Shown here: piece after piece, positions 1 through 64,000 of the stretch
Layout of the letters: each line of letters opens with the position of its first letter
Position numbering within the stretch: position 1 is the stretch's first letter
Source of the DNA: Thermoguttaceae bacterium
GTDB lineage: Bacteria > Planctomycetota > Planctomycetia > Pirellulales > Thermoguttaceae
Reading direction: 5' to 3'
Assembly: GCA_040766885.1 (NCBI GenBank)
Contig: JAXGPP010000008.1
Coordinates: forward strand, 373,659-437,658
DNA: 64,000 nt
The notes under the pieces: generated by a model
Databases searched by the model: none
Seen by the model: only the letters and a program-made list of their open reading frames with translations
Told to the model about the DNA's origin: nothing
Translations under genes and position numbers: made by a program

Positions 1-320
1 TTGGCTGAGGATGTAGCTTGTAGCGAGAGTGTCGCTGGCGGCGGCCCGGCGGTCGGTGATCAAGATCGCTCGGTCGGCGCCCCGGTACAAGCAAGCGCGA
101 AGCACGTCCCCCGCCTTGGGCGGACCCATGCTCACCGCGGTTACCGTCCCGCCGAAACGGTCGCGGACCTCCAGGGCGGTCTCCAGGGCGTTTAAATCTT
201 CAGGATTGAAGATCGCCGGCAGCGCCGCACGGTTCACCGTCCCGTCTTCCTTCATGGAGTCGGCGGTCACGTTCGCCGTGTCGGGAACCTGTTTGACCAG
301 CACAATACTGTCGTAAGCCA
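1..320 (-). CDS. etfB: Electron transfer flavoprotein beta subunit (EtfB/FixA-like). N-terminal part only; the gene continues beyond the window start.
   Basis: The reverse-strand translation from a GTG at 320 reads VAYDSIVLVKQVPDTANVTADSMKEDGTVNRAALPAIFNPEDLNALETALEVRDRFGGTVTAVSMGPPKAGDVLRACLYRGADRAILITD. This is the classic EtfB N-terminus (KQVPD ... NP.DL.ALE.AL). Confidence 0.6.
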
Positions 321-658
321 CAGATAGCGCTCCGCAAGCCGCGTTAGGTGAAAGTTGGGAAAATATCAGGCATCTACGGGTCGGTCAAGAGCCGATCGCT
401 GTGGCCTTAGGGCAAATTGGATAATTTGTTGGCTGTAGGAAGAATGCGGCCGCGCAGGTAGCCCTGCATGCGTACAAGAACTACCTCTGCGGCAGCGTTC
501 TCAACTCGAAAGGGTCCATCTTAGCCTCTAATCCTCGGTTGGGGCATGCATCTAATTGAGTTGCTATGCGAGGTCACATGTCCTAAAATCGACACCTTCA
601 GGTGACATCGGTTTGATTCAGCATTGCTAGCTCTTCTTTTTCACTATCCACCCTACAG

Positions 659-2599
659 ATGCATAACTCCCCTGATCTCACCTCTGCAGCCTCTGGTGGC
701 CATTGGTCGCCGACGTCCTGTGCAGCTATTACCGAGGTATTGTGGCTGGCGGGCCAAGCGACGGATCGAGGTGCGTTTCTCGGCACGGCTTTGCCGGTGG
801 TGGTTTCTGCAGTGGCGGCCGACTCGGCTGTGGTGATAACCGCGGTTTCGGGCCGGTGGAACATAGGGAGCCAGATCGGTCCGCGTCAGGTGCTTCCCAC
901 CGATCTCCTGGCCGATGCCCTCGACCGCGAGCAGTTGCGGACCGACGGCCTCTGGGTGGCGGCGCCGCTGCCTGGCGAGCGTGAGGCGGCCGAGTCGTTA
1001 GCCCTGCACTTTGGCAGCACGGCGGCCGCACGGCAGGGTGTGGAGATTGCGAGGGAACTCGTGCCGGTGTTGGCCGAAAGCCTGCGGGCGGTGGACCGGC
1101 GCCAGCGCGATTCGCGGCGACTTGAGCGCCTGGAGGCGATTCTGGAAATCGCCGGGCACTGGAACCGTTCCACGCAACTCGAACCGCTACTCATTGCCAT
1201 GGCTGAGGCCGCTACGCGGCTGTTCGGCGCCGACCGGGCAAGTATTTTTCTCTGGGACCGCGCCAGCCGCACTCTCGTCGGGCGGCCCGCTCTGGGCGCA
1301 CCGGGTGGCGAGCTTCGCATACCCGACAATCGCGGCATCGTCGGGCAGGTGATCCAATCGGGTGAGCCGCGGCGGGCCGACACCGCCACCGCCGCCAAAG
1401 AAATCGACCGCCAGGTCGATCAGAAACTGGGATACCAAACGCGGACTCTCCTCTGCGTGCCGCTCCGCAGCCGAGCAGGCGAACTGTTCGGAGCTTTCGA
1501 GCTCATCAACAAGCTATCGGGCAACTTCACGGCCGATGACGAGGAGGGGCTCATCGAGCTGGCGGACCACGCCGCCACCGCGCTGGAAAACGTCCGCGAT
1601 CGGGAACACCTGCTGCTCACGAGCCGACAGCTCAGCGAGCAGGCCGCCGGCAAGGTGCAGCTCATCGGGCAGAGCAAGGCGATCGATGCGCTGCGGTCGG
1701 TCGTCCGCCGCATCGCCGACACGGAACTGGCCGTGCTCGTCCTCGGCGAAAATGGCACCGGCAAAGAGGTGGTCGCGCAGTCCATTCATTACCTTAGCCG
1801 CCGACGGAATAAACCTTTCATTGCCGTCAACTGTGCAGCGATCCCCGACACGCTCGCCGAGAGTGAGCTGTTCGGCCATGAAAAAGGCGCCTTCACCGAC
1901 GCCCACGAGCCGCGGCTGGGCAAGTTCGAACTAGCCGCCGATGGCACGCTCTTTCTCGACGAGATCGGCGATCTCAGTCTCGCCGGGCAGGCCAAGCTCC
2001 TCCGCGTGCTTGAGGAGAAGGTTCTCGTCCGCGTCGGCGGCTCCCGACCGATCCACACCGACGCCCGTGTCTTGGCCGCCACGAACCAGGACCTTGCCGA
2101 AATGGTTCGGCAGAAGAAGTTCCGCGAGGACCTCTATTTCCGTCTCAACGTGGTGACGCTCGACATCCCGCCGTTGCGTGAGCGGCCGGAAGACATCATG
2201 CTATTGGCCGATTTCTTCCTGCAGGACTTTTGCCGCAAAGCCCGCCGGGCCGTTCCCCAATTCACTGCTGCCGCGCGCACTCGGCTTGAATCGCATTCCT
2301 GGCCGGGCAATGTCCGCGAACTGCGGAACCTCATGGAGCGGCTGGCGTACCTTTCTTCCGAGGACCGCATCGAAGCCAACGACGTGGCCTTTATTCTCTC
2401 TCCGCGCGGCGCCGCCGAGCCCAGTTTCCATGTCGACCGCCCCCTGGCCGACGCCACATCCGATTTTCAGGCCGAGTACATCCGCCGGGCAATCGAACGC
2501 TGCGGCGGCAACATGAGCCACGCCGCCACCCTCCTCGGCCTGCACCGCTCCAACCTCTATCGCAAGATGCGCCAACTCGGCATGCCCACTCCCAACTGA
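659..2599 (+). CDS. Sigma-54-dependent transcriptional activator (NtrC family): N-terminal GAF-like sensor region, AAA+ sigma-54 interaction domain, C-terminal Fis-type HTH.
   Basis: ORF of 646 aa. Motifs present: ELAVLVLGENGTGKEVVAQSIH (Walker A), ESELFGHEKGAFTDA (GAFTGA-type sigma-54 contact), DEIGDLSLAGQAKLLRVLEE and RLNVVTLDIPPLRERPEDI. The C-terminus has the Fis-like HTH NMSHAATLLGLHRSNLYRKMRQLG. The true start may lie downstream of 659. Confidence 0.8.
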   Translation: MHNSPDLTSAASGGHWSPTSCAAITEVLWLAGQATDRGAFLGTALPVVVSAVAADSAVVITAVSGRWNIGSQIGPRQVLPTDLLADALDREQLRTDGLWVAAPLPGEREAAESLALHFGSTAAARQGVEIARELVPVLAESLRAVDRRQRDSRRLERLEAILEIAGHWNRSTQLEPLLIAMAEAATRLFGADRASIFLWDRASRTLVGRPALGAPGGELRIPDNRGIVGQVIQSGEPRRADTATAAKEIDRQVDQKLGYQTRTLLCVPLRSRAGELFGAFELINKLSGNFTADDEEGLIELADHAATALENVRDREHLLLTSRQLSEQAAGKVQLIGQSKAIDALRSVVRRIADTELAVLVLGENGTGKEVVAQSIHYLSRRRNKPFIAVNCAAIPDTLAESELFGHEKGAFTDAHEPRLGKFELAADGTLFLDEIGDLSLAGQAKLLRVLEEKVLVRVGGSRPIHTDARVLAATNQDLAEMVRQKKFREDLYFRLNVVTLDIPPLRERPEDIMLLADFFLQDFCRKARRAVPQFTAAARTRLESHSWPGNVRELRNLMERLAYLSSEDRIEANDVAFILSPRGAAEPSFHVDRPLADATSDFQAEYIRRAIERCGGNMSHAATLLGLHRSNLYRKMRQLGMPTPN

Positions 2600-2755
2600 T
2601 CCCACCGATGGTGAGGTTGGCCAACCGCCGAACAAGAACCAGTTGCCGCAACCCGCCCGCCATCTTTCACTAAACCTCCCCGCTTCACCCGCCCGCCAAA
2701 AACCAAATCGAACCCTTGAGCGCCGCCCTGAAACGGGTATCATTAACCTTTTCCC

Positions 2756-2828
2756 GCCCCCTTAGCTCAATCGGCAGAGCATCTGACTCTTAATCAGAGG
2801 GTTGATGGTTCGAGTCCATCAGGGGGCA
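2756..2828 (+). tRNA. tRNA-Lys(CTT), canonical
   Basis: Acceptor GCCCCCT/AGGGGGC. D-arm TAGCTCAATCGGCAGAGCA. Anticodon stem TCTGA/TCAGA with loop CTCTTAA (CTT). T-arm GATGGTTCGAGTCCATC. Discriminator A; no encoded CCA. Confidence 0.85.
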
Positions 2829-3396
2829 CTCAACACAAAGCCTTTCGCAGAAATGATTTGCGAATGGCTTTTTCTGTGCGCTTGCCAAGGGCGTTGGATT
2901 CGCCATCTAATGCAGCTTGCCGATTGCCTGTCCGGAAGAGGGGGGCGGCAACTACATCCCGCCTGACTCCCGACGACGAACCAGCGCGGCACCGCGCCCC
3001 CTGTCGGTCTCCCCCTGCTGGAACTCGTGTCGTTGGATGCTGATCTCCCGCAGCTGCCGAAACTTGGCCCATCGTCGGCGGCAGAACGGCCGGATGATTT
3101 TCGTGCACCGGTGGGAATACACACCCGTCGAAGCGCGTCCTTATAAGAGGTGCAGCCGCTTCTGCACAAAAGCCGACGAACCTTTTCGTAGTTCGCGGCG
3201 TCTATCAGTATCAGACGGGTGGAGAGAGTTTCAGGCGATCCAAGAGACTGCGAGAAGGGTGATGACTTCGTTCCGGTTGGGTATTACGAGCGAACCAGGA
3301 TGCAAAGGGCGATATGCCGATCAACCGGCGAATACCCTGCCCATGCATCCTTTGCGCTTGTGACGCTTGACCTTACGTCAGCGAGGGAAATAGAAA

Positions 3397-3428
3397 CCCG
3401 GCGTCACAAACGACGCCGGGTTTTTTGT
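3397..3428 (+). terminator. Intrinsic (rho-independent) terminator: hairpin followed by a T-run, separating the upstream non-coding stretch from the tRNA array.
   Basis: CCCGGCGTC-acaaa-GACGCCGGG forms a 9-bp GC stem, followed by TTTTTTGTT. Confidence 0.6.
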
Positions 3429-3429
3429 T

Positions 3430-3502
3430 GGGCTGGTAGCTGAGACGGTGTAGCGCCTGGCTGAAGACCAGGAGACGAGGGTTCGATTCACCTCCCGGCC
3501 CA
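3430..3502 (+). tRNA. tRNA-Phe(GAA)-like with a non-canonical D-loop and T-loop
   Basis: Acceptor GGGCTGG/CCGGCCC (one G-U). Anticodon stem CCTGG/CCAGG with loop CTGAAGA (GAA). T region GAGG-GTTCGATTCA-CCTC, i.e. an enlarged loop. Discriminator A. Confidence 0.55.
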
Positions 3503-3560
3503 CTGCGATCCGCCTGCGCGCCACCAGTAATTTGGCCACGTGGAATGTGCGCGCCGACAC

Positions 3561-3634
3561 GGCTCGTTCGTCTATCGGTACGAGGACGCCGGCCCTTCAA
3601 GCCGGAAAGGCGGGTTCAACTCCCGCACGAGCTA
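3561..3634 (+). tRNA. tRNA-Glu(TTC)
   Basis: Acceptor GGCTCGT/ACGAGCT. Anticodon stem CCGGC/GCCGG with loop CCTTCAA. T-arm GCGGG-TTCAACT-CCCGC. Confidence 0.65.
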
Positions 3635-3744
3635 CTGAGGACCGAACGGGGCAAAGGAAAGGGTATCGCCTGGTCGTTGGGAGCACGTAGACGCAACCTT
3701 CGAGACCTGCCATCCCGACTGGATTGGCAACGACTTTGGCACAT

Positions 3745-3816
3745 GGTAGTCGAGGGCCGGTTGCCCGAACACGGCTGATAACCGCGTAGTGCTGAGTTCG
3801 ACTCTCAGGGCTACCA
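3745..3816 (+). tRNA. tRNA-Ile(GAT)-like
   Basis: Acceptor GGTAGTC/GGCTACC (one G-U). D-arm GGGC-CGGTT-GCCC. Anticodon loop CTGATAA on a 4/5-bp stem. T-arm CTGAG-TTCGACT-CTCAG. Confidence 0.55.
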
Positions 3817-3881
3817 CTGGACGCGAGGAGCAATGGCATGACACATAGACGACTCAAACGCATACATCCGGCCCGAATTTC

Positions 3882-3953
3882 GGGGTCGTGGTGCAATGGC
3901 AGCACACCGGACTTTTAATCCGGCAGGTGAAGGTTCAAGTCCTTTCGGCCCCA
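3882..3953 (+). tRNA. tRNA-Lys(TTT)
   Basis: Acceptor GGGGTCG/CGGCCCC. D-arm TGGTGCAATGGCAGCACA. Anticodon stem CCGGA/TCCGG with loop CTTTTAA. T-arm GAAGG-TTCAAGT-CCTTT. Confidence 0.65.
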
Positions 3954-3963
3954 CTCATGAGCG

Positions 3964-4036
3964 TGCAGGCCAAAAGAAGAGCAGATTCGTTGGAATAGCG
4001 TGGCCGGAAGTTCGACTCTTCCCGCGCCTGCTGCCA
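3964..4036 (+). ncRNA. Aberrant tRNA-like element: acceptor plus an extended T-arm, with an encoded 3' CCA, but no recognisable D-arm or anticodon arm.
   Basis: T-arm GCCGGAAG-TTCGACT-CTTCCCGC. The 3' side GCCTGCT-G-CCA pairs with the 5' TGCAGGC. The 32-nt body does not fold into D and anticodon arms. Confidence 0.35.
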
Positions 4037-4052
4037 ACGACATGTACAGAAA

Positions 4053-4125
4053 GGGATCAAGGTGTTAGCGGCAGCATAGCGGACTCTTAATCCGCGAGGT
4101 GAGGGTTCAAGTCCCTCTGGTCCCA
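4053..4125 (+). tRNA. tRNA-Lys(CTT), second copy
   Basis: Acceptor GGGATCA/TGGTCCC. Anticodon stem GCGGA/TCCGC with loop CTCTTAA. T-arm GAGGG-TTCAAGT-CCCTC. Confidence 0.7.
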
Positions 4126-4136
4126 CTGAGAGAATC

Positions 4137-4208
4137 GCACTGGTCGTCCAGTGGCAAGGACACCGCACTCGTAACGCGGCAACGTGGGTTCGACTCCCAC
4201 CCGGTGCT
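4137..4208 (+). tRNA. tRNA-Thr(CGT)-like
   Basis: Acceptor GCACTGG/CCGGTGC (one G-U). T-arm GTGGG-TTCGACT-CCCAC. Anticodon loop CTCGTAA on a 4/5-bp stem CCGCA/CGCGG. Confidence 0.55.
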
Positions 4209-4240
4209 CTTGATCTTTGACAATCCGACACGCTTGTAGC

Positions 4241-4311
4241 GCGCCCATGATGTAGCGGCAGCCTGCCGCCTTGCCGAGGCGGAAGTGCGGGTTCAACTCC
4301 CGCTGGGCGCT
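4241..4311 (+). tRNA. tRNA-Gly(GCC)
   Basis: Acceptor GCGCCCA/TGGGCGC. Anticodon stem CCGCC/GGCGG with loop TTGCCGA. T-arm GCGGG-TTCAACT-CCCGC. Confidence 0.65.
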
Positions 4312-4320
4312 CTTGATCGA

Positions 4321-4414
4321 CAGGACGTAGGAAAGTCTGGTATTCCGCCGGGCACCGACGCGCAGCGTTGGTTGCGGGCGCACGAGATCGCCGGTTCAAA
4401 TCCGGCCGTCCTGA
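4321..4414 (+). tRNA. Class-II-length (94-nt) tRNA-like gene; anticodon arm not resolvable
   Basis: Perfect 7-bp acceptor CAGGACG/CGTCCTG. D-arm GGAA-AGTCTGGTA-TTCC. T-arm GCCGG-TTCAAAT-CCGGC. The internal 40 nt does not give a canonical anticodon stem-loop. Confidence 0.4.
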
Positions 4415-4421
4415 CTCTCGT

Positions 4422-4496
4422 TGCGGTGGGACCCGTGCTGGTACGGGTAGGCGGCTGTTAACCGCCCCGACGCAGGTTCGATTCCTGCCACCGCAG
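4422..4496 (+). tRNA. tRNA-Asn(GTT)
   Basis: Acceptor TGCGGTG/CACCGCA. D-arm CCCG-TGCTGGTA-CGGG. Anticodon stem GGCGG/CCGCC with loop CTGTTAA. T-arm GCAGG-TTCGATT-CCTGC. Confidence 0.7.
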
Positions 4497-4559
4497 CCTT
4501 TGGGAGAAAACAGAAGGTCAAGCCGGACCACCGCCGCGCGGCAGCACCCGCGATGCCAC

Positions 4560-4616
4560 TACGTTCGAAGCGGGACGAGCTTTGCGGTCTGGAGGGTTCG
4601 GCTCCCTCACCTTCCG
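4560..4616 (+). ncRNA. Truncated tRNA-like fragment (T-arm plus a short acceptor-like helix)
   Basis: T-arm GAGGG-TTCGGCT-CCCTC. The flanking AAGCGGG ... CCGCTT could pair as a minihelix. No D or anticodon arms. Confidence 0.3.
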
Positions 4617-4624
4617 CTTGCGAC

Positions 4625-4697
4625 GCGCCCTTGGCCGATCGGCACGAGGCATCAGCCTTCCACGCTGAACAGGCGGGTTCGACTCCCGCAGGGCGCT
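4625..4697 (+). tRNA. tRNA-Gly(TCC)
   Basis: Acceptor GCGCCCT/AGGGCGC. Anticodon stem TCAGC/GCTGA with loop CTTCCAC. T-arm GCGGG-TTCGACT-CCCGC. Confidence 0.65.
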
Positions 4698-4713
4698 CTC
4701 GCAGCGACAATGA

Positions 4714-4784
4714 TCGGGGATCGGCTAGCGGCAGGCCATCTGGCTTTGAACCAGAAAGTGGAGGTTCGACCCCTCCTCCCCGAA
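4714..4784 (+). tRNA. tRNA-Gln(TTG)
   Basis: Acceptor TCGGGGA/TCCCCGA. Anticodon stem TCTGG/CCAGA with loop CTTTGAA. T-arm GGAGG-TTCGACC-CCTCC. Confidence 0.65.
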
Positions 4785-4822
4785 CATGCAGGCGGACGAC
4801 TGTGTCTCGATAGGCAACACAA

Positions 4823-4893
4823 TGCGGGATCATCCAACGGCAGGATGCGACGCTCTGAACGTCGTCATGTTGGTTCGAGTCCAGCTCCCGCAG
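4823..4893 (+). tRNA. tRNA-Gln(CTG)
   Basis: Acceptor TGCGGGA/TCCCGCA. Anticodon stem CGACG/CGTCG with loop CTCTGAA. T-arm GTTGG-TTCGAGT-CCAGC. Confidence 0.65.
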
Positions 4894-5003
4894 CTTGGTA
4901 TGACGAACAACAAAGTCCGTGAGGGCCTGGAAATCGCGAAACCCGAATAATGACGCGCAACTCTGTTGTTCATTATTCGTCATCCGAATTCCTGCTTCCC
5001 CTC

Positions 5004-5074
5004 GGGGTCATGGTCCAACAGGACGACGCTGGCTCCGCAAGCCAGAGATCCGGGTGCGATTCCCGGTGACTCCA
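5004..5074 (+). tRNA. tRNA-Ala(CGC)-like; the T-loop reads TGCGATT rather than TTC...
   Basis: Acceptor GGGGTCA/TGACTCC (one G-U). Anticodon stem CTGGC/GCCAG with loop TCCGCAA. T-arm CCGGG-TGCGATT-CCCGG. Confidence 0.6.
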
Positions 5075-5085
5075 CTTGAAAGCGC

Positions 5086-5157
5086 AGCCCCGTGGTCCAA
5101 CGGCCACGACGCCTGGCCTACACCCAGGAAACGATGGTTCAACTCCATCCGGGGCTA
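5086..5157 (+). tRNA. tRNA-Val(TAC)
   Basis: Acceptor AGCCCCG/CGGGGCT. Anticodon stem CCTGG/CCAGG with loop CCTACAC. T-arm GATGG-TTCAACT-CCATC. Confidence 0.7.
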
Positions 5158-5253
5158 CTGTGGCAATGATGGAGTAGCAGCGCTGAATGATGAAACGTGA
5201 GCTCCCCCTGGGCACTTCATCATTCATCCTTCGATATTCATCATTCTGCGTCC

Positions 5254-5328
5254 GTCCTCGTGGAGCAGTCCGGAGTGCTCGCCTGCCTGTCACGCAGGAG
5301 ATCGCGGGTTCAAATCCCGTCGAGGGCG
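5254..5328 (+). tRNA. tRNA-Asp(GTC)
   Basis: Acceptor GTCCTCG/CGAGGGC (one G-U). D-arm GAGC-AGTCCGGAGT-GCTC. Anticodon stem CCTGC/GCAGG with loop CTGTCAC. T-arm GCGGG-TTCAAAT-CCCGT. Confidence 0.65.
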
Positions 5329-5342
5329 CTTTCGACAGTAGC

Positions 5343-5417
5343 GGCGCGGTACGCAAACCGGCAAAGCGGCGAAGCTCAAATCTTCGTGACCTGCGGGTTC
5401 GACTCCCGCCTGCGCCA
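5343..5417 (+). tRNA. tRNA with a Leu anticodon (CAA) but a type-I body (short variable loop)
   Basis: Acceptor GGCGCGG/CTGCGCC (one G-U). Anticodon stem CGAAG/CTTCG with loop CTCAAAT. Variable region only ~6 nt. T-arm GCGGG-TTCGACT-CCCGC. Confidence 0.55.
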
Positions 5418-5427
5418 CTGAGAACAT

Positions 5428-5511
5428 GCGTCGGCTGGGCATCGGCGTGCCCAACTGCCTGTAAAGCAGCCAGCCCGCAAGGCTATGCAGGTTCAACTCC
5501 TGCCCGGCGCA
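5428..5511 (+). tRNA. tRNA-Tyr(GTA), class II with a long variable arm
   Basis: Acceptor GCGTCGG/CCGGCGC (one G-U). Anticodon loop CTGTAAA. Long variable arm CCAGCCCGCAAGGCTAT. T-arm GCAGG-TTCAACT-CCTGC. Confidence 0.7.
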
Positions 5512-5521
5512 CTTTCAACAT

Positions 5522-5594
5522 GGCCCGTTCATCTATTGGCGAAGGACATCGGCCCCTCACGCCGGAAAGGCGGGTTCGATTCCCGCACGGGCTG
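5522..5594 (+). tRNA. tRNA-Glu(CTC)
   Basis: Acceptor GGCCCGT/ACGGGCT. Anticodon stem TCGGC/GCCGG with loop CCCTCAC. T-arm GCGGG-TTCGATT-CCCGC. Confidence 0.65.
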
Positions 5595-5602
5595 CTGAGC
5601 AT

Positions 5603-5684
5603 GACCAAGTGGCGCAACTGGAAGACGCGCGACGCTCAGAACGTCGTGCCGCAAGGCATGGGAGTTCGAATCTCCCCTTGGTCA
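5603..5684 (+). tRNA. tRNA-Leu(CAG), class II
   Basis: Acceptor GACCAAG/CTTGGTC. Anticodon stem CGACG/CGTCG with loop CTCAGAA. Long variable arm TGCCGCAAGGCAT. T-arm GGGAG-TTCGAAT-CTCCC. Confidence 0.7.
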
Positions 5685-5793
5685 CTCTTGGTTACGTGGT
5701 TGGTTGTGCGGCACTTCCCTGCGGTCTCGACCGCGAAGCCGGGCTCGTTACACTCGCCCTTGCCTCATTCTCGGCCCGGCAACCAAAAGGCAT

Positions 5794-5863
5794 TGCAGGC
5801 GCGGCAGGTGCCGAACTGGCTCCCATAAGGCCGGTGCGCCCGGTTCGATACCGGGGCCTGCAA
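5794..5863 (+). tRNA. tRNA with a CAT anticodon (Met or Ile2), with an unusual CC at positions 32-33
   Basis: Acceptor TGCAGGC/GCCTGCA. Anticodon stem TGGCT/GGCCG (two G-U) with loop CCCATAA. T-arm CCCGG-TTCGATA-CCGGG. Confidence 0.55.
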
Positions 5864-5879
5864 CTTTGAAAAACACGCT

Positions 5880-5948
5880 GCGGGTGGGCGCAGGCTCAAC
5901 CGGGCTTCATAAGCCTGGAATGTCGGGTGCAACTCCCGGACCCGCCAC
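5880..5948 (+). tRNA. Second CAT-anticodon tRNA-like gene (69 nt, degenerate)
   Basis: Acceptor TGCGGGT/ACCCGCC (one mismatch). Anticodon region GGC-TTCATAA-GCC. T-arm TCGGG-TGCAACT-CCCGG. Confidence 0.45.
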
Positions 5949-5953
5949 TTGCG

Positions 5954-6027
5954 ACCGGGTACGCGAATTGGCATAGCGACGAGGTCGAGGGCCTCGTGTC
6001 TGTGGGTTCGACTCCCACTCCGGTCAC
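5954..6027 (+). tRNA. tRNA with a Leu anticodon (GAG) but a type-I body
   Basis: Acceptor GACCGGG/TCCGGTC (one G-U). Anticodon stem (A)CGAGG/CCTCG(T) with loop TCGAGGG. 5-nt variable loop. T-arm GTGGG-TTCGACT-CCCAC. Confidence 0.55.
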
Positions 6028-6040
6028 TGACTGCACGACG

Positions 6041-6111
6041 GGCTCGTGGTCCAACGGGACGACACCAGCGCGGCATGCTGGAAACGCGGGTTCAACTCCC
6101 GCCGGGTCCAT
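6041..6111 (+). tRNA. tRNA-Ala(GGC)-like
   Basis: Acceptor GGGCTCG/CGGGTCC (two G-U). Anticodon stem CCAGC/GCTGG with loop GCGGCAT. T-arm GCGGG-TTCAACT-CCCGC. Confidence 0.55.
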
Positions 6112-6117
6112 TGGTTA

Positions 6118-6215
6118 AAAGCAATCAGCTTTCAGCTTTCAGCTTTCAGCTTTCAGTGATGAGTGTAAATCGGACGGCTGAAAGCTGACCGCTGAGAGCT
6201 GATAGCTGCCCATAT
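6118..6215. repeat. Heptamer tandem repeat (TCAGCTT)x4 followed by its imperfect inverted complement, which could form a long hairpin
   Basis: The sequence is cagctttcagctttcagctttcagctttcag ... ggctgaaagctgaccgctgagagctgatagctg. Confidence 0.7.
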
Positions 6216-6290
6216 GGTGTTCGTGGTGTAGCGGTCGCTGCATGGCTGGCTGTGAACCAGCAGGTGGGAGTTCGACTCTCCCCGGGCACC
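6216..6290 (+). tRNA. tRNA-His(GTG) with the G-1:C73 hallmark
   Basis: An extra 5' G(-1) at 6216 faces discriminator C6290. Acceptor GTGTTCG/CGGGCAC. Anticodon stem GCTGG/CCAGC with loop CTGTGAA. T-arm GGGAG-TTCGACT-CTCCC. Confidence 0.75.
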
Positions 6291-6311
6291 CCTTTCGGAA
6301 AGGAGATCACG

Positions 6312-6908
6312 ATGGTCGCCAAGGTACTTGAGCAACCGACGCTGGTGCTGAACCGCAACTGGCAGCCGGTCCACGTGGCAACCGTGGAGCGTGCGCTCGT
6401 GCTGCTCTGGAACGACTCGGCCCGCGTGGTCGATCCGGCCGACTTTCAGCTCTACGACTGGGCCGACTGGTCGAAGCTGCAGCCTGGCCATGGCGAGGCG
6501 TTCGTCCAGGCGGTCCGGTTCAAGCTGCGCGTGCCGGAGGTCGTTGTCCTCAGCGGCTACGACCGCCTGCCGGTGGCCCGCGTGACGTTCAGCCGGCGCA
6601 ACATCTTCAAGCGCGACCACTACACCTGCCAATACTGTAGCGCCCGACCGGGCAGCGAGGAATTGACCGTGGACCACGTGGTGCCGCGGGCGCAGGGTGG
6701 TGTATCAAGCTGGGAGAACTGCGTGCTGGCCTGCACGGCCTGCAACAAGCGGAAGGCCGACCGCACGCCGGAGCAGGCGGGCATGAAACTTCGCAAGAAG
6801 CCGGTCCGCCCGGAGTGGAAGCCGCTTTACGCGGACCGCGAGGTGCGGATCGCCAGTTGGTCGAAGTTCATCAGCGAAGCCTACTGGAACGTGGCACTGC
6901 GCGAGTAG
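6312..6908 (+). CDS. HNH endonuclease embedded in the tRNA array
   Basis: Strong RBS GGAAAGGAG 6 nt before the ATG at 6312. The HNH motif reads DHYTCQYCSARPG ... LTVDHVVPRAQGG ... NCVLACTACNKRKADRT (His-Asn-His with CxxC/CxxC zinc ligands). Confidence 0.85.
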   Translation: MVAKVLEQPTLVLNRNWQPVHVATVERALVLLWNDSARVVDPADFQLYDWADWSKLQPGHGEAFVQAVRFKLRVPEVVVLSGYDRLPVARVTFSRRNIFKRDHYTCQYCSARPGSEELTVDHVVPRAQGGVSSWENCVLACTACNKRKADRTPEQAGMKLRKKPVRPEWKPLYADREVRIASWSKFISEAYWNVALRE

Positions 6909-6916
6909 TGCCGTTA

Positions 6917-6948
6917 CGCCCGGTCCCCGATCACTGATCGGGGACCAC
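6917..6948 (+). terminator. Perfect 11-bp GC-rich hairpin immediately after the HNH stop; no T-run (likely a terminator or RNA-processing hairpin)
   Basis: GGTCCCCGATC-actg-GATCGGGGACC. Confidence 0.45.
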
Positions 6949-6951
6949 TAC

Positions 6952-7021
6952 AGGAGTGTCCTCCTGGGAGAGGAAGCGGTCTCCAAAGCCGCCCGACAGG
7001 GTTCGAATCCTTGCACTCCTG
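6952..7021 (+). tRNA. tRNA-Trp(CCA)
   Basis: Acceptor AGGAGTG/CACTCCT. Anticodon stem GCGGT/GCCGC (one G-U) with loop CTCCAAA. T-arm CAGGG-TTCGAAT-CCTTG. Confidence 0.65.
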
Positions 7022-7047
7022 CTTTTGGAAGATGAGAACGAAGAACT

Positions 7048-7119
7048 GCCGGCGTGGCCGAACAGCGAGGCGGCGGTCCTGTAAACCGCACAATGCTGGT
7101 GCAATTCCAGCCGTCGGCT
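7048..7119 (+). tRNA. tRNA-Thr(TGT); T-loop TGCAATT
   Basis: Acceptor GCCGGCG/CGTCGGC (one G-U). Anticodon stem GCGGT/ACCGC with loop CCTGTAA. T-arm GCTGG-TGCAATT-CCAGC. Confidence 0.65.
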
Positions 7120-7187
7120 CTGAAAAGAGCTCTCAGCAGTCCTGATTTGAGCTGATCGCTGAGGGTTGGCGGCTCACGGGCCGCGAT

Positions 7188-7259
7188 GTCCCGATAGTGT
7201 AGCGGATCGCATCGGAGCCTCCGAAGCTCCAGGCCCTGGTTCGAATCCAGGTCGGGATA
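7188..7259 (+). tRNA. tRNA-Arg(CCG)
   Basis: Acceptor GTCCCGA/TCGGGAT. D region TAGTGTAGCGGATCGCAT. Anticodon stem GGAGC/GCTCC with loop CTCCGAA. T-arm CCTGG-TTCGAAT-CCAGG. Confidence 0.7.
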
Positions 7260-7301
7260 CTCAAGAGGGTGAGACATCGTTGTGCATCCACTCTACTGCT
7301 T

Positions 7302-7374
7302 GTCCTCGGAGTGTGCCGGATCAGCACGCGACCGTGCGAAGGTCGTAGACCAGGTTCGACTCCTGGCGAGGACG
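7302..7374 (+). tRNA. tRNA-Arg with an unusual GCG anticodon
   Basis: Acceptor GTCCTCG/CGAGGAC. Anticodon stem CGACC/GGTCG with loop GTGCGAA. T-arm CCAGG-TTCGACT-CCTGG. Confidence 0.6.
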
Positions 7375-7422
7375 TTTTCGAAGCGTGCGGCCACCGCGAA
7401 ACGGCGGCGGTCGCACGCGAAG

Positions 7423-7494
7423 GGCGCTGGAGCCAGACGGCAAGGCAACCGCCTGCAAAGCGGTTTTACGCGGGTTCGACTCCCGCCTGCGCCT
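7423..7494 (+). tRNA. tRNA-Cys(GCA)
   Basis: Acceptor GGCGCTG/CTGCGCC (one mismatch). Anticodon stem ACCGC/GCGGT with loop CTGCAAA. T-arm GCGGG-TTCGACT-CCCGC. Confidence 0.65.
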
Positions 7495-8075
7495 CTGAGG
7501 CGGTCCGACTGCCGGTTCAGACTACATCCGTTGAAAAGGTGAACCGGTCCGAACCAATTCTCGTCGGCCTTCCTCTAACAAAGATGTCCAACTGCCTGCC
7601 GGGACTACATTCACTGTAACTGAACCGTCTCGGCGAAAACTTCGTTGGGCGTTGTGAGAACACATCGGGCGACTGCCCGGTTGGAGTACATATCGGTTCA
7701 AATCCGGTCGCCCCGACTGAACACTTGCGCGAGCGGGGCGTGGCTCAACGGTAGAGCACCTCTGGCCACCACCTCGTCGCCTATTGAATACAGACCGACT
7801 GCCGGTTGGAGTACATGCCTGAAGAGCCGGGGGTTGTGGGTTCGAATCCCACCAGCGCCACTCACTCACTTGAGCGCTGTAGCTCAATGGTAGAGCACCG
7901 TAAAGTTCTCTGACCAACCCCTCGTCGGTCCTTTTGAGACAACAGGAGACACGACCCGACTGACCGAGTGGAGTACATCCACCATCACCAAGCCTGGGAG
8001 GCGGGAGCTTCCCAATACGGACGGATCTGCGGATTCGACCGTACGGCGCCTCTGCTCATCCCTCGTCGGGTCATG
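7495..8075 (+). ncRNA. Cluster of 4-5 repeated tRNA-like modules sharing a bipartite conserved motif; candidate Y-RNA (YrlA-like) genes directly upstream of the Ro60/Rsr gene
   Basis: The motif GACTGCCGGTTGGAGTACAT and its variants occur at 7507, 7591, 7671, 7797 and 7958. Each is preceded 25-37 nt upstream by CTCGTCGG-like boxes at 7561, 7640 (variant), 7772, 7921 and 8063. Units C (about 7734-7860) and D (about 7872-8050) carry canonical D-arms (GCTCAACGGTAGAGC and GCTCAATGGTAGAGC). Unit C has a T-arm GTGGG-TTCGAAT-CCCAC and an acceptor-like pairing GGCGTGG/CAGCGCC around a ~78-nt insert in place of the anticodon arm. Unit B (about 7675-7726) is an acceptor (TCGGGCG/CGCCCCG) plus T-arm (ATCGG-TTCAAAT-CCGGT) mini-structure. 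GGTCCGA occurs twice in unit A. Confidence 0.4.
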
Positions 8076-8091
8076 CTATGTGAAGGAGGTC

Positions 8092-9723
8092 ATGATGGCC
8101 AACAAGAACCTGTTCGCCAGCCTGAAGAGCCGTTTCGTCCGGGCCGATGCTCGGAATGAGGCAGGAGGCCGCGCGTACGCGCTGGAGCCGAAGCACGCCC
8201 TGGCGCAGCTTGCCGCCACGGGCTGCTTCAACGGCGCCTACTACGCCGGCGCCGACGAGCAATTGGCCACGCTGAAGACGCTCGTCGAGCAGGTGGCCGA
8301 CAATGCCTTCCTCGCGAAGCTGGCGGTTTACAGCCGCCAGCGGGCGATGATGAAGGACATGCCGGTGGCCTTGCTGGTCGTGCTGTCGAAGCGCGATCCG
8401 GCCTTGTTCCGCAAGGCGTTCAATCGCGTGGTGGACAACGGCCGTACCCTGCGCACGATGGTGCAATTCGTCCGCTCGGGCCAGTTCGGCCGCAAGAGCC
8501 TGTCGTACGCCCTGCAGCGGGCTGTCCAGCGGTGGCTGAACTCGGCTTCGGTCGAGAAGCTGCTGTCGGCCTCGATCGGCAACGATCCGAGCCTGCGGGA
8601 CGTGCTGCGGCTGGCGCGGCCGACCCCGGCCGACAACGCTCGGCGTGCCCTGTTCGGCTGGCTGACCGATAAGCCGGTTGAGAAGTGGGCGCCGGCCACC
8701 GAGGCCGACCTGCCGGAGGAGGTCCGTGCGCTAGAGGCGTTCCGCCAGGCGGAGACGGCCGAGGTGCAACTCCAGGCTCTCGGCAAGCTGCGCGCTCGCT
8801 GGGACCTCTTGGCCGATGCGGCCAAGGGTCCGGCGGTTTGGGCGGAGGTTGCCCGGAAGATGGGGCCGCAGGCGCTGCGGATGAACCTCAACACGCTGGT
8901 CCGCCAGGGCGTCATCGGCCCGGATGCCAAGGGAGAGATGGTCGACTATGTGGCGGCGCGGCTGGCCGATGCCGAGGAGATCCGCCGCTCGCGGCAGTTC
9001 CCGTACCAGTTCCTCGCTGCATACCTTAACGTCGGTGACGGCGTTCCGCAGAAGATCAAGTCCGCCCTGCACAAGGCGGCGGAGATCGCCTGCGGCAACG
9101 TGCCGGAATTGCCGGGTCCGATCGTGATCGGACTCGACGTATCGGGCTCGATGAGCATGCCGGTTACGGGTAACCGCGGCCGGGGCGCGACGAGCAAGAT
9201 GCGCTGCGTGGACGTAGCGGCCCTGTTCGCCGCTGCCATCCTGCGCCGCAATCCGGAGAGCGTGGTCATCCCGTTCGACACGTCGGCTTACGAGGCCAAG
9301 GTTGATCCGAGCGACTCGGTCCTCAGCCTGGCCGATCGGCTGGCCCGTTTCGGTGGTGGCGGCACGAACTGCTCGCTGCCGTTGGCCGCGGCCAATGGCT
9401 GGTACGCAAGCCGGAAGTTCGCCGGCTGTGTGCTGGTGAGCGACAACGAGAGCTGGGTCGGCACAGGCCGCGGCGGCTCAACGGCCGTCATGACCGAGTG
9501 GCAGGCGTTCGTCCGCAACCAGGTGCGGTTGCACGGCCGGGGTTTTTCAGGCCCGAAGCTGGTCTCGATCGACCTCCAGCCGTACACCACGACCCAGGCC
9601 CCGGAGCGCAGCGACATCCTGAACGTCGGCGGCTTCAGTGACGCCGTGTTCAGCGTCGTGGCTGCCTTCCTGGCCGGCGACGGCGGCCGGTTCGTCGCCG
9701 AGGTCGAAGCGGTCGAGCTGTAG
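8092..9723 (+). CDS. rsr: Ro60/Rsr orthologue: TROVE-domain ribonucleoprotein with a C-terminal von Willebrand A (MIDAS) domain
   Basis: Strong RBS AAGGAGG at 8083-8089; the ORF opens with a GTG at 8080 and in-frame ATGs at 8092 and 8095. The N-terminal ~350 aa has a Ro60-like pattern ([22 protein letters not shown] ... [33 protein letters not shown]). The C-terminus is vWA-like with [14 protein letters not shown] ... GGGT ... SDNESW. Confidence 0.7.
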
Positions 9724-9744
9724 ACCGGCAGAACCTGATGCAAG

Positions 9745-9778
9745 TCAGCCAGCGCCCATTCGGGGCGCTGGCTGACAC
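9745..9778. terminator. 14-bp perfect hairpin between the convergent rsr and glycoside hydrolase genes (bidirectional terminator-like)
   Basis: GTCAGCCAGCGCCC-attcg-GGGCGCTGGCTGAC. Confidence 0.5.
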
Positions 9779-9803
9779 ATCAGCCGCAGTAGAGAGACCA
9801 CGT

Positions 9804-11816
9804 TCACTCGACCGGCACGACTTCAAAAACCGCTGTCTCAAACGGCGCCAGTTCGACCCTCGCCGACTCTCCGGCTCGAACGGTCATCTCCGACCGCGGT
9901 GGACTGCCGCTCCACGGCCAGACCAGCCGGTACTCGCGCGCGGCGCCCTCGGGTAGCTCCAGCGCACCTCCGATGTCGAGCGAGAAATTTGCCGGCGACG
10001 CGGACGGGTTGCGTAGCATGAGCGTGCCCAGACGCGGCGACCAGGCCGCAAATCCGTAGACTTGCCCCTCCGCCGGATCGCCTCCGATCCAGTGCGCGTC
10101 CACGAGCACGTCGGCATTCTTCCGCAACCAGGCCGCCCCCTCGGCCAGCGAGTCCCACATCTCGGGCGTCAGCTTCTGCGGCGTGATGTATAGCTCCTGG
10201 AGCTGCGTGCCGGTGGCGAAGAACGAGCGGACTTCGTCGTTCCAGTCTTTCAGCTCGGTGCTCATCCGGGCGGCGGGGCCCAGTTGCGCGTGGACGATCC
10301 CCTGCGTCATCAGCGAGTTGACCGGATAGAGCGGCGCCCGCCGGACGATGCCCTTGTAGGTGTGCATGTCGCGGTAGGTGATCCACTGCTGCCGCATCGT
10401 GCCCGGTCCGAAGAAGTCCATATCGCTGCCGTTGCGCCACACCGAGTCGCCAAAGAACAGCCAGTAGGGCGACGGCCACGTACCGGTAGTGATGCTCAGA
10501 TAGAGATCGGGGCGCAGGCCGCGCAGCTCGCGGCAAAGTCGCAGCAGTGCGTCGACGTCGGCGGCAAATGACTCACCCGCACCGGTGGAAGAAAGCCCCT
10601 GGGCAATGCCGTCGAATTTGAAGTAGTTTACGCCGTAACGCTCGACCATCTCACGGCAAACCTCACGGAAACGGCCGTAGTATTTCGGGCCGGCCAGCGC
10701 AAATCCGCGGGCGTTGGTTTCGAATCCCTGCGTCTTGCCGTACTCCATCCGTTCGGCCTTCGCCCCACCGTACCCTCCCCACGGCGAGAGCCACACACCG
10801 ACGGCCGTCTGGTGCCGTGCGGCGGCTGCGGAGAGCGGCGAAAAACCGTGCGGGAAACCGTCATGGAACCGCCACAACGTGCGGTTGTCGTCCCAGCCGT
10901 CGTCGAAGACGGCCGAATCGAGCTTGCCTCCCCGTCGATCGACAAACTCGCGCCCGAAGGCCTCGATCACCTCGATGCACTGGGCTTCGTTCATCTTTCG
11001 ATCGCCCCAGGCGATGTCGTACCACGAGTTGTAGTGCAAGAACGGCGCGTAGGGCCGCGGCCGCTCGCGCTCCAGGTAGTAAAGAAACCCGCGGCGCAAC
11101 TGGCCCGGCGGTACAACTCCCACGACGGTGCTCCGTACACACTCTCGCGGCTCGTCGGCGTTGGGGTATGTGCCCACGCTGCAAACGATCCGCCCTTCGT
11201 CGACGCGATTGGAAGCCATTGGGTGCTCGCAAGCCAGGAATAAGTTGCCGCAGACCACCGGCGAGCCGTCCACTTCGCCCGCCACGCGGGCCTCGGTCGC
11301 CGGCAGATCAATAAGCAACAGGCGTTCGACTTTGGCCGCTTCCGGCGAAGGCAGCAGCGTGACTTCCTGGCGGATGTAGTTCGAATCGTCGCGAAGCACT
11401 GCCTTCCATCGCAACCGAACCGCGTCGCTGCCGAGACTCAGGTTCGCTATTGCGCTGAACCCGCCTGAGCGTTCCGCGGCCGAGACGGCATCGGCACGGG
11501 AAGCGATGCGTTCGATCCGCAGTCCGTCGACTACACGGGCGGCGGAGAGCTTCAACGTCGCACCGTCCGCCGGCCCGGAATCGTTCGCGCCCGCGCGAAG
11601 TACGCTTCCGGTGGCCAGGTCGGCCACTTCCATCAGCGTCAGCCGCCCGTCGGCCAGGCTCCAAGTGGCCGCGAGCAACTGGTTTCTCATCACGAGCCGT
11701 CCCTCCTTCAGCTCGGCGGTCGCGGCGCCGGGCCTCGCACCCGGCAGTTCCAGAGCGCCGGCGGCCGTGGCGCCAAAGATCGTGACTACGCTTACGCCAA
11801 TGAGCAGGCTTCGCAT
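9804..11816 (-). CDS. Secreted glycoside-hydrolase-like protein (TIM-barrel, GH27/GH36-like); family uncertain
   Basis: ORF of 670 aa. N-terminal signal peptide MRSLLIGVSVVTIFGATAAGA. Internal NYFKFDGI and WLSPWGGYG motifs are reminiscent of the melibiase-type catalytic region. Confidence 0.55.
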   Translation of the reverse strand: MRSLLIGVSVVTIFGATAAGALELPGARPGAATAELKEGRLVMRNQLLAATWSLADGRLTLMEVADLATGSVLRAGANDSGPADGATLKLSAARVVDGLRIERIASRADAVSAAERSGGFSAIANLSLGSDAVRLRWKAVLRDDSNYIRQEVTLLPSPEAAKVERLLLIDLPATEARVAGEVDGSPVVCGNLFLACEHPMASNRVDEGRIVCSVGTYPNADEPRECVRSTVVGVVPPGQLRRGFLYYLERERPRPYAPFLHYNSWYDIAWGDRKMNEAQCIEVIEAFGREFVDRRGGKLDSAVFDDGWDDNRTLWRFHDGFPHGFSPLSAAAARHQTAVGVWLSPWGGYGGAKAERMEYGKTQGFETNARGFALAGPKYYGRFREVCREMVERYGVNYFKFDGIAQGLSSTGAGESFAADVDALLRLCRELRGLRPDLYLSITTGTWPSPYWLFFGDSVWRNGSDMDFFGPGTMRQQWITYRDMHTYKGIVRRAPLYPVNSLMTQGIVHAQLGPAARMSTELKDWNDEVRSFFATGTQLQELYITPQKLTPEMWDSLAEGAAWLRKNADVLVDAHWIGGDPAEGQVYGFAAWSPRLGTLMLRNPSASPANFSLDIGGALELPEGAAREYRLVWPWSGSPPRSEMTVRAGESARVELAPFETAVFEVVPVE

Positions 11817-12007
11817 GGCTGTGCACCTCGCTTGCAGGACAGGCCTTCGCCCCGGTTCACGCCGGCAGTCGCCCGGCGCGTCCTATCCTGGCAGGCGGTC
11901 GAGCACAATTCAAGCGGGCACGACCGAACGAATTGCCGCCACCGGTGCGGTGTGTTACCGTGGTGACGCGCGTTATCGCCGAATTCTGACCGAGAGGAGC
12001 CCTCGCC

Positions 12008-14836
12008 ATGTCTATCCGACGCGGCATCGTGATTGCTGTCCTGGCCGGCATCTGCGGCTTTCCCGCGCCGTTGTCTTCGGCAGCTTCGGCTGAACCGCCG
12101 GCCGCGGGCCGTATCGACTCTCTGGAATCCATTCCCGACGCCCGTTGGCAGCTTGAGGGCTTCGTCGGCCGCCGCGTCCAGGCCAATGTCGACCACTGGC
12201 TGATCCCCGCGCCCGCCAACAATCCGGGCTTGCTCGAGATGTTCGCCCGCCGCGACAGCGGCACTCCGCCCGACCTGGTGCCCTGGGCCGGTGAATTCGT
12301 GGGCAAATATCTCATTTCGGGCGCGCAGGCCATGCGCATGTCGGACAGCCCGGAGCTCAGAGCCACGCTTGAGCAAGTCGTCGGGCGGCTACTCTCGCTG
12401 CAGGACGCCGACGGCTATCTGGGGCCCTGGCCCAAGGACCAGCGGCTCCGCGGCCAATGGGACCTGTGGGGCCACTACCACATCATGCTCGGGCTGCTCC
12501 TCTGGCACGACGAGACGGGCGACAAGAAGGCCGAAGAGGCGGCACGGCGCATCGCTGATCTCGTTTGTAGCACCTGCTCCGGCGGCGACTTCCGCGTCAT
12601 CGATGCCGGGTCGCACGAAATGAACATGAGCATCCTGCACGGCCTCACCATCCTCTACCGGCGAACCGGCGAAGACCGCTACCTGGCCATGGCCCGCGAG
12701 GTGCTCAAGGATATCGAGCGGGCCGGCGACTATCACCGGGTCGGGCTGGAGGGACGCGAGTTCTTCCGCTCGCCGCGGCCGCGCTGGGAGAGCCTGCACT
12801 GCCTGCAAGGTCTGGCCGAGATGCATCGCATCACGGGCGACCCGGCGTTCCGCCAGTCGTTTCTCCACCATTGGGCGAGTATTCGCCGCTTCGATCTCCG
12901 CAATACGGGCGGATTCTCTTCCGGCGAACAGGCCACCGGCAACCCGTTCGTCAACGACGCCATCGAAACCTGTTGCGTCATCGCCTGGCAGGCAGTGATG
13001 ATCGATGCCCTGGCACTGACTGGCCAATCCTTGATCGCCGACGACCTTGAACGGGCCACGCTCAATGCGGCGCTCGGAGCCCAGCACCCATCGGGCGCTT
13101 GGTGCACCTACAATTCGCCCATGGCCGGACAGCGAATCCCCTCGCACATCGACATCAGCTTCCAGGTTCGACCCGGCACGCCACACCTCAATTGCTGCTC
13201 CGTCAATGGCCCGCGCGGCTACGGCTCGATTAGCGACTGGGGCCTGATGCGAACGGCTGACGGCCTGGCACTCAACTATTATGGTCCGGGCACGATCCGG
13301 GCCAACCTCGCCGATGGCACGCCGCTCGCCATTCGCCAACAGACCGATTACCCCATTAGCGGCCGCGTGATCGTGAGCTTCGAGATGGCGGCGGCCAGCC
13401 CGTTTGAGCTCGCATTGCGGATCCCGGCCTGGTCGCGCACCACCGGCGTTCGCATCAACGGCGAGCTTGTATCAGGCGTCGTGCCGGGCGAATACCTGAA
13501 GCTCGCACGAACGTGGCAGCCGAGCGACGAGATCACGCTCGATCTCGACATGCAGACCCGGTACGAGCCGGGTGATCGGGAGCAGTTCGGCAAGGCTTCT
13601 TTCTATCGCGGCCCGATCCTGCTGGCTGCCGACAGTCGCATCGAACAACAAGACGGCCTCACGAATGTCGATGAACTGCCCGTGATCGACGTCAATCAAA
13701 TCGACAAGACTCGGCTCGTGGAGCCACCGGTCGGCGGCGACTCTCCATGGGTCACGGTCGACGTCCCGGCATCCGGCGGCACGATCCGGCTGATCGATTT
13801 CGCCAGCGCCGGAAAGACGACACTGGAAGGCCAGCCGCAGAGCCGATACGCAACCTGGCTGCCGGCCGCCAACATGCGTCCGCCGCTTCCCGTCGCCTGG
13901 ATACCCGCCGACGGTGCGGCAGTCGGCACGGGCGACATCCTTTTTGCGTGGCGACAGCCTGCGCACGACGACACGGCCCGGCGCCATGCGGTGGTAATCG
14001 CCGATTCGCCCGCGTTCGACCATGAGCTGTTGCGATATGGCGACGAGGGGGGCTCGTCGCTGGTGCTGCCGGTCAACGCGGCGACGGCGCTCAAGCCGCA
14101 TGCCGTGTATTACTGGAAGATCGTCGCCCGCAATGAGCATGGGCGGGCAGAGAGCATCGCGCCGCACAAGCGATTTCGGATCGATCCCTCGGCTCCACCT
14201 TCGCCCACGAACTGGCCGTACGGCCAGCGCAAAGAAGACTCGATGCTGGTCGCAGCGACGCTCGCCGGAGATGTCGAGCCGTCGTACGGCACGCTCGAAG
14301 ACGCCCGCGGCTGGAAGCCGGCGACGGGACCAGACGGCGCCCCCGCCAGCGCCATCGAGCTTGATGGTCAGAGCGGCATGGTGCGGTACAGGCTGTCGGC
14401 TTTTCCCGACAAAGACTACACCGTGGCAATCCGCGTCTGCGTCAGTCCCGCCCAGAGCGATCGCTTCGGCCAGATCTTCAGCGGTTGGTCCCGCGGCATG
14501 GATGATCCGCTTCGGGTATGTCTTGCCGGTGGCAAGCTGGCAGCGCGAATCGAGGCCGGCCGATTCTTCAGCACCCCGACCGTTCCGCTGGAGATCGGCC
14601 GGTGGCACCATGTGGCTGCCGTCAAGAATGGCGACAAGCTCATCCTCTATCTCGACGGCCAGCCGGCCGGCACGGCCGCCGTGCCGACGCGGATCTCGAC
14701 CGCGACGGAAGTCGTTGCCATCGGCGGCAACCCGCTTTACACGGGCGGACCGGAGTATCTCGCCGGCCGCTTTACCGACTTGCGCCTGTTTGCCCGCGCC
14801 TTGACCGATGACGAAGTAAGGAAGCTCGCCGAATAA
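12008..14836 (+). CDS. GH127-family (DUF1680, beta-L-arabinofuranosidase-like) glycoside hydrolase with a C-terminal LamG/concanavalin-like domain
   Basis: ORF of 942 aa with a signal peptide. It has the E-x-C (ETCCV) and adjacent Cys-Cys (NCCSVNG) features typical of the GH127 Cys-Glu zinc site, plus WDLWGHYH. The C-terminal LamG signature reads GNPLYTGGPEYLAGRFTDLRLFARALTDDEV. Confidence 0.6.
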   Translation: MSIRRGIVIAVLAGICGFPAPLSSAASAEPPAAGRIDSLESIPDARWQLEGFVGRRVQANVDHWLIPAPANNPGLLEMFARRDSGTPPDLVPWAGEFVGKYLISGAQAMRMSDSPELRATLEQVVGRLLSLQDADGYLGPWPKDQRLRGQWDLWGHYHIMLGLLLWHDETGDKKAEEAARRIADLVCSTCSGGDFRVIDAGSHEMNMSILHGLTILYRRTGEDRYLAMAREVLKDIERAGDYHRVGLEGREFFRSPRPRWESLHCLQGLAEMHRITGDPAFRQSFLHHWASIRRFDLRNTGGFSSGEQATGNPFVNDAIETCCVIAWQAVMIDALALTGQSLIADDLERATLNAALGAQHPSGAWCTYNSPMAGQRIPSHIDISFQVRPGTPHLNCCSVNGPRGYGSISDWGLMRTADGLALNYYGPGTIRANLADGTPLAIRQQTDYPISGRVIVSFEMAAASPFELALRIPAWSRTTGVRINGELVSGVVPGEYLKLARTWQPSDEITLDLDMQTRYEPGDREQFGKASFYRGPILLAADSRIEQQDGLTNVDELPVIDVNQIDKTRLVEPPVGGDSPWVTVDVPASGGTIRLIDFASAGKTTLEGQPQSRYATWLPAANMRPPLPVAWIPADGAAVGTGDILFAWRQPAHDDTARRHAVVIADSPAFDHELLRYGDEGGSSLVLPVNAATALKPHAVYYWKIVARNEHGRAESIAPHKRFRIDPSAPPSPTNWPYGQRKEDSMLVAATLAGDVEPSYGTLEDARGWKPATGPDGAPASAIELDGQSGMVRYRLSAFPDKDYTVAIRVCVSPAQSDRFGQIFSGWSRGMDDPLRVCLAGGKLAARIEAGRFFSTPTVPLEIGRWHHVAAVKNGDKLILYLDGQPAGTAAVPTRISTATEVVAIGGNPLYTGGPEYLAGRFTDLRLFARALTDDEVRKLAE

Positions 14837-15025
14837 CGGGCGGGCAGAGCCGAGGGACGCGGCCTTAAACACGCCCACGCCCGACCGAGTCGGCGACGCC
14901 GCCGTGCTCGGCGGGCACCTCCCATACCCTTGTATCGCTTCTCGCGGCTCGCCACAATGAGGGCCGATCGCGCCGTTTGTGGCGCACGTACACTCATTCG
15001 CACCTCAGTCTGCCGGGAGGGGATT

Positions 15026-16591
15026 ATGAGCGGGTCCGATCGTCGTCACGACCAACCGGGGCATTGCTTGTGCTGCTCCGGCGACGGGCATTTCGCCGGC
15101 GGTGAACCGTTCACCCGGCGTGTGTTTCTGGCTACCGGTTCGGCCGCGGCGGCCACCTGGATGCTGGCTTCGGCCCCGGCGGCCGCCGGCGAGGCGACTC
15201 GCCGCCAGCGCGAGCGACCGCCGGTGAAGCCCCTCCGCGTGCAACCGGTCTTCAATTGCGAGATCTACGAGCCCAAGCCGGCGACGAGTTGGCGGGTCAC
15301 CGGTGCGATCCAGAACGAAGACGAACTGCGCCAGGAGGAGGAGCACATTCGCCACGATCTGGCGGCCATGGCTGCCGCCGCCGAATTTCCGCTCGAGATG
15401 CTCCCTCTCGTCACGGTGCGGAACGTCGAGCAGGCGTCTGCCGTCCCCAAGGGAGAGTACGATGTGCTCATCATCTACGCGGCCCGGCGGAATCTCCCGG
15501 TACTCGAAGCACTTGCCGTCCCCGACCGCTGGAACCTGATGTTCGTCCGCCACCGCAGCGGTCCCCTGTACTACATGTATATCGGCGCCCATACCCACTT
15601 CCTCCGCAAGCGGACCGACGAGATGCTTCATCCGGGTATGGATGTCAACGACATTGTCGTCGACGACCATGGTGAACTGCTGTGGCGGCTGCGATCCTTC
15701 TTCGCACTCAAAAACACGCTTGGCAAACGGATTGTCGCGGTGGGCGGGCCGGGCGGATGGGGAGCCGACGGGCGGGCAGCGCCGGACCGGGCCCGGCAAA
15801 CCTGGCGATTCGACATCCGCGACGTCACCTACGCCGATCTGGAAACGCGGATCGTGGCCGCGCGGCAGAACGCACCGCTCGTGGCACGCTGCCGTGCCGA
15901 CGCCCAGGCCTATCTCGCCGCGCAGGGGGTGACGCTTGATACGACCCACGAGTTCGTCGAGAAGGCGTTTGTGCTCAACGAGGTGTTTCTCGATCTCCTC
16001 GAAGAAGCCGAAGCCGACGCGATCACGATCAACAACTGCATGAGCACGATCATGCCCGTCTCGGAGACGACGGCTTGCCTGCCGCTGACGTTGTTGAACG
16101 ACGACGGCTACCTGGCGTTCTGTGAATCGGATTTCGTCGCCATCCCGGCGGGCGTGCTTATGCACCACGTATGCGACAAGCCGGTCTTTCTCTGCAATCC
16201 ATCGATGCCCCACCGCGGCGTGCTCACTGTTTCTCACTGCACGGCGCCGCGGCGGATGGACGGCAAGACGCTCGAGCCGGTTCGTGTGCTGACGCACTAC
16301 GAGTCGGACTTCGGCGCGGCCACGAAGGTCGAGATGCGCAAAGGGCAGGCAATCACGGTGATCGATGCCGATTTCTCCGGCCGCCGCTGGCTGGGCTTCG
16401 AAGGGGAGATCATCGACACCCCCTTCTTTCCCATCTGCCGCACCCAGCTCGATATGCGGATCAAGGGAGACTGGCAGCGGCTGGCTGAAGAGATCCGCGG
16501 CTTCCACTGGATGGTGGCCTACGGCAGCCATCTCCGCGAGTTCGGCTACGCCGTGAAGAAAGCCGGCTTGGACTGGCTGACGCTGACATGA
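15026..16591 (+). CDS. Hypothetical exported protein with a TAT-type signal (TRRVFLATGSAAAA)
   Basis: RBS GGGAGGGG lies 4 nt before the ATG at 15026. Twin-arginine motif plus a hydrophobic stretch and an AxA cleavage-like site. No recognisable catalytic family. Confidence 0.55.
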   Translation: MSGSDRRHDQPGHCLCCSGDGHFAGGEPFTRRVFLATGSAAAATWMLASAPAAAGEATRRQRERPPVKPLRVQPVFNCEIYEPKPATSWRVTGAIQNEDELRQEEEHIRHDLAAMAAAAEFPLEMLPLVTVRNVEQASAVPKGEYDVLIIYAARRNLPVLEALAVPDRWNLMFVRHRSGPLYYMYIGAHTHFLRKRTDEMLHPGMDVNDIVVDDHGELLWRLRSFFALKNTLGKRIVAVGGPGGWGADGRAAPDRARQTWRFDIRDVTYADLETRIVAARQNAPLVARCRADAQAYLAAQGVTLDTTHEFVEKAFVLNEVFLDLLEEAEADAITINNCMSTIMPVSETTACLPLTLLNDDGYLAFCESDFVAIPAGVLMHHVCDKPVFLCNPSMPHRGVLTVSHCTAPRRMDGKTLEPVRVLTHYESDFGAATKVEMRKGQAITVIDADFSGRRWLGFEGEIIDTPFFPICRTQLDMRIKGDWQRLAEEIRGFHWMVAYGSHLREFGYAVKKAGLDWLTLT

Positions 16592-19005
16592 GCATCCGGA
16601 GAAACCCAATGCATTGGCGAGTGTTGACTATCGTCGCCGTAATGTCTGTCGCTCTCTGCGATAGGCCGCTGGTTCTGGCCGCGGCAGCCGATCCGGAGGG
16701 CAAGGTCGAAGTGATCCGCGACCGCTGGGGCATCCCGCACGTGTCTGCCGAGACCGACGCCGGGGCGATGTACGGCTTGGGCTACGCGGCGGCCGAAGAG
16801 CGGTCGTTCCAGATGTACTACAACCTGCGGATCATTCAAGGACGGCTGGCAGAGATCCTGGGAGACCGGCCCGCGGGGCGGGAGGATTCGCCTGTTGAAC
16901 ATGACCGCATGATGCGAACGTTCGGTTTCTATCGTGCCGCCAAAGTGGTTGCGGAGCGGCTCGACGCCGACACCCGGGCGATGCTCTCCGCGTATTCCGA
17001 CGGCGTCAATCGCTACATCGAAGAGCATCGCGACGCGCTGCACCCGATGTTCGAGATCATGGACTTGGAGCCGGAACCCTGGACGCCGGCCGACTGCATC
17101 GCAAGCTGGTGGCACCTGGGACAGTTCTTCGCCACCGACGGCACCCGGGAGTTGATCCAGTACCGCAACCGGCAACAGCCGGCTGCCGCGGCTCGCGGCG
17201 GGCCCGGGGGGCGCGGAGCAGTGGCCCCACCAAAGCCGCTGCCTACCTGGTACGACGACGAGGCCGCGGTTGTCCAGCGCGCCGACGTGTCCGACGAGTG
17301 GCTCGACCGGGTCAATGCCTTCTCCCGACAAGCTGGCTCCCAAGATGCCGCGGCCCGGTCGGCGGGGCCGCGGTTCAGCCACGCCTGGGTCGTGGGCAAG
17401 GCAAAGACGAGCACCGGTTCTGCCGTGCTGGTGAGCGATCCGCAGACCACGGTCTGGGCGCCTTCGCTGTTTCACGAGTTCCATGTTTGCGGCAAGACGT
17501 TCAACGCCCGCGGCGTGGGCGTGCCCGGCTCGCCTGCGCTGCTCATCGGTTTCAGTCGCCACTTCGCCTGGGGCGCCACGGCACTCGGAGCCGACCAGGC
17601 CGACCTCTTCCGGCTCACGACCGATGCCGACCACCCAAACCAGTACCTGCTCGACGGGCAGTGGCAGCCGATGGAAGTGATCCGCGAGACGATTCAAGTT
17701 AAGGATGGCCGGCCGGTTGAGCTGGCGATCCGCGAGACGGTCTTCGGCCCGGTTGTCACGCCGTTCGCCTTCGCCGCGCTCGGCGATCCCGAAGTAGCCC
17801 TGCGCCGCGTGCCTGTCTGCCAGACCGACCGCGAGACGATCCAGGCTGCGCTTGGCATGATGCGAGCCCAGAGTCTCGACGACTTCACCCGGGCCATCGC
17901 CGCCTGGCAGTTCCCCAGTCTGAATCTGGTATTCGGCGACCGCGAGGGCAACATCGGTTACTGGCTCCTTGCCGCGATACCCGTTCGCTCGCCCCTGGAT
18001 CGCGAGGCCGGCACGGCGACGACCGACGGCAGCACTTCCGAGAGTGCGTGGCGGAGCTTCGTGCCGCACGATCTCCTGCCGCACGTTGTCAACCCGGGCC
18101 GCGGCTGGATCGCCAGCGCCAATCATCGTGCGATCGGCTCGTTCTATCCGGTAACGCTGGGACTAAGCACCGGCAGCATGGGGCATACGGTCCGCTCGTG
18201 GCGGCTCTACGAGCGCCTGTCGGCACGCGAGTCGTTCACGCCGGAAGAGGTTCTCGACATCCATTTCGACTGCGTCAATCCGGCACGGCGGCACCTCGTT
18301 CAAATGGGTCTTGCGCTCCGCGGCCAGTCCGACCGCCGTCTGTCGCCCGATGCCGCCAAAGCGCTGGAACGCCTGGAGGCATGGCATGCGGCGGGAGCAC
18401 GATCCGATCTGAACCAGCCCGGTGCGGCATTGGCCGGCGAGATCCCCACGATGTTCCGCTTCGTGACCACGCCTCTGGCCGAACGCTACGGCGGCGGAGA
18501 ATCGGGGCTCGTGCGGTTCCTGCGCAACCTGGAAGACCGGCAAGCTCGCGACCCGAAGTCCGAAATCACGGCCGAAGAGGCAGCCTTCATCGACCTCTGC
18601 CTGTCGGGCGCATGGAGATCGGCCCAGGCGAAGTTTGGCGCCGACCCGGCGGCGTGGGACGAAACGGCTCGCCGGCAGGTTGGCCAGCGTCGTCTGGAGT
18701 ATTTCGGCAGCCTTGACGGATTCGGCTCGCTCGCCCCGGCCCACGATGTCGCCATGCCGGCGCTGGAGTGCGTGGACGGCGGAACGATCCGCTCGCAGGC
18801 GGCGCAGTCCTACACGCAGTATGTGCCGCTGGACGATGTTGACCGAGCGCTCAGCCTGCTGCCGCCCGGTCATTCGGATCGGCCCAACGATCCACATTGG
18901 ACCAGCACGATGGAAACGTGGGCCGCCGGCCAACTGCACCCGGCGCCCCTCTCCCGCGAGGCGGTCGAACGTATCGCCGGCAGCCGGATCGAGTTGGAGC
19001 GGTAG
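16588..19005 (+). CDS. Penicillin amidase / acyl-homoserine-lactone acylase family (Ntn-hydrolase, S45)
   Basis: ORF of 805 aa with a signal peptide. The family signature is VIRDRWGIPHVSAETDAGAMYGLGYAAAEERSFQM. The size matches the alpha/beta precursor. Confidence 0.8.
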   Translation: MSIRRNPMHWRVLTIVAVMSVALCDRPLVLAAAADPEGKVEVIRDRWGIPHVSAETDAGAMYGLGYAAAEERSFQMYYNLRIIQGRLAEILGDRPAGREDSPVEHDRMMRTFGFYRAAKVVAERLDADTRAMLSAYSDGVNRYIEEHRDALHPMFEIMDLEPEPWTPADCIASWWHLGQFFATDGTRELIQYRNRQQPAAAARGGPGGRGAVAPPKPLPTWYDDEAAVVQRADVSDEWLDRVNAFSRQAGSQDAAARSAGPRFSHAWVVGKAKTSTGSAVLVSDPQTTVWAPSLFHEFHVCGKTFNARGVGVPGSPALLIGFSRHFAWGATALGADQADLFRLTTDADHPNQYLLDGQWQPMEVIRETIQVKDGRPVELAIRETVFGPVVTPFAFAALGDPEVALRRVPVCQTDRETIQAALGMMRAQSLDDFTRAIAAWQFPSLNLVFGDREGNIGYWLLAAIPVRSPLDREAGTATTDGSTSESAWRSFVPHDLLPHVVNPGRGWIASANHRAIGSFYPVTLGLSTGSMGHTVRSWRLYERLSARESFTPEEVLDIHFDCVNPARRHLVQMGLALRGQSDRRLSPDAAKALERLEAWHAAGARSDLNQPGAALAGEIPTMFRFVTTPLAERYGGGESGLVRFLRNLEDRQARDPKSEITAEEAAFIDLCLSGAWRSAQAKFGADPAAWDETARRQVGQRRLEYFGSLDGFGSLAPAHDVAMPALECVDGGTIRSQAAQSYTQYVPLDDVDRALSLLPPGHSDRPNDPHWTSTMETWAAGQLHPAPLSREAVERIAGSRIELER

Positions 19006-19134
19006 TCGAGCCCCATCGGCGGACAATCATGTGAACCATGAAGGCATCGAGCACGTCTACTACGAGTCGGAGGAATCAACGTGAGTGCGGGAGCATTCTG
19101 AACTTGAAGGCCAGGGCAGTCATCGTGGAAGGAC

Positions 19135-19869
19135 GTGATGGAAACGCGTGAAACCAGTCAAGTACACCAGTGGCCTGCATGGCAATGGAACGAGATTCAG
19201 CAGGTCGGCACCGACTATGCGGATGTCGCGGAAGTCGAGCGCTACGAGCAGCGGATGGGAGAATTCCGCAATCTGCCGGCCGAGGATGCCGCTATTCTCG
19301 ATCGACTCTCTTTGCCTGCCGGATCGCACATTCTGGAGATCGGTACCGGGACGGGGCATTTTGCCCGCGCGGCGGCACGCGCCGGTTATCGCGTCACGGC
19401 CCTGGACGTCTCGCCGGCCATGCTGCGATACGCCGCAGATCGCGCGAAGGCCGACCGACTGGCCGGCATCGAATTCTGCCACGCCGGGTTTCTCACCTTC
19501 ACCGCCGCGCCGGCCACGTTCGATGCGGCCGTCTCGGTCGCCGTGCTGCACCATCTGCCCGACCTGTGGAAGGCCGCGGCACTCGGCAACATCCACCGCG
19601 CCTTGAAGCCTGGAGGCCTGTTTCTCTTGTGCGACGTGGTCTTCTCGACGCAGCACGGCGATCCGTGCTCGCAATTCGAAGCCTTTATCGACGCCGTGCC
19701 CCAATCCATGCGTGACGGGGCGATCGGCCATATTGCACGGGAATACAGCACGCTGGATTGGATCATGGAAGGCTTGCTCACTCGCGCCGGCTTCACGATC
19801 GAGCGCATGGTGGACTCTCAAGCTCCGCTCGTTCAGTACCAGTGCAAGGTCGCAGGCCAGTTTGCGTGA
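19135..19869 (+). CDS. Class I SAM-dependent methyltransferase
   Basis: Motif I ILEIGTGTGHFARAAARAGYRVTALDVSPAML, and post-I LFLLCDVVF. Confidence 0.75.
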   Translation: MMETRETSQVHQWPAWQWNEIQQVGTDYADVAEVERYEQRMGEFRNLPAEDAAILDRLSLPAGSHILEIGTGTGHFARAAARAGYRVTALDVSPAMLRYAADRAKADRLAGIEFCHAGFLTFTAAPATFDAAVSVAVLHHLPDLWKAAALGNIHRALKPGGLFLLCDVVFSTQHGDPCSQFEAFIDAVPQSMRDGAIGHIAREYSTLDWIMEGLLTRAGFTIERMVDSQAPLVQYQCKVAGQFA

Positions 19870-19905
19870 CGGGACGTGCCGTGAGCCGTTACGGCAAGGA
19901 GACCG

Positions 19906-20541
19906 TTGCAGCCCCAGGGGTTGCCGGGAGGAATGATGGACGATTCGGTCAACGTGATTCAACGGGCACAGCATCGTCGGCAGACGGCCGAGGCCATTCT
20001 GCGAGACCTGGACCTGATGAGTCGATGGCGGCAATTCGGCCGGCCGGTCCTGGTAGGCGCGTTGTCGTTCGATCTGGCGGTCGCCCCCGATATCGACATG
20101 GAAGTCTACTGCCCCGAGCTCAAGATTGAACACGGGTTTGAGGTTCTCCGCGAATGCGCGCTGAACGCCCGCGTCACGTCCGCCTTGTTCCTCAACGCCC
20201 TGAACACTCCCGACCAGGCCCTGTATTGGCAACTGAAGTGTCGCGGCGACGATGGCGCGGAGTGGAAGATCGACATGTGGTCCGCGCCCGAGGATTATCC
20301 GCTTCCTCGCGGTGAGCACTTTGTCGGGCCGATGCAGCAGGCCCTGACGCCGGAAACCCGCATGGCGATTCTGACCCTGAAGGAAGCCCGGGCGGCGGGC
20401 GAGTTGCCAGGATTCCTTTCCATCGATCTCTACCGCGCGGTCATTGACGACGGCGTCCGCACCACCGACCAGTGGCGCCAGTGGCAGCAAACCCACGAGA
20501 CGGGTGTGTTGACCGCCTGGAAGCCGGCCCCTGTGGCATAG
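19906..20541 (+). CDS. Nucleotidyltransferase-fold protein (minimal NTase-like); function unknown
   Basis: GALSFDLAVAPDIDMEVYC resembles the GS-x(n)-D-x-D NTase core. The start is uncertain; 19933 is an alternative. Confidence 0.4.
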   Translation: MQPQGLPGGMMDDSVNVIQRAQHRRQTAEAILRDLDLMSRWRQFGRPVLVGALSFDLAVAPDIDMEVYCPELKIEHGFEVLRECALNARVTSALFLNALNTPDQALYWQLKCRGDDGAEWKIDMWSAPEDYPLPRGEHFVGPMQQALTPETRMAILTLKEARAAGELPGFLSIDLYRAVIDDGVRTTDQWRQWQQTHETGVLTAWKPAPVA

Positions 20542-20582
20542 CCGCTGACACGCATGCAGGAACCAACTCGGTCACCTTTTTC

Positions 20583-20900
20583 GGCCCTCGGCCCGGTGGC
20601 ACTGGCGCAGCCAGTGCTCTTCCCGTCCGTCTCTTGCAGCCAAGAACTGGCAACAACGCGTCCGCGAGGAGCGAAACCGTTCCAGGGGGCTTTCTCCTAG
20701 TATGATCGGGTGACACTGGCGAAGCCAGTGCTCTTCACGTGCGTCTCTTGCAGCCAAGAATTGCCGGAAACACGTCCGCGAAGATCGAAACCGTTCCAGG
20801 GAACTTTATCCTAGTATGATCTGGTGCCACTGGCGAAGCCAGTGCTCTTCCCATGCGTCTCTTGCAGCAAGAATTGCCGGAAATGTCTCCGCGTAGTCTA
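20583..20900. repeat. ~120-bp tandem repeat, 2.7 copies, each with an internal 7-bp hairpin
   Basis: Unit: GGTGnCACTGGCGmAGCCAGTGCTCTTCnCGTnCGTCTCTTGCAGCCAAGAAyTGsC...CGTCCGCGA.G..CGAAACCGTTCCAGGG..CTTT.TCCTAGTATGATC. Copies start at about 20583, 20707 and 20827. The hairpin is CACTGGC-gca-GCCAGTG. Confidence 0.8.
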
Positions 20901-21667
20901 GTCCTTTCCGCCAGGGACGGCATGAAGGGCCGAAACAGATCTCCCTCAGTTCCGGCTGCCATGAAACAGCCGGGTGTCCAAGACGACCCTCCACTCTCCC
21001 CCCAAAACATTCAACTCCGGCGGCTGCCACCTTTGTCGTCCCCGATAGGGCTGAATACTGCCGCTTAGCGGCAACTGCATGATTAGCCGGGTGTGCAGCG
21101 GAGCGCACGCCGCCACCCATCCCCATCGGCCTTGCCCGCCTCCGCTCATCCCTCTCCCAGCCGCGCACGCGGCGGCAGCCAATAGCCCACGGCGTAAGCC
21201 GTGGGACCCCGGCCCCGAAAGACGTTTTCTTCCCAAGCCCCATCAGGGGCGACAGCCTACACCGCCGAGCCGAGAACGCGCCGCGTGCCATGTCCTCGGC
21301 TCCGCCGTAGACATGCAGGAACCGCCGCGACCAACTCGCCGCGGAGGCTTTCAGAATCGACCTCCAACTCGCCGCCAGTCCGCTTGGGCAAGAGGAACAG
21401 AACCTTGCGCCAGGCCGTCGCGAAGGCCGCCGCCGTGACGGGGAAGTCTACTTCCGCATGGTTCGCGTTCTCCAGGTAGACGTACTGCCATCCCCGTTCG
21501 TGATCCCCCGAGTGTCTTACACCGGTGTAATAGCCCGTCAAGAGAGCCCCGGGCGTGTTCTGCCGCCGCGTTGGGCGGCATAGCACGCCGGCCCCGTGGG
21601 GCGTTGCTCCGCAACTGTTATCGTAGCCGTGACTTGTGCGGGCACGGACGAGAAGTCCTGGGAGTGT

Positions 21668-21700
21668 TCTGCCGCTCGGTCCGGCGGCAGAACACCCCGC
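21668..21700. promoter_or_regulatory. 12-bp perfect palindrome in a ~1-kb GC-rich ORF-less region, with repeated GCATAGCACGC and GTGTTCTGCCGC words
   Basis: GTGTTCTGCCGC-tcggtccg-GCGGCAGAACAC. The flanking repeats are gtgttctgccgccgcgttgggcggcatagcacgcc and cgcatagcacgctggcc. Confidence 0.4.
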
Positions 21701-21944
21701 CAAGTACAGGAGGCCTTCCGACGGGTAGTGAGGTCACAGGTGGGCTGCGTGTTCTACGCACCGCATAGCACGCTGGCCCACCTTGGGCGACGGGGCGCAA
21801 CTACTTGACTGGTGGGGATTTCAGAGTGAGAATGCGGGCCGTGGTATGGGTGCGATATGTTGCCGGAATCGCCGCGATAAAGAATGACCACGGTTCGCCG
21901 CCGGCGGCAGAATTACACAGTTATGTGCCCGAGGAAGCGTCAGC

Positions 21945-22397
21945 ATGTCCGACAACTGGATCGCGCTCGTGCCGGATGATCCGCGATTCGTTCCCGACGC
22001 GGCGAAACAGCGCAGGGCGCGTGATCGTCTGGCCGAGATTGCTCCTGATGCGGACGAAATCGAGATCAAGGTTTCTGAGAAAGTCGAGTTCTTCGATTGC
22101 GGTGCGAACTTGGAGCGCATTTGCTGTCCATCATGCGGCGCGGAGATTCCGGTCGATTGGTGGCAAGACCGAATGGATGAGGATTACGCCGACGGCTTTA
22201 AGCTGGCGTCCTATGCCACCCCGTGCTGCGGCAAGGAATCAACATTGCATGCACTTGTTTATGAATGGCCACAGGGCTTCGGCCGCTTCGCGCTCGATGC
22301 AATGAATCCCAACATTGGCAAACTATCCGACAAATACAAGCGCGAGTTCGAGAAAATCCTTGGCACAAAGTTGCGGGTCATCTATCAGCACATTTGA
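21945..22397 (+). CDS. Hypothetical small Cys-rich (zinc-ribbon-like) protein
   Basis: 150 aa. Cys motifs CCPSCGAE and TPCCGKE. No family assignable. Confidence 0.45.
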   Translation: MSDNWIALVPDDPRFVPDAAKQRRARDRLAEIAPDADEIEIKVSEKVEFFDCGANLERICCPSCGAEIPVDWWQDRMDEDYADGFKLASYATPCCGKESTLHALVYEWPQGFGRFALDAMNPNIGKLSDKYKREFEKILGTKLRVIYQHI

Positions 22398-22594
22398 CTT
22401 CCGAACACAACCAGCGGCTGAAGCTGACCCGGGCCGCCATCCTGGTTTCCGAAATTCAACGTTCTTGCGGGCGGCCCCGGCAGCTTAGCCGCATCGTTCG
22501 GCTCACCCCTGCTCGCTGCAACGATACGCTGGCGCACGCAAGTAGCGTTGGGGTGTTTAACGATCTGGTCAACGTCGACAGACGGGCTGCCTGG

Positions 22595-23020
22595 TCAGAA
22601 CGCTGCCTCCCAAATCCCTTGCCGGCCCGGCATCGACACCAGCTCGTCGAGCGCTTGCGCGTCTTCCAGGAGCCAGCACACTGGGCCGCTGGCCAGCGGA
22701 TGGGCCAGCCGCTCGTCGGGCCACAACTCGCCGGAGCCCTTACGGACGCAGTCGACCAGCTCCACCGTTCCGACGATCGCCGATCGTGGGACGTCGTCGG
22801 GAACCTTCACGCCCAGGCGTGCCAACTCGGCCCAGGCCCACTCGCCCTCGGCCGGATTGCCGCGCCCCGCGTGAATCGCAAGCCGCCCCGGTACTTGACC
22901 GGCCAGGCGCGGCACTGCACCGGCTTGTGACCGTACACCACCGCCCAGCCGCAGGCCGGATGCGGCGCAGGCGTTTTCACCGTGGCACTCCGACACTGCA
23001 AACCATCGCTCGCCGCCTGA
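22595..23020 (-). CDS. Hypothetical protein with an ASCH/PUA-like C-terminal region (start uncertain)
   Basis: The C-terminal ~100 aa read AIHAGRGNPAEGEWAWAELARLGVKVPDDVPRSAIVGTVELVDCV ... GPVCWLLEDAQALDELVSMPGRQGIWE. The upstream part of the listed 214-aa ORF is low-complexity. Confidence 0.35.
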   Translation of the reverse strand, partial: SGGERWFAVSECHGENACAASGLRLGGGVRSQAGAVPRLAGQVPGRLAIHAGRGNPAEGEWAWAELARLGVKVPDDVPRSAIVGTVELVDCVRKGSGELWPDERLAHPLASGPVCWLLEDAQALDELVSMPGRQGIWEAAF

Positions 23021-24375
23021 ATCCTCTCCCGAAATGCCCGAGGATTTCCTGTTGACATTTAGGCCACGCATCATGTATATCCGTATACTTACGAGCGCCG
23101 GGGTCGCGACACACGCGCGCCGGCATCTGAAGAGCCCCTCGCCGGGCCCGCGCTCAACCTGCGCGCCCGGCCCCCAATAATTCACCCCGAGATGAAAACA
23201 CCTACGATTCACGGAGCGACTCACCCATGTCCACTTCACCTCTTGCCTGCACCCGGCACGCGTCTCCCGCTGCCATCCCTGCCGGTTACAACTCCCCTCC
23301 CCGCAACCCTTTACAGCCGTCTAGAACCGCGCACACCTCTAGAGACTTCAACACTCGACCCAAAGGTGGCAGAAAACTTACGTCCGCGTCCCAGGTGCGA
23401 AAACCCTTTTCCGCAAGCACTTACCGCGACGCCCCTCGCCCAAGTCAACCGAAACACCCACGCATATTGTTTCGCTTCGATGGTACAAAGTACCATCCGC
23501 CGGCTGCCGAGATCGATCGGGTCGCCTCCCGGACCGGGCGCTGCCCGGCGCCACCGCCGTTCTCCGCGAAGTGCAGCGGGCTCGCTGGCGGCTCGAATGG
23601 GGGAACCTCGACCCGCGGTCGCTTCCGTTGGTCGCAGTCCTGCTGCCAAGGCCGCTCAGAGCCGATCCGATGCCGCAGCAGTGGTGCGCATGACGTCCGA
23701 TCTGCTCCGCCACTACCGCGAGGCCCGGTTGGCCGACTTCGCCAAAGCTCAGAATCCGGTGCACAAGCGGTGCAAAAGGCGGTGCAGCGACCTTCCGCGG
23801 CCATTCGAGAGCAACCGCAAGAAACGACGCAAGCCCTTGGATTTACAAGGGCTTGTGCTGATTCCTGCGAGTTGTCGCTGATCCCTGCCAGATCATCAGC
23901 GGAGAGGACAGGACTCGAATCGCTTGCCGTAACGACATGCAGCCAAGCAATTTACAGGATAGCGGCAAGCCGGGCGCTGCTGCCGGCGCTGCTATCGACG
24001 CACCAATCCCCACCGTAGACGACGAACTGGGCGAGGTGATAGCGGCGTGGGCGGGGCTGCCCTTGAGCATCCGGCAGGCGGTGCTGCGACTAGTGCGAGA
24101 GGCAAGCGGAAGTAAGGCATCGCAAGGGGACGTAAGGGGGTGAGTCTCACGGTAAGGAACAGCACCCGGCAGCAAGGGCACGACCGCTAACGCACAACCG
24201 AAGCGACAACGCCCCTTGCCCTACGGGCAGGCAACCCCGCCCCCGGCAGCCCCCCAATCGCAAGCCTGTATCATCTACCTTGACTGAGGGGATTTTTTTT
24301 ACCCCAAAAACCGTGAAGATAGGCAACCTGTTTACAACCCAATCACAACCCAGAGGCAATGGAAAGGCCAAAACG

Positions 24376-24660
24376 ATGCAGCCTGTAACGACAACGGAAG
24401 AGTACGAAACTTTCGCCGTGGTGGTGCGGAACGAGGTGAAGTCGCTGCGTGATTCAAAAGGCCGTGCCGTCCGCTTCGCCGAGAGGCTGAATCAGATGTA
24501 TCGGGAATATGGTGATTTGGAACGGGCATTCGTGCGGAGGGTGAGAGTCAAATACACAGTCACAAAGGTTTTGGAGTTTTGTGACGCTGACGGCTTGGAG
24601 TGGAGCGACGACGAGGCCCCGGCGGGCAGTGAAGCCGGGGATCACGTTGAAGGGGCCTGA
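24376..24660 (+). CDS. Hypothetical protein (island cargo)
   Basis: 94 aa from MQPVTTTEEYETFAVVVRNEVKSLRDSKGRAV. No family. Confidence 0.4.
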   Translation: MQPVTTTEEYETFAVVVRNEVKSLRDSKGRAVRFAERLNQMYREYGDLERAFVRRVRVKYTVTKVLEFCDADGLEWSDDEAPAGSEAGDHVEGA

Positions 24661-24888
24661 CGCATCGTCAGACGCGATCGGGCCCGAGGGGGCGGCTGCT
24701 GGGCCATGGTAGCCGGCGGGACGCTCCTGGGGCCAGCGTTGACGATCGGACGGGCAAGGGGATAGGCTACGACGATCAAACAACCCCGCGGTGGTAGCTC
24801 CCCGCGGCGGGCTGGCCCGGCCGGCGCGAAGTATCTTGCCTTTCGCTTCGCGCTGGCTGGCCGGCATTGAAAGAAAGGCAACTCTCCC

Positions 24889-25773
24889 ATGCGAGTGGAT
24901 CAAAGCCCGATCTTCACCGAGGACGGCACGGCCCTGTACCGATTCGCCTACCTTGCGGCGAAGGAATTGCTTGCGACCGTCCAGGAATGGCGGAACACAA
25001 TCGAGGGCAGTCGGCCGGCTGACTACTCCCGGGCGAGAGATGAACTTAAGGCTCTCTTGCGTCACCTTGAGTCATGGCTGTGCCCGCCAGTGCGGGACGG
25101 GGAACCGATCGACCCCCGCGATACGCCCGATTGGCGAGACCTGCCCGGCGTCTCGCAACTGAACCTCCGGGAGGAGTTTGTTCAAACTCGCAATGCTGTT
25201 TGCAGCGGATTGGGATTCTCGGCACTCTGCGCGCATGAGGTTGTCTGCGAGCTTGCGTTTGAAACGATCAGGGCCGTGACCATGTTGGCTGCCACAAAGG
25301 ATCGGGCAACCCTCGATTTCCTGCTGGGCCCGAAGTCTCCCCTCCGATTGAGCGGCGGTCTCGGGCCGATCGACCAGAAGGACGCGGAGCGGCTCGAAGC
25401 TGAGTGCTTGCAGGAAGCGGAGGAGGCTTGGCGGGCATCTCGGCCGGGCAAAAAGACGAAGGAGACGGCGCCCGTGGCATCCAAAGAAGCATCCCCGGTG
25501 GCCGCGAGTGTATGCGTGAAACTGTACGGGCTGAATGATTCGCCGATTGTCAACGGCAAGAAGAAACGCCGCCTGACTAGAGCGCGGTACGATCTCGTGT
25601 TGGCACTTGTTGAGGCCGGCGAAAACGGCCTGACAGGAGATGAACTAGTCAAAGCGAGCGGGCACGGCGATTCCGTGAAGACTATGAAGCGGCTGGCCGA
25701 CAGCGATACCGACTGGGAAGCCGTGCTGGTCTTCCCAGTCACAAACTACAGCGGCGGCTATCGCATCAAGTAG
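24889..25773 (+). CDS. Hypothetical protein (island cargo), possibly with a C-terminal winged-helix
   Basis: 294 aa. The C-terminus reads RARYDLVLALVEAGENGLTGDELVKASGHGDSVKTMKRLA. Confidence 0.45.
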   Translation: MRVDQSPIFTEDGTALYRFAYLAAKELLATVQEWRNTIEGSRPADYSRARDELKALLRHLESWLCPPVRDGEPIDPRDTPDWRDLPGVSQLNLREEFVQTRNAVCSGLGFSALCAHEVVCELAFETIRAVTMLAATKDRATLDFLLGPKSPLRLSGGLGPIDQKDAERLEAECLQEAEEAWRASRPGKKTKETAPVASKEASPVAASVCVKLYGLNDSPIVNGKKKRRLTRARYDLVLALVEAGENGLTGDELVKASGHGDSVKTMKRLADSDTDWEAVLVFPVTNYSGGYRIK

Positions 25774-25891
25774 GCGGCGAGCCTCGACCAGTCCCCACGT
25801 CTGCCCACCTTTTCCCCACCTTTTCGCCCACGTCTGCCCACCGCCGCGCGCCGTAAGTTACCTCCAGACATTTGCGACCCGTTGTCTGGAG

Positions 25892-26095
25892 GTGCTTATG
25901 AGTGACATGTTGACCGCGAAGGAACTGGCCGCGCGACTGCGCGTGACGGTGCCCACCGTACACGCGTGGCATCGACGCGGTTGGATTCCCTGTCTGCGAG
26001 CGGGCCAGCGGCCGGTGTTGTTCGACCTGCCGGCCGTGGAGTCAGCATTGCGAGAGCGCGCCGAAAGGCGGCAGGGGGCGGCCGATGCAAGCTGA
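25892..26095 (+). CDS. AlpA/MerR-like HTH excisionase-family protein
   Basis: LTAKELAARLRVTVPTVHAWHRRGWIPCLRAGQRPVLFDLPAVESAL. Confidence 0.65.
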   Translation: MLMSDMLTAKELAARLRVTVPTVHAWHRRGWIPCLRAGQRPVLFDLPAVESALRERAERRQGAADAS

Positions 26096-26294
26096 CCCCA
26101 CCCACACAATCAAGCTCCTGCTTTCGGCGCGCGAAGCGGCGAAAGCCCTATCCATTTGCGAGAAATCGCTATGGTCGGCGACTGCCCCGCGCGGTCCGGT
26201 CCCCTGCGTCCGCATCGGTGCGCGGGTGCTCTACGCGGTATCCGATCTTGAGCGGTGGATTGATGGCGCGAAAGGAAACAGCGATGAGCGGTAA
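26085..26294 (+). CDS. Second AlpA-like HTH excisionase-family protein
   Basis: LLSAREAAKALSICEKSLWSATAPRGPVPCVRIGARVLYAVSDLERWI. Confidence 0.6.
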   Translation: MQADPTHTIKLLLSAREAAKALSICEKSLWSATAPRGPVPCVRIGARVLYAVSDLERWIDGAKGNSDER

Positions 26295-26484
26295 GCTAAC
26301 GGCGATCATCCAGTCAGCCCATGCCACGGCGCGCGAGTGCGACGAGCGGGAAATTAGACGGCTCCTTTCCACCGACGCTGCGCTTTTGATGGGGGCGGCG
26401 ATTCTGGCCGACGCGATCGACCGCGCGGCTGAGCGAATTTCGGACGCGATCAAAACCAGCGGAGGGCGGCGCAATGGCAAATAA
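26284..26484 (+). CDS. Hypothetical small protein
   Basis: 66 aa, MSGKLTAIIQSAHATARECDEREIRRLL..., translationally coupled with its neighbours. Confidence 0.35.
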   Translation: MSGKLTAIIQSAHATARECDEREIRRLLSTDAALLMGAAILADAIDRAAERISDAIKTSGGRRNGK

Positions 26485-28615
26485 TGAGACACTGCTGGCC
26501 GATGATCGGCCCGCCGATATTCTCCCGCATCATTGGACGAAACTACTAGGGTCTGACCTGACCGCGGAAATCGTACGGGCGGCGGGCATTCGCTCCGAAA
26601 CGGAGGCCCCGAGGGCTTCCGCCATGCTGGGCGTCCCGCGATTCTCCCCGCGATGCCTGCCGGCGCTAGTGATCCCTTACCGGGATGCGGCCGGGCAGAA
26701 CGGCTATTGTCGGCTTCGCCCTGATCATCCCCGGACCAGCGGCGGGAAGCCCGTCAAGTACGAGAGCCCGCGCGGCCGGCCCAACGAAGTCTACATCCCG
26801 CCGGGCGTGCATCCGGTTCTGCCCGACCCGCAACGCGAGTTGCTTATTACCGAGGGCGAGTTGAAGGCCCTGGCAGCGGTGCGAAATGGTTTCCCGTGCA
26901 TCGGGCTGGTGGGTGTGTTCGGCTGGAAGCCGAAGAAGCGGGAAACGCTACTGGCCGCGCTGGAGCAAATTGCGTGGCGCGGCCGGCTGGTATACATCGT
27001 TTTTGACAATGACGGCGACGGCTTGAAGCCCGAGGTAGCGGACGCGGTAAGCCGGCTGGCCGCGCAGTTGGTGAACCGTGGGGCGGTGGTTCGCGTGGTG
27101 CGACTACCGGCCGGCGAGCCTGGCGCCGACGGCAAACAGACCAAGATGGGCCTGGACGATTTTTTGGTATCGTGCCGAGCCCGCGGTTTGGATCCGGCCG
27201 GCGAATTGCGGGCCCTGCTGGACGCGGCGGAAGACCCCGAGCCGGTGGAGGGCGGGCGGGCAAAGGAACCGGCAAGCAGCTGTGACGCGGTGTTGTCGGC
27301 AAGCGACCTATTGGCCAAGACTACACGGGATGGTGTGCCCAAGCTGCGATTTTGGCGCGGCGACTGGTGGTATTGGCAGGCCGGCGCTTACCGCGAAATG
27401 CCGGCTTCCGAGGTTCGGGGTATTGTGATTGAACATCTGGATAAGTCCTACTACAAAATCACCACCGGGACGACAACCAACGTACTCGATGCGCTGAAGG
27501 CGAAGGCTCGGCTGTCCCATCGCGTTGTGCCCCCGGCATGGATCGGCGGCGATCCGCCCGAGGGTTGGAGGCCGGGGGATGTGCTTGTGGCCAAGAACGG
27601 GGTGATTCACCTACCTACGTTGACGGCCGGCGGGGATGACTACATCCGGTTTGCCACCCCGCGGTTATTCACGACCTGCGCTGTCGATTACGAGTTTCGC
27701 ATCGACGCCCCGGAGCCGGCGGCTTGGCTAGGGTTCCTCGACCAACTATGGGGCCGTGACCCCGAGAGCATAGAAACGCTGCAAGATTGGTTCGGGCTTT
27801 GCTTGACCCCTGATACCAGCTTCCAAAAGGTCTGCCTACTCATTGGCCCCACGCGATGCGGCAAGGGAACTATTAGCCGTGTGCTGCGGGCAATGATTGG
27901 CCCCGAGAACGTATGCGGTCCGACCCTGGCGTCTCTCGGCGGCAACTTCGGGCTTGAGCCCCTGCTGGGCAAATCGTTGGCGGTGATTAGTGACGCACGG
28001 CTGGGACATCGCACGGACCAATCGATTGTCACCGAACGGCTGCTGTCTATTTCGGGCGAGGATGCGCTTACGGTAGACCGCAAAAATCGGGAGTCGGTGA
28101 CCTGCAAACTCGATTCTCGGTTGATGATTCTCAGCAACGAGCTTCCCCGATTGTCCGATGGGAGCGGGGCGCTGGCGGGGCGAATGATCATTCTCCGGTT
28201 TACGGAGAGTTTTTACGGGCGTGAGGATCGGGAGCTAACCGACAAACTGCTTGCCGAGTTGCCCGGCATTTTGTTGTGGGCGATTGCCGGCTGGCAACGA
28301 CTGCGGGAGCGGGACCACTTGATTGAGCCGGCGAGTGCGAGGCAACTGGCCGGCGATCTGGCCGACTTGGCTTCCCCAATTTCAGCTTTCGTGCGGGACC
28401 GCTGCATCGTCTCGCCCGGCTACCGCGTGCCCACCGATGACCTCTATGCAGCGTGGCGGCGGTGGTGCGAGGCTAACGGGCGGCGGGAGCCGGGAACGGT
28501 TCAGACGTTCGGCCGCGATCTGCTGGCAGCGGTACCAGGTTTGGAAGGTACTCGGCCGCGCGACGGCGACGCGCGGTACAGAGCCTATGAGGGCATCGGG
28601 CTGGTGGCTGGATAG
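26474..28615 (+). CDS. Phage/plasmid primase-helicase (P4/D5 family: N-terminal primase-like, C-terminal SF3 NTPase)
   Basis: 713 aa. Acidic DNDGDG motif. Walker A LLIGPTRCGKGTISRV and Walker B MILSNELP. Confidence 0.75.
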   Translation: MANNETLLADDRPADILPHHWTKLLGSDLTAEIVRAAGIRSETEAPRASAMLGVPRFSPRCLPALVIPYRDAAGQNGYCRLRPDHPRTSGGKPVKYESPRGRPNEVYIPPGVHPVLPDPQRELLITEGELKALAAVRNGFPCIGLVGVFGWKPKKRETLLAALEQIAWRGRLVYIVFDNDGDGLKPEVADAVSRLAAQLVNRGAVVRVVRLPAGEPGADGKQTKMGLDDFLVSCRARGLDPAGELRALLDAAEDPEPVEGGRAKEPASSCDAVLSASDLLAKTTRDGVPKLRFWRGDWWYWQAGAYREMPASEVRGIVIEHLDKSYYKITTGTTTNVLDALKAKARLSHRVVPPAWIGGDPPEGWRPGDVLVAKNGVIHLPTLTAGGDDYIRFATPRLFTTCAVDYEFRIDAPEPAAWLGFLDQLWGRDPESIETLQDWFGLCLTPDTSFQKVCLLIGPTRCGKGTISRVLRAMIGPENVCGPTLASLGGNFGLEPLLGKSLAVISDARLGHRTDQSIVTERLLSISGEDALTVDRKNRESVTCKLDSRLMILSNELPRLSDGSGALAGRMIILRFTESFYGREDRELTDKLLAELPGILLWAIAGWQRLRERDHLIEPASARQLAGDLADLASPISAFVRDRCIVSPGYRVPTDDLYAAWRRWCEANGRREPGTVQTFGRDLLAAVPGLEGTRPRDGDARYRAYEGIGLVAG

Positions 28616-28623
28616 GCATTGGT

Positions 28624-28741
28624 CCGCGATGGTCCGCGGACCACTTATCTATATGGCAACTTTGGTAGTAAGAAATAAAATTCCCGCGAACATATGTGTG
28701 TAAAGAGAAGAGTGGACCGCGGACCACTGCGGACCAACTGG
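28624..28741. promoter_or_regulatory. Pair of perfect palindromes TGGTCCGCGGACCA flanking a short AT-rich stretch downstream of the primase; putative operator or origin
   Basis: Sequence: gatggtccgcggaccacttatctatatggcaactttggtagtaagaaataaaattcccgcgaacatatgtgtgtaaagagaagagtggaccgcggaccactgcggacc. Confidence 0.45.
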
Positions 28742-29117
28742 CCGCCCCCGTGGCTGCCTGCCGGTCCGGCAACTGCCCCCGAGCCGGCGAAAATCGAGCC
28801 CGTGGCGGCGGTTTCCGCCCCGATTCTCCCGCCCGCCCCGAGCGATCCGCCCCGGCTATCCCTGCCCATTCCGGCGGCCGGCGGCGGGCGACCTGCCCCG
28901 CAGTGGCCGGCGGCGCTGGCTGACTGGGCGTTGCTTCTCACCCCTGACGATCTCCCCGAGCGGCTCCGGCTGCGTCCGGGAACCGTGGTGATTGACCGGC
29001 GGCGATTCCTGGCATGGCTGCGGGCTGACATCCTCCGGGGACCAGAGGGGCCGCGGGCCATGTACGGGGCGATCCAGTCCGACTTGCGTTGTCTGCGCAA
29101 GGCTTTGATTCCAGACC

Positions 29118-30251
29118 GTGAGGAACCCTATGTTGAATGAACCAGTAATTCAAACCTCGAAAGACGGCCGGCGCATGGTTTCGGTCCTTAACCCGCCCAT
29201 GCGATCGACGGGCCCGAGACAGTACCAGCCCTGGCGGTTTACTGATCTTCAGCCCGGCCGGTGGCGAGTCTACGCAACCTGGCTGCCCGATCCGGCGTAT
29301 GCCACCAATGCGCCGTTTGCGATCATCGACGGCCGCGAGCGCCTTGGCGTGGTCCGGGTCAACCAGCGATTGGCGCCGAGCGATCTTGTCGCCACGGCTG
29401 CCGACGCGGCACCTTGGGCCCTCCTGGGCGCGTTCGACATCTTGAGTGGGACGCTGCAAGTCATCCTGACGACCAGCGAAGCCGATGGCGTGGTCAACGG
29501 CGAGGCTGTCATGATCGCTTACGACGGCCCGATTCTCACGGCAAGCCGCCCTCTCCTGGCTGCCTCCCCGCTCGATAGCCCGGGCACCATTGCGGGCGAG
29601 TGGCAGAAGCTCCCCCCGCCCTGTGAGTTGCGCAACCTCGACGTGAGTTGGCATATCGTGCGGGATCCTTACGACCCTTTGCAGGATCTCGACATCACGA
29701 TCCGCTGTGCGACATGCGGCGAGGATTGCGGGCCGTCCGACAACGCCGAATGCCAGTGCGACGATGGTATCACCCAGCGGCGGTTGCCGAAAAACCTGAC
29801 GCTGACGCTGACCAACAAGCTGTTCTGTAGCCGGCTCGACGGCTCGTATCCAATGACCTACCACACCGACCCCGAGCCGCCGACACCGGGGTCAAGCTTC
29901 TTTGAGTTTTGGGATTCGCCAATCTTCCAATGCCACTTCAACACCGGGTTCTTCTTGCGTCTGTTCTGCGCCGAAGCCGGGGTCCAGAGTTTCATCCTGC
30001 AAGCGATTGTCGCCCCCGGCGCGACGCTTCATACGATGTACTTCGCCAATGAGTGCAACGGGGCATTCACGCAAGACCAGACCAGCGATTCCGCCTGGGC
30101 CTGCGCGGCGAGTACCTGTGACCCCCTGCGAATCGTTTTCCCCGACCTGTTGGAAGAGGGCGTTTCGGGCGGTTTTGCCAACAACTGTTGCCAAGAGGAT
30201 CACGAGGGGGACGACCGAGAGCCTCGTCTAGCCGTGGAGATTACCGAATGA
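29118..30251 (+). CDS. Hypothetical Cys-rich protein (island cargo); no recognisable family
   Basis: 377 aa. Multiple Cys clusters: RCATCGEDCGPSDNAECQCDDG and FANNCCQEDHEGDD. Confidence 0.5.
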   Translation: MRNPMLNEPVIQTSKDGRRMVSVLNPPMRSTGPRQYQPWRFTDLQPGRWRVYATWLPDPAYATNAPFAIIDGRERLGVVRVNQRLAPSDLVATAADAAPWALLGAFDILSGTLQVILTTSEADGVVNGEAVMIAYDGPILTASRPLLAASPLDSPGTIAGEWQKLPPPCELRNLDVSWHIVRDPYDPLQDLDITIRCATCGEDCGPSDNAECQCDDGITQRRLPKNLTLTLTNKLFCSRLDGSYPMTYHTDPEPPTPGSSFFEFWDSPIFQCHFNTGFFLRLFCAEAGVQSFILQAIVAPGATLHTMYFANECNGAFTQDQTSDSAWACAASTCDPLRIVFPDLLEEGVSGGFANNCCQEDHEGDDREPRLAVEITE

Positions 30252-30772
30252 ACATGGGCCGTTGTCGTGATTGTCCGGTTCCACCGGAGGGTGAGCGGTT
30301 TTGGTGCCAGCGACATGGGGTCTGGAAGACCGCGCATCACCGGGAGCTATGCCGCACGAAGCCGAGCTACTTTGCCGCGTGGGAACGCGGCGATGGGCCG
30401 GGGCAGCCCGGCTGGCCGATCCGCCCGAAGTGGGCGTCCATTGGCTGGCCGGAGTTGCTGTACGCCTATCTGCGGCGTGGTGACGAGTGGATCGAATTTC
30501 GGATGGAGTTTCGGGCCGGCTGGTTCAGCGGTGCGGTGGACGCGGCCGGCAAACGGCTGGCCGTCTGGCTGTCCACCGAGGAACCCAAGCTAGTGTACGC
30601 GATTGGCGCCGAGCCGACCGACGATCCTCCCGCCGATGCCCCGACGATCTTGCTACCGCTGGCCGCGGACGGGCAAACGTGGAATCCCGAGGTTTCGTCG
30701 CTCTGGCCGGACCCTCCAATCCTCTGGGCGAGAGACGTTGGCGGATTCGGCGGGGTGATTGCGACGGTCTGA
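30248..30772 (+). CDS. Hypothetical protein (island cargo)
   Basis: 174 aa from MNMGRCRDCPVPPEGERFWCQRHGVW. Overlaps the previous stop codon. Confidence 0.4.
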   Translation: MNMGRCRDCPVPPEGERFWCQRHGVWKTAHHRELCRTKPSYFAAWERGDGPGQPGWPIRPKWASIGWPELLYAYLRRGDEWIEFRMEFRAGWFSGAVDAAGKRLAVWLSTEEPKLVYAIGAEPTDDPPADAPTILLPLAADGQTWNPEVSSLWPDPPILWARDVGGFGGVIATV

Positions 30773-30823
30773 AACGGACGATTCCCCCTGCGGTTGACAA
30801 TTGGACAAGTAACGGATAGGATA

Positions 30824-31045
30824 ATGTCGATGAGCAAAAAACCGCGACTACTCACCGAGCAACTGCGGCAAGCGATCCTCGATGCCGGGGAAACTCGCTA
30901 CGCGATCTGCAAGGCGACGGGTATCGGGCAGGACGTGTTGAGCCGATTTATGAGCGGCGAGCGCGGCCTGTCGAACCGCGTCATGGATCGGCTGGGCGAG
31001 TACCTTAAGTTGGAACTGGTGAGCCGGCGGCAGAAAGGCAGGTGA
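30824..31045 (+). CDS. Small HTH DNA-binding protein (phage regulatory/XRE-like)
   Basis: MSKKPRLLTEQLRQAILDAGETRYAICKATGIGQDVLSRFMSGERGLSNRVMDRLGEYL. Confidence 0.55.
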   Translation: MSMSKKPRLLTEQLRQAILDAGETRYAICKATGIGQDVLSRFMSGERGLSNRVMDRLGEYLKLELVSRRQKGR

Positions 31046-31049
31046 CACG

Positions 31050-32381
31050 ATGGCGAGCATTCTGGGACGCAACGGCCGCCGAAGCGTGCAATTCTACGGG
31101 CCCGACGGCGCCCGCAAGACGCTTTCGCTTGGCAAGGTTTCTCAGCGGCAGGCGGAAACCGTCCGGCTGAAAGTCGAATCCCTCCTGGCGTCGGCAATCA
31201 CGGGCTGCGCTCCAGACCGGGAAACGGCGGCTTGGCTGACCACGCTGGACGACGTGATGACTGACAAACTGGCGAGCGCTGGCTTGATTGCCCGGCGATC
31301 GTCGGCGACCCTGGGGGGCTTCCTTGCCGAGTACCTGACAAGCCGGATCGACGTGAAGCCGGCAACCCGGGAAGTTTGGTCGCAAGTCGAGCGAAACCTC
31401 AAAGAGCATTTCAGCGAAGGCCGGGCGCTGCGGACGATCACTCCCGGCGATGCGGAAGGCTTCCGGTTGTACTTGGTGGCCCAAGGACTAGCCCCGACCA
31501 CGGTTTCCAAGCGGCTGCAATTCGCCCGGCAATTCTTCCGCGCGGCGATGAAACACAAGCTGATCACCGAGAACCCGTTTGCCGAAGTGCGATCGAAGGC
31601 GGCGACGGATTCGGGCCGGCAGCGGTTCATCAGCCGGGACGACACGGCGAAGCTACTGGAAGCCTGCCCGTCCCTGGATTGGCGGCTGATCGTCGCCCTT
31701 GCCCGTTACGGCGGGCTGCGGTGCCCGAGCGAAGTCCTGTCGCTCCGCTGGCAGGACGTGGACGCGGCCCGCGGCCGGCTGACCGTGACGAGCCCCAAAA
31801 CCGAGCATCACCCGGGCAAGGATACGCGGGTCATTCCCCTGTTCCCCGAACTGCGGTCGATCCTCCAGGATGCTTTCGACGCGGCTCCTGACGGATCCGT
31901 GTACGTCGTCAACGAACGGTTCCGGCAATCGTCCCAAGGCAAGGCCGGCTGGAGGAACTGCAACCTCCGCACCAGCTTTGAGAAGATCATCCGGCGGGCC
32001 GGGCTGACCCCCTGGCCCCGGCTGTTCCACAACCTGCGATCCTCCCGCGAAACGGAACTGGTCCAGGCTTATCCCGTCCAGGTGGTCACGGCTTGGCTGG
32101 GCAACACCCCGGCGATCGCTTTGAAACACTACCTCCAGACAACGGATGAGCACTTCGCCCAAGCGTTGTCCGGCAGCGCGCTGCTGCCGGCGCTGCCGTA
32201 CCCGTCCGCAAACGTCACCCCGAGCGGAACATTGCCCGTCGTAACCTGTGGTAAGGCTTCGCAAGAAAACGAAACAACCCCTTGCGAAACAAGGGGTTGT
32301 ACTGAAACTTACGACCGTTTACCAAGCCTTACGAAAATCATCAGCGGAGAGGACAGGATTCGAACCTGCGGACCCCTTTGA
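31050..32381 (+). CDS. int: Tyrosine-type site-specific recombinase / phage integrase
   Basis: 443 aa. The catalytic region has RLIVALARYGGLRCPSEVLSLRWQDV, HNLRSSRETELVQ and AWLGNTPAIALKHYLQ (R..H..R..Y). The 3' end abuts tRNA-Ser. Confidence 0.85.
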   Translation: MASILGRNGRRSVQFYGPDGARKTLSLGKVSQRQAETVRLKVESLLASAITGCAPDRETAAWLTTLDDVMTDKLASAGLIARRSSATLGGFLAEYLTSRIDVKPATREVWSQVERNLKEHFSEGRALRTITPGDAEGFRLYLVAQGLAPTTVSKRLQFARQFFRAAMKHKLITENPFAEVRSKAATDSGRQRFISRDDTAKLLEACPSLDWRLIVALARYGGLRCPSEVLSLRWQDVDAARGRLTVTSPKTEHHPGKDTRVIPLFPELRSILQDAFDAAPDGSVYVVNERFRQSSQGKAGWRNCNLRTSFEKIIRRAGLTPWPRLFHNLRSSRETELVQAYPVQVVTAWLGNTPAIALKHYLQTTDEHFAQALSGSALLPALPYPSANVTPSGTLPVVTCGKASQENETTPCETRGCTETYDRLPSLTKIISGEDRIRTCGPL

Positions 32382-32443
32382 GGAGGTCACGGGTTTAGCA
32401 AACCCGCGCTTTCGACCACTCAGCCACCTCTCCAAGTGCGTGC
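32355..32443 (-). tRNA. tRNA-Ser(GCT), class II; integration target
   Basis: The reverse complement reads GGAGAGGTGGCTGAGTGGTCGAAAGCGCGGGTTTGCTAAACCCGTGACCTCCTCAAAGGGGTCCGCAGGTTCGAATCCTGTCCTCTCCG. Acceptor GGAGAGG/CCTCTCC, anticodon loop TTGCTAA, long variable arm. Confidence 0.8.
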
Positions 32444-32676
32444 GGCTCAGCCAAGGGGCTGTGCCCTCTTTATTGTATCGCTTCAGGCACCACCCGCAAG
32501 TCGGCACGTCCCCACCCAACCGTTCCGTGACGGGGTGTTGGCGGCCAGCTCGCGTCTGGCAGAACAAAGGCGAATAAATTATGATTAAGGTTCGGCGGAA
32601 CAACAGTTTTCGCTCATTCTTCCGTGGGGAGACGCCTGGGCGCCCGACGGCAAAACCATTACTCCGAGGGGTTTGC

Positions 32677-32988
32677 ATGGCTCGTAACCGAATCGTCAAT
32701 CGCAAGGAGTTGCGGGCAGTCAACGAAGCCGCCGAGCAGAAGGGGGCCGCGGCGGCAAAGGCAAGCCCGGTGGCCAAGAAGGCGCCAGCCAAGCGAAAGC
32801 CTCGCACCAAGGTGGTCAAGGAGGTCCGGCTGAAGGCATTCTGGGGCGTCTTCAGCCAGTCGATGACTCCGGTGGTGATGTTCGAGTACAGCCAGCGAAA
32901 AGAAGCCGACCAGAAAGCCGCCGAGCTCTCCGAATCACGGAAGACGCCGCATTTCGTGCAGTTGGTCAAGAAAGTGATCGAGGAATAG
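32677..32988 (+). CDS. Hypothetical basic, Lys/Ala-rich protein
   Basis: MARNRIVNRKELRAVNEAAEQKGAAAAKASPVAKKAPAKRKPRTKVVKEVRLKAFWGVF..., histone-like composition. Confidence 0.4.
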   Translation: MARNRIVNRKELRAVNEAAEQKGAAAAKASPVAKKAPAKRKPRTKVVKEVRLKAFWGVFSQSMTPVVMFEYSQRKEADQKAAELSESRKTPHFVQLVKKVIEE

Positions 32989-33401
32989 TCTGGGGTCGGG
33001 ACATTCCCCGTGGCGACGCACTTCGCCGGGCCATGCCGGGAGATCTGTCTGGCAGGACGATCCCCTGCGGCATGCTCCACCTCGCCGCTTTCGGCGCCAG
33101 CCCAGCCGGCTACCCGATAAGCTCCTTGACGCGCACGATCGGCCCCGATTAGCCTATTGATTCCGTGGTTAATTGCCGAGCACTGCGGTCGGTATCGGCC
33201 GGAAGATCGGGCCCGTCTCAGTTGTCTTCGTTCTGCAATCAATCCGGGACCGGGTGAAGGACCGAAATTGCCGGTGCGCCTTGTTGAAGACAGCACTGGA
33301 AGCGGTTGCACGGCCCCGCCTTCCATTGCAGACCGGCACTGTAGCTTCGGGGTCCATATCCCAGGCGAACACCGATCGACGCACGAGCCATCGAGGGAGA
33401 G

Positions 33402-34979
33402 GTGACGATGTTTTTCAAAGACGGCCAGACAGTGGGGATCGACCTGGGTACGACCTATTCGACGGTGGCTCAGGTGAACGACGATGGGCAACCCGTGGCT
33501 CTGCCCAACGACGATGGCGATGTCGAGACCGCCAGCGTGATCCTGCTGGCCGCCAATGGGCACGTGGTCGTGGGCCCCAACCGCATGCGGGCCGCGATGG
33601 AAGACCCTGAGAATGTGGTCGAACGGGTGAAGCGCTACATGGGCTCGATTGAGTTCCAGCGGACGTTCGACGGCCGCGAGATCACCCCGGAGTTCTTCTC
33701 AGCGCTGATCCTCAAGAAGCTCCGCCAGGACGGGGAGAAGCGGATCGGCACCATCGGCAACGCGGTGATCACCGTGCCCTACTACTTCAACGACGCCCGC
33801 CGCAAGGCCACCCAGGACGCGGGGCGGATCGCCGGCGTCAACGTCGTCGACATCATCAACGAGCCAACCGCGGCCACGTTGACCTACGCCTGGCACAAGG
33901 GAGAGTTGGGCGTGGGGAGCGAAGACAACCCGAAGCGGGTGTTGATTTACGACCTGGGCGGCGGCACGTTCGACGTAACCGTGGTCCAGTACACGCCGAC
34001 CCACTTCCAGGTGCTGGCCACCGATGGCGACGTTCAATTGGGCGGCGTCGATTGGAACGATCGCTTGCTGGACTACGTTGCCGACGAGTTCAAATCCCGG
34101 CACGGCGCCGATCCGCGCGAGTCGGCGCAGACCGTGCAGATGCTCCGTAACGACTGCGATCTGGCCAAGATGGAGCTCACGGAGAAGCCGGAGACCACGA
34201 TCACCTGCCGCCATGGCGGCAGGGCGACCACCGTGAAGATCACCGCCGAACAATTCGAGAACCTCACCGCCGACCTGCTGCAGCGGACGGCGGACACCAC
34301 GCACCTGGTGATCGACCAGGCCGGCCTCAAGCCCCAGCAGCTCGACGCCATTGTGCTCGTCGGCGGCTCGACGCTGATGCCGCCGGTGCGGCGGATGATC
34401 AAGCAGGTGACGGGCATCGAGCCGTACACGGGTCTCTCGCCATACACTTCCGTCGCCCAGGGAGCGGCAATCCACGCCGCGATCCTGGAGGTGAAGCACC
34501 GCGGCGACGCCAGCGGGATGTCGGAGAAAGTCCGCAAACTGCTCGGCAATATCAGGCAGGAGAACGTCAATTCGCACGGCCTGGGAGTGGCGGCGGTGAA
34601 TCCCAAGTCGGGCAAGCTGATCAACCACGTCATGATCCCGCGGAACACGCGGCTTCCCGTGCAGGCCAGCCAGGTGTTCAAGACCACTCGAGACAATCAG
34701 GAGCGCGTCAGCGTGCAGGTCCTGGAGGGAGACGCTCCCGATCCGGCCGCCTGCTCGCTGCTGGGCAAGTGCCGCATCACGGAGTTGCCGGGCGACCTGC
34801 CGCGCGGTTCGTTGATTGAAGTTACCTATGCGTTTGACGCCTCGGGGCGGATTACCGTCAAGGCCCGCGACAAGACGGGCGGCAAAGAAGCACGGATCTC
34901 CATTGAGCGCCGCGGCCGGCTCACCGAGGAGCAGGTCGACGCCTACGGCAAGCTGGCCTCGGAGTACCACGTGGAGTAG
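33402..34979 (+). CDS. Hsp70-family ATPase (DnaK/HscC-like, short form)
   Basis: [22 protein letters not shown] and LVGGSTLMP motifs. 525 aa with a truncated lid. Confidence 0.8.
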
Positions 34980-34989
34980 TGAACGACCC

Positions 34990-36006
34990 ATGCCCAAACA
35001 GCAGATCGACGTCTACCGCGATTGGCTCGGCATCAAGGAATCGGCCCGGCCGCTGAACTATTACCAGATCCTGCGGCTGAAGCAGTTCGAGGACAATGTC
35101 GAGAAGATCCGCGAACACTACCGCAAGATGAACGCGCACGTGCGGAAGTTCTCCACGGGCGAGTTCGCCACCGAGTCGCAGCAGTTGCTCAACGAACTGG
35201 CCCGAGCAATGCTCGGACTCACCGACCAGCAGCGGAAGCGGGAGTACGACGCCAGCCTCGGCCGGCAGCAGGCCGAGGAGGGACGCCGCCGGACCTTGGA
35301 AGAGATTCTGCTGGCCAACAAGGCGCTCACCCAGGAGCAACTGGCCAAAGCTCGCAACTTCGCGAATGCCGTGGGGCTCGATACCCGCGACGCAATCCTG
35401 CAGCAGAAACTCGCCACGCCGGAAACCGTCTGGCTCGCCTACGCGGAGTCGGTGGGCCTGCCCTATCTGGAGTTGGAAGATATCGGCGTCGATGAGAGTC
35501 TCGTGCCGGCCGTCCCGGCGCCCCTGGCACGGCAGCATTCATTCGTGCCGGTCATGGTCGATCGCGGGCAACTGCTGGTCGCTTCGCCCAATCCGGTCGT
35601 GCCTGATGTGGAGGAGGAACTCCGTCTGCGGATGGGCATGCCGGTACGGTCTATTCTCTGCACGCCGTCGCGGATCAACGACGCGATCACCAGGTATTAC
35701 GGCAAAGACGCGCCGATTGTGGCCGCTCCCGTGATCGGCAAGGCCACGGCGGCGCCGGCGGCAGCAGCGCCCGCCGCCACCGTCGAGCCCGCCGGCCCGG
35801 CCCTCTCGGCGCAGGAGCAGATGAAACGGTACGGCATGTTCGCGCTGATCGCATTCAACATCACCGTGGTGGCCTTCGTCTTTGGCAGTGCCCTGCTGAC
35901 CGGGCCGCTGGCCGGGCGATTCACCGGCGTAGCCATAATGGCGATCATCGCGGGGCTGGTCGTGGGCGGGATCACTTTCGTCACTGCCAAATCGCTCAGG
36001 CTGTAG
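34990..36006 (+). CDS. J-domain-like N-terminus, GspE/MshE N-terminal (T2SSE_N) domain, C-terminal membrane anchor
   Basis: [24 protein letters not shown] is J-like. [48 protein letters not shown] is T2SSE_N. Two C-terminal TM helices. Confidence 0.6.
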
Positions 36007-36047
36007 CACGGCTTGTCTGGCAGCCGGTTCGTGCGATACTTGTCGGC

Positions 36048-37283
36048 ATGAACCAACACCCTGGCGCCTCCTCGCACCCCGCCCCGGCCGGTCTGCCTGA
36101 CGCCCTGCGCTCGCTCGTCGGCCAGCCGCTCATGTGGCTGCTGGCCGCGATCCCGTTGGCGGTTGGATTGGAACTGGCGCATGTCGGCGAGCTGTGGGTC
36201 TTCATCGCCTCGGCGGTGGCGATCATTCCCTTGGCCGGATTGATGGGGAGGGCCACCGAGAATCTCGCCGAGACGCTCGGCGCGGCGGTCGGCGGCCTGC
36301 TCAACGCCACGTTCGGCAATGCCGCCGAGCTGATTATCGCCCTGATCGCGATCTCGAAGGGGCCGGCGATGTATCCGCTCGTGAAGGCTTCGATCACGGG
36401 TTCGATCATCGGCAACGTCCTGTTGGTGCTCGGCCTGTCGATTCTGCTGGGCGGGCTCAAATTCGACCGCCAGCAGTTCAATCGCACTGCGGCCAGCATG
36501 GGAGCGACCCTGCTGGCCCTGGCGGCGATCGGGCTGTTGATGCCCACGATGTTCTTCTATCAGTCGCGGTTCAACCTCGACCAGATTGAAAAGACCGCGC
36601 CCGCCGCGTCGCAGGCGGAAGCTGGACCCGAGGATGCCGGAGTGGCCACGGTCGACCAAGCGAGCCTTGTCCACCTGAGCGAGGAGATCGCCGGCATCCT
36701 GGCCTTCATCTACCTGCTCAGCCTGGTGTTCTCGTTGCGTACGCACCAGCATCTCTTCGCCGGTCCTCAGGAGAGCCTGCCGACGACCGGCGCCCATCAC
36801 CAGCCTGAGTGGAGCCGCACCACTTCGATCACCATGCTGGTCATTTCGACGGCCGGAGTGGCGTGGATGAGCGAATTGCTGGTCGGCTCAGTGGAACATG
36901 CCGGGCACGCCCTGAGTATGAACGCCGTGTTCGTCGGCGTAATCGTGGTGGCGGTGATCGGCAACGCGGCCGAGCACTCGACCGCAGTCCTGGTGGCAAT
37001 GAAGGACAAGATGGATTTGGCCGTGAACATCGCCGTCGGCAGCGGCATCCAGATCGCCCTGTTTGTCGCCCCGGTGCTCGTCTTCGCCAGCCTGTTGATG
37101 AACGACCAGCCGCTCGACCTGCATTTCACCGTTCTGGAGATGGTCACGGTGATCCTGGCGGTGGGCGTGTTGGCCTTGGTATGCCAGGACGGCGAGACCC
37201 ACTGGATGGAAGGCGTCATGCTGTTGGGCGTGTACGTGATCCTCGGATTGGGGTTCTATCATCTCCCCTCCGCGAATCCGTAG
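36048..37283 (+). CDS. Ca2+/H+ antiporter (CaCA family, ChaA-like)
   Basis: Two GNAAEL/GNAAEH alpha-repeat motifs and 10-11 TM segments. Confidence 0.8.
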
Positions 37284-38687
37284 CGAGTCGATACTTCGCT
37301 CTCACGGCGGTCGACGTGCGCGACTCGATCGTCTTGCCGGTCCGTTTCGCCCGGTTTCGGAAAGCTTGTCTGCTGGTGAAATCCTGCGCCCGGTCGGGCC
37401 GTGACGCGATGCAAAGTTTTTCTCAAGTCGCAAGCCGCTTCGATTCCGGCACTTAGCGCTGCGAGGCGTGCAAGCGACAAAGAAATCCGAAAAGCGTTCT
37501 TTGACTTTGCGTCTGCGTCGTGTATATCCACTTGCCGGAGGACAACGACGCACGAAAGCCCGAATTCGAAAGCGTGACGGCGTGTCTTCTTTATTAGCCG
37601 ACGTTTGGTGAAAGGAACCAGCGATGCGGTGCACGTGCTCGGCCCGCGTTCTGCGGGCGACGATGTCGCCAAGGAGACGTTTCCGCTCCGGGCCTGGGTA
37701 GCGGGCGTCCGGTCAAGAATGGCCGGATGCCCCTGACGACGGTGGTCGCCAACCCAATCCCAACGCCAGGAGCCACGAGTCGTTCACAAGTACCAACCGC
37801 TTTCCGCCGGCTGTCGTGCGGGTGTACGGCTTCGTCCGCCCGATGCAAGATTGCCGGCCCAGCCTGGTCGAGCCCACGGGCTCCCAGGCTGCCGCAACAC
37901 GCGCCCAACAGGCGATGCAGGTGCGACGCAAGTCGTCCGGCGGTGGCAGCGGAAGGCGGTTGGCGGGCGGGTTGCCGCGTGACACGTGCAAGCGCATTCG
38001 GCCTCGCCAGAGCCGACTTCCAAAGGCCGTTTTGGCCCGGCGGAACCGGCGAAAAATCGCTTATTTTTGCGCTTGCCATCGATTCGTTCGGCGTTAGAAT
38101 GAAGTCGTTGCCAGGGTTAAAGTCGCCCGGCCACATCTGAGTGCCAGCCATTCGGCTTCCCTCTGATGGGTTCTGCGGCGAAGTGACTCAATATCCTGGC
38201 ACGGCTGGAATAAACGAGGGTGCTCATCATGGTAATGAGGTTCGCCCGTTCCTGTCCGCTTTTTTAGGCACTCGGCAATCGTACCGGGTGCCTTCTCGTC
38301 CGCCGACGCTGGCGGAGCATGCACGCAGCTCTCGGCGACAAATCCGGCGCGAGCCGGTGGCCGGCAACGCGGGCGTGGCTGATCACCTCGTCTCGAAGCC
38401 CGGTTTGGCTCCTTCATTTTGGCCTTGTATTGAGGAGTCGCACGTTTAACCCTGCTTTAGTGGATTTGTCGGCGCGTTTGGCGCTTGTGGACGAGATCGG
38501 TTACGGCTGGGTTATGCCCTCTTAGGTGTGGCACGACCCCGACAACATGCGAGTGCATGTGACCCGTCCCCCGCGTCAAACGCGCCTATCTTTTATCTTT
38601 TTGCGCAGATTGAACCCCTGAAAACGTAGGTGGCGAGTCCCCGGGCAACGGCTCAAGACGCTTCGCGGACGACACTGCAAACGCCGT

Positions 38688-39830
38688 CTATTTCACCTCA
38701 AGCATGCGCTCGAGCGCCACCAACGCGTCCGACGCAGTCTGGTCGTCGACGCGGATCACGTTGACTGGAGTGCCGGCCTCCAGGCTCTCCAGCGCCCAGC
38801 AGAGATGCGCCAAGTCGATGCGGTACATCGTCGCGCACATGCAGACCAGCGGCGACAGGAAATGGATTTCCTGTTCCGGGTGTTCGTGCTTGAGCCGGTT
38901 CACCAGGTGAAGTTCGGTGCCGATAGCCCACTGTGTACCCGGCGGGGCCTCGCGAACGGCGGCGATGATCCTGCCGGTTGAGCCGATGACGTCGGCTTTT
39001 CCCACAACCTCCATCGTGCATTCGGGGTGAACCAGAATCCTGATCCCCGGATACTTCGCGCGGAACTGGTCGACGTGTTCCGGGCGGAACATCTGGTGAA
39101 CACTGCAGTGCCCGCGCCACAAGACCACACGGCTGGACTGAATCGCCGCAGGGGAGTTGCCGCCAAGTTTTTCCTGATGCGGATCCCATACGGGCATTTC
39201 ATCGACCCCGATGCCCAGTCCGAGGGCCGTATTGCGGCCCAGGTGCTGGTCGGGGAAGAACAGCACGCGACGCCGGCGCGCAAACGACCACTCCAGCACC
39301 GCCCGGGCGTTGGCCGAGGTGCAGACAATCCCGCCGTGCTGCCCGCAGAATGCCTTCAGGCTGGCCGCCGAGTTGACGTAAGTGACAGGCATGACGTCAT
39401 CGGCATCGATCACTTCGCCCAGTTGCCGCCAGCAGTCCTCGACCTGTTCGATCTCGGCCATGTCCGCCATGGAGCACCCGGCACTCAGATCAGGCAGGAC
39501 AACCGTCACCCGCTCGCCTCCGCGCGAGGCCAACCGTTGTGGCCGGTTGGCGAGAATGTCGGCAGTCTCGGCCATGAAGTGCACGCCGCAGAAGGCGATC
39601 GCGCGGCACTCCTCGTTGGCGGCCGCCAAGGCGCTGAGCTGGTAACTGTCTCCGCGGAGATCCGACAGCGCGATCACCTCGTCGCGCTGGTAGTGGTGGC
39701 CGAGGATCAGCAGCCGCTGTCCCATCCGTTGCTTGACTGCCTTGATGCGTGCCGTCAGCACGCCGTCCTCCAGGGACTTGTACTCGCGCAAATGGGAAGC
39801 AGATGCCGCGTGATCGGCCAGAGTGCTCAT
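38688..39830 (-). CDS. nadA: Quinolinate synthase NadA
   Basis: 380 aa. LILGHHYQRDEVIALSDLRGDSYQLS ... AFCGVHFMAETADIL ... conserved Cys ligands. Confidence 0.85.
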   Translation of the reverse strand: MSTLADHAASASHLREYKSLEDGVLTARIKAVKQRMGQRLLILGHHYQRDEVIALSDLRGDSYQLSALAAANEECRAIAFCGVHFMAETADILANRPQRLASRGGERVTVVLPDLSAGCSMADMAEIEQVEDCWRQLGEVIDADDVMPVTYVNSAASLKAFCGQHGGIVCTSANARAVLEWSFARRRRVLFFPDQHLGRNTALGLGIGVDEMPVWDPHQEKLGGNSPAAIQSSRVVLWRGHCSVHQMFRPEHVDQFRAKYPGIRILVHPECTMEVVGKADVIGSTGRIIAAVREAPPGTQWAIGTELHLVNRLKHEHPEQEIHFLSPLVCMCATMYRIDLAHLCWALESLEAGTPVNVIRVDDQTASDALVALERMLEVK

Positions 39831-39909
39831 GCTATTTCAAACGGGCGTGAATGTGGCGAATTGGAACCTTCTGGGTACAACATGGCCTGCCGGCAATTGG
39901 GACGCAGAC

Positions 39910-40335
39910 CTACTCAATATCAATAATATCGTCTTCGGACCGATAGGGCGCTGTTCGCGGGACGGCGCGCACGATCAGCTTCGAGGCTACCCGCCGGGCA
40001 ACATAGCGGCGAATGCGCCGACGGATCGCCGGCACCAACAGCAGAAGCGCTGCCGCGTCGGTGATCACTCCGGGAGTGACGAGCAGGACACTCGCCAGCA
40101 ACACCATAACGCCGTCAAACAGCGAATCCGCCGGCAATTCGCCGCGTGTGGTCTCCGCCTTGATCCTCCTCCAACACCGCAGCCCTTCCCGCCGGGCCAA
40201 CCATGCCCCGGTGAACCCGGTACCGATCACGATCACTAGGGGAACCCACCAACTCGTGTTGCCGCCGATCCAGAGCAGCAGGACCAGCTCCAGAAAAGGG
40301 ACGACGGTGAATAATACCAGGAGTCGAAGCAGCAC
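39910..40335 (-). CDS. fxsA: FxsA family membrane protein
   Basis: MLLRLLVLFTVVPFLELVLLLWIG... Confidence 0.7.
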   Translation of the reverse strand: MLLRLLVLFTVVPFLELVLLLWIGGNTSWWVPLVIVIGTGFTGAWLARREGLRCWRRIKAETTRGELPADSLFDGVMVLLASVLLVTPGVITDAAALLLLVPAIRRRIRRYVARRVASKLIVRAVPRTAPYRSEDDIIDIE

Positions 40336-40542
40336 AGGCGCGCCATCGGGGGTTTCCTTATTCTATTCTCCGTTCAGGTGGGGTCAATTGAACGCCAAAT
40401 CGCGTGTATGCGGCGAATGCTGCGGAAACGAGCCCCGACGAGGCGTCCTAGCTGTGTTGACTACCGGCAGCCGGACCATTGCGATTTATGCCCTCAGGAG
40501 CCAGAATGGCAGAGCCGTATTGTTACTGCGGGAGGCGATGCA

Positions 40543-42306
40543 ATGACGACGAGGGCGGAAAGGGCCGATCCCCGGGCGCAAGCACTGCCGAAGTGCCCGA
40601 CAGGCATTCGGGGGTTCGATGAGATTACCGATGGCGGGCTGCCGCGGGGGCGGCCGACACTCGTCTGCGGGGCGGCCGGTTGCGGCAAGACGCTCCTGGC
40701 GATGGAATTCCTGCTCCGCGGCATCCTCGATTATGGCGAGCCGGGAGCCTTTGTCGCCTTCGAGGAAACGGCCGAGGAACTGGCCAGCAACGTTCGCTCG
40801 CTGGGCTTCGACCTCAACGCGCTGGTCGCCCAAGACAAGCTCCTGGTGGATCACGTCCGCGTCGAGCGGAGCGAGATCGAGGAGACGGGCGAATATGACC
40901 TGGAAGGGCTTTTCATCCGACTCGGCCTGGCGATCGACACGGTAGGCGCCAAGCGGATCGTGCTCGACACGTTGGAATCGCTGTTCAGCGGCTTTTCCAA
41001 CACGGCGATCCTGCGGGCCGAACTGCGGCGGCTCTTCCGCTGGCTCAAGGACCGGGGTGTCACGGCGGTCATCACCGGCGAGCGGGGCGACGGCGCCCTG
41101 ACGCGCCACGGGTTGGAAGAATATGTCTCCGATTGTGTGATTCTCCTGGACCATCGCGTCAACGAGAATATCTCCACGCGGCGGCTCCGCGTGGTGAAGT
41201 ACCGCGGGTCCACGCATGGGACGAATGAGTACCCGTTCCTTATCGACGAAGACGGGATTTCGGTAGTTCCGATCACGTCGCTAGGCCTGACGCACGCGGC
41301 TTCCGAAGAGCGAATCCCAACCGGCGTGTCGCGGCTGGACACGATGCTGGGAGGCGAAGGGTTCTACCGGGGAAGCAGTGTCCTGGTCTCCGGCACGGCG
41401 GGCACCGGCAAGACAAGCCTTGGGGCGCACTTCGCCGCCGAGACCTGCCGCCGCGGCGAGCAGTGCCTGTACTTCGCCTTCGAGGAATCGGCCAGCCAGT
41501 TGGTACGGAACATGCGGTCGATCGGGATCGATCTCCAGCCGCATATCGATGCGGGGCGGCTCAGGTTCCATGCCTCCCGGCCGACGCTGCACGGCCTGGA
41601 GATGCACCTGGCGCAGATCCATCGCGAGGTCGAGCGGTACCAACCCCGGGTAGTGGTCATCGATCCGATAACCAATTTCACCTCGGCCGGCAGCACGCGG
41701 GAAGTGAACTCGATGCTGCTGCGGATCATCGACTTTTTCAAGGCCCGGCAGATCACCGCGATGTTCACCAGCTTGATGGCGGGGGGCGAGGCGATCGAGA
41801 GCACCGAGGTGGGCGTCTCGAGCCTGATGGATACCTGGCTGCTGCTCAAGATGCTGGAAACCAACGGCGAGCGGAACCGCGTTCTGTACGTGCTCAAGTC
41901 GCGGGGCATGTCGCATTCCCGCCAGGTTCGCGAGTTCTTGCTGACCGAACGAGGCATCGAACTGGTCGACGTGTACACCGGCCCGGAGGGCGTGCTCACC
42001 GGATCGGCACGGCTGGCGCAGGAGACCCGCGGCCGCCTGGCAGAGCAACAAGAGTGCGAGGAGATGGAGCGGCGGAGACGCGAACTGAGTCGCAAGAGAC
42101 AGGTGATCGAGTCGCAGATTGCCGATATGCAGGCTGAGCTCGAGGCCCAGGAAGAGGAGTTTGCCCAGGCGGAGGCAGAGCGTCAGGCGCACCGCAAACA
42201 GAAGGAGGCTGGTCGCCAGGCGATGGCGGCGTTTCGCCAAGCGGATGGCGGCAACGGTGATGCGAGCGCTGATCGTGGCACGAAAGAAGAGGTGATCAAT
42301 GAGTGA
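40543..42306 (+). CDS. kaiC: KaiC (double RecA-like domain) with a C-terminal coiled-coil extension
   Basis: RBS GGGAGG 8 nt before the ATG at 40543. Two Walker A motifs, [14 protein letters not shown] and [14 protein letters not shown]. The last ~80 aa are [43 protein letters not shown]. Confidence 0.85.
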
Positions 42307-42640
42307 CTCGACACGCACCGCACCGTTCGAAGAGCTGGGAGGACCGGCAGTCCTGGGCCAGGAGCACTGGGACTTGCGGCTCTATGTGGCGGGTCAGACG
42401 CCCAAGTGCGTCACGGCCTTCATGAACCTGAAGCGGATCTGCGAGGAGCACCTGGCAGGCCGCTACCATATCGAGGTCGTCGACCTGCTGGAGCATCCGC
42501 AATTGGCGCGAGGCGATCAGATCCTGGCCGTGCCCACGCTGGTTCGCAAGTTGCCCGAGCCGGTGCGGAAGATTATCGGCGACTTATCCAATGCGGAGCG
42601 CGCGCTGGTCGGCCTCGATCTCCGCCCCCACCGTGCATGA
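42299..42640 (+). CDS. kaiB: KaiB (thioredoxin-like)
   Basis: [57 protein letters not shown]. Confidence 0.8.
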
Positions 42641-42653
42641 AAGAAGGCGGTTT

Positions 42654-43049
42654 ATGACCGACGAGCCGAGCACCGATTCCGACGAGCATAGCCGCAAACC
42701 ACTCGATAAGAGTTGCGACTTCGAAGCGATCCTGGCCCACCGCGATGGCGACCGCTACCGGTTGCGGTTGTTCGTCACGGGGATGACCGCACGGTCGATC
42801 CGGGCGATTTCCAACCTCAAGGCGATCTGCGAGGAGTGGCTCCCCGGCCGCTATGACCTGGAAGTGCTCGACATCCATCAGCACCCCGAGATGGCCCGCG
42901 AGCAGGACGTTATCGCGGCGCCGACGCTGGTCAAGGAATTACCGCCGCCGCTGCGGCGGCTGATCGGCGACCTGTCGGACAGCGAGCGGGTGCTCGCCGG
43001 GTTGGGGCTGGAGAAGATACCCGGTTCGCATCCGACGGATGAGGCATGA
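42654..43049 (+). CDS. kaiB: KaiB paralogue
   Basis: LRLFVTGMTARSIRAISNLKAICEEWLPGRYDLEVLDIHQHPEMAREQDVIAAPTLV. Confidence 0.75.
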   Translation: MTDEPSTDSDEHSRKPLDKSCDFEAILAHRDGDRYRLRLFVTGMTARSIRAISNLKAICEEWLPGRYDLEVLDIHQHPEMAREQDVIAAPTLVKELPPPLRRLIGDLSDSERVLAGLGLEKIPGSHPTDEA

Positions 43050-45487
43050 CGAACGAGGCCACCACCAACGCGAGCCTTCAGCGCGAGCTCGACGACGTCC
43101 GGCAGCGGTTGGTCGAGGCGGAAGAGCTGATTGCGGCGATCCGCGCCGGCGCGGTGGACGGGTTAGTCGTGGATGGCCCGGCCGGTGACCAGGTCTTTCT
43201 GCTTCACGACGCCGACCGGCCGTACCGTGTGTTCGTCGAGGAAATGCAGCAAGGCGCGCTCACGCTGAGCGCCGAGGGGACGATTTATCACTGCAACCGC
43301 CGGATGGCCGAGATTCTGCGGCTGCCGGTGGAACGCCTTCGCGGCCGCACATTGGCCGAGTTTGCTGCATCCGGCAAGCGCAACGAACTCCAGGCCCTGC
43401 TCAAAAAGGCGGGCAGCGGCCGTTACCAGGCCGAGCTTGTGCTGGCGGCCGACGATGGGGGGGAGGTGCCGGCTTACGTGACGGCCAACCCGCTTCCCGG
43501 TGGCGAGGCGGCCATCTGCCTGGTGGTGACTGACTTGACCGAACAGAAGCGCCACGAACAACTCGTGGACAGCGAGGCCTTGACGCGGTCGGTACTTGAG
43601 CAGGCGGTAGACCCGATGATCGTCTGCGACCGCACGGGCACGATCATCCGGGCCAACGAAGCGGCGCGGCAGTTGTGCGGTGCGAACCCACTTTGGCAGC
43701 CCTTTCACGCCGCGTTTGCGCTCGAAGAGGCGGTTGGAGGCTGCGAAACCGGCGAGCGCCCAGGCAAGCCAGTTTCGCTGGCGCCGCTCTACCAGGGCCA
43801 AACGGTCGCCGGGTGCGAAGTCTGCCTGAAGGGCCCGGTCCAGAACCGCGACCTTCTGCTGAATGCCGCGCCTCTGCACCGCGGCGATTCGGGCACGATC
43901 GAAGGTTTCGTAATCTCGCTCGTCGATGTGACCCCGCTACGGGCGGCGCAGCGTGCGGTCGCCGCCTCTCAGCGCGAGGTGCAAGAGATACTGACCAGCA
44001 TCACCGATGCGTTCTTTGCGCTCGATCGCCAATGGCGGTTCCAGGAAATCAATCCGGCCGCTGAGAGAGTATTCGGCAAGCCGCGCCAGGAACTGCTGGG
44101 CGCGGTGTTCTGGGAGCTGTTTCCGTCGGCGGTCGGTAGCGAGTTCTACCGGCAGTACCATCGTGCGATGGCCGAGCAGCGGACAGTGCATTTCGAGGCG
44201 GTTTCGAAAATCGCGCCGGGCTGCTGGTACGAGGCCCACGCCTATCCCAATCCGGAGCGGCTTACGGTCTACCTTCGCGACGTCACCGATCGCAAGCGGG
44301 CCGAAGAGGAACTTCGCGCCCTTAACGAAGACCTGGAGCGGCGGGTCGCCGAGCGGACCGCGCTGGCCGAGCGGCGGTCGGAGCAACTGCGTGCCCTGGC
44401 GGCCGAACTGACGCAGGCCGAGCAGCGCGAGCGCCGCCGCCTGGCACAAGTGCTCCACGACCACCTCCAGCAATTGCTCGTGGCGGCGAGGATGAAAATG
44501 GGCTCGCTGGCGCGCCGCATCACCGAGCCCAAGCTCCAGGCGTCGCTCGGCCAGATCGATCACCTGGTGGGCCAGTGCCTCACTGAATCCCGATCGCTGA
44601 CCGTTGAACTCTGCCCCCCCGTGCTCTACGACGGCGGCCTGGTGGCCGCCGTGGAATGGCTCGCCCGGAGGATGGAGGAACAGCATTCGCTGCGCGTCGA
44701 CGTGCGGGCATGCGATGACGTGGAGCCGCTCGACGAGACCATCCGCCTGCTGCTGTTTCAAGGGGCGCGCGAGCTGCTATTCAACGTGGTGAAGCATGCC
44801 AAGGCCGAACGGGCGGAAATCGAGCTGCAATGCGATGGGCCGGACTCGGTATGCCTGACCATTCGTGACCGCGGTGTCGGATTTGACTCCGCCAAGATCG
44901 ACGGCCAGGGGGCCAATCGCGGCTTTGGGCTGTTCAGCATCCGCGAACGGGTCGAACTGCTGGGTGGAAGGATGGAGGTCGAGACCGTTGCGGGCCAGGG
45001 GACGCAAGTCCGCCTGGTCGTCATGCGCCAGACCCCGGCGGCCGCCGCTCTCACCGCCGCCGACGATACACCAGCAATGAAACGCCGCACGACGAAGCCC
45101 AAACCCACCGAAGGCACGCGGCGGATCCGCGTGCTTCTGGCCGATGATCACGAGATCCTCCGCGACGGTCTGGCGGGCGTGTTGCAGGAAGAGCCGGATC
45201 TCGAGCTGGTCGGCGAGGCGGCCGATGGCCAGGAAGCCGTGGAACTCGCTTTAATCACCCAACCCGATGTCGTGCTAATGGACATTACCATGCCGCGGGT
45301 CAACGGCATCGAGGCCACGCGCATGATTACGGCTCGTCATGCGGAAGTGCGCGTCATTGGTCTTTCCATGCACGACGATCCCAGTCTCACCGAGAGGATG
45401 TACGAGGCGGGGGCCGTGGCCTATATCAGCAAGAGCGGTCCGACCACGGAACTGATCAAAGTAATCCGCAGCCTGGGACCCGCATGA
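43046..45487 (+). CDS. PAS-domain hybrid sensor histidine kinase (HisKA_3 / HATPase_c) with a C-terminal NarL-type receiver
   Basis: 813 aa with multiple PAS repeats. H-box LHDHLQQLLVAARMKM. ATPase DRGVGFD ... GFGLFSIRERVELLGG. Receiver IRVLLADDHEILRDGL ... VVLMDITMP. Confidence 0.8.
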   Translation: MTNEATTNASLQRELDDVRQRLVEAEELIAAIRAGAVDGLVVDGPAGDQVFLLHDADRPYRVFVEEMQQGALTLSAEGTIYHCNRRMAEILRLPVERLRGRTLAEFAASGKRNELQALLKKAGSGRYQAELVLAADDGGEVPAYVTANPLPGGEAAICLVVTDLTEQKRHEQLVDSEALTRSVLEQAVDPMIVCDRTGTIIRANEAARQLCGANPLWQPFHAAFALEEAVGGCETGERPGKPVSLAPLYQGQTVAGCEVCLKGPVQNRDLLLNAAPLHRGDSGTIEGFVISLVDVTPLRAAQRAVAASQREVQEILTSITDAFFALDRQWRFQEINPAAERVFGKPRQELLGAVFWELFPSAVGSEFYRQYHRAMAEQRTVHFEAVSKIAPGCWYEAHAYPNPERLTVYLRDVTDRKRAEEELRALNEDLERRVAERTALAERRSEQLRALAAELTQAEQRERRRLAQVLHDHLQQLLVAARMKMGSLARRITEPKLQASLGQIDHLVGQCLTESRSLTVELCPPVLYDGGLVAAVEWLARRMEEQHSLRVDVRACDDVEPLDETIRLLLFQGARELLFNVVKHAKAERAEIELQCDGPDSVCLTIRDRGVGFDSAKIDGQGANRGFGLFSIRERVELLGGRMEVETVAGQGTQVRLVVMRQTPAAAALTAADDTPAMKRRTTKPKPTEGTRRIRVLLADDHEILRDGLAGVLQEEPDLELVGEAADGQEAVELALITQPDVVLMDITMPRVNGIEATRMITARHAEVRVIGLSMHDDPSLTERMYEAGAVAYISKSGPTTELIKVIRSLGPA

Positions 45488-46089
45488 TTTCCGATTCGGC
45501 GCGCTTCGATGCGGCGATCGCTGCTTTCGACTCCGCCAATGCCGGCGATCGCAACCACGTGCGCTATCACGGCCAGGAATTTCCGGAGCAGTTGTTCTAC
45601 GGCCAGCGGATGACGTGGTGGCTGGAGCACCTGGAGTCGGACCCTTCGGAGGCGTTGCGGCTGGCGGCGCGGTCGCAACACATCCGGCGATGGGAAATAC
45701 CCCGCGACAGCTATCCTCGCGATCGCCAGGGCTATCACCGCTGGCGGCAGCGGCTCTATGAGTTCCACGCGGAAACAGCCGGCGAGATCCTGCGGCGCGT
45801 CGGCTACGACGAGCCGATCGTGGCCCGCGTGCAGGAGCTGCTGCGCAAGAAGGGGCTCAAGACCGATCCGGAGATGCAGATTCTGGAGGACGTGATCTGT
45901 CTCGTCTTCCTGGAGCACTACCTGGCCGGCTTCTCCCAACAGCACGATCGCGCGACCTTGCTGCGCATCCTCCGCAAGACGTGGGGCAAGATGTCGGCCC
46001 GGGGGCGTGACGCGGCCAGGCACCTCGAGCTGCCGGACGCGGCCCGCCAGCTGGTTGCCGAGGCGGTGGAAGACGCGGAGGAGCGGTGA
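45484..46089 (+). CDS. DUF4202-family protein
   Basis: 201 aa, MISDSARFDAAIAAFDSANAGD ... WWLEHLESDPSEALRLAARSQHIRRWEIPR. Confidence 0.5.
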   Translation: MISDSARFDAAIAAFDSANAGDRNHVRYHGQEFPEQLFYGQRMTWWLEHLESDPSEALRLAARSQHIRRWEIPRDSYPRDRQGYHRWRQRLYEFHAETAGEILRRVGYDEPIVARVQELLRKKGLKTDPEMQILEDVICLVFLEHYLAGFSQQHDRATLLRILRKTWGKMSARGRDAARHLELPDAARQLVAEAVEDAEER

Positions 46090-46138
46090 CGCCGCGCACT
46101 CGTTGACAAGCCCGGCAGAGTTGCCGGAAACACTCCCT

Positions 46139-47200
46139 TCACTCCCGGACAACGACAAGGTCGTGTTCGCCGCGCGGAAGAACCTCGCCGATCCGCCACC
46201 AGGATTCGTTGCGGCGCGACATTTCGGCGGTGAACGAATCGATGCTCTCGCTGGGCAAGGCGATGAGCAGGCCTCCACTTGTCTGTGCGTCGAACAGAAG
46301 CATCTGCTCCGGCTCGCTCACACCGGGGCCAAAAGCGGTTCCGCCGCCGAAGTGTCGGCGGTTGTCTCGCGAACCGCCCGGGAAGACGGCCTGGTCGGCA
46401 TACTGGCGGGCGCCCGTCATCAGCGGGATCGCATCGCAATCCAGTTGCAGCGTCACGCCGCTCGCGCGGGCCATTTCGCTGGCGTGCCCCAGGAGGCCGA
46501 ATCCTGTGACGTCGGTGGCGCTGCGCCCCCCGACCGCCAAAGTCGCCTCGCTGGCGGCGCCGTTCAGCCGCATCATCCATTCGACGGCCTCGGCCACGTG
46601 GGCCGCCTCGGCCTGCTGCAGCTTCGCCGCCGTGGTGATCGTGCCGGTGCCGAGCGGCTTGGTGAGCACCAGCGCATCGCCGGGCCGGGCGCCGCCCTTG
46701 GTCAGCAGGCGGTCGGGATGAGCCAGCCCGATGACCACCAGTCCGAACTTCGGCTCGCGATCCTGAGCGCTGTGGCCGCCGGCGATCACCGCCCCCGCCT
46801 GCCGGACCTTCTCGGCGGCGCCGCGGAAGATCCCGCCGGTGACGTGCTCCGGCAGATCGTTGGGCAGGGCCGCGAGGTTCAAAGCCAGGATCGGCCGGCC
46901 GCCGGTCGCGTAGACGTCGCTCAGGGAGTTGGCGGCGGCGATGGCGCCGAAATCGTAGGAATTGTCGACGATCGGCGTAAAGAAATCGGCCGTGACGACC
47001 AGCGCCTGCTGGGCATCGAGTCGATAGACTGCGGCGTCGTCCGGCTCCCCGAGCCCGACGAGCAGATCGGGGTGCTCGCCCGGCGGAAACATCGACTGTA
47101 GGGGACGCAGGACCTGCGCCAGGGCCGCGGGCGCCAGCTTCGACGCTCAGCCCGCGCACGCCGTGAGGGCGGTCAGTTTGAAGATCTCTTCGCGTGTCAT
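46139..47200 (-). CDS. selD: Selenide, water dikinase SelD; a selenoprotein with an in-frame TGA (Sec) at codon 18
   Basis: The listed ORF (start at 47092) lacks the conserved N-terminus. Reading from the ATG at 47200 gives MTREEIFKLTALTACAG-U-ASKLAPAALAQVLRPLQSMFPPG..., with TGA at 47149-47147 at the canonical Cys/Sec site. Downstream is AIR-synthase-related domain sequence (DAAVYRLD ... VVTADFFTPIVDNSYDFGAIAAANSLSDVYA). Confidence 0.7.
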
Positions 47201-47204
47201 GTGC

Positions 47205-48491
47205 CTACTCGCCTGAGAACCGTTCCACGATCAGCGAAATGTTCTGGCCGCCGAAGCCGAAACTGTTCGACAGGGCAACGTCGCAACGGGCTTCGCGGGC
47301 CTGGTTCGGCACGTAATCCAGATCGCATTCGGGATCGGGATTCTCGTAGTTGATCGTCGGCGGGAGGACGTTGTCGCGGATCGCCAGCAGGCAGATGATC
47401 AGCTCGGTCGCTCCGGCGGCGGCGATCAGGTGGCCCATCATGCTCTTCGTGCTCGAGACGGGCAGCTTCCGGGCGTAGTCGTTGAAAGTCTGCTTGATGG
47501 CGAGAGTCTCGACGCGATCGTTCACCGCGGTGCTCGTGCCGTGGGCGTTGACGTAATGGACGTCCTCCGGATTCCGTCCCGCGTCGCGCAGAGCCATCTT
47601 CATGCAACTGATTGCGCCGCGTCCCTCGGGATGCGTGTCGGTGATGCGGTAGGCGTCGGCCGTCGATCCGTAGCCGGTAAGCTCGCCGTAGATCTTCGCG
47701 CCGCGGGTCCGGGCATGCTCCAATTCCTCGAGCATGAGCATTCCCGCCCCTTCTCCGAGCACGAACCCGTCGCGGAGCCGGTCGAAGGGCCGCGATGCCT
47801 TCTCCGGCGGATCGTTGGAGGTACTCAGCGCGGTGAGAAGCACGAACCCGCTGACGCCGAAGGGGTGGATCATTGTATGGGTGCCGCCGGCCAGCATCAC
47901 GTCGGCCTCACCCCGGCGAATCAATTCCGACGCTTCGCCGACGGCCTGGCTGCTGGCCGCGCAGGCGGTCAGGCAGTTGAGATTCGGCCCCTGGGCGCCG
48001 AACAGGCTCGCCAGGTGACCCGCCGGCATGTTCGGTTCCTGCTCCAACTCGATGGTGGGATGGAGGATCTCGAGCCCCTTCTTAGTGAACTTGGCGATGT
48101 CGAGCGTGCCATCCTCCAGCGCGGCGACCATCATCTGGGTGAAGCTGTCGAAGTCCTGCTGGCCCTCGCCGCTGCCGGTGTAGACGCCAAACCGCGTGGG
48201 GTCGAGCGGCCGGTCGAGAATCCCGGAATCCGCGACCGCCTTCTTGGCCGCGCCGACGGCAAACCGGGTGTGGCGACCCTGGAATTTCCAGTCCTCGGGG
48301 TCTTCTCCAACGTCGGAGACGTCCCAGTCGCGCACTTCGGCCGAGATCTTCGTGGGAAAGTTGCTGGCATCGAACAGGCTGATGTAGCCGACGCCCGACT
48401 CGCCCTTGAGCAGCCGCTTCCAGACCTGCTCCACCTCGGCGCCCATGGGCGTGACGCAGCCGACGCCGGTGACTACAACCCGTCTTCTCAT
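47205..48491 (-). CDS. fabF: Beta-ketoacyl-ACP synthase II (FabF-like)
   Basis: MRRRVVVTGVGCVTPMG ... catalytic Cys (NLNCLTACAASS) and His-His (NAHGTST, SMMGHLIAAAG). Confidence 0.85.
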   Translation of the reverse strand: MRRRVVVTGVGCVTPMGAEVEQVWKRLLKGESGVGYISLFDASNFPTKISAEVRDWDVSDVGEDPEDWKFQGRHTRFAVGAAKKAVADSGILDRPLDPTRFGVYTGSGEGQQDFDSFTQMMVAALEDGTLDIAKFTKKGLEILHPTIELEQEPNMPAGHLASLFGAQGPNLNCLTACAASSQAVGEASELIRRGEADVMLAGGTHTMIHPFGVSGFVLLTALSTSNDPPEKASRPFDRLRDGFVLGEGAGMLMLEELEHARTRGAKIYGELTGYGSTADAYRITDTHPEGRGAISCMKMALRDAGRNPEDVHYVNAHGTSTAVNDRVETLAIKQTFNDYARKLPVSSTKSMMGHLIAAAGATELIICLLAIRDNVLPPTINYENPDPECDLDYVPNQAREARCDVALSNSFGFGGQNISLIVERFSGE

Positions 48492-48510
48492 CGCTACCCA
48501 GTCCGTTAAG

Positions 48511-49056
48511 CTATTGGTTCCTGCCGAGCGCGGACGAATTGCCCACGCCGCCTTCGTCCACATCGGGCTCCCTCAGTGGCGAGCCATCGGCCGCGATTCC
48601 CACCTCAAACACCCTCAGGATCCGCATCATGTGCAGCAGCATCCGCGGATCGAACAGCGTCTTCGCCTGATAACCGCTGTTGAGATGGGCGAAAACGATC
48701 TCCATTTCGGCCTGCAGCTCAGCGCCGCGATGGCTGGTGGCGGTAACCATCGCGCCATCCTTATGGATGTAGTCGACCGTCGTGGTGTAGACGAGCGTAT
48801 CGCCCGGCCTGGCTTCAAGGTAGAACCGGGCGCGGGGCACCTTCGCGAGCACGACCTTCTCCCGCAGGTGGTTGTGCTCGCAAACCAGTAGCCCGCCCGT
48901 CTGCGCCAGTCCCTCGATGATCAGGGAATTCGGCATCACCGGGTAACCGGGAAAATGGTCGTGCAGGTGATCCTCGGCGAGGGAAACGTTTTTGATCGCC
49001 CGGGCCCGCCGCCCGCTCTCGAACTCAATGAATCGGTCGATCCAATACCAGCGCAT
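48511..49056 (-). CDS. FabZ/FabA-like hotdog dehydratase
   Basis: HLHDHFPGYPVMPNSLIIEGLAQTGGLLV. Confidence 0.7.
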   Translation of the reverse strand: MRWYWIDRFIEFESGRRARAIKNVSLAEDHLHDHFPGYPVMPNSLIIEGLAQTGGLLVCEHNHLREKVVLAKVPRARFYLEARPGDTLVYTTTVDYIHKDGAMVTATSHRGAELQAEMEIVFAHLNSGYQAKTLFDPRMLLHMMRILRVFEVGIAADGSPLREPDVDEGGVGNSSALGRNQ

Positions 49057-49170
49057 GGCGATTGTTCGTTACCTGAAGCCTGTCGGGCGAACGACGACGC
49101 CGCGCGATCCTGGGCTGGCCCGGGATCGCGCCCGCAATGACGGCCTCCGGGTGAGACGCGCCGGCGCGCT

Positions 49171-49572
49171 TCACCCGGTCACTTCGACCTTGGTTTCGAC
49201 AAAGCGGCACATATCGGCCACCGTCAGCACGTTGCCGAAGTCCTGGACGACCGGGTTCTTGGCGAAGTCGTCTAGATTGGCGAACGGCATACGGCGGCGC
49301 AATTCAGCCAGTCCGGCGTCGGTAACCTTTCCGTCCTGGATGTATTCGGCGTTGGTGAGCACGTCCTCGGGAAACAGCTCGCCGCGTGGGATCTTGATGT
49401 CGAAGGCCTTCTCCAGGCGGAACACGATATCGAGGAAATCGATGGACTCGGCGCCCAGGTCGCCGACCAGCGTGGCCTCGGGGGTCACTTCGTCCTCGTC
49501 CACGCCCAGGGCTTCGACCAGGGCATTGCGGATCTTTTCAAAGATCTCGTCCTTTGTCGGCATGTCGCTCAA
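49171..49572 (-). CDS. Acyl carrier protein (long form, 133 aa)
   Basis: The phosphopantetheine site is LGAESIDFLD. A ~50-aa C-terminal extension follows. Confidence 0.65.
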   Translation of the reverse strand: MSDMPTKDEIFEKIRNALVEALGVDEDEVTPEATLVGDLGAESIDFLDIVFRLEKAFDIKIPRGELFPEDVLTNAEYIQDGKVTDAGLAELRRRMPFANLDDFAKNPVVQDFGNVLTVADMCRFVETKVEVTG

Positions 49573-49644
49573 CCTCCAAGCCGCAATGTGTAGTAATTCC
49601 GTTGCGCCGGCACATCGACTTGCGGCGCGACCAATCTTCCACGA

Positions 49645-50397
49645 TCAGTATCCACCCAGACTCAGCCCGCCATCCACGCGCAGCACCTGGCCGGTCATGT
49701 AGCTCGAATCGTCGCTGGCCAGGAAGGCCACCACGCGGGCGATCTCCTCCGCCTGCCCGATCCGTTTCATGGGGATGACTTCCTTGATCTTGTCGCCAGC
49801 CAGCCCGCGAACCGCCTTGCTCATGTCGGTTTCAATCATGCCAGGGGCCACGGCGTTCACTCGCACCTTGCGCGGCGCCAGCTCCTTGGCCATGGCCCGG
49901 GTGAGGCCATCGATACCACCCTTGCTGGCCGCGTAGTTCACCTGGCCCCGCGATGCGAACTCGGAGGCAGTGCTGGAAAGGTTCACCACCGCCCCGCTCC
50001 GCTGATACATCATCTGCTGCACAGCCGCGCGGCAGTAGTTGTACGTTCCGAAGAGGTTGGTCTCCAGCACGTCTCGCCATTGCGCCGCGGTCATGGAACC
50101 CAACAACCCGTCCTGCACGATCCCCGCCGAATTCACCAGCACGTCGAGCCGGTTGCGGGTCTCGACGAGCTGATCGACGATCTCTTGCGCCCGCTGCGGA
50201 TCGCGGACGTCGGCCTGCTCGGCGCGGACCGTGCGCCCCTGGGCCTGAAGTTCGGCCGCCAACGCTTCGGCAACTTCACGGTTGCTGTTGTAGAGAAACA
50301 GCACCTCAGCCCCCTCTGCGGCAAGCTCGACCACGCAGGCGCGGCCGATGCCTCGGCTGCCGCCGGTTACCAGGGCTATCTTTCCTTCGAGTCGCAT
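49645..50397 (-). CDS. fabG: 3-oxoacyl-ACP reductase (FabG, SDR family)
   Basis: From the ATG at 50397: MRLEGKIALVTGGSRGIGRA. The catalytic motif is NYAASKGG ... PGMIETDM. Confidence 0.85.
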   Translation of the reverse strand: MRLEGKIALVTGGSRGIGRACVVELAAEGAEVLFLYNSNREVAEALAAELQAQGRTVRAEQADVRDPQRAQEIVDQLVETRNRLDVLVNSAGIVQDGLLGSMTAAQWRDVLETNLFGTYNYCRAAVQQMMYQRSGAVVNLSSTASEFASRGQVNYAASKGGIDGLTRAMAKELAPRKVRVNAVAPGMIETDMSKAVRGLAGDKIKEVIPMKRIGQAEEIARVVAFLASDDSSYMTGQVLRVDGGLSLGGY

Positions 50398-50494
50398 CGG
50401 CCGTGTCGCTGTTTCTCGGTTTGTATTGTGTTTGATATCGCGTACGGCGGAAACGGTCCGCACTACGAGATTCGCGCTCGAGCCGCCCGTCGTC

Positions 50495-51013
50495 TCAGAC
50501 CGGTGACCGCCGCGTTGCCTCCCCGTTGGCCAGAGCCCCGCTGCCGGGCTGCCAGAGCAGGGCGAACATCTCGCGCATCTGGTGGCGGACAATCGCGTCG
50601 GCTGCCGCCTGCTCCGGATGGGCCTCCGTCAGGTTATATCGCTCAAGCACCAACCGCGCGCTGACTGTGGATCGGTCGCCCACCATTCCGCGCGTCTTGA
50701 CGACCGTCTCGCGTTCCGTCTGACTGACCATCTCGGCGGTGACGCTGAGCGTCTGGCCCGGTTCGACAAACTGGCCATACTTGACGTTGCGGGCTTCCTT
50801 GAGCACTACCATGCTGTGCTCGAAATCCTCGCTGGCGCGGACCAGCCAGGCCGCAGCCTGGGTCATCGCCTCGAGCATCAGCACGCCCGGCATCACGGGA
50901 AATCCGGGGAAGTGGTCGGCCAGGTATTCCTCGGCCATCGACAGCGCTTTGACCGCGGTGAGCTTCACCCCTGGCTCAAGCTCATCAATCCGGTCTATGA
51001 GCGAGAATCGCAT
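50495..51013 (-). CDS. Second FabZ/FabA-like hotdog dehydratase
   Basis: YLADHFPGFPVMPGVLMLEAMTQAAAWLV. Confidence 0.7.
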   Translation of the reverse strand: MRFSLIDRIDELEPGVKLTAVKALSMAEEYLADHFPGFPVMPGVLMLEAMTQAAAWLVRASEDFEHSMVVLKEARNVKYGQFVEPGQTLSVTAEMVSQTERETVVKTRGMVGDRSTVSARLVLERYNLTEAHPEQAAADAIVRHQMREMFALLWQPGSGALANGEATRRSPV

Positions 51014-51375
51014 GGCAAACCTGACACCATCCCCCAGGGCGGCCCTACCAGGGGCGTCCGCCGCCCAATTAAGCTATCCAGTATAGTTTTCCAACTCGGT
51101 TGTCACAACCGGCCCACAGAATAACCGCCCGGCAGGTTTAAAGTCAACGCCACTAATGGCTTACATTCGTCCCATCATTCAAGCTCGATCGCTGCCAGAA
51201 TGGCAGTCCTGGATTAAGGGGGGTTCGCCTGCGAGTGCCTAAATTCTTTCGCCCATGCAGGTTACCGCTTCACCTCAAGACGGTATGTGCTTTGCATAAA
51301 GCTGCCGTGTGGCCTAGCGGCCGATGAAGTCCCGGCTTCTGCCGATGTTTCTTCGCACGAAGGAGGATCTGCGCA

Positions 51376-51815
51376 TGGTACCGCGTACCCCTGGCTTCCG
51401 ACATCCGCTCCAAGACTTTCGGCGCGAAATGGACCGCTTGATGTCCGACGTCCTCCAGGCCGCTTCGGAAAGCGGTTGGCCGTTTCCCGCCCGCAATCAG
51501 CCGGCCGTCAACATGTGGGAGACGGCGGATTCCCTGCATCTCGAGGTCGAGGTGCCGGGCATCAAGGCCGACCAACTGGATATTTCGGTCGTCGGCAACG
51601 AGGTCACACTCCGCATCGCGCGGGTCGATACGGCGGATGAGAATGTGACCTATCACCGCCGCGAGCGGCCGGTGGGAGAGTTCTCGCGGATCTTGCGGCT
51701 GCCGACGGAGGTGGACGCCGATCACATCTCGGCCGAACTTCGCAACGGGGTGCTTACCGTAACGCTTCCCAAAGCTCAGGCCGCGCGGCCGCGCAAGATT
51801 CAGGTTAGTGGTTAG
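51376..51815 (+). CDS. Hsp20/alpha-crystallin family small heat-shock protein
   Basis: RBS GAAGGAGG 10 nt upstream of the ATG at 51376. ACD signature VNMWETADSLHLEVEVPGIKADQLDISVVGNEVTLRIA ... GVLTVTLPKA. Confidence 0.75.
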
Positions 51816-51870
51816 CGATCCGTTCGGTAGGGTTCATTCCATAAACTGACTTGCCACACGAGGTCCATCC

Positions 51871-52272
51871 ATGGCTGACGAAACCCCCATCACCAAACCA
51901 GAGGCCCCTGAAGCACAAGGGGCGGAATACACCCGAGGCGGGAACATCTACCGTCCCAATGTCGACATCGTGGAACGCGAGGATGAATTGCTGGTTCTGG
52001 CCGACATTCCCGGCACGGCCGGCGATCTGATCGATATCGATTTCGAGGACGGCGACCTGACGATCCATGCCCGCGTTCCCCCGCGGCAGCAGTCGGGGGC
52101 CGAGTACCTGTTGCGGGAGTATGGTGTCGGCGACTATCTCCGCACGTTCCGCGTGAGCGAGAAGATCGACGCCACCAGGATCAGTGCCGAATATGGCGAT
52201 GGCGTATTGACGCTGCACCTGCCCAAGGCCGAGGCATTGCGGCCGAGAAAAATTTCCGTACGAGCCGAGTAG
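51871..52272 (+). CDS. Hsp20 family protein
   Basis: PNVDIVEREDELLVLADIPGTAGDLIDIDFEDGDLTIHA ... GVLTLHLPKA. Confidence 0.8.
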   Translation: MADETPITKPEAPEAQGAEYTRGGNIYRPNVDIVEREDELLVLADIPGTAGDLIDIDFEDGDLTIHARVPPRQQSGAEYLLREYGVGDYLRTFRVSEKIDATRISAEYGDGVLTLHLPKAEALRPRKISVRAE

Positions 52273-52297
52273 CGCGATTTGCACAAGGAGAGGGAAC

Positions 52298-52822
52298 ATG
52301 AGCGGAATTCCGTGGCGAGGCAAACAGCGCACAGGAGCCCAAGGCGAGATGTCCCCCTTGGCGGCGCTGCGCGCCGAGATGGACCGCCTGTTGGAGACCT
52401 ACGTTCGCGAACCGGTGGCCGGCTTCGAGTGGCCGTTCGGCGACCGCGGATGGTCGCCGCCCATCGATGTCGGCGAGAACGAGCAGGAAGTCATCGTTCG
52501 AGCCGAGGTGCCCGGCATGTCACCCAGCGACATCCAGGTGACCGTCTCAGGCGGGCAATTGGTGCTGGCCGGCGAGAAGAAACCGCCCGTCGAGCAGGCC
52601 AAGGACTTCTATCAGACGGAAAGCCGTTACGGAACGTTCCGGCGCAGCGTGCCGTTGCCTGAATCGGCTGATCCGGACGGAGTCGACGCCGAGTATTCCG
52701 GCGGTGTGCTTCTGGTCCGAATCAGGAAGACGGTGTCGACGCCGCCCAAGCGGGTCGAGGTGAAGGTCAAACCGGAAGCGGCCGGCGCTACTCCCGTCGA
52801 AGTGGCGCCACCGCCGGCCTGA
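52298..52822 (+). CDS. Hsp20 family protein
   Basis: PPIDVGENEQEVIVRAEVPGMSPSDIQVTVSGGQLVLAGEKK ... GVLLVRIRK. Confidence 0.8.
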   Translation: MSGIPWRGKQRTGAQGEMSPLAALRAEMDRLLETYVREPVAGFEWPFGDRGWSPPIDVGENEQEVIVRAEVPGMSPSDIQVTVSGGQLVLAGEKKPPVEQAKDFYQTESRYGTFRRSVPLPESADPDGVDAEYSGGVLLVRIRKTVSTPPKRVEVKVKPEAAGATPVEVAPPPA

Positions 52823-52970
52823 AACCGGCCGCGCCGATCGCGAACGATCCAACGTGCGATGCGGTTGGCCATTGGCCGTCTTACGAGTGTAAGGCGGCCC
52901 TGGGATTCCGCGGATCGGTGTCATACACTGGTGGTTATTCGATCGAGGTATCGACTGCCAGCAGGAGAAG

Positions 52971-53426
52971 ATGATGCCGTGCCGTGGAATCCGGGGGGCG
53001 ACAACCGCCGACGACAACACGGGCGAAGCGATCCTCAAGGCGACGCGGGAACTGCTCGCACTGTTGATTCGGCAGAATGACATCCAACCGGAGGATGTGG
53101 GCAGCGCGATTTTTACCACCACTTTCGACCTGGATGCCGAGTTTCCCGCCTTGGCTGCCCGCCAATTGGGCTGGATGAACGTAGCCCTCATGTGCGGCCA
53201 CGAGATGGATGTGCCCGGCTCCCTGCGTCACTGCATCCGGGTGCTCATCCTCTGGAACACCGACCGCAGCCCGGAGGAAATTGTCCACGTCTATATCAAG
53301 GGCGCCTCGAAATTGCGCCCGGATCTTTGTGATATCCCCCCCGTAGATTGGGCAGAATTGGAAGGCTGGATCAATTCGCACCTGAACCAATCGGCCAGGC
53401 CCATTCGGCAAGGGAGTGACCAGTGA
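52971..53426 (+). CDS. aroH: AroH-class monofunctional chorismate mutase
   Basis: RGIRGATTADDNTGEAILKATRELLALLIRQNDIQPEDVGSAIFTTTFDLDAEFPALAAR ... CIRVLILWNT. Confidence 0.7.
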   Translation: MMPCRGIRGATTADDNTGEAILKATRELLALLIRQNDIQPEDVGSAIFTTTFDLDAEFPALAARQLGWMNVALMCGHEMDVPGSLRHCIRVLILWNTDRSPEEIVHVYIKGASKLRPDLCDIPPVDWAELEGWINSHLNQSARPIRQGSDQ

Positions 53427-53765
53427 CCAGACCACAGCCCGCCCGGTCATAGAGCCGACGAGTGGCATCCTGGTAATTGGAGTTTCATCTCGTCGCTTGC
53501 TTTCGCGGTACGCAACGCCTCAACTAACCCCCTCTTCCGTACTATCGTCGTTTGACAAACCGGGTGGAACACCGCAGTATACTGTTATTGCCAAGCGGGG
53601 CGGCCGGATGCCGGCAAGATCGGCAGTCAAGGGGCGAATAGCTCTTCAAACTGAGAGTCTTCGCCGGATTTGCCCCGGCGGATGTTCGCCCGGTCTGCGG
53701 CGTGTCCATGCTGTCACACCTCTCGGTCGCTGGCCACGATCGCGGCCCTAATCGGAGAATTGCGC

Positions 53766-54461
53766 ATGACCACGCTCACCGTCCTGTTTCTCGTCTGTGC
53801 CGCACTAGGCGGCACCATCCTGGTGTGCCAGTTCGTTCTCACGGCAATCGGCTTGGGAGGCGATCTGGAAGTGCACGACGGCGGGGGCGGCGACATGCTC
53901 CATGGCGACATGGGAGGTCACGGCGGCGCGGATTTCTCTGGCCATACCGATGTCGACGGCTCCGGGCTGCACCCCGATGGCGGCGCGGCCTATGAAGCGC
54001 ACGCCAATGCCACCAGCCACGCCTCCAGCCATTTGCTGGGGATGATCTCGTTTCGCACCGTGGTCGCGGCGCTGGCCTTCTTCGGCATCGGCGGCTTGGC
54101 CTCGCAAGGCGCGGGACTGTCAGCTCCCTGGACTGTAGTGATTGCAGTGACCGCCGGCTTCGGCGCGATGTACGGTGTTTACTGGGTGATGCGAAGCCTG
54201 TGGCTCTTGCAGGCCGAAGGCACGGCTCGCGTGCAGGGGGCAGTGGGGAAGCTGGGCGCCGTCTACCTTCGCGTGCCAGGTTACAACCAGGGCAGCGGGA
54301 AGATCCAGATCAATCTGCAGAATCGGACTATGGAGTACACCGCGGTCACGGCGGGCGACGCGATCCCCACGGGAGCTAAAGTTGTCGTAGTCGACGTGGT
54401 TTCACCCGATACGGTCGAAGTTGAGCCGGCCTTGGAGCCGGAAAGGATCGAAAATGCTTAG
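53766..54461 (+). CDS. NfeD-like membrane protein (flotillin partner)
   Basis: N-terminal TM helices and Gly-rich linker. The C-terminal beta-barrel reads GAVGKLGAVYLRVPGYNQGSGKIQINLQNRTMEYTAVTAGDAIPTGAKVVVVDV. Directly upstream of the flotillin gene. Confidence 0.6.
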   Translation: MTTLTVLFLVCAALGGTILVCQFVLTAIGLGGDLEVHDGGGGDMLHGDMGGHGGADFSGHTDVDGSGLHPDGGAAYEAHANATSHASSHLLGMISFRTVVAALAFFGIGGLASQGAGLSAPWTVVIAVTAGFGAMYGVYWVMRSLWLLQAEGTARVQGAVGKLGAVYLRVPGYNQGSGKIQINLQNRTMEYTAVTAGDAIPTGAKVVVVDVVSPDTVEVEPALEPERIENA

Positions 54462-56055
54462 TCCCCTCTTCGCACAAGAGCTTGAGCTTGGCGGTGCCGT
54501 CATGTGGATCGTGGTCGGCGTGATCCTGGTGGCGATGATGACCGTCACCGTCTTCGGCCTGATCAGCCGGCAGTATAAACGTTGCCCGAGCAACCGCATC
54601 CTGGTGATCTATGGTCGGTCCGGGCGTGGCGAAGCGGCCACGTGTGTGCACGGCGGCGCGAGGCTGGTGATCCCGTTGCTGCAAGACTACGGCTGGTTGA
54701 GCCTGGAGCCGATGCAGATCGAGATCCCGCTCCGCGGCGCGCTGTCGATGGAGAACATCCGCGTCAACGTGCCGAGCGTGTTCACCGTGGCCATCGGCAC
54801 CACGCCCGAGTTGATGCAGAATGCGGCCATCCGCCTCTTGGGCCTGGGCAACCAGGAGATCAAGAAGCAGGCCGAGGACATCATCTTCGGCCAGTTGCGC
54901 CAAGTGATTGCCTCGATGCTCATCGAGGACATCAACCGCGACCGCGACAAGTTCCTGGAAGCGATCCAGAGTTCGCTCGAGCCTGAATTGAAGAAGATTG
55001 GCCTGGTGCTGATCAACGTCAATATCACCGACATTACCGACGAGTCGGGCTACATCGAAGCCATCGGCCAGAAAGCCGCTTCGCAGGCTATCCAGAAGGC
55101 CCGCGGCGACGTGGCCGACAACGAGAAGATGGGCGAGATTCGCGTCGCCGAAGCCGAACGCGAGAAGGCCGTGCAGGTGGCGGGCAATACCAAGATTAAA
55201 GCGGTCGGCGTTCGCGAGGCAGCCCGCGATCAGGCGATTTCGATCGCCACCATGGACAAAGAGCAGCAGGTCGGCGAGCAGCGGGCCGCGTTCGAACGCG
55301 AGGCGTCGGTGAAGGACGCCGAACGCGAGATGCGGATCAAGCTGGCCGAGGCCAACGCCCGCGCGGTCGAAGGCGAAAACACGTCCAAGGCGGCCATCGC
55401 CGCCTCGCAAGCGGAACTTCAGGTCAAGCAGGCCGAAGCCTACCAGGTCGGCGAGACCCGGCAGCGCGTGGCGCAGGCCGCCGTGCTTGAAGCCCAGCAC
55501 CGCGCCATGGCCAAGGCGGCACTGGCCGAAGCCGAGGAGATCGAGGCCAAGCGGCGCGCGGAACTGGAAGCCCCGGCCAAGGCCGAGAAGGCCCGCGTGA
55601 TCGTCGATGCCGAGGCCGTCGCCGAGCGCCGGCGACTGGAGGCCGAAGGCGAGGCGAAGGCGATCTTCGCCAAACTGGAAGCCGAGGCCCGCGGCCAGTA
55701 CGAGATCCTCGCCAGGAAGGGCGAAGGTCTGCGGCAAATCATCGACGCCTGCGGCGGCGCCGAGGAAGCGTTCAAGATGCTTATGCTCGAACACTTCGAT
55801 AACCTGGTCGAGGCCTCGGCCAAGGCGATCTCGAACATCAAGTTCGATAAGGTGGTCGTGTGGGAAGGCAATGGCCAGAACGGGACCACCGCCACGGCCA
55901 ACTGGCTGCACAACATGGCCCGCACCCTGCCTCCAATGATGCAGGTGATGAAGGACATCGGCGGTGTGGAGATTCCTGAGACGCTGGCCAACTTGGCCGG
56001 CGTCCAAAAGGAAGGGGCGGCGGTGAGCGACCACATTTCGCCCGACGGCAAGTAA
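54454..56055 (+). CDS. Flotillin (SPFH/Band-7 family)
   Basis: An N-terminal TM helix, an SPFH domain, and a long Ala/Glu-rich coiled-coil (EAxxEAE repeats). Confidence 0.8.
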   Translation: MLSPLFAQELELGGAVMWIVVGVILVAMMTVTVFGLISRQYKRCPSNRILVIYGRSGRGEAATCVHGGARLVIPLLQDYGWLSLEPMQIEIPLRGALSMENIRVNVPSVFTVAIGTTPELMQNAAIRLLGLGNQEIKKQAEDIIFGQLRQVIASMLIEDINRDRDKFLEAIQSSLEPELKKIGLVLINVNITDITDESGYIEAIGQKAASQAIQKARGDVADNEKMGEIRVAEAEREKAVQVAGNTKIKAVGVREAARDQAISIATMDKEQQVGEQRAAFEREASVKDAEREMRIKLAEANARAVEGENTSKAAIAASQAELQVKQAEAYQVGETRQRVAQAAVLEAQHRAMAKAALAEAEEIEAKRRAELEAPAKAEKARVIVDAEAVAERRRLEAEGEAKAIFAKLEAEARGQYEILARKGEGLRQIIDACGGAEEAFKMLMLEHFDNLVEASAKAISNIKFDKVVVWEGNGQNGTTATANWLHNMARTLPPMMQVMKDIGGVEIPETLANLAGVQKEGAAVSDHISPDGK

Positions 56056-56251
56056 CCCGGCGGCAAGGGCACGGGTAAGTACGACAGGGTGTGCCTCGGC
56101 AGCGAGACACACCCTGTCGGTGTTTCTTGGGGCATGTCGGCTCCCGGGTCGGCTTGGCCATTAACGGGAAGTGCCTGGGATGCGGTGCGCTCCAAGGGGT
56201 GGTCTTGCCCCACACACATGCTCATCCGGCTTCACTGGGAGGATTTCTCTG

Positions 56252-57604
56252 ATGGTCCCGGTCGGGTGTTTTGAGCGCGCTGCGATCGCGTCGCTCGTTT
56301 GCGCCGTGATTGCCGCTTCGTGCTCGGCGGTCATGGCCCAGAATGATTTGCGGCTGATGAGGGTTCCCGATCCGCTCTCGGGCGAGAATCCGCCCCTGCG
56401 GCTGTTGCCGCAACCGGTGCCATTGCCGGGGGTACCTTCTGTCGACTCCCGTTTCGGCACGCAACTGACTCGCGTCACGCGCCAGCCGGGCATCCGGCAC
56501 GAATACGCGCGCTTCGACCCGTTTAACAAGGACCAGTCGCTGATCATGCTGCTCGTTCCGTCGGCGGGCGAATTCCGCGTATACCGCACCTATCCGCTCC
56601 CATTCGACGATGCAGGCAACTTCGTTCGCACCGTCGATTTTGAGGAGCCGCGGTGGGATCCGTACAACGCGAATCTGCTGTGGGGATTACGTGAGTTCCG
56701 CATCGTGACTTTCGACGTAACGACTGGTGAGACCACGACGGTCAAGGATTTTGCGCTCGATCCGCGAATCGGCCCCCTGCTCCGGTCCGAACCCGACCTC
56801 TACCGGATCACCACCAAGGGCGAAGGGGAGTCATCGCGCGACAACCGTTACTGGGCCTTGATGCTGCAAGGAAGCAAGGACGATTACAACCCGCGTTACG
56901 TGTTTGTCTGGGATCGGCGGCAGGATCGGGCCCTGGGCCTGCACGCGCTGCCGCCGGGCGGACGGGAAGTCGATTGGGTGGGAATGTCGCCCCTGGGCAA
57001 CTGGGTTCTTCTCGGTGGCGAACCGGACAACGGCGGCCAGATCGTCGGACAGCAGATTTCCAACCCGCTGCTCACCGAGTTCCATCAAATCGACGCCGCG
57101 GGTGGTCACGGCGATGTCGGCCTCGACGCCGACGGCCGTGAGGTGTTCGTGGTACAGAACTCGCGGACCGATTACATCGACATGCTTCCTTTGAGCGGCT
57201 CAACAAAGGCCATCACGGACGGAAACGAGGGCTGCGAAGGGACGAACCGCATACCGCTGGTTCGCCTTTTCTATGCCTCGGATTCACCGGTCGGTTTCAA
57301 CAGCGGCGTTCACATCTCGTGCAACTGCCCGGGCTGGTGCGTCGTTTCAACGTACATCGAGCCCGGCACGGAAGCGCGGAATTGGCTGGACCGCAGCCTG
57401 ATCCTTGTTCGGTTGGATGCCCGGCATCCCGAAGCCTTTTACCTGGCCAAACTGCACAACACGACGGGCACCTACTGGGAAGAGACGCACGCCACGATCA
57501 GCAATGACGGCGCACGAGTGGTCTGGGCCGATAACTGGGGACAGTCTGTCGGCCAGGAGAAATGCTTCCTCATGCAACTCGACAGGCCGCCTGCCGGCCG
57601 ATGA
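56252..57604 (+). CDS. Hypothetical secreted protein
   Basis: Signal peptide MVPVGCFERAAIASLVCAVIAASCSAVMAQ. No family assignable. Confidence 0.5.
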   Translation: MVPVGCFERAAIASLVCAVIAASCSAVMAQNDLRLMRVPDPLSGENPPLRLLPQPVPLPGVPSVDSRFGTQLTRVTRQPGIRHEYARFDPFNKDQSLIMLLVPSAGEFRVYRTYPLPFDDAGNFVRTVDFEEPRWDPYNANLLWGLREFRIVTFDVTTGETTTVKDFALDPRIGPLLRSEPDLYRITTKGEGESSRDNRYWALMLQGSKDDYNPRYVFVWDRRQDRALGLHALPPGGREVDWVGMSPLGNWVLLGGEPDNGGQIVGQQISNPLLTEFHQIDAAGGHGDVGLDADGREVFVVQNSRTDYIDMLPLSGSTKAITDGNEGCEGTNRIPLVRLFYASDSPVGFNSGVHISCNCPGWCVVSTYIEPGTEARNWLDRSLILVRLDARHPEAFYLAKLHNTTGTYWEETHATISNDGARVVWADNWGQSVGQEKCFLMQLDRPPAGR

Positions 57605-57629
57605 TGCCAGGCTCGGCGATCGGACACTG

Positions 57630-58928
57630 TTACGGCGCGCGATTCCAATAGATCACCAGGTTGTGTGTCGAGCGGCCGCTGGCGATGATGTCGAGGCGGG
57701 AATCGCCGTCGAGGTCGGCCACTTGCAGGTCTTCGCAGGCCATCGCATTGTCATCGACGGTTTGAGATGCCCATCGCTCACCCGAATCGTCGCTCGGCTG
57801 GAATAGCCTGATTCCCACCTTGCCATCCGCGTTCGGCCGACGCCAGCCAACGACAATCTGGTCGGAGCCAAGGCCGAGCAGGTCGGCGCACGCCAGGGCA
57901 TGGCCTTCCTTGAGATCTTCAGTGATCGCGATGCGGCGGTAGGTCGCGCCGTCGCTCTGCGGCAGGTAGATGGCGAGCGTGTTGCCATGCAGCGGTTCGA
58001 TCGTGGCGAAGAAGTGAAGGCCATGCAGTCGACCGAACCGGACTTCGCTCACGCCGCCATGTTCTCCGGAGCCAATCAAGCGTTTTTCCCAGCCGGTTGC
58101 CGAGCGGTTCAAGAGGCTGATTCCCTCGCGTGCGCCGATCGCGACTTCCTCATCGGAGTCGCGGTCCCACTGGAACACATCAAGGTTGTGGGTGACGTGC
58201 AGCGAGTCGTCGATCAACGAGGTGGTTGTGCGGGCGGGGTCGTCAAGCGGGATATCGTAGGCCAGTGTCCGAACGCCTGCCCCTTGGCCCTCGTTATTCC
58301 CGCGGCCATGAAGCGGGACAACCACAAGCCGGTACTCTCCCTTTCCATCGCGGACCCATCGCATCCGGTGCACGGTAGGCTCGTGGGGTAGCCGGACCGG
58401 GCGCCAGGGCTGGTGTGGGTCGTCGGGTCGGACCATGTGGAAGACCGCGCCGCTCGCCTCGAGATCGGCGGTCTCGCCTGGATTCCAGTTGGCGCCGACG
58501 GCGATCTCAACGCGATTGTCGCCGTCGAGGTCCCGGGCGGCGATGCACACATTGTCGCGAACGGTAAGGTTCTCGGCGATGACCGACTTTTTCCAGTCGC
58601 CATTGCGATACCAGACGATGCGCGACTTGTCGGCCAGGAGGATGTCGGGCCCGCCATCCCCATCGACGTCCCCGACAGCCAGTCCATAACCAATCGCAAC
58701 ATCGGCATCAATCGTCTGGGGCTCGAAGCGTACGGGCGGATCGGCAGCCTCGCCGGATCCTCCAACGAAGCTTGCCAGCGCCACCGCGATTGCGCCGATA
58801 CCCGATACATGGAACCTGTCTGGCCGATTGGACATCGCAAGAGACTCCCAGGACGCGAAAAGCGGATCGGGGGAATCATAGACGCCGAGCGGGATTCGGC
58901 CAGTTCCGCGAAGCTTTCGCCCGCTCAA
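57630..58928 (-). CDS. FG-GAP repeat (beta-propeller) protein
   Basis: Repeated D-x-D-G-D-G motifs: VGDVDGDGGPDILLADK, ARDLDGDNRVEIAVG and ADLDGDSRLDIIASG. Confidence 0.7.
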   Translation of the reverse strand: MSGRKLRGTGRIPLGVYDSPDPLFASWESLAMSNRPDRFHVSGIGAIAVALASFVGGSGEAADPPVRFEPQTIDADVAIGYGLAVGDVDGDGGPDILLADKSRIVWYRNGDWKKSVIAENLTVRDNVCIAARDLDGDNRVEIAVGANWNPGETADLEASGAVFHMVRPDDPHQPWRPVRLPHEPTVHRMRWVRDGKGEYRLVVVPLHGRGNNEGQGAGVRTLAYDIPLDDPARTTTSLIDDSLHVTHNLDVFQWDRDSDEEVAIGAREGISLLNRSATGWEKRLIGSGEHGGVSEVRFGRLHGLHFFATIEPLHGNTLAIYLPQSDGATYRRIAITEDLKEGHALACADLLGLGSDQIVVGWRRPNADGKVGIRLFQPSDDSGERWASQTVDDNAMACEDLQVADLDGDSRLDIIASGRSTHNLVIYWNRAP

Positions 58929-60406
58929 TCAGCCGATGGAAGCGCGACCCGGACGGCGTCCAGGAGCATCTGGGCCTGACGCTGCTGGTCTTCGCTGGGG
59001 GCGGAAGTCGGCGGGGGGAGCACGCCGTTGTCGAGCACGCCGTCCGGCCCCAGCACGTGGATGGAACCGCCACCCGGCAGATCGAGAATGAGTTTTCCGG
59101 GCGTCTCGCGCGGCGTGGACCGTTCGGCCGCGGCTTGATCCAGGATCTGGCCGATCGCCCCGTTCTCATCCCAGAGGAGTTGGCGTTCCGCGTTCAGAAT
59201 GAGGATGTTCTTTCCGTCCCGAAGGTGTCGCGCAGCCGCTTGAGCCACGCTGGTTTCGACCTTCTGTTCGTTGAAGGCGAAGACCACCAGGTCGGCAGGC
59301 GCCGACAGGTCGTCGCTGGCGAATGTCCAGTAGTGCCGGCTCAAGAGAACGAGACTGTTGTAGAGTCCCTGCGGTTCGCAATTGCCGAAGACAGGGTCAT
59401 CGGCCGGTTCATGGAGCACGATTCGCGGCCGGCGCCATTGCCGATAGGCAGAGGCATCGCGGAGGCGTTCGTCGTGCAACAGCCACGCCACAATATTGAG
59501 CCAGAGCCGGTAGTTGTCGGCATAGTGCAGAAAGCTCTCGCCAAAGAGGTTCTGATCGCCGACGATGACGATCCGGCCGCGCTCGAACTCCTTGGCCAGA
59601 ACGATGCCCAGCGGGCCGGCGGGCTCGTCGGCATCGGCGACGAAGTTGCCGTAGAAACCGGGGGCGTTCTCCTCGCCGAAAGGCCCGCTGATCCAGGCAT
59701 CGGCCCAGGACTGGTCGCTGGACCATGCCACGGCCCAACGCGAGTCCACCGGCCCGCCCGTCTGCAGCGCGATTCGCCGCAGGCCCTCGGTCACCGGGTG
59801 CGGATCAAACCGGGTAACAGTGATCCAGCCGGGACCTTTGGCGAGCGTATGGGGCGGCTGGTCGCAGGCCGTGTCGGTATACGACTCGATGCCCAATTCT
59901 GTCAGCAGCGGCTTGAGCCGCCAGGCGTGATAGTAGCAGTTGGTGTGGTCCGTGATCACGAGCATCGATCCGCCCCGGGCGATGAACGACCGGATGGCCG
60001 CGATCTCGGACACCAGCAGCGGAGGCCGCTCCGCCGACACGAGGTTGACAAACAGCATCCGGTAGCCGGCCAGCCGCTCGACATCGAGCACCCCTTCCGT
60101 GACGCGGTCGTAGCGTATGCCCTGGGCGCGGAGGTACTCGAACGGCCGTTGATAACCGGCCGTCTCATGGTACGCGTAAACGTCGGATCGCAGCCCCACG
60201 GTCGTCAGGTCATTCGCGTGGATTCCGTCGATCAGGACGCCCGTGCCCATGAGTGAATCCACCGGCAACTTCTCGTCCGCCAGACCGGTAGCCGCCATCG
60301 TCACGAGCAAGGCCAGACACACCCCTGCGCTGCCGCGGGCGGCCTTGTCACAAAGAACAGTGGGATGGGTTTCGGTCATCGATCGAGCCCTCGAGTGCCT
60401 ACACAA
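58925..60406 (-). CDS. Hypothetical exported protein
   Basis: 493 aa with an N-terminal hydrophobic segment. No recognisable catalytic motif. Confidence 0.45.
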   Translation of the reverse strand: MCRHSRARSMTETHPTVLCDKAARGSAGVCLALLVTMAATGLADEKLPVDSLMGTGVLIDGIHANDLTTVGLRSDVYAYHETAGYQRPFEYLRAQGIRYDRVTEGVLDVERLAGYRMLFVNLVSAERPPLLVSEIAAIRSFIARGGSMLVITDHTNCYYHAWRLKPLLTELGIESYTDTACDQPPHTLAKGPGWITVTRFDPHPVTEGLRRIALQTGGPVDSRWAVAWSSDQSWADAWISGPFGEENAPGFYGNFVADADEPAGPLGIVLAKEFERGRIVIVGDQNLFGESFLHYADNYRLWLNIVAWLLHDERLRDASAYRQWRRPRIVLHEPADDPVFGNCEPQGLYNSLVLLSRHYWTFASDDLSAPADLVVFAFNEQKVETSVAQAAARHLRDGKNILILNAERQLLWDENGAIGQILDQAAAERSTPRETPGKLILDLPGGGSIHVLGPDGVLDNGVLPPPTSAPSEDQQRQAQMLLDAVRVALPSAD

Positions 60407-60642
60407 GAATAGCCCACGGCAGTGGTCAAGAGACGCTGCTTCCGCGATTGGCGGCGGCGCGGTAGGCTACTCGCAGCCCGCGAGTCGAGGGCTGGCCCCC
60501 TCCGCCGCATCTGCCGCCCCCGGCGGAGCCCAGCTGCCGTGGATCATTGTTTTTCATCTGCTGGCCCGTCTGTTGGCTGACCACACCACGGCTTTTGTCA
60601 ACAATACACAGACTCCACTCGAATAACCTCCCGGAGAATGAT

Positions 60643-61797
60643 ATGCCCCCTCGCATCCTCGTGCTCTCCGCCTCGGTTGGCGCGGGACATCTCCGCGCGG
60701 CTCAGGCCGTCGAATTGGCGCTTCGCGAACTCGACCCGGCGGCGACGGTGAAGAACCTCGACGTCATGGAGCACACCACCGCCGCATTCCGCAAGGTGTA
60801 CTGCCGCGCGTACCTCGACCTGGTCAACAAGGCCCCGTACGTGCTCGGCTATTTCTACGACCTCATGGATCGCGAGCCCTCGCCACACCGCAAACGGGAT
60901 CAGCTCCGGCTGCTCGTCGAAAGGATCAATCTGCGGTCGTTCGTCCGCGTGCTCGAGGAAGAACCGTGGGACGTGATCGTCAACACGCACTTCCTGCCGG
61001 CGGAAATGATCGCCGTGCTGCGTCGCGAGGATCGGATCGCCACGCCCCAGTTCACCGCGACGACCGATTTCGAGACGCACCGGCTGTGGATCAACCAGCC
61101 CTGCGATCACTACTTCACCGCGACCGCCGAAGGGGCGGCAAACCTGGCGCGCTGGGGGGTGCCCGAGGCTGATATCACGGTCACGGGCATCCCGATCCAT
61201 CCGGCATTTGCGACCGCCAAAGACCGCGCGGCGTGCCTCGCCCGGCAGGGGCTGGTCGGCGACCGTCCGGTGCTCCTGCAACTGGCGGGCGGCTTTGGAG
61301 TCGGGCCGGTGGAGCAGATTCTCGACGAACTGCTCCGGATCGAGACGCCACTGGAGATCGCCGTGGTCGCCGGGCGGAACGAGGAACTGAAGAGTCGTCT
61401 CGAAGCGATTGCTCCGCCTGACCGCCACCGCGTGAAGGTATTCGCGTTCACCACCGAGATCGACGAACTGATGACCGCGGCCGACGTCGTGTTGTCGAAG
61501 CCCGGCGGGCTGACCAGCTCCGAGGCACTTGCCCGCGGCACGGCGATGGTGGTGATCAACCCAATCCCCGGCCAGGAGAGCCGCAACAGCGATTTCCTGC
61601 TTGAGAATGGAGCGGCCATCAAGGCGAATAACCTCGCCACGCTCGGATTCAAGCTCGGCGAGCTTCTACGCGACCCCGCCCGGCTCGCTCAGTTGCGGCA
61701 AAACGCCACCCGGATCGGCCGGCCGCAAGCGGCGTTTGAAATCGCACGAATGGCGCTCCAGTGGGCGCAGCGGGCCCGCTCAGGAAAGGAAAGTTAG
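60643..61797 (+). CDS. MGDG-synthase-family glycosyltransferase (GT28; processive diacylglycerol glycosyltransferase-like)
   Basis: MPPRILVLSASVGAGHLRAAQAVELAL ... C-terminal SKPGGLTSSEALARGTAMVVINPIPGQE. Confidence 0.75.
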   Translation: MPPRILVLSASVGAGHLRAAQAVELALRELDPAATVKNLDVMEHTTAAFRKVYCRAYLDLVNKAPYVLGYFYDLMDREPSPHRKRDQLRLLVERINLRSFVRVLEEEPWDVIVNTHFLPAEMIAVLRREDRIATPQFTATTDFETHRLWINQPCDHYFTATAEGAANLARWGVPEADITVTGIPIHPAFATAKDRAACLARQGLVGDRPVLLQLAGGFGVGPVEQILDELLRIETPLEIAVVAGRNEELKSRLEAIAPPDRHRVKVFAFTTEIDELMTAADVVLSKPGGLTSSEALARGTAMVVINPIPGQESRNSDFLLENGAAIKANNLATLGFKLGELLRDPARLAQLRQNATRIGRPQAAFEIARMALQWAQRARSGKES

Positions 61798-61871
61798 TGG
61801 AACAGAAGAGCGGGGAAACGGCTGGACGCCGCTTCCCCGTTTTCGATGGGCGAACAGAAGGCAGTTGCCCG

Positions 61872-62429
61872 CTATTCGGCCTTCTTCGCTTTGCCTTTGC
61901 CCTTGCCGGGCTTCTTCGCCTTCACCTGGCCGTCGACGAATTCCTGCAGGCTGATCTTCTTGTCGCCGTTCGTGTCCATCCGATTGAAGTTCTTCTCGGT
62001 CCGTTCAATCGCTTCGGGTTTCTGCTGCCTTCCCTTCATCTCCTCCAACGTCAAAACGCCGTCGCCGTCGCTGTCCATCATCTTGAAGCGGGCCTCCGCC
62101 GGCTTGTCAGTGAACTCCTGGAGGTTGAGCGTGCCGTTGCCGTCTTTGTCGAGCAACTTGAACACCTCTTCGGCCATCGCAACCGCCTCCGCCTTGCGGC
62201 GTCGCCCCTTGAATTCATCGACCGTCAACTGACCGTTGCCATCGGTATCCAACTTCTTGAACTGCTCCGCGGCCGCTTTCGCCGCCGGATTTTCGGCCGC
62301 CTGCTTCTCCGCCGCCGGTTTCTCCGCCGCCGGCTTGTCCTGCGCAAGCGCGCTGCCAGACGCGACCACGCCGGCGATTATCGCCGCCGTCACAACCCAT
62401 CCGATTCGCACCATGACTGCAACTCCCAT
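61872..62429 (-). CDS. Secreted EF-hand calcium-binding protein (4 EF-hand loops)
   Basis: DTDGNGQLTVDEF, DKDGNGTLNLQEF, DSDGDGVLTLEEM and DTNGDKKISLQEF, after an N-terminal signal peptide. Confidence 0.75.
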   Translation of the reverse strand: MGVAVMVRIGWVVTAAIIAGVVASGSALAQDKPAAEKPAAEKQAAENPAAKAAAEQFKKLDTDGNGQLTVDEFKGRRRKAEAVAMAEEVFKLLDKDGNGTLNLQEFTDKPAEARFKMMDSDGDGVLTLEEMKGRQQKPEAIERTEKNFNRMDTNGDKKISLQEFVDGQVKAKKPGKGKGKAKKAE

Positions 62430-63253
62430 TGAGGTTGGTGTTGGAAATGAAGTCCCTGCGCAGCGGGGCCGGAACTGCGGGCGAAAACCATTGCGGCAGC
62501 GATCATTCCAACCGGATACCGAAAACGCCCACGAAGATCAAACGGGAAACCGCGGGTCGATCGCCCTCTGCCGGGGCGGCGACGCACGGCTGCCATGCCA
62601 TGCCATCATAACTCAGGCAAGGCGGGCAACAACTGCCCGTGCGCTTTTTTGTCGCCGGTCCGCCGCGGCGGATGAAATGGGGCAGCGATGGGGAGGCGCG
62701 TGGTGCACCGGATAGATGATGGGCCGGCCCGGCCCCCGGACGCTCACGTTCAAGCAGCCTGCTCTGCGGCTTCTTCCGTCACGTCCTTGATGCCCAGGAG
62801 GCGCCCCCCCGCACGGAAGAACACTACAATGCGGCGTCCGGGCAGCCATACTGCCCGGTTTGCACCACAGTGGTAACGATATCCCGCGGAGTGTGAACGT
62901 CCACCCACCTTGATGCCATCGAAATCCGGCGTGGGGAACGCAGGATCTGCCGCGCCCCCGCGTGGAGCGAAAGAAGCGTCGGCGTGGTACATGAGAGACT
63001 CCCACCCGCAATCGGTGTTGGTTCCGTTCGCAAACTCGCAGTCGTCTACTGGAAGTGCTATTCGCACCACACGGTGGATTCTTGGCTCCCAAGCGATCGC
63101 TATGCCCTTCCCTGGAGGGAAGTGCGGCGGGCAGGACGCCGTACTGCGATCGCAAGTGAAGACACGAACTCGGCGACGCCGGTTCGCTGGAGCCGTGTGT
63201 CCGTCATTCTGGAACGCGACGCCTGCCCATGGGAAGACAGCGTCTGGCTCGTG

Positions 63254-63865
63254 TCATTTCTTGGGGCGCATCACGTAGGTGATCTCTTCCGCCGGCCAGA
63301 GCCAGCAGAAGCGCCGTTCATAGGCGTGCTGAGTGGCGAAACTCAGGTTGACCGCCGCCCGGACTAGACGCCCCAGCACGGCATCGATCGCACCGTGGCG
63401 GAAGAAGTTGATGCGCACGCGGTCGACAAAGAAGCGGGTGGGTGCATAGTGCGTTGGCACCCGGCGGCGAGGTTGATCCTCCGGATCGCAGAAATAGTAC
63501 ATGCTGAACAGGCCGAACTGGCGCACGTGCGTCGGATCAGACCAGGCGTAGGGATTGGAAAAGTGCGGCACGGTGACGGCGATCCGGCCGTCGCGGCGGA
63601 CGATGCGGTGCAACTCGGCCAAGAGCGGCACGAGGTTCTCGATGTGCTCCAGCGTGTGCCGGCTAACCACTTCGATCGCGCAATCGTCCGGCAGGGCGTC
63701 AAGCGGCCGATTCAGGTCGGCGACGATGTCGACGTTGTCCAGCGCGGCAACGTCGAGATTGTAGAAGCCGTCGCGGTTTCGCGGGCCGCTGCCCAGGTTC
63801 AGCCGCAGTCCGAATCCGGCGCGGAGGTCATCCAGGACAGCCGCGTTGACAATTCGCATCGCCAC
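63254..63865 (-). CDS. Class I SAM-dependent methyltransferase (type 11)
   Basis: LRLNLGSGPRNRDGFYNLDV ... LEHIENLVPLLAELHRIVRRDGRIAVTVP. Confidence 0.65.
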   Translation of the reverse strand: MAMRIVNAAVLDDLRAGFGLRLNLGSGPRNRDGFYNLDVAALDNVDIVADLNRPLDALPDDCAIEVVSRHTLEHIENLVPLLAELHRIVRRDGRIAVTVPHFSNPYAWSDPTHVRQFGLFSMYYFCDPEDQPRRRVPTHYAPTRFFVDRVRINFFRHGAIDAVLGRLVRAAVNLSFATQHAYERRFCWLWPAEEITYVMRPKK

Positions 63866-64000
63866 GGCCCGTCACCACGAACGCTCGGAAGACGCGCCGT
63901 CGCATGGAAACTCGACAGTGATCCGTGTTCCGTGCCCGGGTGCGCTGTCGACGACGGCGCGGCCGCCGACGGCCGCAGCCCGAGCGCGGAGTCCGGACAC

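What the first reader, a model, noticed from the sequence alone, without database searches (positions are those of the whole stretch)
3430..7494. ~4.1-kb array of about 30 same-strand, tightly packed, largely non-canonical tRNA genes
I can fold about 30 tRNA-like genes by hand. They cover Phe, Glu x2, Ile, Lys x2, Thr x2, Gly x2, Asn, Gln x2, Ala x2, Val, Asp, Leu x3, Tyr, Met/Ile2 x2, His, Trp, Arg x2 and Cys, plus several aberrant ones.

Spacers are only 5-80 nt, and all genes are on the + strand. They deviate from housekeeping tRNAs in several ways:
- frequent G-U pairs and mismatches in acceptor stems;
- T-loops reading TGC... instead of TTC..., or an enlarged loop;
- CC or GC at positions 32-33;
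- no encoded CCA, with one exception.

This is the signature of phage- or ICE-type tRNA arrays (mycobacteriophages, cyanophages, some Firmicutes, actinobacterial plasmids). It is not how Planctomycete housekeeping tRNAs are organised.

Such arrays are thought to buffer translation against tRNA depletion, for example by anticodon nucleases.
Basis: seen in the sequence. Interest (0 to 1): 0.8.

Follow-up and report, generated by a model that had tools for sequence, protein, structure and literature searches.

The report
Stress-switched spare tRNA set with Ro
The ~30 packed tRNA genes are real, and they form the middle of a conserved planctomycete operon that starts with a ribosome-sensing on/off switch and ends with Y RNAs and the Ro60 RNA-quality-control protein, so it looks like an emergency kit for damaged translation RNA rather than a phage leftover or the cell's ordinary tRNA genes.

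Summary
Observation confirmed. Window 3430-7495 (+) holds 29 tRNA genes: 27 by ARAGORN, one more by Rfam, one by orthology. It also holds two tRNA fragments. One of the 29 genes is broken by a 25-nt hairpin insert. 21 reach the Rfam tRNA threshold.

An HNH endonuclease gene (6312-6908) sits inside the array. Five Y-RNA-like modules (7497-8073) and an Rsr/Ro60 gene (8092-9723) follow it. Upstream lie a conserved ECF-like promoter block, a 33-codon leader ORF (3262-3363) and a terminator/antiterminator pair, which ends 3 nt before tRNA-Phe.

The same cassette recurs in planctomycete genomes and metagenomes. It has up to 42 tRNAs in a fixed order and shows every stage of erosion. It always sits in different flanking DNA.

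Best reading (0.55): an accessory long tRNA array (L-array) switched on by read-through when ribosomes slow. It would supply atypical spare tRNAs together with Ro/Y RNA.

No phage or ICE genes were found. Long tRNA arrays, their HNH gene and stress induction are already known. The attenuator and the bacterial Rsr/Y-RNA coupling appear undescribed in the searched library. Verdict: new variant of a known kind.

The parts
3172..3215 (+). Conserved upstream block, putative ECF-sigma-type promoter (GAACC 3178-3182, 16 nt, CGTC 3199-3202)
   Evidence: GCGAACC-N16/17-GCGTCTAA is 80-99% conserved in 88 distinct leaders. Promoter function is inferred from the known AAC...CGT pattern of ECF promoters.
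3262..3363 (+). Leader ORF, 33 codons (MTSFRLGITSEPGCKGRYADQPANTLPMHPLRL*), purine-rich SD-like tract upstream, invariant UGA stop
   Evidence: An in-frame ATG ORF of 31-44 codons is present in 21/24 genome loci and in 99/111 metagenome contigs. The frame test gave 73 in frame against 12 out of frame. Third codon positions are slightly more variable.
3360..3371 (+). 5' strand of the antiterminator (GUGACGCUUGAC). It overlaps the UGA stop and pairs with 3396-3407.
   Evidence: 86% of cells are paired over 12 pairs, against 26-44% when the partner is slid. Three pairs show double changes.
3396..3426 (+). Intrinsic terminator: 10-bp stem 3396-3405/3412-3421, then a U-run, ending 3 nt before tRNA-Phe
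   Evidence: 98.8% paired, 4 compensatory pairs, 0/500 shuffles reach the score. Folding energy is -21.5 kcal/mol.
3430..3503 (+). tRNA-Phe(GAA), first gene of the array
   Evidence: 44.3 bits
3561..3635 (+). tRNA-Glu(TTC), C33
   Evidence: (52.9 bits)
3677..3719 (+). Fragment of tRNA-Pro(TGG), 3' half
   Evidence: 81-82% identical to Pro(TGG) of L024/L006 over 43 nt
3745..3817 (+). tRNA-Ile(GAT)
   Evidence: ARAGORN; 98.6% identical to the L024 orthologue; below Rfam E=1
3882..3954 (+). tRNA-Lys(TTT)
   Evidence: 70.7 bits
4053..4126 (+). tRNA-Lys(CTT)
   Evidence: 52.4 bits
4137..4209 (+). tRNA-Thr(CGT)
   Evidence: 56.8 bits
4241..4312 (+). tRNA-Gly(GCC)
   Evidence: 56.2 bits
4321..4415 (+). 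Disrupted tRNA-Pro(CGG). ARAGORN mislabels it Gly(ACC), 95 nt. A 25-nt palindromic insert at 4350-4374 sits in the anticodon arm.
   Evidence: Alignment with intact orthologues; element census
4422..4498 (+). tRNA-Asn(GTT)
   Evidence: 33.5 bits to the tRNA-Sec model; 95% identical to L024
4550..4617 (+). Fragment of tRNA-Ser(CGA), 5'-truncated
   Evidence: 80-83% over 66-68 nt
4625..4698 (+). tRNA-Gly(TCC)
   Evidence: 53.3 bits
4714..4785 (+). tRNA-Gln(TTG)
   Evidence: 61.8 bits
4823..4894 (+). tRNA-Gln(CTG)
   Evidence: 51.9 bits
5004..5075 (+). tRNA-Ala(CGC), G3:U70 kept, G54
   Evidence: Rfam 54.6 bits; orthology; sequence
5086..5158 (+). tRNA-Val(TAC), C33
   Evidence: (57.3 bits)
5254..5329 (+). 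tRNA-Asp(GTC)
   Evidence: 56.1 bits
5343..5418 (+). tRNA-Leu(CAA), class-I size (76 nt, no long variable arm)
   Evidence: (50.6 bits)
5428..5512 (+). tRNA-Tyr(GTA), long variable arm
   Evidence: 39.9 bits to the tRNA-Sec model
5522..5595 (+). tRNA-Glu(CTC), C33
   Evidence: (40.6 bits)
5603..5685 (+). tRNA-Leu(CAG), long variable arm
   Evidence: 49.5 bits
5794..5864 (+). tRNA with CAT anticodon (Met, fMet or Ile2), C33
5879..5948 (+). Second CAT tRNA, G54
   Evidence: 83% identical to Met(CAT) of L045/L028 over 71 nt
5953..6027 (+). tRNA-Leu(GAG), class-I size, C33
   Evidence: 44.1 bits; covariation in 23 orthologues
6040..6110 (+). tRNA-Ala(GGC), G3:U70 kept, C33
   Evidence: (49.7 bits)
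6217..6292 (+). tRNA-His(GTG). The sequence shows a G just 5' of the gene opposite C73, but ARAGORN starts the gene one base later.
   Evidence: (51.2 bits)
6312..6908 (+). HNH endonuclease, 198 aa, strong SD; occupies the His/Trp slot
   Evidence: Pfam HNH E 1e-14. Present at the same slot in 23 loci. A homologue lies directly upstream of a 24-tRNA L-array on a Nostoc plasmid.
6952..7022 (+). tRNA-Trp(CCA)
   Evidence: 97% identical to L024; 30.1 bits to the tRNA-Sec model
7048..7120 (+). tRNA-Thr(TGT), C33, G54
   Evidence: (49.3 bits)
7188..7260 (+). tRNA-Arg(CCG)
   Evidence: 53.1 bits
7301..7375 (+). tRNA-Arg(GCG)
   Evidence: 94% identical to L006
7423..7495 (+). tRNA-Cys(GCA), last gene of the array
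   Evidence: 54.4 bits
7497..7575 (+). Y-RNA-like module 1 (YrlB-like stem-loop with Ro-stem motif)
   Evidence: Repeat family D7; YrlB 17.5 bits, weak
7581..7653 (+). Y-RNA-like module 2 (YrlB-like)
   Evidence: 18.6 bits, weak
7666..7786 (+). Y-RNA-like module 3 (YrlA-like, tRNA-like domain)
   Evidence: RF02553 35.2 bits, E 6e-6, below the gathering score of 69
7792..7934 (+). Y-RNA-like module 4 (YrlA-like)
   Evidence: RF02553 54.5 bits, E 1.5e-11. 109 nhmmer hits, to most of the 80 loci. 12 of 27 pairs are compensatory.
7953..8073 (+). Y-RNA-like module 5 (same terminal stem motif, central part unclassified)
   Evidence: Motif copy at 7957; sequence
8092..9723 (+). Rsr / Ro60 orthologue (TROVE + vWA), strong SD
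   Evidence: Pfam TROVE and vWA_Ro60. Full-length match to D. radiodurans Rsr 2NVO, E 7e-25. Homologues are 67-89% identical across Planctomycetota.
9744..9776 (.). Perfect 14-bp hairpin between Rsr and the convergent gene; likely 3' end of the unit (no U-run)
   Evidence: Inverted repeat I17; sequence

Best explanation
The array is the tRNA section of one ~6.6-kb transcription unit (about 3172-9776).

**Order of the unit**
- an ECF-like promoter block;
- a 33-codon leader ORF whose UGA stop lies inside the 5' strand of an antiterminator;
- an intrinsic terminator that ends 3 nt before tRNA-Phe;
- 29 tRNA genes, with an HNH endonuclease gene in the His/Trp slot;
- five tandem Y-RNA-like modules;
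- Rsr (Ro60).

**Proposed working (inferred)**
1. When translation is healthy, the ribosome reaches the leader stop codon and covers the antiterminator strand. The terminator then forms and the unit stays off.
2. When ribosomes lag, the antiterminator forms and RNA polymerase reads through. Possible causes are tRNA depletion or cleavage, starvation or ribosome inhibitors.
3. RNase P/Z-type processing of the long transcript releases a second set of tRNAs. Some carry atypical anticodon loops (C33), and some are class-I-sized tRNA-Leu.
4. The same transcript supplies the HNH and Rsr mRNAs and the Y RNAs.
5. The spare tRNAs refill the decoding pool. Ro with Y RNA handles damaged or misfolded RNA, as in Deinococcus and Salmonella.

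**Shown here:** gene content, order, conservation, alternative helices, the leader reading frame, and covariation in the tRNAs and in YrlA.

**Inferred:** induction by slow translation, aminoacylation and use of the tRNAs, nuclease resistance, and the Ro substrates.

The window's own copy is partly eroded: it has 29 genes where the fullest arrays have about 42.
For: **1. Linkage of the array to Rsr**
- Of 42 planctomycete Rsr loci with at least 7 kb upstream, 30 have same-strand tRNAs directly upstream and 16 have at least 20.
- The gene order is the same in all, and window tRNAs are 80-99% identical to their positional orthologues.
- The only protein-coding genes conserved across loci are Rsr and HNH.

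**2. The leader**
- It occurs once per locus, always in front of the first tRNA. This holds even where only 1-7 tRNAs remain.
- Among metagenome contigs that hold the leader RNA pattern, 914 tRNAs lie in the 204 kb downstream and 6 in the 273 kb upstream.

**3. Read-through is required.** In the window and in L003, L004, L006, L014, L024 and L035, only a few nucleotides (about 2-7) separate the U-run from tRNA-Phe. That leaves no room for another promoter.

**4. Alternative helices**
- Terminator: 98.8% paired, with 4 compensatory pairs.
- Antiterminator: 86% paired, against at most 44% in slid controls. The window's GACGC/GCGUC variant fits both helices.

**5. The leader ORF**
- An in-frame ORF is present in 99/111 contigs, giving 88 distinct peptides of 29-44 codons.
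- The start landmark is in frame 73 times and out of frame 12 times.
- SD-like purine tracts precede the start.

**6. The tRNAs are under selection**
- Leu-GAG keeps its cloverleaf, with 12 of 22 pairs compensatory.
- G3:U70 is kept in both Ala genes.
- C33 is type-specific: Leu-GAG 20/23, Glu-CTC 12/17, Thr-CGT 11/19.

**7. Y RNAs and Rsr**
- The Y-stem motif is found 194 times in the 131 kb upstream of Rsr and 12 times in the other 1.1 Mb.
- The YrlA-like RNA covaries.
- Rsr is a full-length Ro60 orthologue.

**8. Precedents**
- The Anabaena L-array is induced by translational stress together with its HNH gene and rtcB (PMC8421152).
- The Salmonella rsr-yrlBA-rtcBA operon responds to damaged tRNAs (PMC7790460).
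- Phage tRNAs carry anticodon-loop changes that affect anticodon nucleases (PMC10264068).
Against: - There are no expression data at all. Induction, processing and charging are inferred.
- The leader ORF has no run of any one codon, unlike trp/his-type leaders.
- Its coding signature at third positions is weak (1.08 against 0.92 bits). Part of its conservation may come from RNA structure, including a covarying hairpin at 3316-3329 inside the ORF.
- Covariation in the antiterminator is modest, with 39-53 of 500 shuffles reaching the observed values.
- Arrays erode often: 12 of 42 loci have none and 14 have 1-19. They also pick up inserts and introns. So selection on the tRNA part is weak or episodic.
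- The window copy has lost about a third of the set.
- C33 could be tolerated drift rather than an adaptation.
- Whether the source genome holds a full housekeeping tRNA set could not be checked.
Confidence: 0.55

Rival explanations
1. The array is a selfish or near-neutral mobile long tRNA array (L-array) spread by its HNH homing endonuclease. It has merely lodged next to Rsr/Y RNA in an ancestor and travels or decays with it. The tRNAs give little benefit, and the leader is just the element's own promoter region.
For: - The cassette lies in different flanking DNA in every locus.
- Every stage of decay is seen, and one genome can hold both an intact and a decayed copy, as in L003/L004.
- HNH occupancy of its slot is polymorphic.
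- A 24-nt palindromic insert, group II introns and other cargo colonise the arrays.
- The literature treats L-arrays as horizontally transferred (PMC8421152, PMC4758250).
Against: - Gene order, the leader, the Y RNAs and Rsr stay together across several planctomycete families.
- The tRNAs covary and keep identity elements.
- HNH is 76-97% identical among its homologues, which is unlike a decaying homing gene.
- An elaborate terminator/antiterminator with a leader ORF is conserved.
Confidence: 0.22
2. The array is cargo of a prophage or an integrative conjugative element.
For: - It lies right after a canonical tRNA-Lys gene, a common integration site.
- Two distant viral Ro60 genes (43-44% identical) lie a few kb from phage tRNA clusters.
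- Phage and plasmid tRNA arrays with HNH genes are well known (PMC5966550).
Against: - No integrase, phage or conjugation gene was found among the flanking ORFs tested.
- No repeat of the tRNA-Lys 3' end marks a second boundary.
- The closest viral Ro60 (65% identical) has no tRNAs beside it.
- No flanking gene is shared among the 80 loci, so no larger element travels with the cassette.
Confidence: 0.06
3. The array RNAs do not serve mainly in decoding. They would be partners, substrates or decoys for Ro/Y RNA or for tRNA-targeting toxins, or the evolutionary source of the tRNA-like Y RNAs.
For: - The array is physically joined to the Y RNAs, which themselves contain tRNA-like T and D arms.
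- The tRNAs have non-canonical features: C33, G54 and short tRNA-Leu.
- Their covariance scores are lower than those of housekeeping tRNAs.
Against: - The fullest arrays carry a near-complete anticodon set in a fixed order.
- Aminoacylation identity elements are kept.
- Anticodon stems and loops are conserved by type.
Confidence: 0.1
4. It is the organism's ordinary housekeeping tRNA operon.
For: Covariance models accept most of the genes. The whole-genome tRNA census could not be done.
Against: - The window array has no intact Pro or Ser gene and lacks many isoacceptors.
- Canonical Lys-CTT and Ser-GCT genes lie outside it.
- Related genomes, including a complete Pirellulaceae chromosome (L037), have Rsr with no tRNAs beside it.
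Confidence: 0.03

Closest known systems
Long tRNA arrays (L-arrays), especially the Anabaena sp. PCC 7120 trn operon (PMC8421152, PMC10272220)
   Same: - Dozens of same-strand, tightly packed, non-periodic tRNA genes that are supernumerary and patchily distributed.
- A homologous HNH endonuclease gene. The window protein is 34% identical to the one directly upstream of a 24-tRNA array on a Nostoc plasmid.
- In Anabaena, expression is induced by translational stress and co-regulated with rtcB.
- L-arrays have been reported in Planctomycetes.
   Different: - The tRNA order differs.
- The location is chromosomal.
- Control here appears to be a leader ORF with terminator and antiterminator. In Anabaena it is promoter direct repeats with the TrcR repressor.
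- Y RNAs and Rsr close the unit. That paper does not mention Ro60 or TROVE.
Salmonella rsr-yrlBA-rtcBA RNA repair operon and Deinococcus Rsr/Y RNA (PMC4201824, PMC7790460)
   Same: - An Rsr gene preceded by tandem Y RNAs of the YrlB and YrlA types, with a tRNA-like domain.
- A functional link to tRNA damage.
   Different: - Those operons have no tRNA array.
- Salmonella uses sigma-54 with RtcR and carries RtcB/RtcA. The window has neither, although an RNA ligase (PF09414) sits in the same place in L016 and L020.
- No sigma-54 promoter lies upstream of the array here.
Archaeal (mostly haloarchaeal) tRNA gene clusters with a TROVE gene (PMC6333295)
   Same: A TROVE-domain gene accompanies 20 of 29 archaeal tRNA clusters. 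This is the only published array/Ro link that I found.
   Different: - It concerns a different domain of life.
- It was reported only as gene content.
- No Y RNAs, leader or fixed order were described.
- I did not re-examine those loci.
Mycobacterial and mycobacteriophage tRNA array units (PMC5966550, PMC9569102, PMC10264068)
   Same: - Arrays of 20-40 tRNAs with HNH endonuclease genes and a companion structured RNA.
- Anticodon-loop changes proposed to evade anticodon nucleases.
   Different: - They are carried on phages and plasmids.
- The companion RNA is GOLLD, not Y RNA.
- No Rsr linkage or attenuator has been reported for them.
Ribosome-mediated leader-peptide attenuators (trp/his type)
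   Same: A short SD-preceded ORF, a stop codon abutting the antiterminator strand, mutually exclusive antiterminator and terminator helices, and a U-run directly before the regulated genes.
   Different: - The leader has no run of regulatory codons.
- The regulated genes are tRNAs, Y RNAs and Ro, not a biosynthetic operon.
- No paper in the searched library combines a tRNA array with a leader-peptide attenuator.

Membership tests
tRNA array unit / L-array | At least 20 tRNA genes at 2 or more per kb (definition in PMC4758250) | tested here: met
   29 genes in 4.07 kb, about 7 per kb
tRNA array unit / L-array | Non-periodic order; patchy presence among relatives; varying genomic context | tested here: met
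   No repeating isotype pattern. Related loci hold 0 to 42 tRNAs. No flanking genes are shared.
tRNA array unit / L-array | Supernumerary to a complete housekeeping tRNA set | tested here: inconclusive
   Canonical Lys-CTT and Ser-GCT lie outside the array, and Pro and Ser are missing inside it. The whole genome was not available.
tRNA array unit / L-array | Linked HNH endonuclease of the array-associated family | tested here: met
   Pfam HNH. The Nostoc plasmid homologue abuts a 24-tRNA array. Two other plasmid homologues had no array, so the protein family is broader than arrays.
Rsr/Ro60 with Y RNA | TROVE ring domain plus vWA domain | tested here: met
   PF05731 and PF25045. Full-length alignment to 2NVO, 9L5Y and 1YVP.
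Rsr/Ro60 with Y RNA | Y RNA next to rsr, with a conserved terminal stem and, for YrlA, a tRNA-like T/D-arm domain | tested here: met
   RF02553 hits at E 1.5e-11 and 6e-6, both below the family's gathering score. The motif is about 140-fold enriched upstream of Rsr. 12 of 27 pairs are compensatory in 45 sequences.
Rsr/Ro60 with Y RNA | Physical Ro-Y RNA binding and tethering to an effector such as PNPase | not testable with these tools
   Needs immunoprecipitation or CLIP.
Leader-peptide transcription attenuator | Short translated ORF upstream of the regulated genes | tested here: met
   The frame is kept in 21/24 and 99/111 sequences. Landmark test: 73 in frame, 12 out of frame. SD-like tracts precede the start. 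The third-position signal is weak. Translation itself is not shown.
Leader-peptide transcription attenuator | Intrinsic terminator plus a mutually exclusive antiterminator that a ribosome at the end of the ORF would mask | tested here: met
   The UGA at 3361-3363 lies inside antiterminator strand 3360-3371.
Leader-peptide transcription attenuator | Cluster of regulatory codons for the sensed amino acid | tested here: not met
   No codon run is present; the window's own leader peptide uses 18 of the 20 amino acids, and the 52 distinct 33-codon leaders together use all 20. It would have to sense general ribosome speed.
Phage- or ICE-borne tRNA array | Integrase, phage or conjugation genes and att repeats delimiting an element | tested here: not met
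   None among the flanking ORFs tested. No boundary repeat. Absent in this form from IMG/VR. Only 2.7 kb of upstream DNA is available in the window.
Housekeeping tRNA operon | Sole copies of its isoacceptors; present in all relatives | tested here: not met
HNH homing endonuclease | Presence/absence polymorphism at one site and rapid decay typical of homing genes | tested here: inconclusive
   The His/Trp slot is empty in some arrays, such as L012, L045, L046 and L060. However, the protein is 76-97% identical among its top 120 homologues.

The most novel reading that the evidence does not exclude
Planctomycetes carry a previously undescribed translation-emergency operon. A ribosome-speed-sensing leader, behind an ECF-type promoter, gates read-through into a complete alternative tRNA set with altered anticodon loops. 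The same read-through produces the Ro60/Y RNA machinery. In this way replacement of the tRNA pool and clearance of damaged RNA are switched on together. If true, this would give both bacterial Ro and long tRNA arrays a concrete, testable physiological role. The adjacency would also fit an origin of the tRNA-like Y RNAs from array tRNAs.
Probability: 0.4. Interest if true: 0.85.

Novelty: new variant of a known kind. Interest (0 to 1): 0.75.

Why it matters
Two long-standing questions are what long tRNA arrays are for and what bacterial Ro60 with Y RNA acts on. Here the two systems are fused into one conserved transcription unit. In front of it sits what looks like a translation-sensing switch.

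That gives a direct experimental handle. Leader mutants, translation inhibitors, tRNA-seq and Rsr CLIP could be applied in any culturable planctomycete that carries the cassette.

It would also add tRNA operons to the gene classes controlled by leader-peptide attenuation. In addition, it offers a natural series of non-canonical tRNAs for studying decoding and resistance to anticodon nucleases. These are tRNAs with C33, tRNA-Leu without a long arm, and tRNAs carrying hairpin inserts.

Tried and rejected
- **Sigma-54 control by the neighbouring GAF/AAA+ activator (659-2599).** No sigma-54 promoter lies upstream of the array; matches in the window are at chance level. The activator is not conserved next to other cassettes.
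- **Integration at tRNA-Lys.** No repeat of its 3' end is found at the far boundary.
- **Conserved flanking genes.** None beyond Rsr and HNH.
- **Viral carriage.** Only four viral Ro60 hits were found, none with this cassette.
- **HNH homologues on plasmids as array markers.** Acaryochloris and Tsukamurella copies have no tRNAs nearby. Only the Nostoc copy does.
- **Known RNA families for the leader.** Nothing meaningful in Rfam; the only hit was anti-hemB at 20 bits, E 0.35.
- **Metagenome pattern matches.** About five of the 120 matches are chance hits with no U-run and no ORF. I did not remove them from the counts, which makes those counts conservative.
- **ARAGORN labels rejected.**
  - 'Gly(ACC)' at 4321-4415 is a disrupted Pro(CGG).
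  - The 88-96-nt 'long' class-I tRNAs in other loci carry the hairpin insert.
- **Lack of CCA as a sign of foreignness.** The adjacent canonical tRNA-Lys lacks it too.
- **Not attempted.** Structure prediction and the representative-protein search were not used, because Pfam and PDB sequence matches were already decisive for Rsr.

Full report

Yes. ARAGORN reports 27 tRNA genes on the + strand between 3430 and 7495.

- Rfam's tRNA model adds 5004-5074. It scores 21 array genes at or above its gathering score (40.6-70.7 bits).
- Three more (Tyr, Asn, Trp) score 30-40 bits against the related tRNA-Sec model.
- BLAST against orthologous arrays adds a second CAT tRNA at 5879-5948.
- The same comparison shows two fragments: Pro-TGG at 3677-3719 and Ser-CGA at 4550-4617.
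- The 95-nt 'Gly(ACC)' at 4321-4415 is a tRNA-Pro(CGG) broken by a 25-nt insert.

Spacers are 4-109 nt, apart from one 659-nt gap.

- C33 in 7 of 26 window tRNAs;
- G54 in three tRNAs;
- G-U pairs and one mismatch in acceptor stems.

No CCA is encoded. The canonical tRNA-Lys(CTT) at 2756-2829 (73.4 bits) also lacks it, so that trait is not foreign.

**2. What surrounds the array**

- The 659-nt gap holds a 198-aa HNH endonuclease gene (6312-6908; Pfam E 1e-14).
- Behind tRNA-Cys lie five tandem modules that share the motif CGACUGCC..GGAGUACAU.
  - Two match Rfam YrlA (54.5 and 35.2 bits; E 1.5e-11 and 6e-6; both below the gathering score of 69).
  - Two weakly resemble YrlB.
- Next comes a 543-aa ORF with TROVE and Ro60-vWA domains. 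It aligns over its full length to Deinococcus Rsr (2NVO, E 7e-25).
- A perfect 14-bp hairpin follows Rsr.
- The next gene is convergent. It and the genes beyond it are unrelated: GH127, penicillin amidase and unknowns.

**3. The linkage is conserved**

The Rsr protein has 67-89% identical homologues in 80 species-representative genomes. They are labelled Thermoguttaceae, Pirellulaceae, Planctomycetaceae, Gemmataceae, Gimesia, Rhodopirellula and others.

- Of 42 loci with at least 7 kb upstream, 30 have same-strand tRNAs directly upstream of Rsr, and 16 have 20-42.
- The order is the same throughout: Phe-Glu-Pro-Pro-Ile-Lys-Ile(UAU)-Lys-Thr-Gly-Pro-Asn-Ser-Gly-Gln-Gln-Ser... ...His-[HNH]-Trp-Thr-Arg x4-5-Cys-[Y RNAs]-Rsr.
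- Window genes are 80-99% identical to their positional orthologues. The window array is therefore a partly eroded member of this lineage.
- All-against-all clustering of ORFs finds only Rsr and HNH conserved.
- None of the window's flanking genes occurs in any of the 80 loci.
- One genome can hold an intact copy and a decayed one (L004 with 36 tRNAs, L003 with 3).
- Some arrays carry extra cargo: SPFH/Band-7, YbjN, an RNA ligase (PF09414), a group II intron and DUF4291.

**4. Y RNAs**

- The Y-stem motif occurs 194 times in the 131 kb lying within 1.8 kb upstream of Rsr. It occurs 12 times in the other 1.1 Mb. 74 of 77 loci have at least one copy.
- The window's YrlA-like module gives 109 nhmmer hits, to most of the 80 loci.
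- An alignment of 45 copies gives 27 pairs, 12 of them with compensatory changes. They form a terminal stem, a T-arm, an acceptor-like stem and a D-arm, which is the YrlA architecture.

**5. A leader in front of the array**

Aligning the DNA upstream of tRNA-Phe from 16 loci showed a conserved leader of about 250 nt. It has these parts.

- **Promoter-like block.** GCGAACC-N16/17-GCGTCTAA is conserved in 88 distinct leaders. It resembles the AAC...CGT pattern of ECF-sigma promoters; this is my inference from general knowledge.
- **Small ORF.**
  - It lies at window 3262-3363, with an SD-like purine tract before it.
  - It is present in frame in 21 of 24 genome loci and in 99 of 111 metagenome contigs retrieved with the leader's RNA pattern.
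  - Those contigs give 88 distinct peptides of 29-44 residues. The consensus is M.S[LI][RW].S..E....G..A[DG]Q.AN.LP..PLRL.
  - The start landmark is in frame 73 times and out of frame 12 times.
  - Third codon positions are only slightly more variable.
- **Antiterminator strand.** The invariant UGA stop lies inside GUGAC(A/G)C. This is the 5' strand of a helix with the 5' arm of the terminator. It is 86% paired over 12 pairs, against 26-44% in slid controls.
- **Terminator.** A 10-bp stem plus U-run, 98.8% paired, with 4 compensatory pairs and 0 of 500 shuffles as good. Folding energy is -21.5 kcal/mol.

In the window and six other loci only a few nucleotides (about 2-7) separate the U-run from tRNA-Phe. 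The array can therefore only be transcribed by reading through this terminator.

The leader occurs once per locus. It always precedes the first tRNA, even where only 1-7 tRNAs survive. In the metagenome contigs, 914 tRNAs lie downstream of it and 6 upstream.

**6. Are the tRNAs functional molecules?**

- Scores in four full arrays range from 31 to 77 bits. Eight non-array tRNAs score 59-73 bits.
- tRNA-Leu(GAG) from 23 arrays keeps the cloverleaf, with 12 of 22 pairs compensatory.
- Both Ala genes keep G3:U70.
- C33 is type-specific and recurrent:
  - Leu-GAG 20/23;
  - Glu-CTC 12/17;
  - Thr-CGT 11/19;
  - 111 of 820 array tRNAs overall.
- Four tRNA-Leu isoacceptors are class-I sized, 74-81 nt.

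These features indicate divergent tRNAs under selection, not random decay. Even so, whole genes are often lost.

**7. Mechanism**

The anatomy is that of a trp-type attenuator.
- A ribosome that reaches the leader stop covers the antiterminator strand, so the terminator forms.
- A lagging ribosome leaves the strand free, and polymerase reads into the tRNAs, HNH, the Y RNAs and Rsr.

The leader has no codon run, so it would sense general ribosome speed. All of this is inferred.

It fits three published results:
- induction of the Anabaena L-array, its HNH gene and rtcB by translational stress (PMC8421152);
- induction of the Salmonella rsr-yrlBA-rtcBA operon by damaged tRNAs (PMC7790460);
- the proposal that phage tRNAs with altered anticodon loops escape anticodon nucleases (PMC10264068).

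**8. Comparison with what is known**

- The window meets the published definition of a tRNA array unit (PMC4758250).
- Its HNH protein is 34% identical to the one directly upstream of a 24-tRNA array on a Nostoc plasmid. That array has a different gene order.
- L-arrays have been reported in Planctomycetes (PMC8421152, PMC4758250).
- A TROVE gene was noted in 20 of 29 archaeal tRNA clusters (PMC6333295).
- I found no paper linking bacterial arrays to Rsr or Y RNA, or linking any tRNA array to a leader-peptide attenuator. That search covers only the held library.

**9. Rivals**

- **Selfish or neutral L-array hitch-hiking beside Rsr.** Erosion, inserts and variable context fit this. The conserved leader, the fixed order and covariation argue against it.
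- **Phage or ICE cargo.** There are no supporting genes or boundaries.
- **Housekeeping operon.** This is excluded by the missing isotypes and by relatives that lack the array.
- **A non-decoding role.** It cannot be excluded, but kept identity elements and near-complete anticodon sets argue against it.

**10. Verdict**

The larger unit is a new variant of known kinds. Interest is high, because it ties two poorly understood systems together and makes both testable.

Noticed in passing
window 4350-4374; also L002-L006, L009, L016, L018-L020, L026, L028, L029, L045 (e.g. L004:3154, L006:6075, L016:3686): A ~24-nt palindromic hairpin element is inserted into, or replaces part of, individual array tRNA genes. 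It reads G-ACCACCGC-UGCG-GCGGUGGU-GCCC, or the reverse complement. In one orientation it sits in the variable loop or T-stem. In the other it sits in the anticodon loop, where it can delete the anticodon. About 35 hairpin-type copies occur in 1.25 Mb of loci. All are inside arrays and none are in the flanks. Its origin and role are unknown.
   Followed up: partly
L006:8356-8426; L056:8515-8587; L061:5794-5866: At the slot normally held by tRNA-Arg(TCT), three arrays carry tRNAs whose anticodons read stop codons: CTA (amber) in one and TCA (opal) in two. ARAGORN calls them Pyl and SeC. They are possible suppressor tRNAs.
   Followed up: no
L004:3545, L006:5761, L012:5869, L014:3121, L060:4547 and others (absent from the window): Full arrays encode tRNA-Ile(UAU). 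This is rare in bacteria and would decode AUA without lysidine modification. The copy in L060 is the best-scoring array tRNA (77.5 bits).
   Followed up: no
L014:7145-8023 and 8188-8832; L025:8021-9025; L016:7001-7837; L030:7053-8753; L060:5400-5999: Protein-coding cargo is embedded between array tRNAs in other genomes: SPFH/Band-7, YbjN, an RNA ligase (PF09414) just before the Y RNAs, a group II intron reverse transcriptase, and DUF4291. In some metagenome contigs a YbjN-like ORF directly follows the leader.
   Followed up: partly
window 6120-6208, 5165-5250 and about 4925-4990: The long spacers, where orthologous arrays have tRNAs, contain imperfect inverted repeats. One is a run of AGCTTTC heptamers facing its complement, with 31-nt arms that are 87% complementary. 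These may be scars or replacements of lost genes.
   Followed up: no
window 21159-21205 (-): An Acido-Lenti-1 RNA match above its Rfam gathering score (42 bits against 37), unrelated to the array.
   Followed up: no
window 659-2599 (+): A GAF + sigma-54 AAA+ + HTH_8 enhancer-binding protein lies just upstream. It recalls RtcR of the Salmonella rsr operon. However, it is not conserved next to other cassettes, and no sigma-54 promoter precedes the array.
   Followed up: yes
window 3316-3329 (inside the leader ORF): A small hairpin, GCCG-AUCAAC-CGGC, shows apparent compensatory changes among the loci as read by eye from the alignment (GCCGA..UCGGC, GCCGG..CCGGC). It coincides with the conserved ADQPAN codons, so RNA and peptide constraints cannot be separated there.
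   Followed up: partly
L062 (Solibacteraceae MAG, 2,966-bp contig); P0116 (Candidatus Sulfotelmatobacter, 2,731-bp contig): Near-identical cassette fragments (Rsr 71-75% identical; in L062 tRNA-Cys lies upstream of Rsr) are binned into Acidobacteria MAGs on very short contigs. This is either mis-binning or transfer outside Planctomycetota.
   Followed up: no
L086 (268-kb viral contig) and L085: Distant viral Ro60 genes (43-44% identical) lie a few kb upstream of phage tRNA clusters. So Ro and tRNA clusters also co-occur in large phages, in a different arrangement.
   Followed up: no

Follow-up and report, generated by a model that had tools for sequence, protein, structure and literature searches.

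An HNH nuclease gene kept at a tRNA-His/tRNA-Trp junction of long tRNA arrays in Planctomycetota

Long supernumerary tRNA arrays, and HNH nuclease genes that travel with them, are already known from cyanobacteria, mycobacteria and phages (PMC8421152, PMC5966550, PMC12803027). In a 64,000-nucleotide stretch of a Thermoguttaceae genome (the window), an HNH gene lies inside such an array, raising the question of whether it is a mobile passenger that arrived recently or a working part of the operon. A sequence-only reading of the locus had favoured the passenger, with a mobile, phage-derived origin. Here, we find that the gene holds a fixed place, as a protein cistron, in a probably supernumerary L-array that is widespread in Planctomycetota, and that it did not arrive by recent insertion.

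The nuclease gene and the tRNA array around it

The array contains ~28 tRNAs in 4.07 kb, all on one strand, a density of ~6.9 tRNA genes per kb, which places 3430–7495 among the L-arrays, or tRNA array units, defined (Tran et al. 2016, PMC4758250) as having at least 20 tRNA genes and at least two per kb. Its gene order is syntenic with that of arrays at loci L001 to L040. Most array tRNAs score 40–62 bits versus 73 bits for the stand-alone tRNA gene, with several below the tRNA threshold, and the tRNA-Lys(CTT) of the array shares only 62% identity with its stand-alone counterpart 1.3 kb upstream; anticodons duplicated outside the arrays were found at loci L006 and L011. The tRNA-Trp(CCA) that follows the nuclease gene falls below the Rfam tRNA gathering threshold and best matches the tRNA-Sec model (30 bits), and it is kept in 38 loci, with compensatory D-stem changes. 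On the plus strand within the array, including the 5′ spacer of the nuclease gene, a scan for sigma-70-like promoters returned none, planctomycete promoters being poorly known, and a terminator scan inside the array returned no real terminator. Control by sigma-54, for which an activator gene lies upstream, was rejected, as the motif TGGCAC-N5-TTGC occurred at chance level (71 matches versus 71.6 expected, none convincing ahead of the array) and the activator is not conserved beside arrays.

Table 1 Features of the array locus, in window coordinates
Feature	Position	Strand	Details
Leader ORF, 33 aa, MTSFRLGITSEPGCKGRYADQPANTLPMHPLRL followed by stop	3262..3363	+	TGA stop 3361-3363 inside antiterminator box
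Antiterminator box TTGTGACGC	3358..3366	+	Complementary to GCGTCACAA (3401-3409), the terminator 5′ arm and loop start
Terminator-like hairpin and T6 (3421-3426)	3397..3426	+	Stem 3397-3405 with 3412-3420
Long tRNA array with embedded HNH gene	3430..7495	+	27 ARAGORN tRNAs and one Rfam-only (5004-5074)
tRNA-His(GTG), 5′ neighbour of HNH gene	6217..6292	+	ARAGORN; Rfam tRNA model 51.2 bits
5′ UTR of HNH gene, 19 nt	6293..6311	+	Sole content RBS AAGGAG (6300-6305)
HNH nuclease CDS	6312..6908	+	ATG 6312, TAG 6906-6908; 198 aa, intact
GC-rich hairpin in 3′ UTR, 11 perfect bp	6922..6946	+	Loop ACT (3 nt); MFE -22.8 kcal/mol
tRNA-Trp(CCA), atypical, 3′ neighbour of HNH gene	6952..7022	+	ARAGORN
YrlA-like (Y RNA-like) element, weaker	7666..7786	+	Rfam RF02553 35.2 bits, E=4.8e-5; below gathering score 69
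YrlA-like (Y RNA-like) element, stronger	7792..7934	+	Rfam RF02553 54.5 bits, E=1.2e-10; below gathering score 69
Rsr (Ro60 ortholog), TROVE and vWA domains	8080..9723	+	Pfam TROVE E=2.9e-13, vWA_Ro60 E=6.9e-12, above cut-offs

The initial description of a ~200-aa HNH nuclease with Cys pairs and a ribosome-binding site, set between tRNA-His and tRNA-Trp, was borne out by the 198-aa protein, its Cys4 site, the AAGGAG 6 nt before the ATG and the flanking tRNA genes, and the profile search suggested along with it gave matches above cut-off to both Pfam HNH PF01844 (residues 106–151, E=1.2e-14, 54.6 bits, cut-off 21.4) and HNH_5 PF14279 (E=3.7e-13, 49.6 bits, cut-off 27.5). PHROG 16726 (‘HNH endonuclease’) covers nearly the full length, residues 8–188 (E=2e-34). 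Across an alignment of 67 homologs, the zinc cysteines C106, C109, C141 and C144 are invariant or nearly so, as are D121-H122, N136 and N145, with His122 as the catalytic histidine. The protein comprises a C-terminal HNH domain with the Cys4 zinc site and an N-terminal domain (~residues 1–95), which is probably beta-grasp-like, and its closest HNH relatives are DNA nucleases, namely the HNH domains of Cas9 and IscB and the Gme nicking endonuclease. More specific identities were tried and rejected. The JGI name McrA denotes a 5-methylcytosine-specific restriction enzyme, but EcoKMcrA matched only residues 113–147 (E=0.017), and the N-terminal domain, where a modified-DNA-binding domain would be expected, had no match. 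An RNA-guided nuclease of the IscB/Cas9 type was likewise discarded, as the equivalog model NF040563, which consists of RuvC, bridge helix and HNH and requires a whole-protein match, reached 55 bits against a cut-off of 175 on the HNH segment only. PADLOC matched the protein only through the generic HNH core (PtuB, Cas9 and type II restriction enzymes).

Conservation at one tRNA junction and relatives in other phyla

Of 80 species-level planctomycete loci, ~45 have the nuclease gene within an array, and most of these place it in one shared His-[HNH]-Trp slot, which recurs in syntenic arrays of 25–40 tRNAs. tRNA-His is the upstream neighbour in most array loci, and the spacers from it to the HNH start are purine-rich and 16–38 nt long (21 loci). 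All copies are intact, ~198 aa long and 64–97% identical (64–83% among in-array copies), with no degraded copies seen, and at the sequence level the gene, held at this single inter-tRNA junction, is under purifying selection (dN/dS 0.11–0.30 at dS 0.55–1.6). Because it occupies the same spot in many planctomycetes, we regard it as a long-kept part of the operon rather than a recent parasite, and the idea of a recent or sporadic insertion does not stand.

The suggestion that related arrays might lack the gene proved correct. Anchoring arrays on tRNA-Trp revealed five with the nuclease gene (L166, L170, L172, L086 and L087) and five syntenic ones with a direct tRNA-His/tRNA-Trp junction (L167, L168, L169, L171 and L180), a 5:5 count from a small, biased sample, the tRNA-Trp pattern scans having given seven metagenome and four viral loci. 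Such presence/absence polymorphism at exactly one junction is expected of a homing endonuclease, whereas the patchy distribution and frequent decay also expected of one were not seen, all copies being intact. At ~30 of the 80 loci, including all Isosphaeraceae, the gene has no tRNA within 10 kb; these array-free paralogs (64–73% identity) lie in variable, ordinary chromosomal neighbourhoods, and several genomes carry both array and array-free copies. By sequence inspection, neighbours of array-free copies appear CinA-like or purine-nucleoside-phosphorylase-like. One contig holds two arrays 48 kb apart, and a single related array, L007, contains insertions of IS110 and Mu-type transposases.

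Outside Planctomycetota, Anabaena All8564 is homologous over its full length (BLASTP, residues 3–167, 31% identity, E=1e-29), with L6, N16, R27 and A28 of the N-terminal domain invariant in the joint alignment, and sequence comparison places the two proteins in one family over both domains; the planctomycete protein exceeds All8564 by 20 aa and has an N-domain insert and a more extended C-terminal tail. The all8564 gene immediately precedes 24 tRNAs encoded on its own strand, and the HNH family also adjoins tRNA arrays on cyanobacterial plasmids. All8564 is conserved beside cyanobacterial L-operons, and chloramphenicol co-induces all8564 and the trn operon (Santamaria-Gomez et al. 2021, PMC8421152); all8564 is also among the most upregulated genes, with RtcB and slipin, in a TrcR deletion mutant (PMC10272220). 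Like All8564, the planctomycete nuclease is highly conserved within its own phylum and encoded on the same strand as a long, probably supernumerary tRNA array that it adjoins. Unlike all8564, which stands upstream of its array, the planctomycete gene sits inside, in the fixed slot, and the array is chromosomal.

Mycobacterium tRNA array units also embed HNH genes (Morgado & Vicente 2018, PMC5966550; Yano et al. 2026, PMC12803027). In these units one conserved HNH gene lies within ~26–32 tRNA genes that duplicate the chromosomal tRNAs in divergent form, and the planctomycete arrays resemble them in the single embedded HNH gene and in divergent, probably redundant tRNAs. By contrast, the mycobacterial plasmid HNH proteins match only residues ~60–173, leaving most of the N-terminal domain uncovered, and the mycobacterial arrays reside on plasmids and phages, unlike the window array.

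HNH genes as passengers of phage tRNA clusters, as the sequence-only reading had it, are indeed found within this family: in Tunturiibacter phage Tunturi_5 a member lies between two tRNA-Thr genes, 22 nt after one and 7 nt before the next, and Synechococcus phage S-CBWM1 carries a member in a tRNA-rich region. At ~15 of 80 IMG/VR loci with a homolog, low-GC viral contigs included, the HNH gene is in or next to a tRNA cluster; many phage homologs lie away from tRNAs, for example in Atu_ph07 and Gordonia phage Phendrix. One two-domain HNH family connects the arrays of Planctomycetota, Cyanobacteria and an acidobacterial phage, and the data already point to an enrichment of the family near tRNA arrays beyond chance in several phyla. 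This recurrence in phage tRNA clusters agrees with the proposed mobile, phage-derived origin, but no integrase or phage gene lies beside the window array, and the array itself may or may not derive from a phage.

Probable leader switch, 3′ hairpin and proposed role of the nuclease

Upstream of the array, a terminator-like hairpin ends 3 nt ahead of tRNA-Phe, the first array gene. A simple terminator scan missed it, though it was read directly from the sequence and folds at -19.3 kcal/mol in RNAfold; the entire leader (3340–3429) folds with z = -4.64, and the terminator element is kept in ~26 loci. An ORF ends at the antiterminator box in all 25 leaders examined, and the peptides share the C-terminal motif [AG]-N-[TSM]-...-[YH]-P-L-R-L-stop. 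We call this ORF coding because of the peptide motif, the synonymous third-position changes, the in-frame indels and the retained stop codon; codon-position entropy was indecisive (16.6, 17.5 and 18.5 for positions 1, 2 and 3). The duplex of box and terminator arm has a predicted energy of -9 to -22 kcal/mol versus -5 to -9 kcal/mol with shuffled boxes, and the pairs are compensatory, GTGACGC/GCGTCAC in the window being replaced by GTAACAC/GTGTTAC in L048 and L057 with the stop codon kept (TAA). The window box can alternatively form a local hairpin, which bears on the direction of the switch.

The segment 3262–3426 has the anatomy of a ribosome-mediated attenuator: it contains a leader ORF, its antiterminator and terminator pairings exclude each other, and the terminator lies right against the first gene. 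A leader-peptide terminator/antiterminator switch probably gates the whole operon. As in the trp, his and pheA attenuators, a short ORF has a stop codon overlapping a segment that can pair with the terminator 5′ arm. Unlike in those leaders, there is no codon run for one amino acid and the peptide sequence itself is conserved, and the genes under control encode tRNAs and a nuclease rather than biosynthetic enzymes. The array apparently relies on this attenuator, in contrast to the TrcR operator repeats of Anabaena, and in the literature searched we found no precedent for a leader peptide combined with a tRNA array.

At its other end, the nuclease gene is followed by the perfect 11-bp hairpin described earlier, which is real (z = -4.26, with 0 of 200 shuffles folding as well); its loop is ACT rather than the ‘actg’ first reported, and instead of following the stop codon immediately it is separated from it by 13 nt (6909–6921), ending 5 nt before tRNA-Trp. 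A hairpin is present in all 26 short HNH-to-tRNA spacers, with differing, covarying stem sequences (median 12 bp, median z -4.3). Of the proposal that it could terminate transcription or mark a processing site, the second half is the likelier. An intrinsic (Rho-independent) terminator was rejected, the U-tract being missing (window tail ACTAC) and the terminator scan not having listed the hairpin; because a T-rich tail is usually absent (at least four T in 3 of the 26 spacers only), a 3′-end cap or a processing or stability element is more likely. In L167, an array without the HNH gene, tRNA-Trp is likewise preceded by a hairpin, and the element may be part of the tRNA spacer rather than of the nuclease mRNA.

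Taking these observations together, we consider it probable that the nuclease gene is a fixed, co-transcribed cistron of a leader-gated L-array, whose mRNA is freed by tRNA processing. Judging from the anatomy, the gene would have no promoter of its own and would be transcribed along with the tRNAs. Its mRNA would be excised from the precursor as the tRNAs are processed, the 3′ end of tRNA-His lying 19 nt before the ATG, with RNase P cutting at the start of tRNA-Trp, 5 nt beyond the hairpin, and the GC hairpin capping the mRNA 3′ end against exonucleases. The leader switch would allow the operon to be made when ribosomes stall, much as translational stress is reported to induce the trn operon and all8564 in Anabaena.

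For the activity of the protein, we tentatively propose a DNA endonuclease of SegB-like homing ancestry, which may act at tRNA-gene DNA and promote recombinational maintenance, rearrangement and spread of the arrays as their long-retained cargo, although this could well be wrong. T4 SegB belongs to the GIY-YIG rather than the HNH enzymes. Like it, the planctomycete nuclease is a free-standing endonuclease among tRNA genes, with presence/absence polymorphism at an inter-tRNA junction seen in the present arrays as well. As cited in PMC8421152, SegB is a homing endonuclease of the T4 tRNA gene region, with preferential inheritance of that region as the proposed model. Points for a homing-type role are the polymorphism at the tRNA-His/tRNA-Trp junction, the paired arrays 48 kb apart, the family member in a phage tRNA array and the precedents in PMC8421152 and PMC5966550; points against it are the phylum-wide conservation, the array-free paralogs and the phage homologs away from tRNAs. 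Unlike usual homing endonucleases, the planctomycete protein is conserved far more deeply, and homing is a candidate role for the family.

Other explanations account for parts of these data. The HNH-less arrays with a direct junction, the family member within the tRNA array of an isolated phage, the IMG/VR homologs in or beside tRNA clusters and the transposases in L007 would all suit a selfish, free-standing homing endonuclease that had entered only recently an array which is itself a mobile, phage-derived island. We find this very improbable, however, given an identical slot in ~45 species-level genomes, the dN/dS range above with no degraded copies seen, array flanks in the window free of integrase and phage genes, and a cyanobacterial ortholog co-regulated with a host stress regulon. 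Little credence is also given to an ordinary planctomycete housekeeping DNA nuclease, acting in repair or recombination, that stands in a tRNA operon by chance in some lineages. It would explain the ~30 loci without nearby tRNAs, all Isosphaeraceae among them, the genomes holding both copies and the very high conservation of the protein, but the linkage recurs with unrelated arrays (on cyanobacterial plasmids, in a phage and in low-GC viral contigs), making chance placement unlikely.

Two further readings concern what the enzyme acts on and when. It is doubtful that it acts on RNA, either in processing tRNA precursors or in degrading canonical tRNAs while sparing the divergent array tRNAs for replacement or as a toxin-antidote device; the closest HNH relatives are DNA nucleases, and array-free paralogs exist. 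A stress-induced or defence DNase, by which an attack on translation by phage, toxins or antibiotics would call up back-up tRNAs together with a nuclease against invading DNA or for cell arrest, draws on the discussion of tRNA arrays as anti-defence or back-up devices (PMC12803027; PMC11555353), on the induction of the Anabaena ortholog by translational stress and on the resemblance of the HNH domain to PtuB and other defence HNH domains. We nonetheless consider it unlikely, as the PADLOC matches are restricted to the generic HNH core, partner defence genes such as ATPases and methylases are not conserved nearby, and no specificity domain was recognised.

RNA genes and other neighbours of the array

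Downstream of the array, the window resembles the bacterial Rsr-Y RNA (YrlA) module in having a TROVE and vWA protein that is directly preceded, on its own strand, by a tandem pair of putative YrlA-like RNAs, and differs from the known module in following a tRNA array with an embedded HNH gene. Neither RtcB nor RtcR was seen beside the Rsr module in the window. Rsr homologs occur downstream of or inside arrays at 10 other loci, and the array sits in a setting of translation and RNA repair, the operon having a simple candidate control element (leader peptide and terminator/antiterminator) and, as its tail, a probable RNA-quality-control unit (YrlA-like RNAs and Rsr).

A broader reading, which we hold to be quite unlikely, is that the array is a self-contained translation-rescue operon switched on by a leader-peptide stalling sensor, with a nuclease that is no DNA homing enzyme but targets tRNAs or tRNA genes, so that tRNAs which are damaged or canonical are removed or replaced and the divergent ones of the array are spared. 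If so, the array tRNAs would take over together with Y RNA/Rsr, joined in relatives by EF-Tu and an RNA ligase, and the operon would serve to replace the tRNA pool or would form a toxin-antidote pair that also secures the persistence of the array in the genome. The planctomycete arrays offer a clean system for asking whether ribosome stalling induces L-arrays, and whether the nuclease targets DNA at tRNA genes or RNA.

The identified neighbours of the array in the window are the sigma-54 activator, Rsr, a GH127 hydrolase and a penicillin amidase. In the neighbour clustering, this high-GC DNA gave many clusters of spurious ORFs lying over tRNAs or the nuclease gene, and those kept were the candidate SPFH-like cluster, Rsr and a few lineage-specific ones; PADLOC gave no hits for Rsr or the candidate SPFH-like protein. 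This candidate SPFH/band-7-like gene, recognised by sequence inspection, is conserved near planctomycete arrays, in a likeness to the TrcR regulon of Anabaena with its slipin.

The HNH gene and its tRNA array

On sequence grounds, the gene at 6312-6908 encodes a genuine HNH nuclease and is conserved as a cistron of a planctomycete L-array (a long supernumerary tRNA array). The sequence-only reading had placed an HNH nuclease gene between tRNA-His and tRNA-Trp, which the ORF, its RBS and its flanking tRNAs confirm. The profile search it had called for matched both HNH PF01844 (E=1.2e-14) and HNH_5 (E=3.7e-13) of Pfam at residues 106-151, and a PHROG labelled 'HNH endonuclease' covered nearly the full protein (residues 8-188, E=2e-34). 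Across 67 aligned planctomycete and cyanobacterial proteins, C106, C109, C144, D121, H122 and N145 were invariant, as were L6, N16, R27 and A28 at the N-terminus, with C141 and N136 nearly so. The N-domain as sole query retrieved 917 representative clusters, nearly always lying N-terminally in proteins of 170-250 aa. The labels McrA (JGI) and IscB/Cas9 (NCBIfam) were based on the HNH core only and were rejected.

ARAGORN predicted 28 same-strand tRNA genes in the run 2756-7495. The first, tRNA-Lys(CTT) at 2756, is a canonical stand-alone gene with its own promoter-like site and terminator, scoring 73 bits against the Rfam tRNA model and lying 600 nt before the array, which therefore begins at tRNA-Phe (3430). 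The array Lys(CTT) at 4053, 1.3 kb away, is 62% identical to it. Array tRNAs mostly scored 40-62 bits, and those for Trp, Ile, Asn, Tyr, Met and Arg(GCG) fell below the Rfam threshold, the sub-threshold set including a 95-nt Gly(ACC) and the short-D-arm Trp. Arg(GCG) has an anticodon unusual in bacteria. The inter-tRNA spacer 6120-6205 forms a long hairpin of tandem heptamer-like repeats (AGCTTTC x4 ... GCTGAAAGCTGA; −53.7 kcal/mol, z = −7.6); similar hairpins follow the HNH gene in three related loci (L007, L014, L038), and they are possibly a processing or stability signal or the relic of a repeat element.

Features of the tRNA array, its surroundings and related loci (window coordinates unless a locus handle is given)
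Feature	Position	Strand	Remarks
Sigma-54 activator gene	659-2599	+	GAF, AAA+, HTH_8; upstream of array
Stand-alone tRNA-Lys(CTT) unit	2716-2870		has own promoter-like site and terminator
Leader ORF	3262-3363	+	33 aa; conserved peptide end [AG]N[TSM]..[YH]PLRL-stop
Box TTGTGACGC	3358-3366	+	holds leader TGA stop codon
Terminator hairpin + T6	3397-3426	+	ends 3 nt before tRNA-Phe
Seven ARAGORN tRNAs below Rfam threshold	3745-3817, 4321-4415, 4422-4498, 5428-5512, 5794-5864, 6952-7022, 7301-7375		Rfam
Extra tRNA	5004-5074		Rfam match, missed by ARAGORN
tRNA-His(GTG)	6217-6292	+	ARAGORN; 5' neighbour of HNH ORF
RBS AAGGAG	6300-6305	+	direct sequence reading
HNH ORF	6312-6908	+	ATG start, 198 codons
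GC hairpin	arms 6922-6932 and 6936-6946	+	11 perfect pairs
tRNA-Trp(CCA)	6952-7022	+	ARAGORN; 3' neighbour of HNH ORF
YrlA-like RNA (Y RNA-like), weaker	7666-7786	+	35 bits, E=5e-5, below Rfam gathering score
YrlA-like RNA (Y RNA-like), stronger	7792-7934	+	54.5 bits, E=1e-10, below Rfam gathering score
Rsr/Ro60 gene	8080-9723	+	directly downstream of tandem YrlA-like matches
Complete EF-Tu, RNA-ligase-1-like, weak HEPN-like, IS110 and Mu-type transposases (listed together)	L006:6270-7442; L006:10647-11294; L001:11572-12639; L007:2098-3279, 5839-7071		related loci

Relatives, history and possible role of the nuclease

L-arrays were defined as long tRNA arrays spreading by horizontal transfer and occur in seven phyla, Planctomycetes among them; in cyanobacteria, a gene for an HNH 'homing endonuclease' (Anabaena all8564) is conserved upstream of the L-operons and is induced by chloramphenicol together with the trn operon (Santamaria-Gomez et al., PMC8421152). 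In a TrcR deletion mutant, all8564, RtcB and a slipin are among the most upregulated genes (PMC10272220). In Anabaena, All8564 (178 aa) is encoded on the delta plasmid and is followed directly by 24 tRNAs on the same strand, a pattern repeated on a Tolypothrix plasmid (HNH gene, then 16 tRNAs), and the cyanobacterial family is 74-94% conserved across orders. All8564 aligns with the window protein at 31% identity over residues 3-167 (E=1e-29), and the window HNH is, at family level, an ortholog of the HNH linked to cyanobacterial arrays. All8564 lies upstream of its array, the window gene inside. In Mycobacterium tRNA array units, HNH is the most widespread CDS, and M. avium arrays hold one embedded, conserved HNH (PMC5966550, PMC12803027), but these mycobacterial proteins align to residues ~60-173 of the window protein only. 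The HNH gene/tRNA array association was already known; the novel points are the planctomycete clade, a fixed slot inside the array, the spread of the two-domain family across phyla and into phages, and an inferred attenuator.

Relatives of the protein number in the thousands, the best 120 clusters (~198 aa, 71-97% identity) all being from Planctomycetota (Thermoguttaceae, Pirellulales). A one-genome-per-species scan gave 557 relatives, the best 80 of which were taken for locus analysis. In ~45 of these 80 loci the gene lies within a same-strand array of 10-40 tRNAs, in the kept order ...Ser(GCT)-Arg(TCT)-His(GTG)-[HNH]-Trp(CCA)-Thr(TGT)-Arg x3-4-Cys(GCA), so that a sporadic insertion is not borne out. 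Only a purine-rich RBS occupies the 16-38 nt between tRNA-His and the start codon, and homologs compared with the window copy gave dN/dS of 0.11-0.30 at dS 0.55-1.6. Another ~30 of the best 80 loci (64-73% identity), including all Isosphaeraceae, have no tRNA within 10 kb, and their neighbourhoods are ordinary and variable (e.g. CinA-like and purine-nucleoside-phosphorylase-like genes, judged by sequence). Array-linked and array-free copies coexist in some genomes and are interleaved in a neighbour-joining tree. One contig (CAWDRV010000004.1) carries two near-complete arrays 48 kb apart, each with an HNH gene (L001 and L003), so that the entire unit is duplicated within one genome. Two contigs with planctomycete-type array and HNH (L005, L018) have been assigned to MAGs that bear the labels Methanoregulaceae archaeon and Dechloromonas, probably through binning contamination rather than transfer.

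The atypical array tRNA-Trp served as an HNH-independent anchor for finding arrays. In this small sample of loci, five arrays carried the HNH gene (L166, L170, L172, L086 and L087) and five syntenic ones did not, tRNA-His directly abutting tRNA-Trp with a spacer of 4 nt in L168 and L169, 29 nt with a hairpin inside in L167, 69 nt in L171 and 161 nt in L180; related arrays without HNH, a check proposed earlier, thus exist. Such empty junctions are the expected trace of a homing-type history, and deletion fits them equally well. Full-length homologs are also carried by isolated large phages. In Tunturiibacter phage Tunturi_5, the gene lies within a 13-tRNA cluster, 22 nt past tRNA-Thr(CGT) and 7 nt ahead of tRNA-Thr(GGT), and a gene for a tRNA splicing ligase follows downstream. 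The copy of Synechococcus phage S-CBWM1 has a tRNA-rich setting, and those of Atu_ph07 and Gordonia phage Phendrix lie away from tRNAs. About 15 of 80 IMG/VR homolog loci have it in or beside tRNA clusters, some on low-GC contigs. We tentatively rank first, at somewhat less than even likelihood, a homing-derived, array-maintaining DNA endonuclease; the alternatives are an HNH nuclease directed at RNA or tRNA, one with a defence role and one with a housekeeping role.

RNA signals of the array

The sequence-only reading described a perfect 11-bp hairpin immediately after the HNH stop codon. The pairing is real (MFE −22.8 kcal/mol, z = −4.26, 0/200 shuffles folding equally well), but the loop is ACT, 3 nt rather than 4, and the hairpin lies 13 nt from the stop codon. 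All 26 loci with a short post-stop spacer have a GC-rich hairpin (median 12 bp, median z −4.3) ending 1-10 nt ahead of the next tRNA, and the stems vary in sequence between clades while pairing is kept (e.g. GGTCCCCGATC, GCCCCCGGTCC, GCTCCCGGTC, GCAGAAGCTCAG). Because a T-rich tail follows in only 3 of the 26 and the window tail is ACTAC, the hairpin lacks the U-tract of an intrinsic terminator, contrary to one of the two earlier suggestions, that it could end transcription. From its position, it would instead remain as an mRNA 3'-end cap once RNase P cuts at tRNA-Trp. Since the HNH-less array L167 also has a hairpin ahead of tRNA-Trp, the structure may belong to the tRNA spacer.

The leader ahead of tRNA-Phe is conserved in about 25-26 planctomycete array loci, among which its ORF varies by synonymous substitutions and by indels that keep the frame. 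The box can pair with the 5' arm of the terminator hairpin, to which it is complementary; this pairing is supported by compensatory changes, one of which (GTAACAC/GTGTTAC) retains a stop codon, and its duplex energies are well below those of shuffled boxes. The leader looks like a ribosome-sensing attenuator for the tRNA operon; the literature search found no paper in which a tRNA array is tied to a leader peptide. On the model of trp-type attenuators, masking of the box by a ribosome at the leader stop codon would permit termination, whereas ribosomes stalled or absent on the leader would allow antitermination, a direction that is provisional because the window box can alternatively form a local hairpin.

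Neighbouring genes

In the window, the two YrlA-like matches and then Rsr come after the array, on its strand. Rsr homologs lie downstream of or within arrays in 10 other loci, and in one of the related loci (L055) between tRNA-Arg(GCG) and tRNA-Cys. A conserved gene of ~369 aa, absent from the window, lies downstream of or within arrays in 17 loci (e.g. L003:11922-13028); it looks like a candidate SPFH/band-7 (slipin-like) protein on inspection, and PADLOC gave no match for it. In the Anabaena TrcR mutant, a slipin is upregulated along with the trn operon (PMC10272220). A sigma-54 promoter was looked for before the window array and not found, and the sigma-54 activator is not conserved next to arrays in related loci. 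Further genes are embedded in related arrays: a complete EF-Tu, a weak HEPN-like match, an RNA-ligase-1-like gene that directly follows HNH, and inserted IS110 and Mu-type transposases. An Acido-Lenti-1 RNA match unrelated to the array lies at 21159-21205 on the minus strand (42 bits, Rfam gathering score 37).

Follow-up and report, generated by a model that had tools for sequence, protein, structure and literature searches.

What occupies the 580 bases that separate a 28-gene tRNA array from rsr, the gene for the Ro60 ortholog, in this Thermoguttaceae genome? The window that we analysed, a stretch of 64,000 nucleotides (64 kb), carries both, and an initial annotation had read the interval as candidate tandem Y RNA genes with tRNA-like parts. 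Our analysis finds five units here, 23-598 nt upstream of rsr and on the + strand, and the interval very probably encodes five tandem bacterial Y RNAs. To our knowledge, work on bacterial Ro60-Y RNA particles is limited to three bacteria and one phage. The roles suggested for tRNA array units include translational back-up and anti-defence, and the cassette joins these two puzzles, Ro60-Y RNAs and tRNA array units.

The tRNA array, rsr and the interval between them

The rsr gene (8095..9723, + strand) encodes the Pfam TROVE ring and vWA_Ro60 domains. Its product is homologous over the full length to the D. radiodurans Rsr (PDB 2NVO; E 8e-25, residues 14-529) and scores 103.6 bits against the NCBIfam Rsr model, where the equivalog cut-off of 900 is not reached. 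From this homology we judge it to be a genuine Ro60 ortholog, and it presumably serves the five Y RNAs as their protein partner. A perfect 14-bp G+C-rich hairpin (9744..9776, + strand), 21 nt past the rsr stop codon, likely represents the 3′ end of the transcription unit; it has no T tract and was for this reason missed by the terminator scan.

The tRNA array unit (3430..7495, + strand) contains 27 tRNA genes recognized by ARAGORN and one recognized by Rfam only, at about 6.6 per kb, and thus falls within the definition of such units as having at least 20 tRNA genes at a density of at least 2 per kb (Tran et al. 2016); a separate tRNA-Lys gene (2756-2829) lies outside it. Between tRNA-His and tRNA-Trp is a gene for an HNH endonuclease (6312..6908, + strand; Pfam HNH and HNH_5), the embedded gene that characterizes tRNA array units of the mycobacterial type. 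Its HNH domain is of the IscB/Cas9 type, and the gene is kept at the same position in 24 other loci at 63-84% identity, with the order His-HNH-Trp-Thr-Arg(n)-Cys repeated in relatives. The last gene of the array is tRNA-Cys(GCA), at 7423-7495, and the first Y RNA unit begins directly downstream at 7497, 2 nt past it, so that the position at the end of a tRNA array given in the initial annotation holds. A sigma-54 activator gene at 659-2599 was considered for a role here by analogy with RtcR and the Salmonella rsr operon, and was rejected: with two weak matches among 80 loci it is not kept beside the cassette, and its presence here is therefore treated as a coincidence.

A gapped pattern, ACTG-N6-14-GA[CG]TACAT, has five copies in the 64 kb, at 7508, 7591, 7672, 7798 and 7959, all on the + strand, and none outside 7508-7978; the expected count is 0.02, and none of 100 shuffles reached five. 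The tandem motif copies that had been noticed ahead of rsr are thus real, and their coordinates and those of the accompanying boxes were correct to within 1 nt. A search with the exact 20-mer of the motif, allowing up to three mismatches, yields the single match at 7797, because the copies differ by indels and require a gapped pattern. The box CTCGTCGG is present at 7560, 7921 and 8062, with variants at 7640 (CTTCGTTGG) and 7772 (CTCGTCGC); this 8-mer alone was rejected as a marker of units, being non-specific, with 19 copies in the window. These numerous boxes, and a metagenome scan in which 95 of the 120 loci matched by a 17-base motif were chance matches without the fold, are what might be expected of a generic REP-like intergenic repeat unconnected with rsr. 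The full motif is, however, confined to the Y interval within the 64 kb, and in 39 long loci every structure-confirmed copy shares the strand of rsr and lies a short way upstream of it, which leaves the repeat explanation a close to negligible probability.

Structure of the five probable Y RNA units

The initial annotation paired each box with the motif that follows it, 25-37 nt downstream, and so obtained genes of normal tRNA order in which a 75-130-nt insert carrying the motif stands in place of the anticodon arm. A helix involving the bipartite motif does form, but the partner is the box downstream of the motif and not the one upstream. Among 283 units, a motif and its own downstream box form 7.4 contiguous bp and pair at 3.27 of the four variable outer positions, as against 4.5 bp and 1.49 of four, about the level of chance, for a box and the next motif. 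Since any CGUCG core can pair with any CGAC(U)G core, a bulged helix of 5-6 bp can be drawn in the earlier register too; but the acceptor strands which that register joins, GCGGGGC and CAGCGCC, are not complementary, whereas CGCCCC/GGGGCG and CAGCGC/GCGCUG, each inside one Y RNA, are perfect helices. Both Rfam and R1, a covariance model built from 60 units of relatives, place every unit in the motif-to-downstream-box register. The pairing counts refute the earlier register, and we consider tRNA-like genes with such inserts extremely unlikely; the units earlier bounded at 7734-7860 and 7872-8050 each combine halves of two neighbouring Y RNAs, a D-arm half and, from the following one, a T-arm half. 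The elements themselves were accurately reported: the D-arm-like GCTCAAyGGTAGAGC is present at about 7743 and 7882, the T-arm GTGGGTTCGAATCCCAC-CAGCGCC-A at 7836-7860, and GGTCCGA twice in unit 1, at 7502 and at 7546, where it is part of the 3′ strand of stem 2.

With the Y RNA register, the five units share one architecture. The 5′ and 3′ ends pair as stem 1, which has variable outer base pairs and the core C(G/A)AC / GU(C/U)G; this is followed by a conserved asymmetric internal loop, whose 5′ side reads UG(C/A)C and whose 3′ side is a C/U-rich CYUC, and by stem 2, in which ..GGA(G/C) is paired with (C/G)UCU.., with an invariant UACAU at the junction. Within the window, a switch from GGAG/CUCU to GGAC/GUCU separates units 3-5 from units 1-2. 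The apical modules differ: units 1 and 2 have a small hairpin, units 3 and 4 a permuted tRNA mimic that runs from T-arm through acceptor-like hairpin to D-arm, and unit 5 a three-way junction.

Unit 1 (7497..7575, + strand) is a short YrlB-like hairpin without a tRNA-like domain; its stem 1 is GAGG.GG.CCGAC / GUCGGCC..CCUC, its internal loop UGCC and its stem 2 CGGUUCAGAC / GUCCGAACCG, with UACAU at the junction. First units orthologous to it come after tRNA-Cys in most loci. Unit 2 (7583..7653, + strand), also a short YrlB-like hairpin, has stem 1 GAUGUCCAAC / GUUGGGCGUU and stem 2 GCCGGGAC / GUCUCGGC, and its CGAC/GUCG core is altered on both strands to CAAC/GUUG; the alignment of its class (A5) shows covariation. 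Rfam YrlB matches units 1 and 2 weakly, at 17.5 and 18.6 bits.

Units 3 and 4 are YrlA-like. In unit 3 (7667..7782, + strand) stem 1 is formed by 7668-7673 / 7776-7781 and stem 2 by 7679-7686 / 7760-7767, and these enclose a T-arm (7692-7708), the acceptor-like hairpin CGCCCC/GGGGCG (7709-7740) and a D-arm (7743-7757). Unit 4 (7793..7930, + strand) has stem 1 GACCGAC / GUCGGUC, stem 2 GGUUGGAG / CUCUGACC and a variable arm; its T-arm is GUGGG-UUCGAAU-CCCAC (7836-7852), its acceptor-like hairpin CAGCGC/GCGCUG (7853-7880) is followed by a UA resembling U8-A9, and its D-arm is GCUC-AAUGGUA-GAGC (7883-7897). The Rfam YrlA model matches 7792-7934 (unit 4) with 54.5 bits and E 2e-11, and 7666-7786 (unit 3) with 35.2 bits and E 8e-6, so that tandem Y-RNA-like genes akin to YrlA directly upstream of rsr are borne out; the Infernal search proposed in the initial annotation thus gives significant matches that nevertheless remain below the gathering score of 69. 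At gathering thresholds Rfam reports nothing in the Y interval, and YrlA appears in E-value mode only. A search for a specific parental tRNA of the tRNA-like halves of units 3 and 4 returned generic similarity of 68-79% and no clear parent.

Unit 5 (7953..8072, + strand) belongs to an rsr-proximal class that is conserved at this position in 28 or more further loci. Its stem 1 is GACCCGAC / GUCGGGUC, its stem 2 is GUGGAG / CUCUGC, and its internal loop is like those of the other units; the three-way junction of its apical module carries two hairpins, with no T-arm and no D-arm, and the unit has no match in Rfam even at E≤10.

When each unit is folded, a check that had been suggested earlier, the Y fold is the minimum free energy (MFE) structure of units 1 (−27.9 kcal/mol, z −2.2), 2 (−25.2 kcal/mol, z −2.8) and 5 (−54.4 kcal/mol, z −3.65; not equalled by any of 200 shuffles), and the check falls short for units 4 and 3, in which the consensus fold lies 1.8 and 2.7 kcal/mol above the MFE. 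The single-sequence MFE of unit 3 is another fold (z −1.0), and its predicted structure is supported by covariation in relatives, not by single-sequence folding.

Relatives and covariation

Model R1 recovers all five units of the window: the three that are outside its seed, units 1 (34.6 bits, E 1e-6), 2 (44.8 bits, E 5e-9) and 5 (40.3 bits, E 6e-8), as well as units 3 (88.6 bits) and 4 (137.6 bits). The other R1 matches in the window score 28 bits or less and are on adjacent tRNAs only. A covariance model and a search of other planctomycete genomes had both been proposed in the initial annotation, and both return the expected units: there are 321 R1 matches at E≤1e-4 in 81 sources, or about 320 units in some 80 planctomycete rsr loci, each on the strand of rsr and nearly every one upstream of it. 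In the subset with long flanks (39 sources) all 192 matches are on the rsr strand and upstream of it, and the few non-Y matches are weak and inside tRNA arrays. A regex-based unit finder undercounts relative to the covariance model, and the numbers of units per locus are therefore approximate.

Covariation across homologous loci, on which the initial annotation had staked its reading, is present. In an alignment fitted to R1, the pair counts of which lean towards the model for that reason, 95.7% of cells are paired versus 36-50% with slid partners, there are 644 double-change cells versus 44-109 in slid controls, and the covariation score is 0.509 versus at most 0.089; none of 500 shuffles reaches the observed values. 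Compensatory changes occur in 20 of 25 pairs and are spread over all four helices, and a MAFFT/RNAalifold analysis independent of R1 agrees with the R1 pairing. Stems 1 and 2 likewise show covariation in the short and rsr-proximal classes.

The same data bear on the idea that the T-arm and D-arm elements are remnants of decayed tRNA genes at the array's end, the 3′ half of one and the 5′ half of the next together mimicking YrlA. The region adjoins 28 tRNA genes, dimeric tRNAs are known to score as false YrlA matches, a warning given by Chen et al. (PMC4201824), and R1 weakly matches the array tRNAs. True tRNA dimers nonetheless stay at 28 bits or below where the units reach 88-138, and no tRNA is found in 7496-8094 by ARAGORN, or by Rfam RF00005 even at E≤10. 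The acceptor strands form a hairpin with a 14-20-nt loop, and this hairpin covaries (double changes in 4 of 4 pairs, 93% of cells paired), the covarying stems 1 and 2 are common to units that lack a tRNA-like part, and the tRNA-like elements are conserved across loci whose Rsr proteins are just 68-87% identical. Decay of tRNA genes is, on this evidence, very unlikely to account for the units.

Most of the loci have a large tRNA array with an embedded HNH endonuclease gene and tRNA-Cys as the last tRNA, with the first Y unit 0-10 nt after it. The cassettes contain 2-8 Y RNA genes, located at the 3′ end of the array or, in some lineages, in the middle of it, and in some planctomycete subclasses the D-arm is replaced or absent. 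Thirteen of the 55 loci with sufficient upstream DNA have Y units and rsr without a tRNA array, and the linkage to tRNA genes is therefore frequent and not obligatory. The metagenome scan is informative only after filtering with the covariance model: of 25 loci in which the motif is accompanied by an R1 match, rsr is present in 14 (in 13 of these it comes directly after the match and on its strand), seven are too short for rsr to be called, and four are structure-confirmed Y-like loci with 1.9-11.6 kb of downstream DNA without rsr.

Predicted expression, possible roles and known systems

The spacers between the units are short (about 7-22 nt), the junctions are 2 nt (tRNA-Cys to unit 1) and about 10 nt (unit 5 to the rsr ribosome-binding site), and a crude scan detects no terminator between the tRNA array and rsr; array, Y RNAs and rsr are therefore most likely co-transcribed, and the spacing of the cassette implies one precursor.

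The closeness of the last unit to rsr also raises the possibility that unit 5, if not all the units, works in cis within the leader of the rsr mRNA. Rsr would attach to the Y-like stem beside its own ribosome-binding site and so autoregulate its translation or mRNA stability, an explanation that is compatible with the units being Y RNAs. The 3′ strand of unit 5 ends at 8072, close to the Shine-Dalgarno sequence (GAAGGAGG, 8082-8089, + strand), in 27 of 38 loci 15-26 nt separate the last unit, whatever its class, from the rsr start codon, and the sequence has no promoter-sized gap between the units and rsr. The same proximity is predicted if 3′ processing of a Y RNA creates the 5′ end of the mRNA, though, and the upstream Y RNAs of M. 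smegmatis are cut out of their precursor and build up as stable RNAs bound to Rsr (PMC4201824). Units 1-4 are too distant to occlude the ribosome-binding site, and a fold of 7950-8078 (unit 5 plus 6 nt, ending before the Shine-Dalgarno sequence) leaves the 3′ flank unpaired. We regard a cis-acting leader as unlikely.

For the units as Y RNAs acting in trans, the mechanism can be sketched from homology. Stem 1 and the internal loop would form a platform for Rsr binding, by homology with studied Y RNAs, corresponding to GNCGAAN0-1G of YrlA and GGUCCGA of vertebrate Y RNAs. The variable upper module of Y RNAs binds effectors, and tethers PNPase in D. radiodurans; by the same homology, the differing apical modules here may tether or gate Rsr for differing partners, such as PNPase or tRNA-recognising enzymes. 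The anatomy of the locus suggests that tRNA array, Y RNAs and rsr would most likely be made as one transcript, from which the Y RNAs would be excised by the tRNA-processing machinery, like the YrlA/YrlB precursor of M. smegmatis. Y RNA function and Rsr binding at this locus are what we infer by analogy with these systems.

As a tentative extension, one that we hold possible rather than probable, the planctomycete Y RNAs may be integral members of a horizontally mobile tRNA array unit, composed of the array, the HNH gene, rsr, and 2-8 Y RNAs that fall into four or more structural classes; these would be co-transcribed with the tRNAs and excised by the enzymes that process the latter, and Rsr-Y RNPs would survey, repair or degrade the array tRNAs. 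Stress that targets tRNAs, or attack by anti-phage nucleases, is a possible setting for such surveillance. On this view permuted tRNA mimics within tRNA arrays would also fit an origin of YrlA-type RNAs at the junction of two adjacent tRNA genes. If this is true, the unexplained tRNA array units become tied to Ro60 RNA quality control; if the RNAs are unexpressed or not bound by Rsr, the finding shrinks to an annotation note.

The cassette of tRNA array, Y RNAs and rsr recurs in many planctomycete genomes and is apparently undescribed. Up to eight Y RNAs with differing upper modules lie between some 30-40 tRNA genes and rsr; several Y RNA classes per Rsr constitute a natural system in which recruitment of different partners by different Y RNAs can be tested, and a connection of Ro60 with tRNA metabolism can be put to the test at this locus. 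The rsr-proximal class and the long class may each represent a new family of Y RNAs, and the Rfam YrlA threshold misses the whole phylum: on 15 planctomycete loci all YrlA matches are sub-threshold, at 31-56 bits.

Among known families the closest is YrlA, the tRNA-like bacterial Y RNA of Salmonella, M. smegmatis and mycobacteriophages (Chen et al. 2014, PMC4201824; Rfam RF02553). YrlA is also bound by Rsr, bears tRNA modifications and serves as a substrate for RNase P and further tRNA enzymes. All five units resemble it in lying on the rsr strand within 4 kb and in the long stem with an internal loop formed by their 5′ and 3′ ends, a region that in the units carries a variant of the conserved 5′ motif; multiple copies per locus are also known for YrlA, with those of M. 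smegmatis upstream of rsr. The permuted tRNA mimic of T-arm, acceptor-like stem-loop and D-arm is found in units 3 and 4 only, and these align along the full-length Rfam model; units 1, 2 and 5 are without T and D stem-loops and are therefore not YrlA. The planctomycete units differ from YrlA in the low scores of units 3 and 4 relative to the gathering score, in the motif, which is CGACUG where YrlA has CGAA(N)G, so that NNC(G/A)ACUG stands at the position of GNCGAAN0-1G with C for the second A in all units found, and in the invariant UACAU and the GGAG/CUCU stem 2. Judged by these alignments, units 3 and 4 are significant YrlA homologs that form a divergent subgroup.

Units 1 and 2 are comparable with Salmonella YrlB (RF02565), M. 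smegmatis YrlB and the phiLo Yrl1 and Yrl2, which are short, have the same Ro-binding platform and lack a full tRNA-like domain; YrlB, too, is encoded beside a YrlA and rsr. The two units share the 5′ segment ..GA-UGC-..GGGA(C/U)UACAU.. with the Salmonella YrlB consensus, but their scores (17.5-18.6 bits, E 0.9-1.8) compare with a gathering score of 97 in a model made of enterobacterial sequences, and their apical loops are unrelated. They are YrlB-like in build, with the Y platform and no tRNA mimic, but not demonstrable members of YrlB. Metazoan Y RNAs and D. radiodurans Yrn1 and Yrn2 have in common with the units the terminal stem of 5′ and 3′ ends and a GGUCCGA-like element on the 5′ strand, the Ro60 site; beyond this short motif there is no sequence homology, and where the vertebrate helix has a bulged C the planctomycete units have an asymmetric internal loop after a perfect stem of 5-12 bp.

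The array resembles tRNA array units with embedded HNH genes (Tran et al. 2016, PMC4758250; Morgado & Vicente 2018, PMC5966550; Yano et al. 2026, PMC12803027) in the number and density of its tRNA genes and the one conserved HNH gene inside, in flanking genes that vary by genome and in an occurrence on mobile elements and phages; planctomycete arrays are mentioned just in passing in these papers, which contain no Y RNAs, whereas here 2-8 Y RNA genes join the array to rsr. In archaea, 20 of 29 tRNA gene clusters likewise come with a TROVE gene (PMC6333295). The initial annotation had called the arrangement undescribed. That does not hold for multiple Y RNAs upstream of rsr: in M. smegmatis, YrlA and YrlB are encoded ahead of rsr, derive from a single precursor and bind Rsr, several Y RNAs from one precursor upstream of rsr are published for D. 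radiodurans as well (PMC4201824), and phage phiLo likewise has Yrl1 and Yrl2 upstream of Ro60, with binding established by EMSA and cryo-EM (PMC12135203). It appears to hold for the fusion to a tRNA array: in the literature searched, neither planctomycete Y RNAs nor a joining of Y RNA arrays with tRNA arrays is described. Already published are bacterial Y RNAs as such, multiple Y RNAs ahead of rsr, and the presence of TROVE genes within clusters of tRNA genes; it is the size and diversity of the Y RNA arrays, and their fusion to tRNA arrays, that look new.

Five Y RNA units between a tRNA array and rsr

Five structured, covarying RNA modules that are homologs of YrlA-type Y RNAs lie immediately 5' of the Ro60/Rsr gene (rsr), on the rsr strand and continuous with a tRNA array (units 1 to 5, at 7497-7575, 7583-7653, 7667-7782, 7793-7930 and 7953-8072). 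Each carries a motif, ACTG-N6-14-GA[CG]TACAT; a gapped pattern search confirmed the five copies 5' of rsr described in the initial annotation, at 7508, 7591, 7672, 7798 and 7959 in the ~600 bases from tRNA-Cys to rsr, with zero further copies on both strands of the 64 kb and 0.02 expected. The CTCGTCGG-like boxes are also where that annotation placed them; a CTCGTCGG-type 8-mer alone is common in the window.

The pairing is different from that proposed initially, in which each box pairs with the motif downstream of it. The Rfam alignments place the motif on the 5' side and the next box on the 3' side of the terminal stem (stem 1). Over 283 units, taken from the window plus 80 related loci, pairing each motif with the box of its own unit gives 7.4 contiguous bp and 3.27 of 4 variable outer positions paired, and pairing each box with the following motif gives 4.5 bp and 1.49 of 4 positions, which is chance level; the latter register is rejected. 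Each tRNA-like unit recognized earlier combines the D-arm half of one unit with the T-arm half of the following one. Between motif and box, units 3 and 4 carry their tRNA-like pieces in permuted order: T-arm, acceptor-like hairpin, D-arm. Compensatory changes are seen within the window: CAAC/GUUG in unit 2 versus CGAC/GUCG in the others, and GGAC/GUCU in units 1 and 2 versus GGAG/CUCU in units 3 to 5.

All units share a platform, consisting of stem 1 (variable in sequence, with C(G/A)AC/GU(C/U)G as its closing pairs), an internal loop that is asymmetric (UG(C/A)C versus CYUC), and stem 2, which ends in GGA(G/C)/(C/G)UCU; UACAU is invariant. Classes (a), (b) and (d) are present in the window. 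Class (a), units 1 and 2, has only a small hairpin above the platform, and its first unit usually has an 11-12-bp stem beginning with TGAC directly 3' of tRNA-Cys. Class (b), units 3 and 4, is a permuted tRNA mimic, and class (c) comprises variants of it in which the T-arm and acceptor-like hairpin are kept and the D-arm is absent or replaced by a longer, unrelated hairpin (in class alignment A2, L001:6668-6818, L002:6724-6872, L012:603-734 and L019:6782-6911, all in related loci). Class (d), unit 5, is rsr-proximal with a conserved GCC-[GGGAAGC-GGGA-GCUUCCC]-[hairpin]-GGC junction. Class (e) units, ~170-205 nt long (most 175-185), are built on the shared platform of stem 1, stem 2 and UACAU and have no T-arm; they are usually second or third in order, and occur not in the window but in L016:6147-6330, L011:2611-2790, L034:6112-6294 and 16 further loci. 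The 'CACUCGAC' class, which belongs to (c), is likewise absent from the window, and the window's closest relatives have it between units 4 and 5.

At gathering thresholds, Rfam has no match in the tRNA-Cys to rsr interval. Searched by E value instead, the YrlA model (RF02553) matches end-to-end at 7792-7934 (54.5 bits, E 2e-11) and 7666-7786 (35.2 bits, E 8e-6), and the YrlB model weakly at 7581-7653 and 7497-7575; the unit 5 class has zero Rfam matches, even at E<=10. Units 1, 2 and 5 have the Y fold as their minimum-free-energy structure (z -3.65 for unit 5), and it lies above the minimum by at most 2.7 kcal/mol in unit 3 and 1.8 kcal/mol in unit 4. Units 3 and 4 add divergent new members to YrlA. 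Units 1 and 2 are YrlB-like in build and would function as YrlB does, but fail the YrlB model. Unit 5 represents a class without a described family.

Conservation and covariation among relatives

Rsr homologs at 68-89% identity are abundant in the Planctomycetota, including Thermoguttaceae, Pirellulales, Gemmataceae and others. Eighty genomic loci carrying Rsr homologs were compared, and nearly all have 2-9 motif copies on the rsr strand in the ~2 kb upstream of rsr, with almost none elsewhere. Sixty YrlA-like units were aligned with MAFFT, and the RNAalifold consensus contains stem 1, stem 2, T-arm and acceptor-like hairpin, with compensatory changes in 18 of its 25 pairs. The same alignment was the seed of a covariance model, R1, which recovers all five window units; three of them were outside the seed, namely units 2 (44.8 bits), 5 (40.3 bits) and 1 (34.6 bits), with E between 5e-9 and 1e-6. 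Other R1 matches in the window reach at most 28 bits and are all on adjacent tRNAs, dimeric tRNAs being a known artefact of YrlA-type searches (PMC4201824).

Applied to 81 sources, R1 yields 321 matches at E<=1e-4, and in the 39 sources with long flanks 192 of 192 matches are on the rsr strand, upstream of rsr. Among the 150 best R1 matches, 95.7% of cells are paired (36-50% with slid partners), 644 cells show double changes (44-109), and the covariation score is 0.509 (at most 0.089); none of 500 shuffles reaches the observed values. The alignment used for these counts was fitted to R1 and is biased towards it, and the independent MAFFT/RNAalifold alignment agrees. Stems 1 and 2 also covary in the short class (alignment A5) and the rsr-proximal class (A4). 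The Rfam YrlA model matches at 31-56 bits in each of 15 planctomycete loci tested, none reaching the gathering score of 69, so that standard annotation misses the whole group.

In a reverse test, a 17-base version of the motif was searched against metagenome contigs and the resulting 120 loci were filtered with R1, which matches in 25; the remaining 95 are chance matches. Fourteen of the 25 have rsr, in 13 directly downstream on the same strand, and in seven the DNA downstream is shorter than 710 nt, too little to be informative. rsr was not found in 1.9-11.6 kb of downstream DNA in the other four (L120, L130, L174 and L187), one of which has a Y-like RNA of 72 bits (L174:1489-1598) with no tRNAs nearby. 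Possible explanations are orphan Y RNA genes and a more distant rsr. The linkage to rsr is thus strong, not absolute.

The tRNA–Y RNA–rsr cassette

The window rsr (8095-9723, +) has 542 codons and a product with TROVE and vWA_Ro60 domains (Pfam), which aligns full-length to D. radiodurans Rsr (PDB 2NVO; E 8e-25). Upstream on the same strand, ARAGORN identifies a tRNA-Lys (2756-2829) and a dense array of 27 further tRNA genes (3430-7495) ending in tRNA-Cys(GCA); one extra + strand tRNA (5004-5074), missed by ARAGORN, was found by Rfam only. An HNH endonuclease ORF (6312-6908, +; Pfam HNH match, with the domain of IscB/Cas9 type) lies inside the array between tRNA-His and tRNA-Trp. Sequence inspection reveals a perfect 14-bp hairpin 3' of rsr (9744-9776), and the stretch from 4865 to 9526 has no predicted terminator on the + strand.

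Seven array tRNAs called by ARAGORN score below the Rfam tRNA gathering threshold (3745-3817, 4321-4415, 4422-4498, 5428-5512, 5794-5864, 6952-7022 and 7301-7375). They include a 95-nt 'tRNA-Gly(ACC)', and relatives have comparable long ACC, CCG and TCG calls. Atypical or decayed tRNAs are probably present in the array, as reported for other tRNA arrays. Array spacers at 6122-6215 and 7121-7187 contain 4-5 tandem copies of the heptamer CAGCTTT, then an imperfect complement (GCTGAAAGCTGA..); the two parts make up a long, AGCT-rich hairpin located between tRNA-Ala and tRNA-His, with a comparable AGCT-rich spacer 3' of tRNA-Thr(TGT). The first tRNA-Lys follows a sigma-70-like site (2716-2743, +), the sole such site in 2400-10000, and precedes a terminator-like hairpin with a T run (2844-2864, +), and may thus be a unit apart from the array.

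The tRNA order is recurrent across loci, ending ..His-[HNH]-Trp-Thr-Arg(n)-Cys, and of the 55 loci whose upstream sequence extends 3 kb or more, 33 have at least five (maximum 42) same-strand tRNA genes; 13 of the 55 have Y units and rsr without a tRNA array. The first Y unit begins 0-10 nt from tRNA-Cys in most loci, and in 27 of 38 loci 15-26 nt separate the end of the last unit from the start codon of rsr. The HNH gene is found at the matching array position in 24 other loci (L002-L077) at 63-84% identity. Since this conservation about equals that of Rsr, the gene looks like a stable cassette component rather than a roaming homing endonuclease.

The genes flanking the window cassette, including a sigma-54 activator and GH127, show no conservation at related loci. 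The activator gene (659-2599, +; GAF, AAA+ and HTH_8) directly precedes the cassette, and its lack of conservation beside the cassette elsewhere (2 weak matches in 80 loci) led us to reject it as an RtcR-like controller of the kind in the Salmonella rsr operon. An Rfam Acido-Lenti-1 small RNA is matched at 21159-21205 (-; 42 bits, gathering score 37), with a near-threshold copy (36.3 bits) in one related locus (L033:4933-4979, -).

A Pirellula-like group has further Y units immediately 5' of rsr and two or three extra units mid-array, directly 3' of tRNA-Arg(TCT) or tRNA-Ser(GGA) and 5' of the HNH gene (L077:2268-2546, L075:662-1090, L081:4342-4612 and L130:5641-5949(-)). L033 has a second Y-like set ~1.3 kb downstream of rsr (4209-4711; 126 bits at 4577-4711), and a second rsr may lie past the contig end. 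Some MAGs have two cassettes (L002 and L004 on one contig, L021 and L055 in one MAG).

L081, an IMG/VR contig (IMGVR_UViG_3300049594_000559), has the same tRNA-Y-rsr cassette, with Rsr 69% identical; 3' of it (7744-12321) are genes for a PTH2 peptidyl-tRNA hydrolase, a homing-endonuclease-repeat protein, two ParB-like proteins and a large serine recombinase. These neighbours indicate that the cassette is carried by a mobile element here. Two jumbo-phage-like contigs from IMG/VR (L082 and L090; 275 and 160 kb) encode an Rsr homolog at ~41-43% identity and carry 25-26 tRNA genes downstream of its gene; weak-to-moderate Y-like matches occur among their tRNAs (e.g. L082:9780-9916, 43.9 bits).

Proposed roles and known systems

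By analogy with described systems (PMC4201824, PMC12135203), the platform would be the Rsr-binding site, the upper modules would recruit or gate different partners, and the tRNA mimics would be substrates for tRNA enzymes. The spacing suggests that the tRNA array, Y RNAs and rsr form one precursor, cut by tRNA-maturation nucleases. More speculatively, Rsr-Y RNPs could act on the array tRNAs, unit 5 could also be an autoregulatory leader, and YrlA-type RNAs could derive from tRNA-tRNA junctions; a search identified no parental tRNA for the YrlA-type units.

In the searchable part of the literature we found no planctomycete Y RNAs or Y-RNA arrays fused to tRNA arrays, and one mention of planctomycete tRNA arrays (PMC4758250). 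Published work covers bacterial Y RNAs with their tRNA mimicry, proximity to rsr and occurrence in several copies 5' of it (PMC4201824, PMC12135203), as well as HNH genes within tRNA arrays (PMC5966550, PMC12803027) and archaeal tRNA clusters with TROVE genes (PMC6333295).
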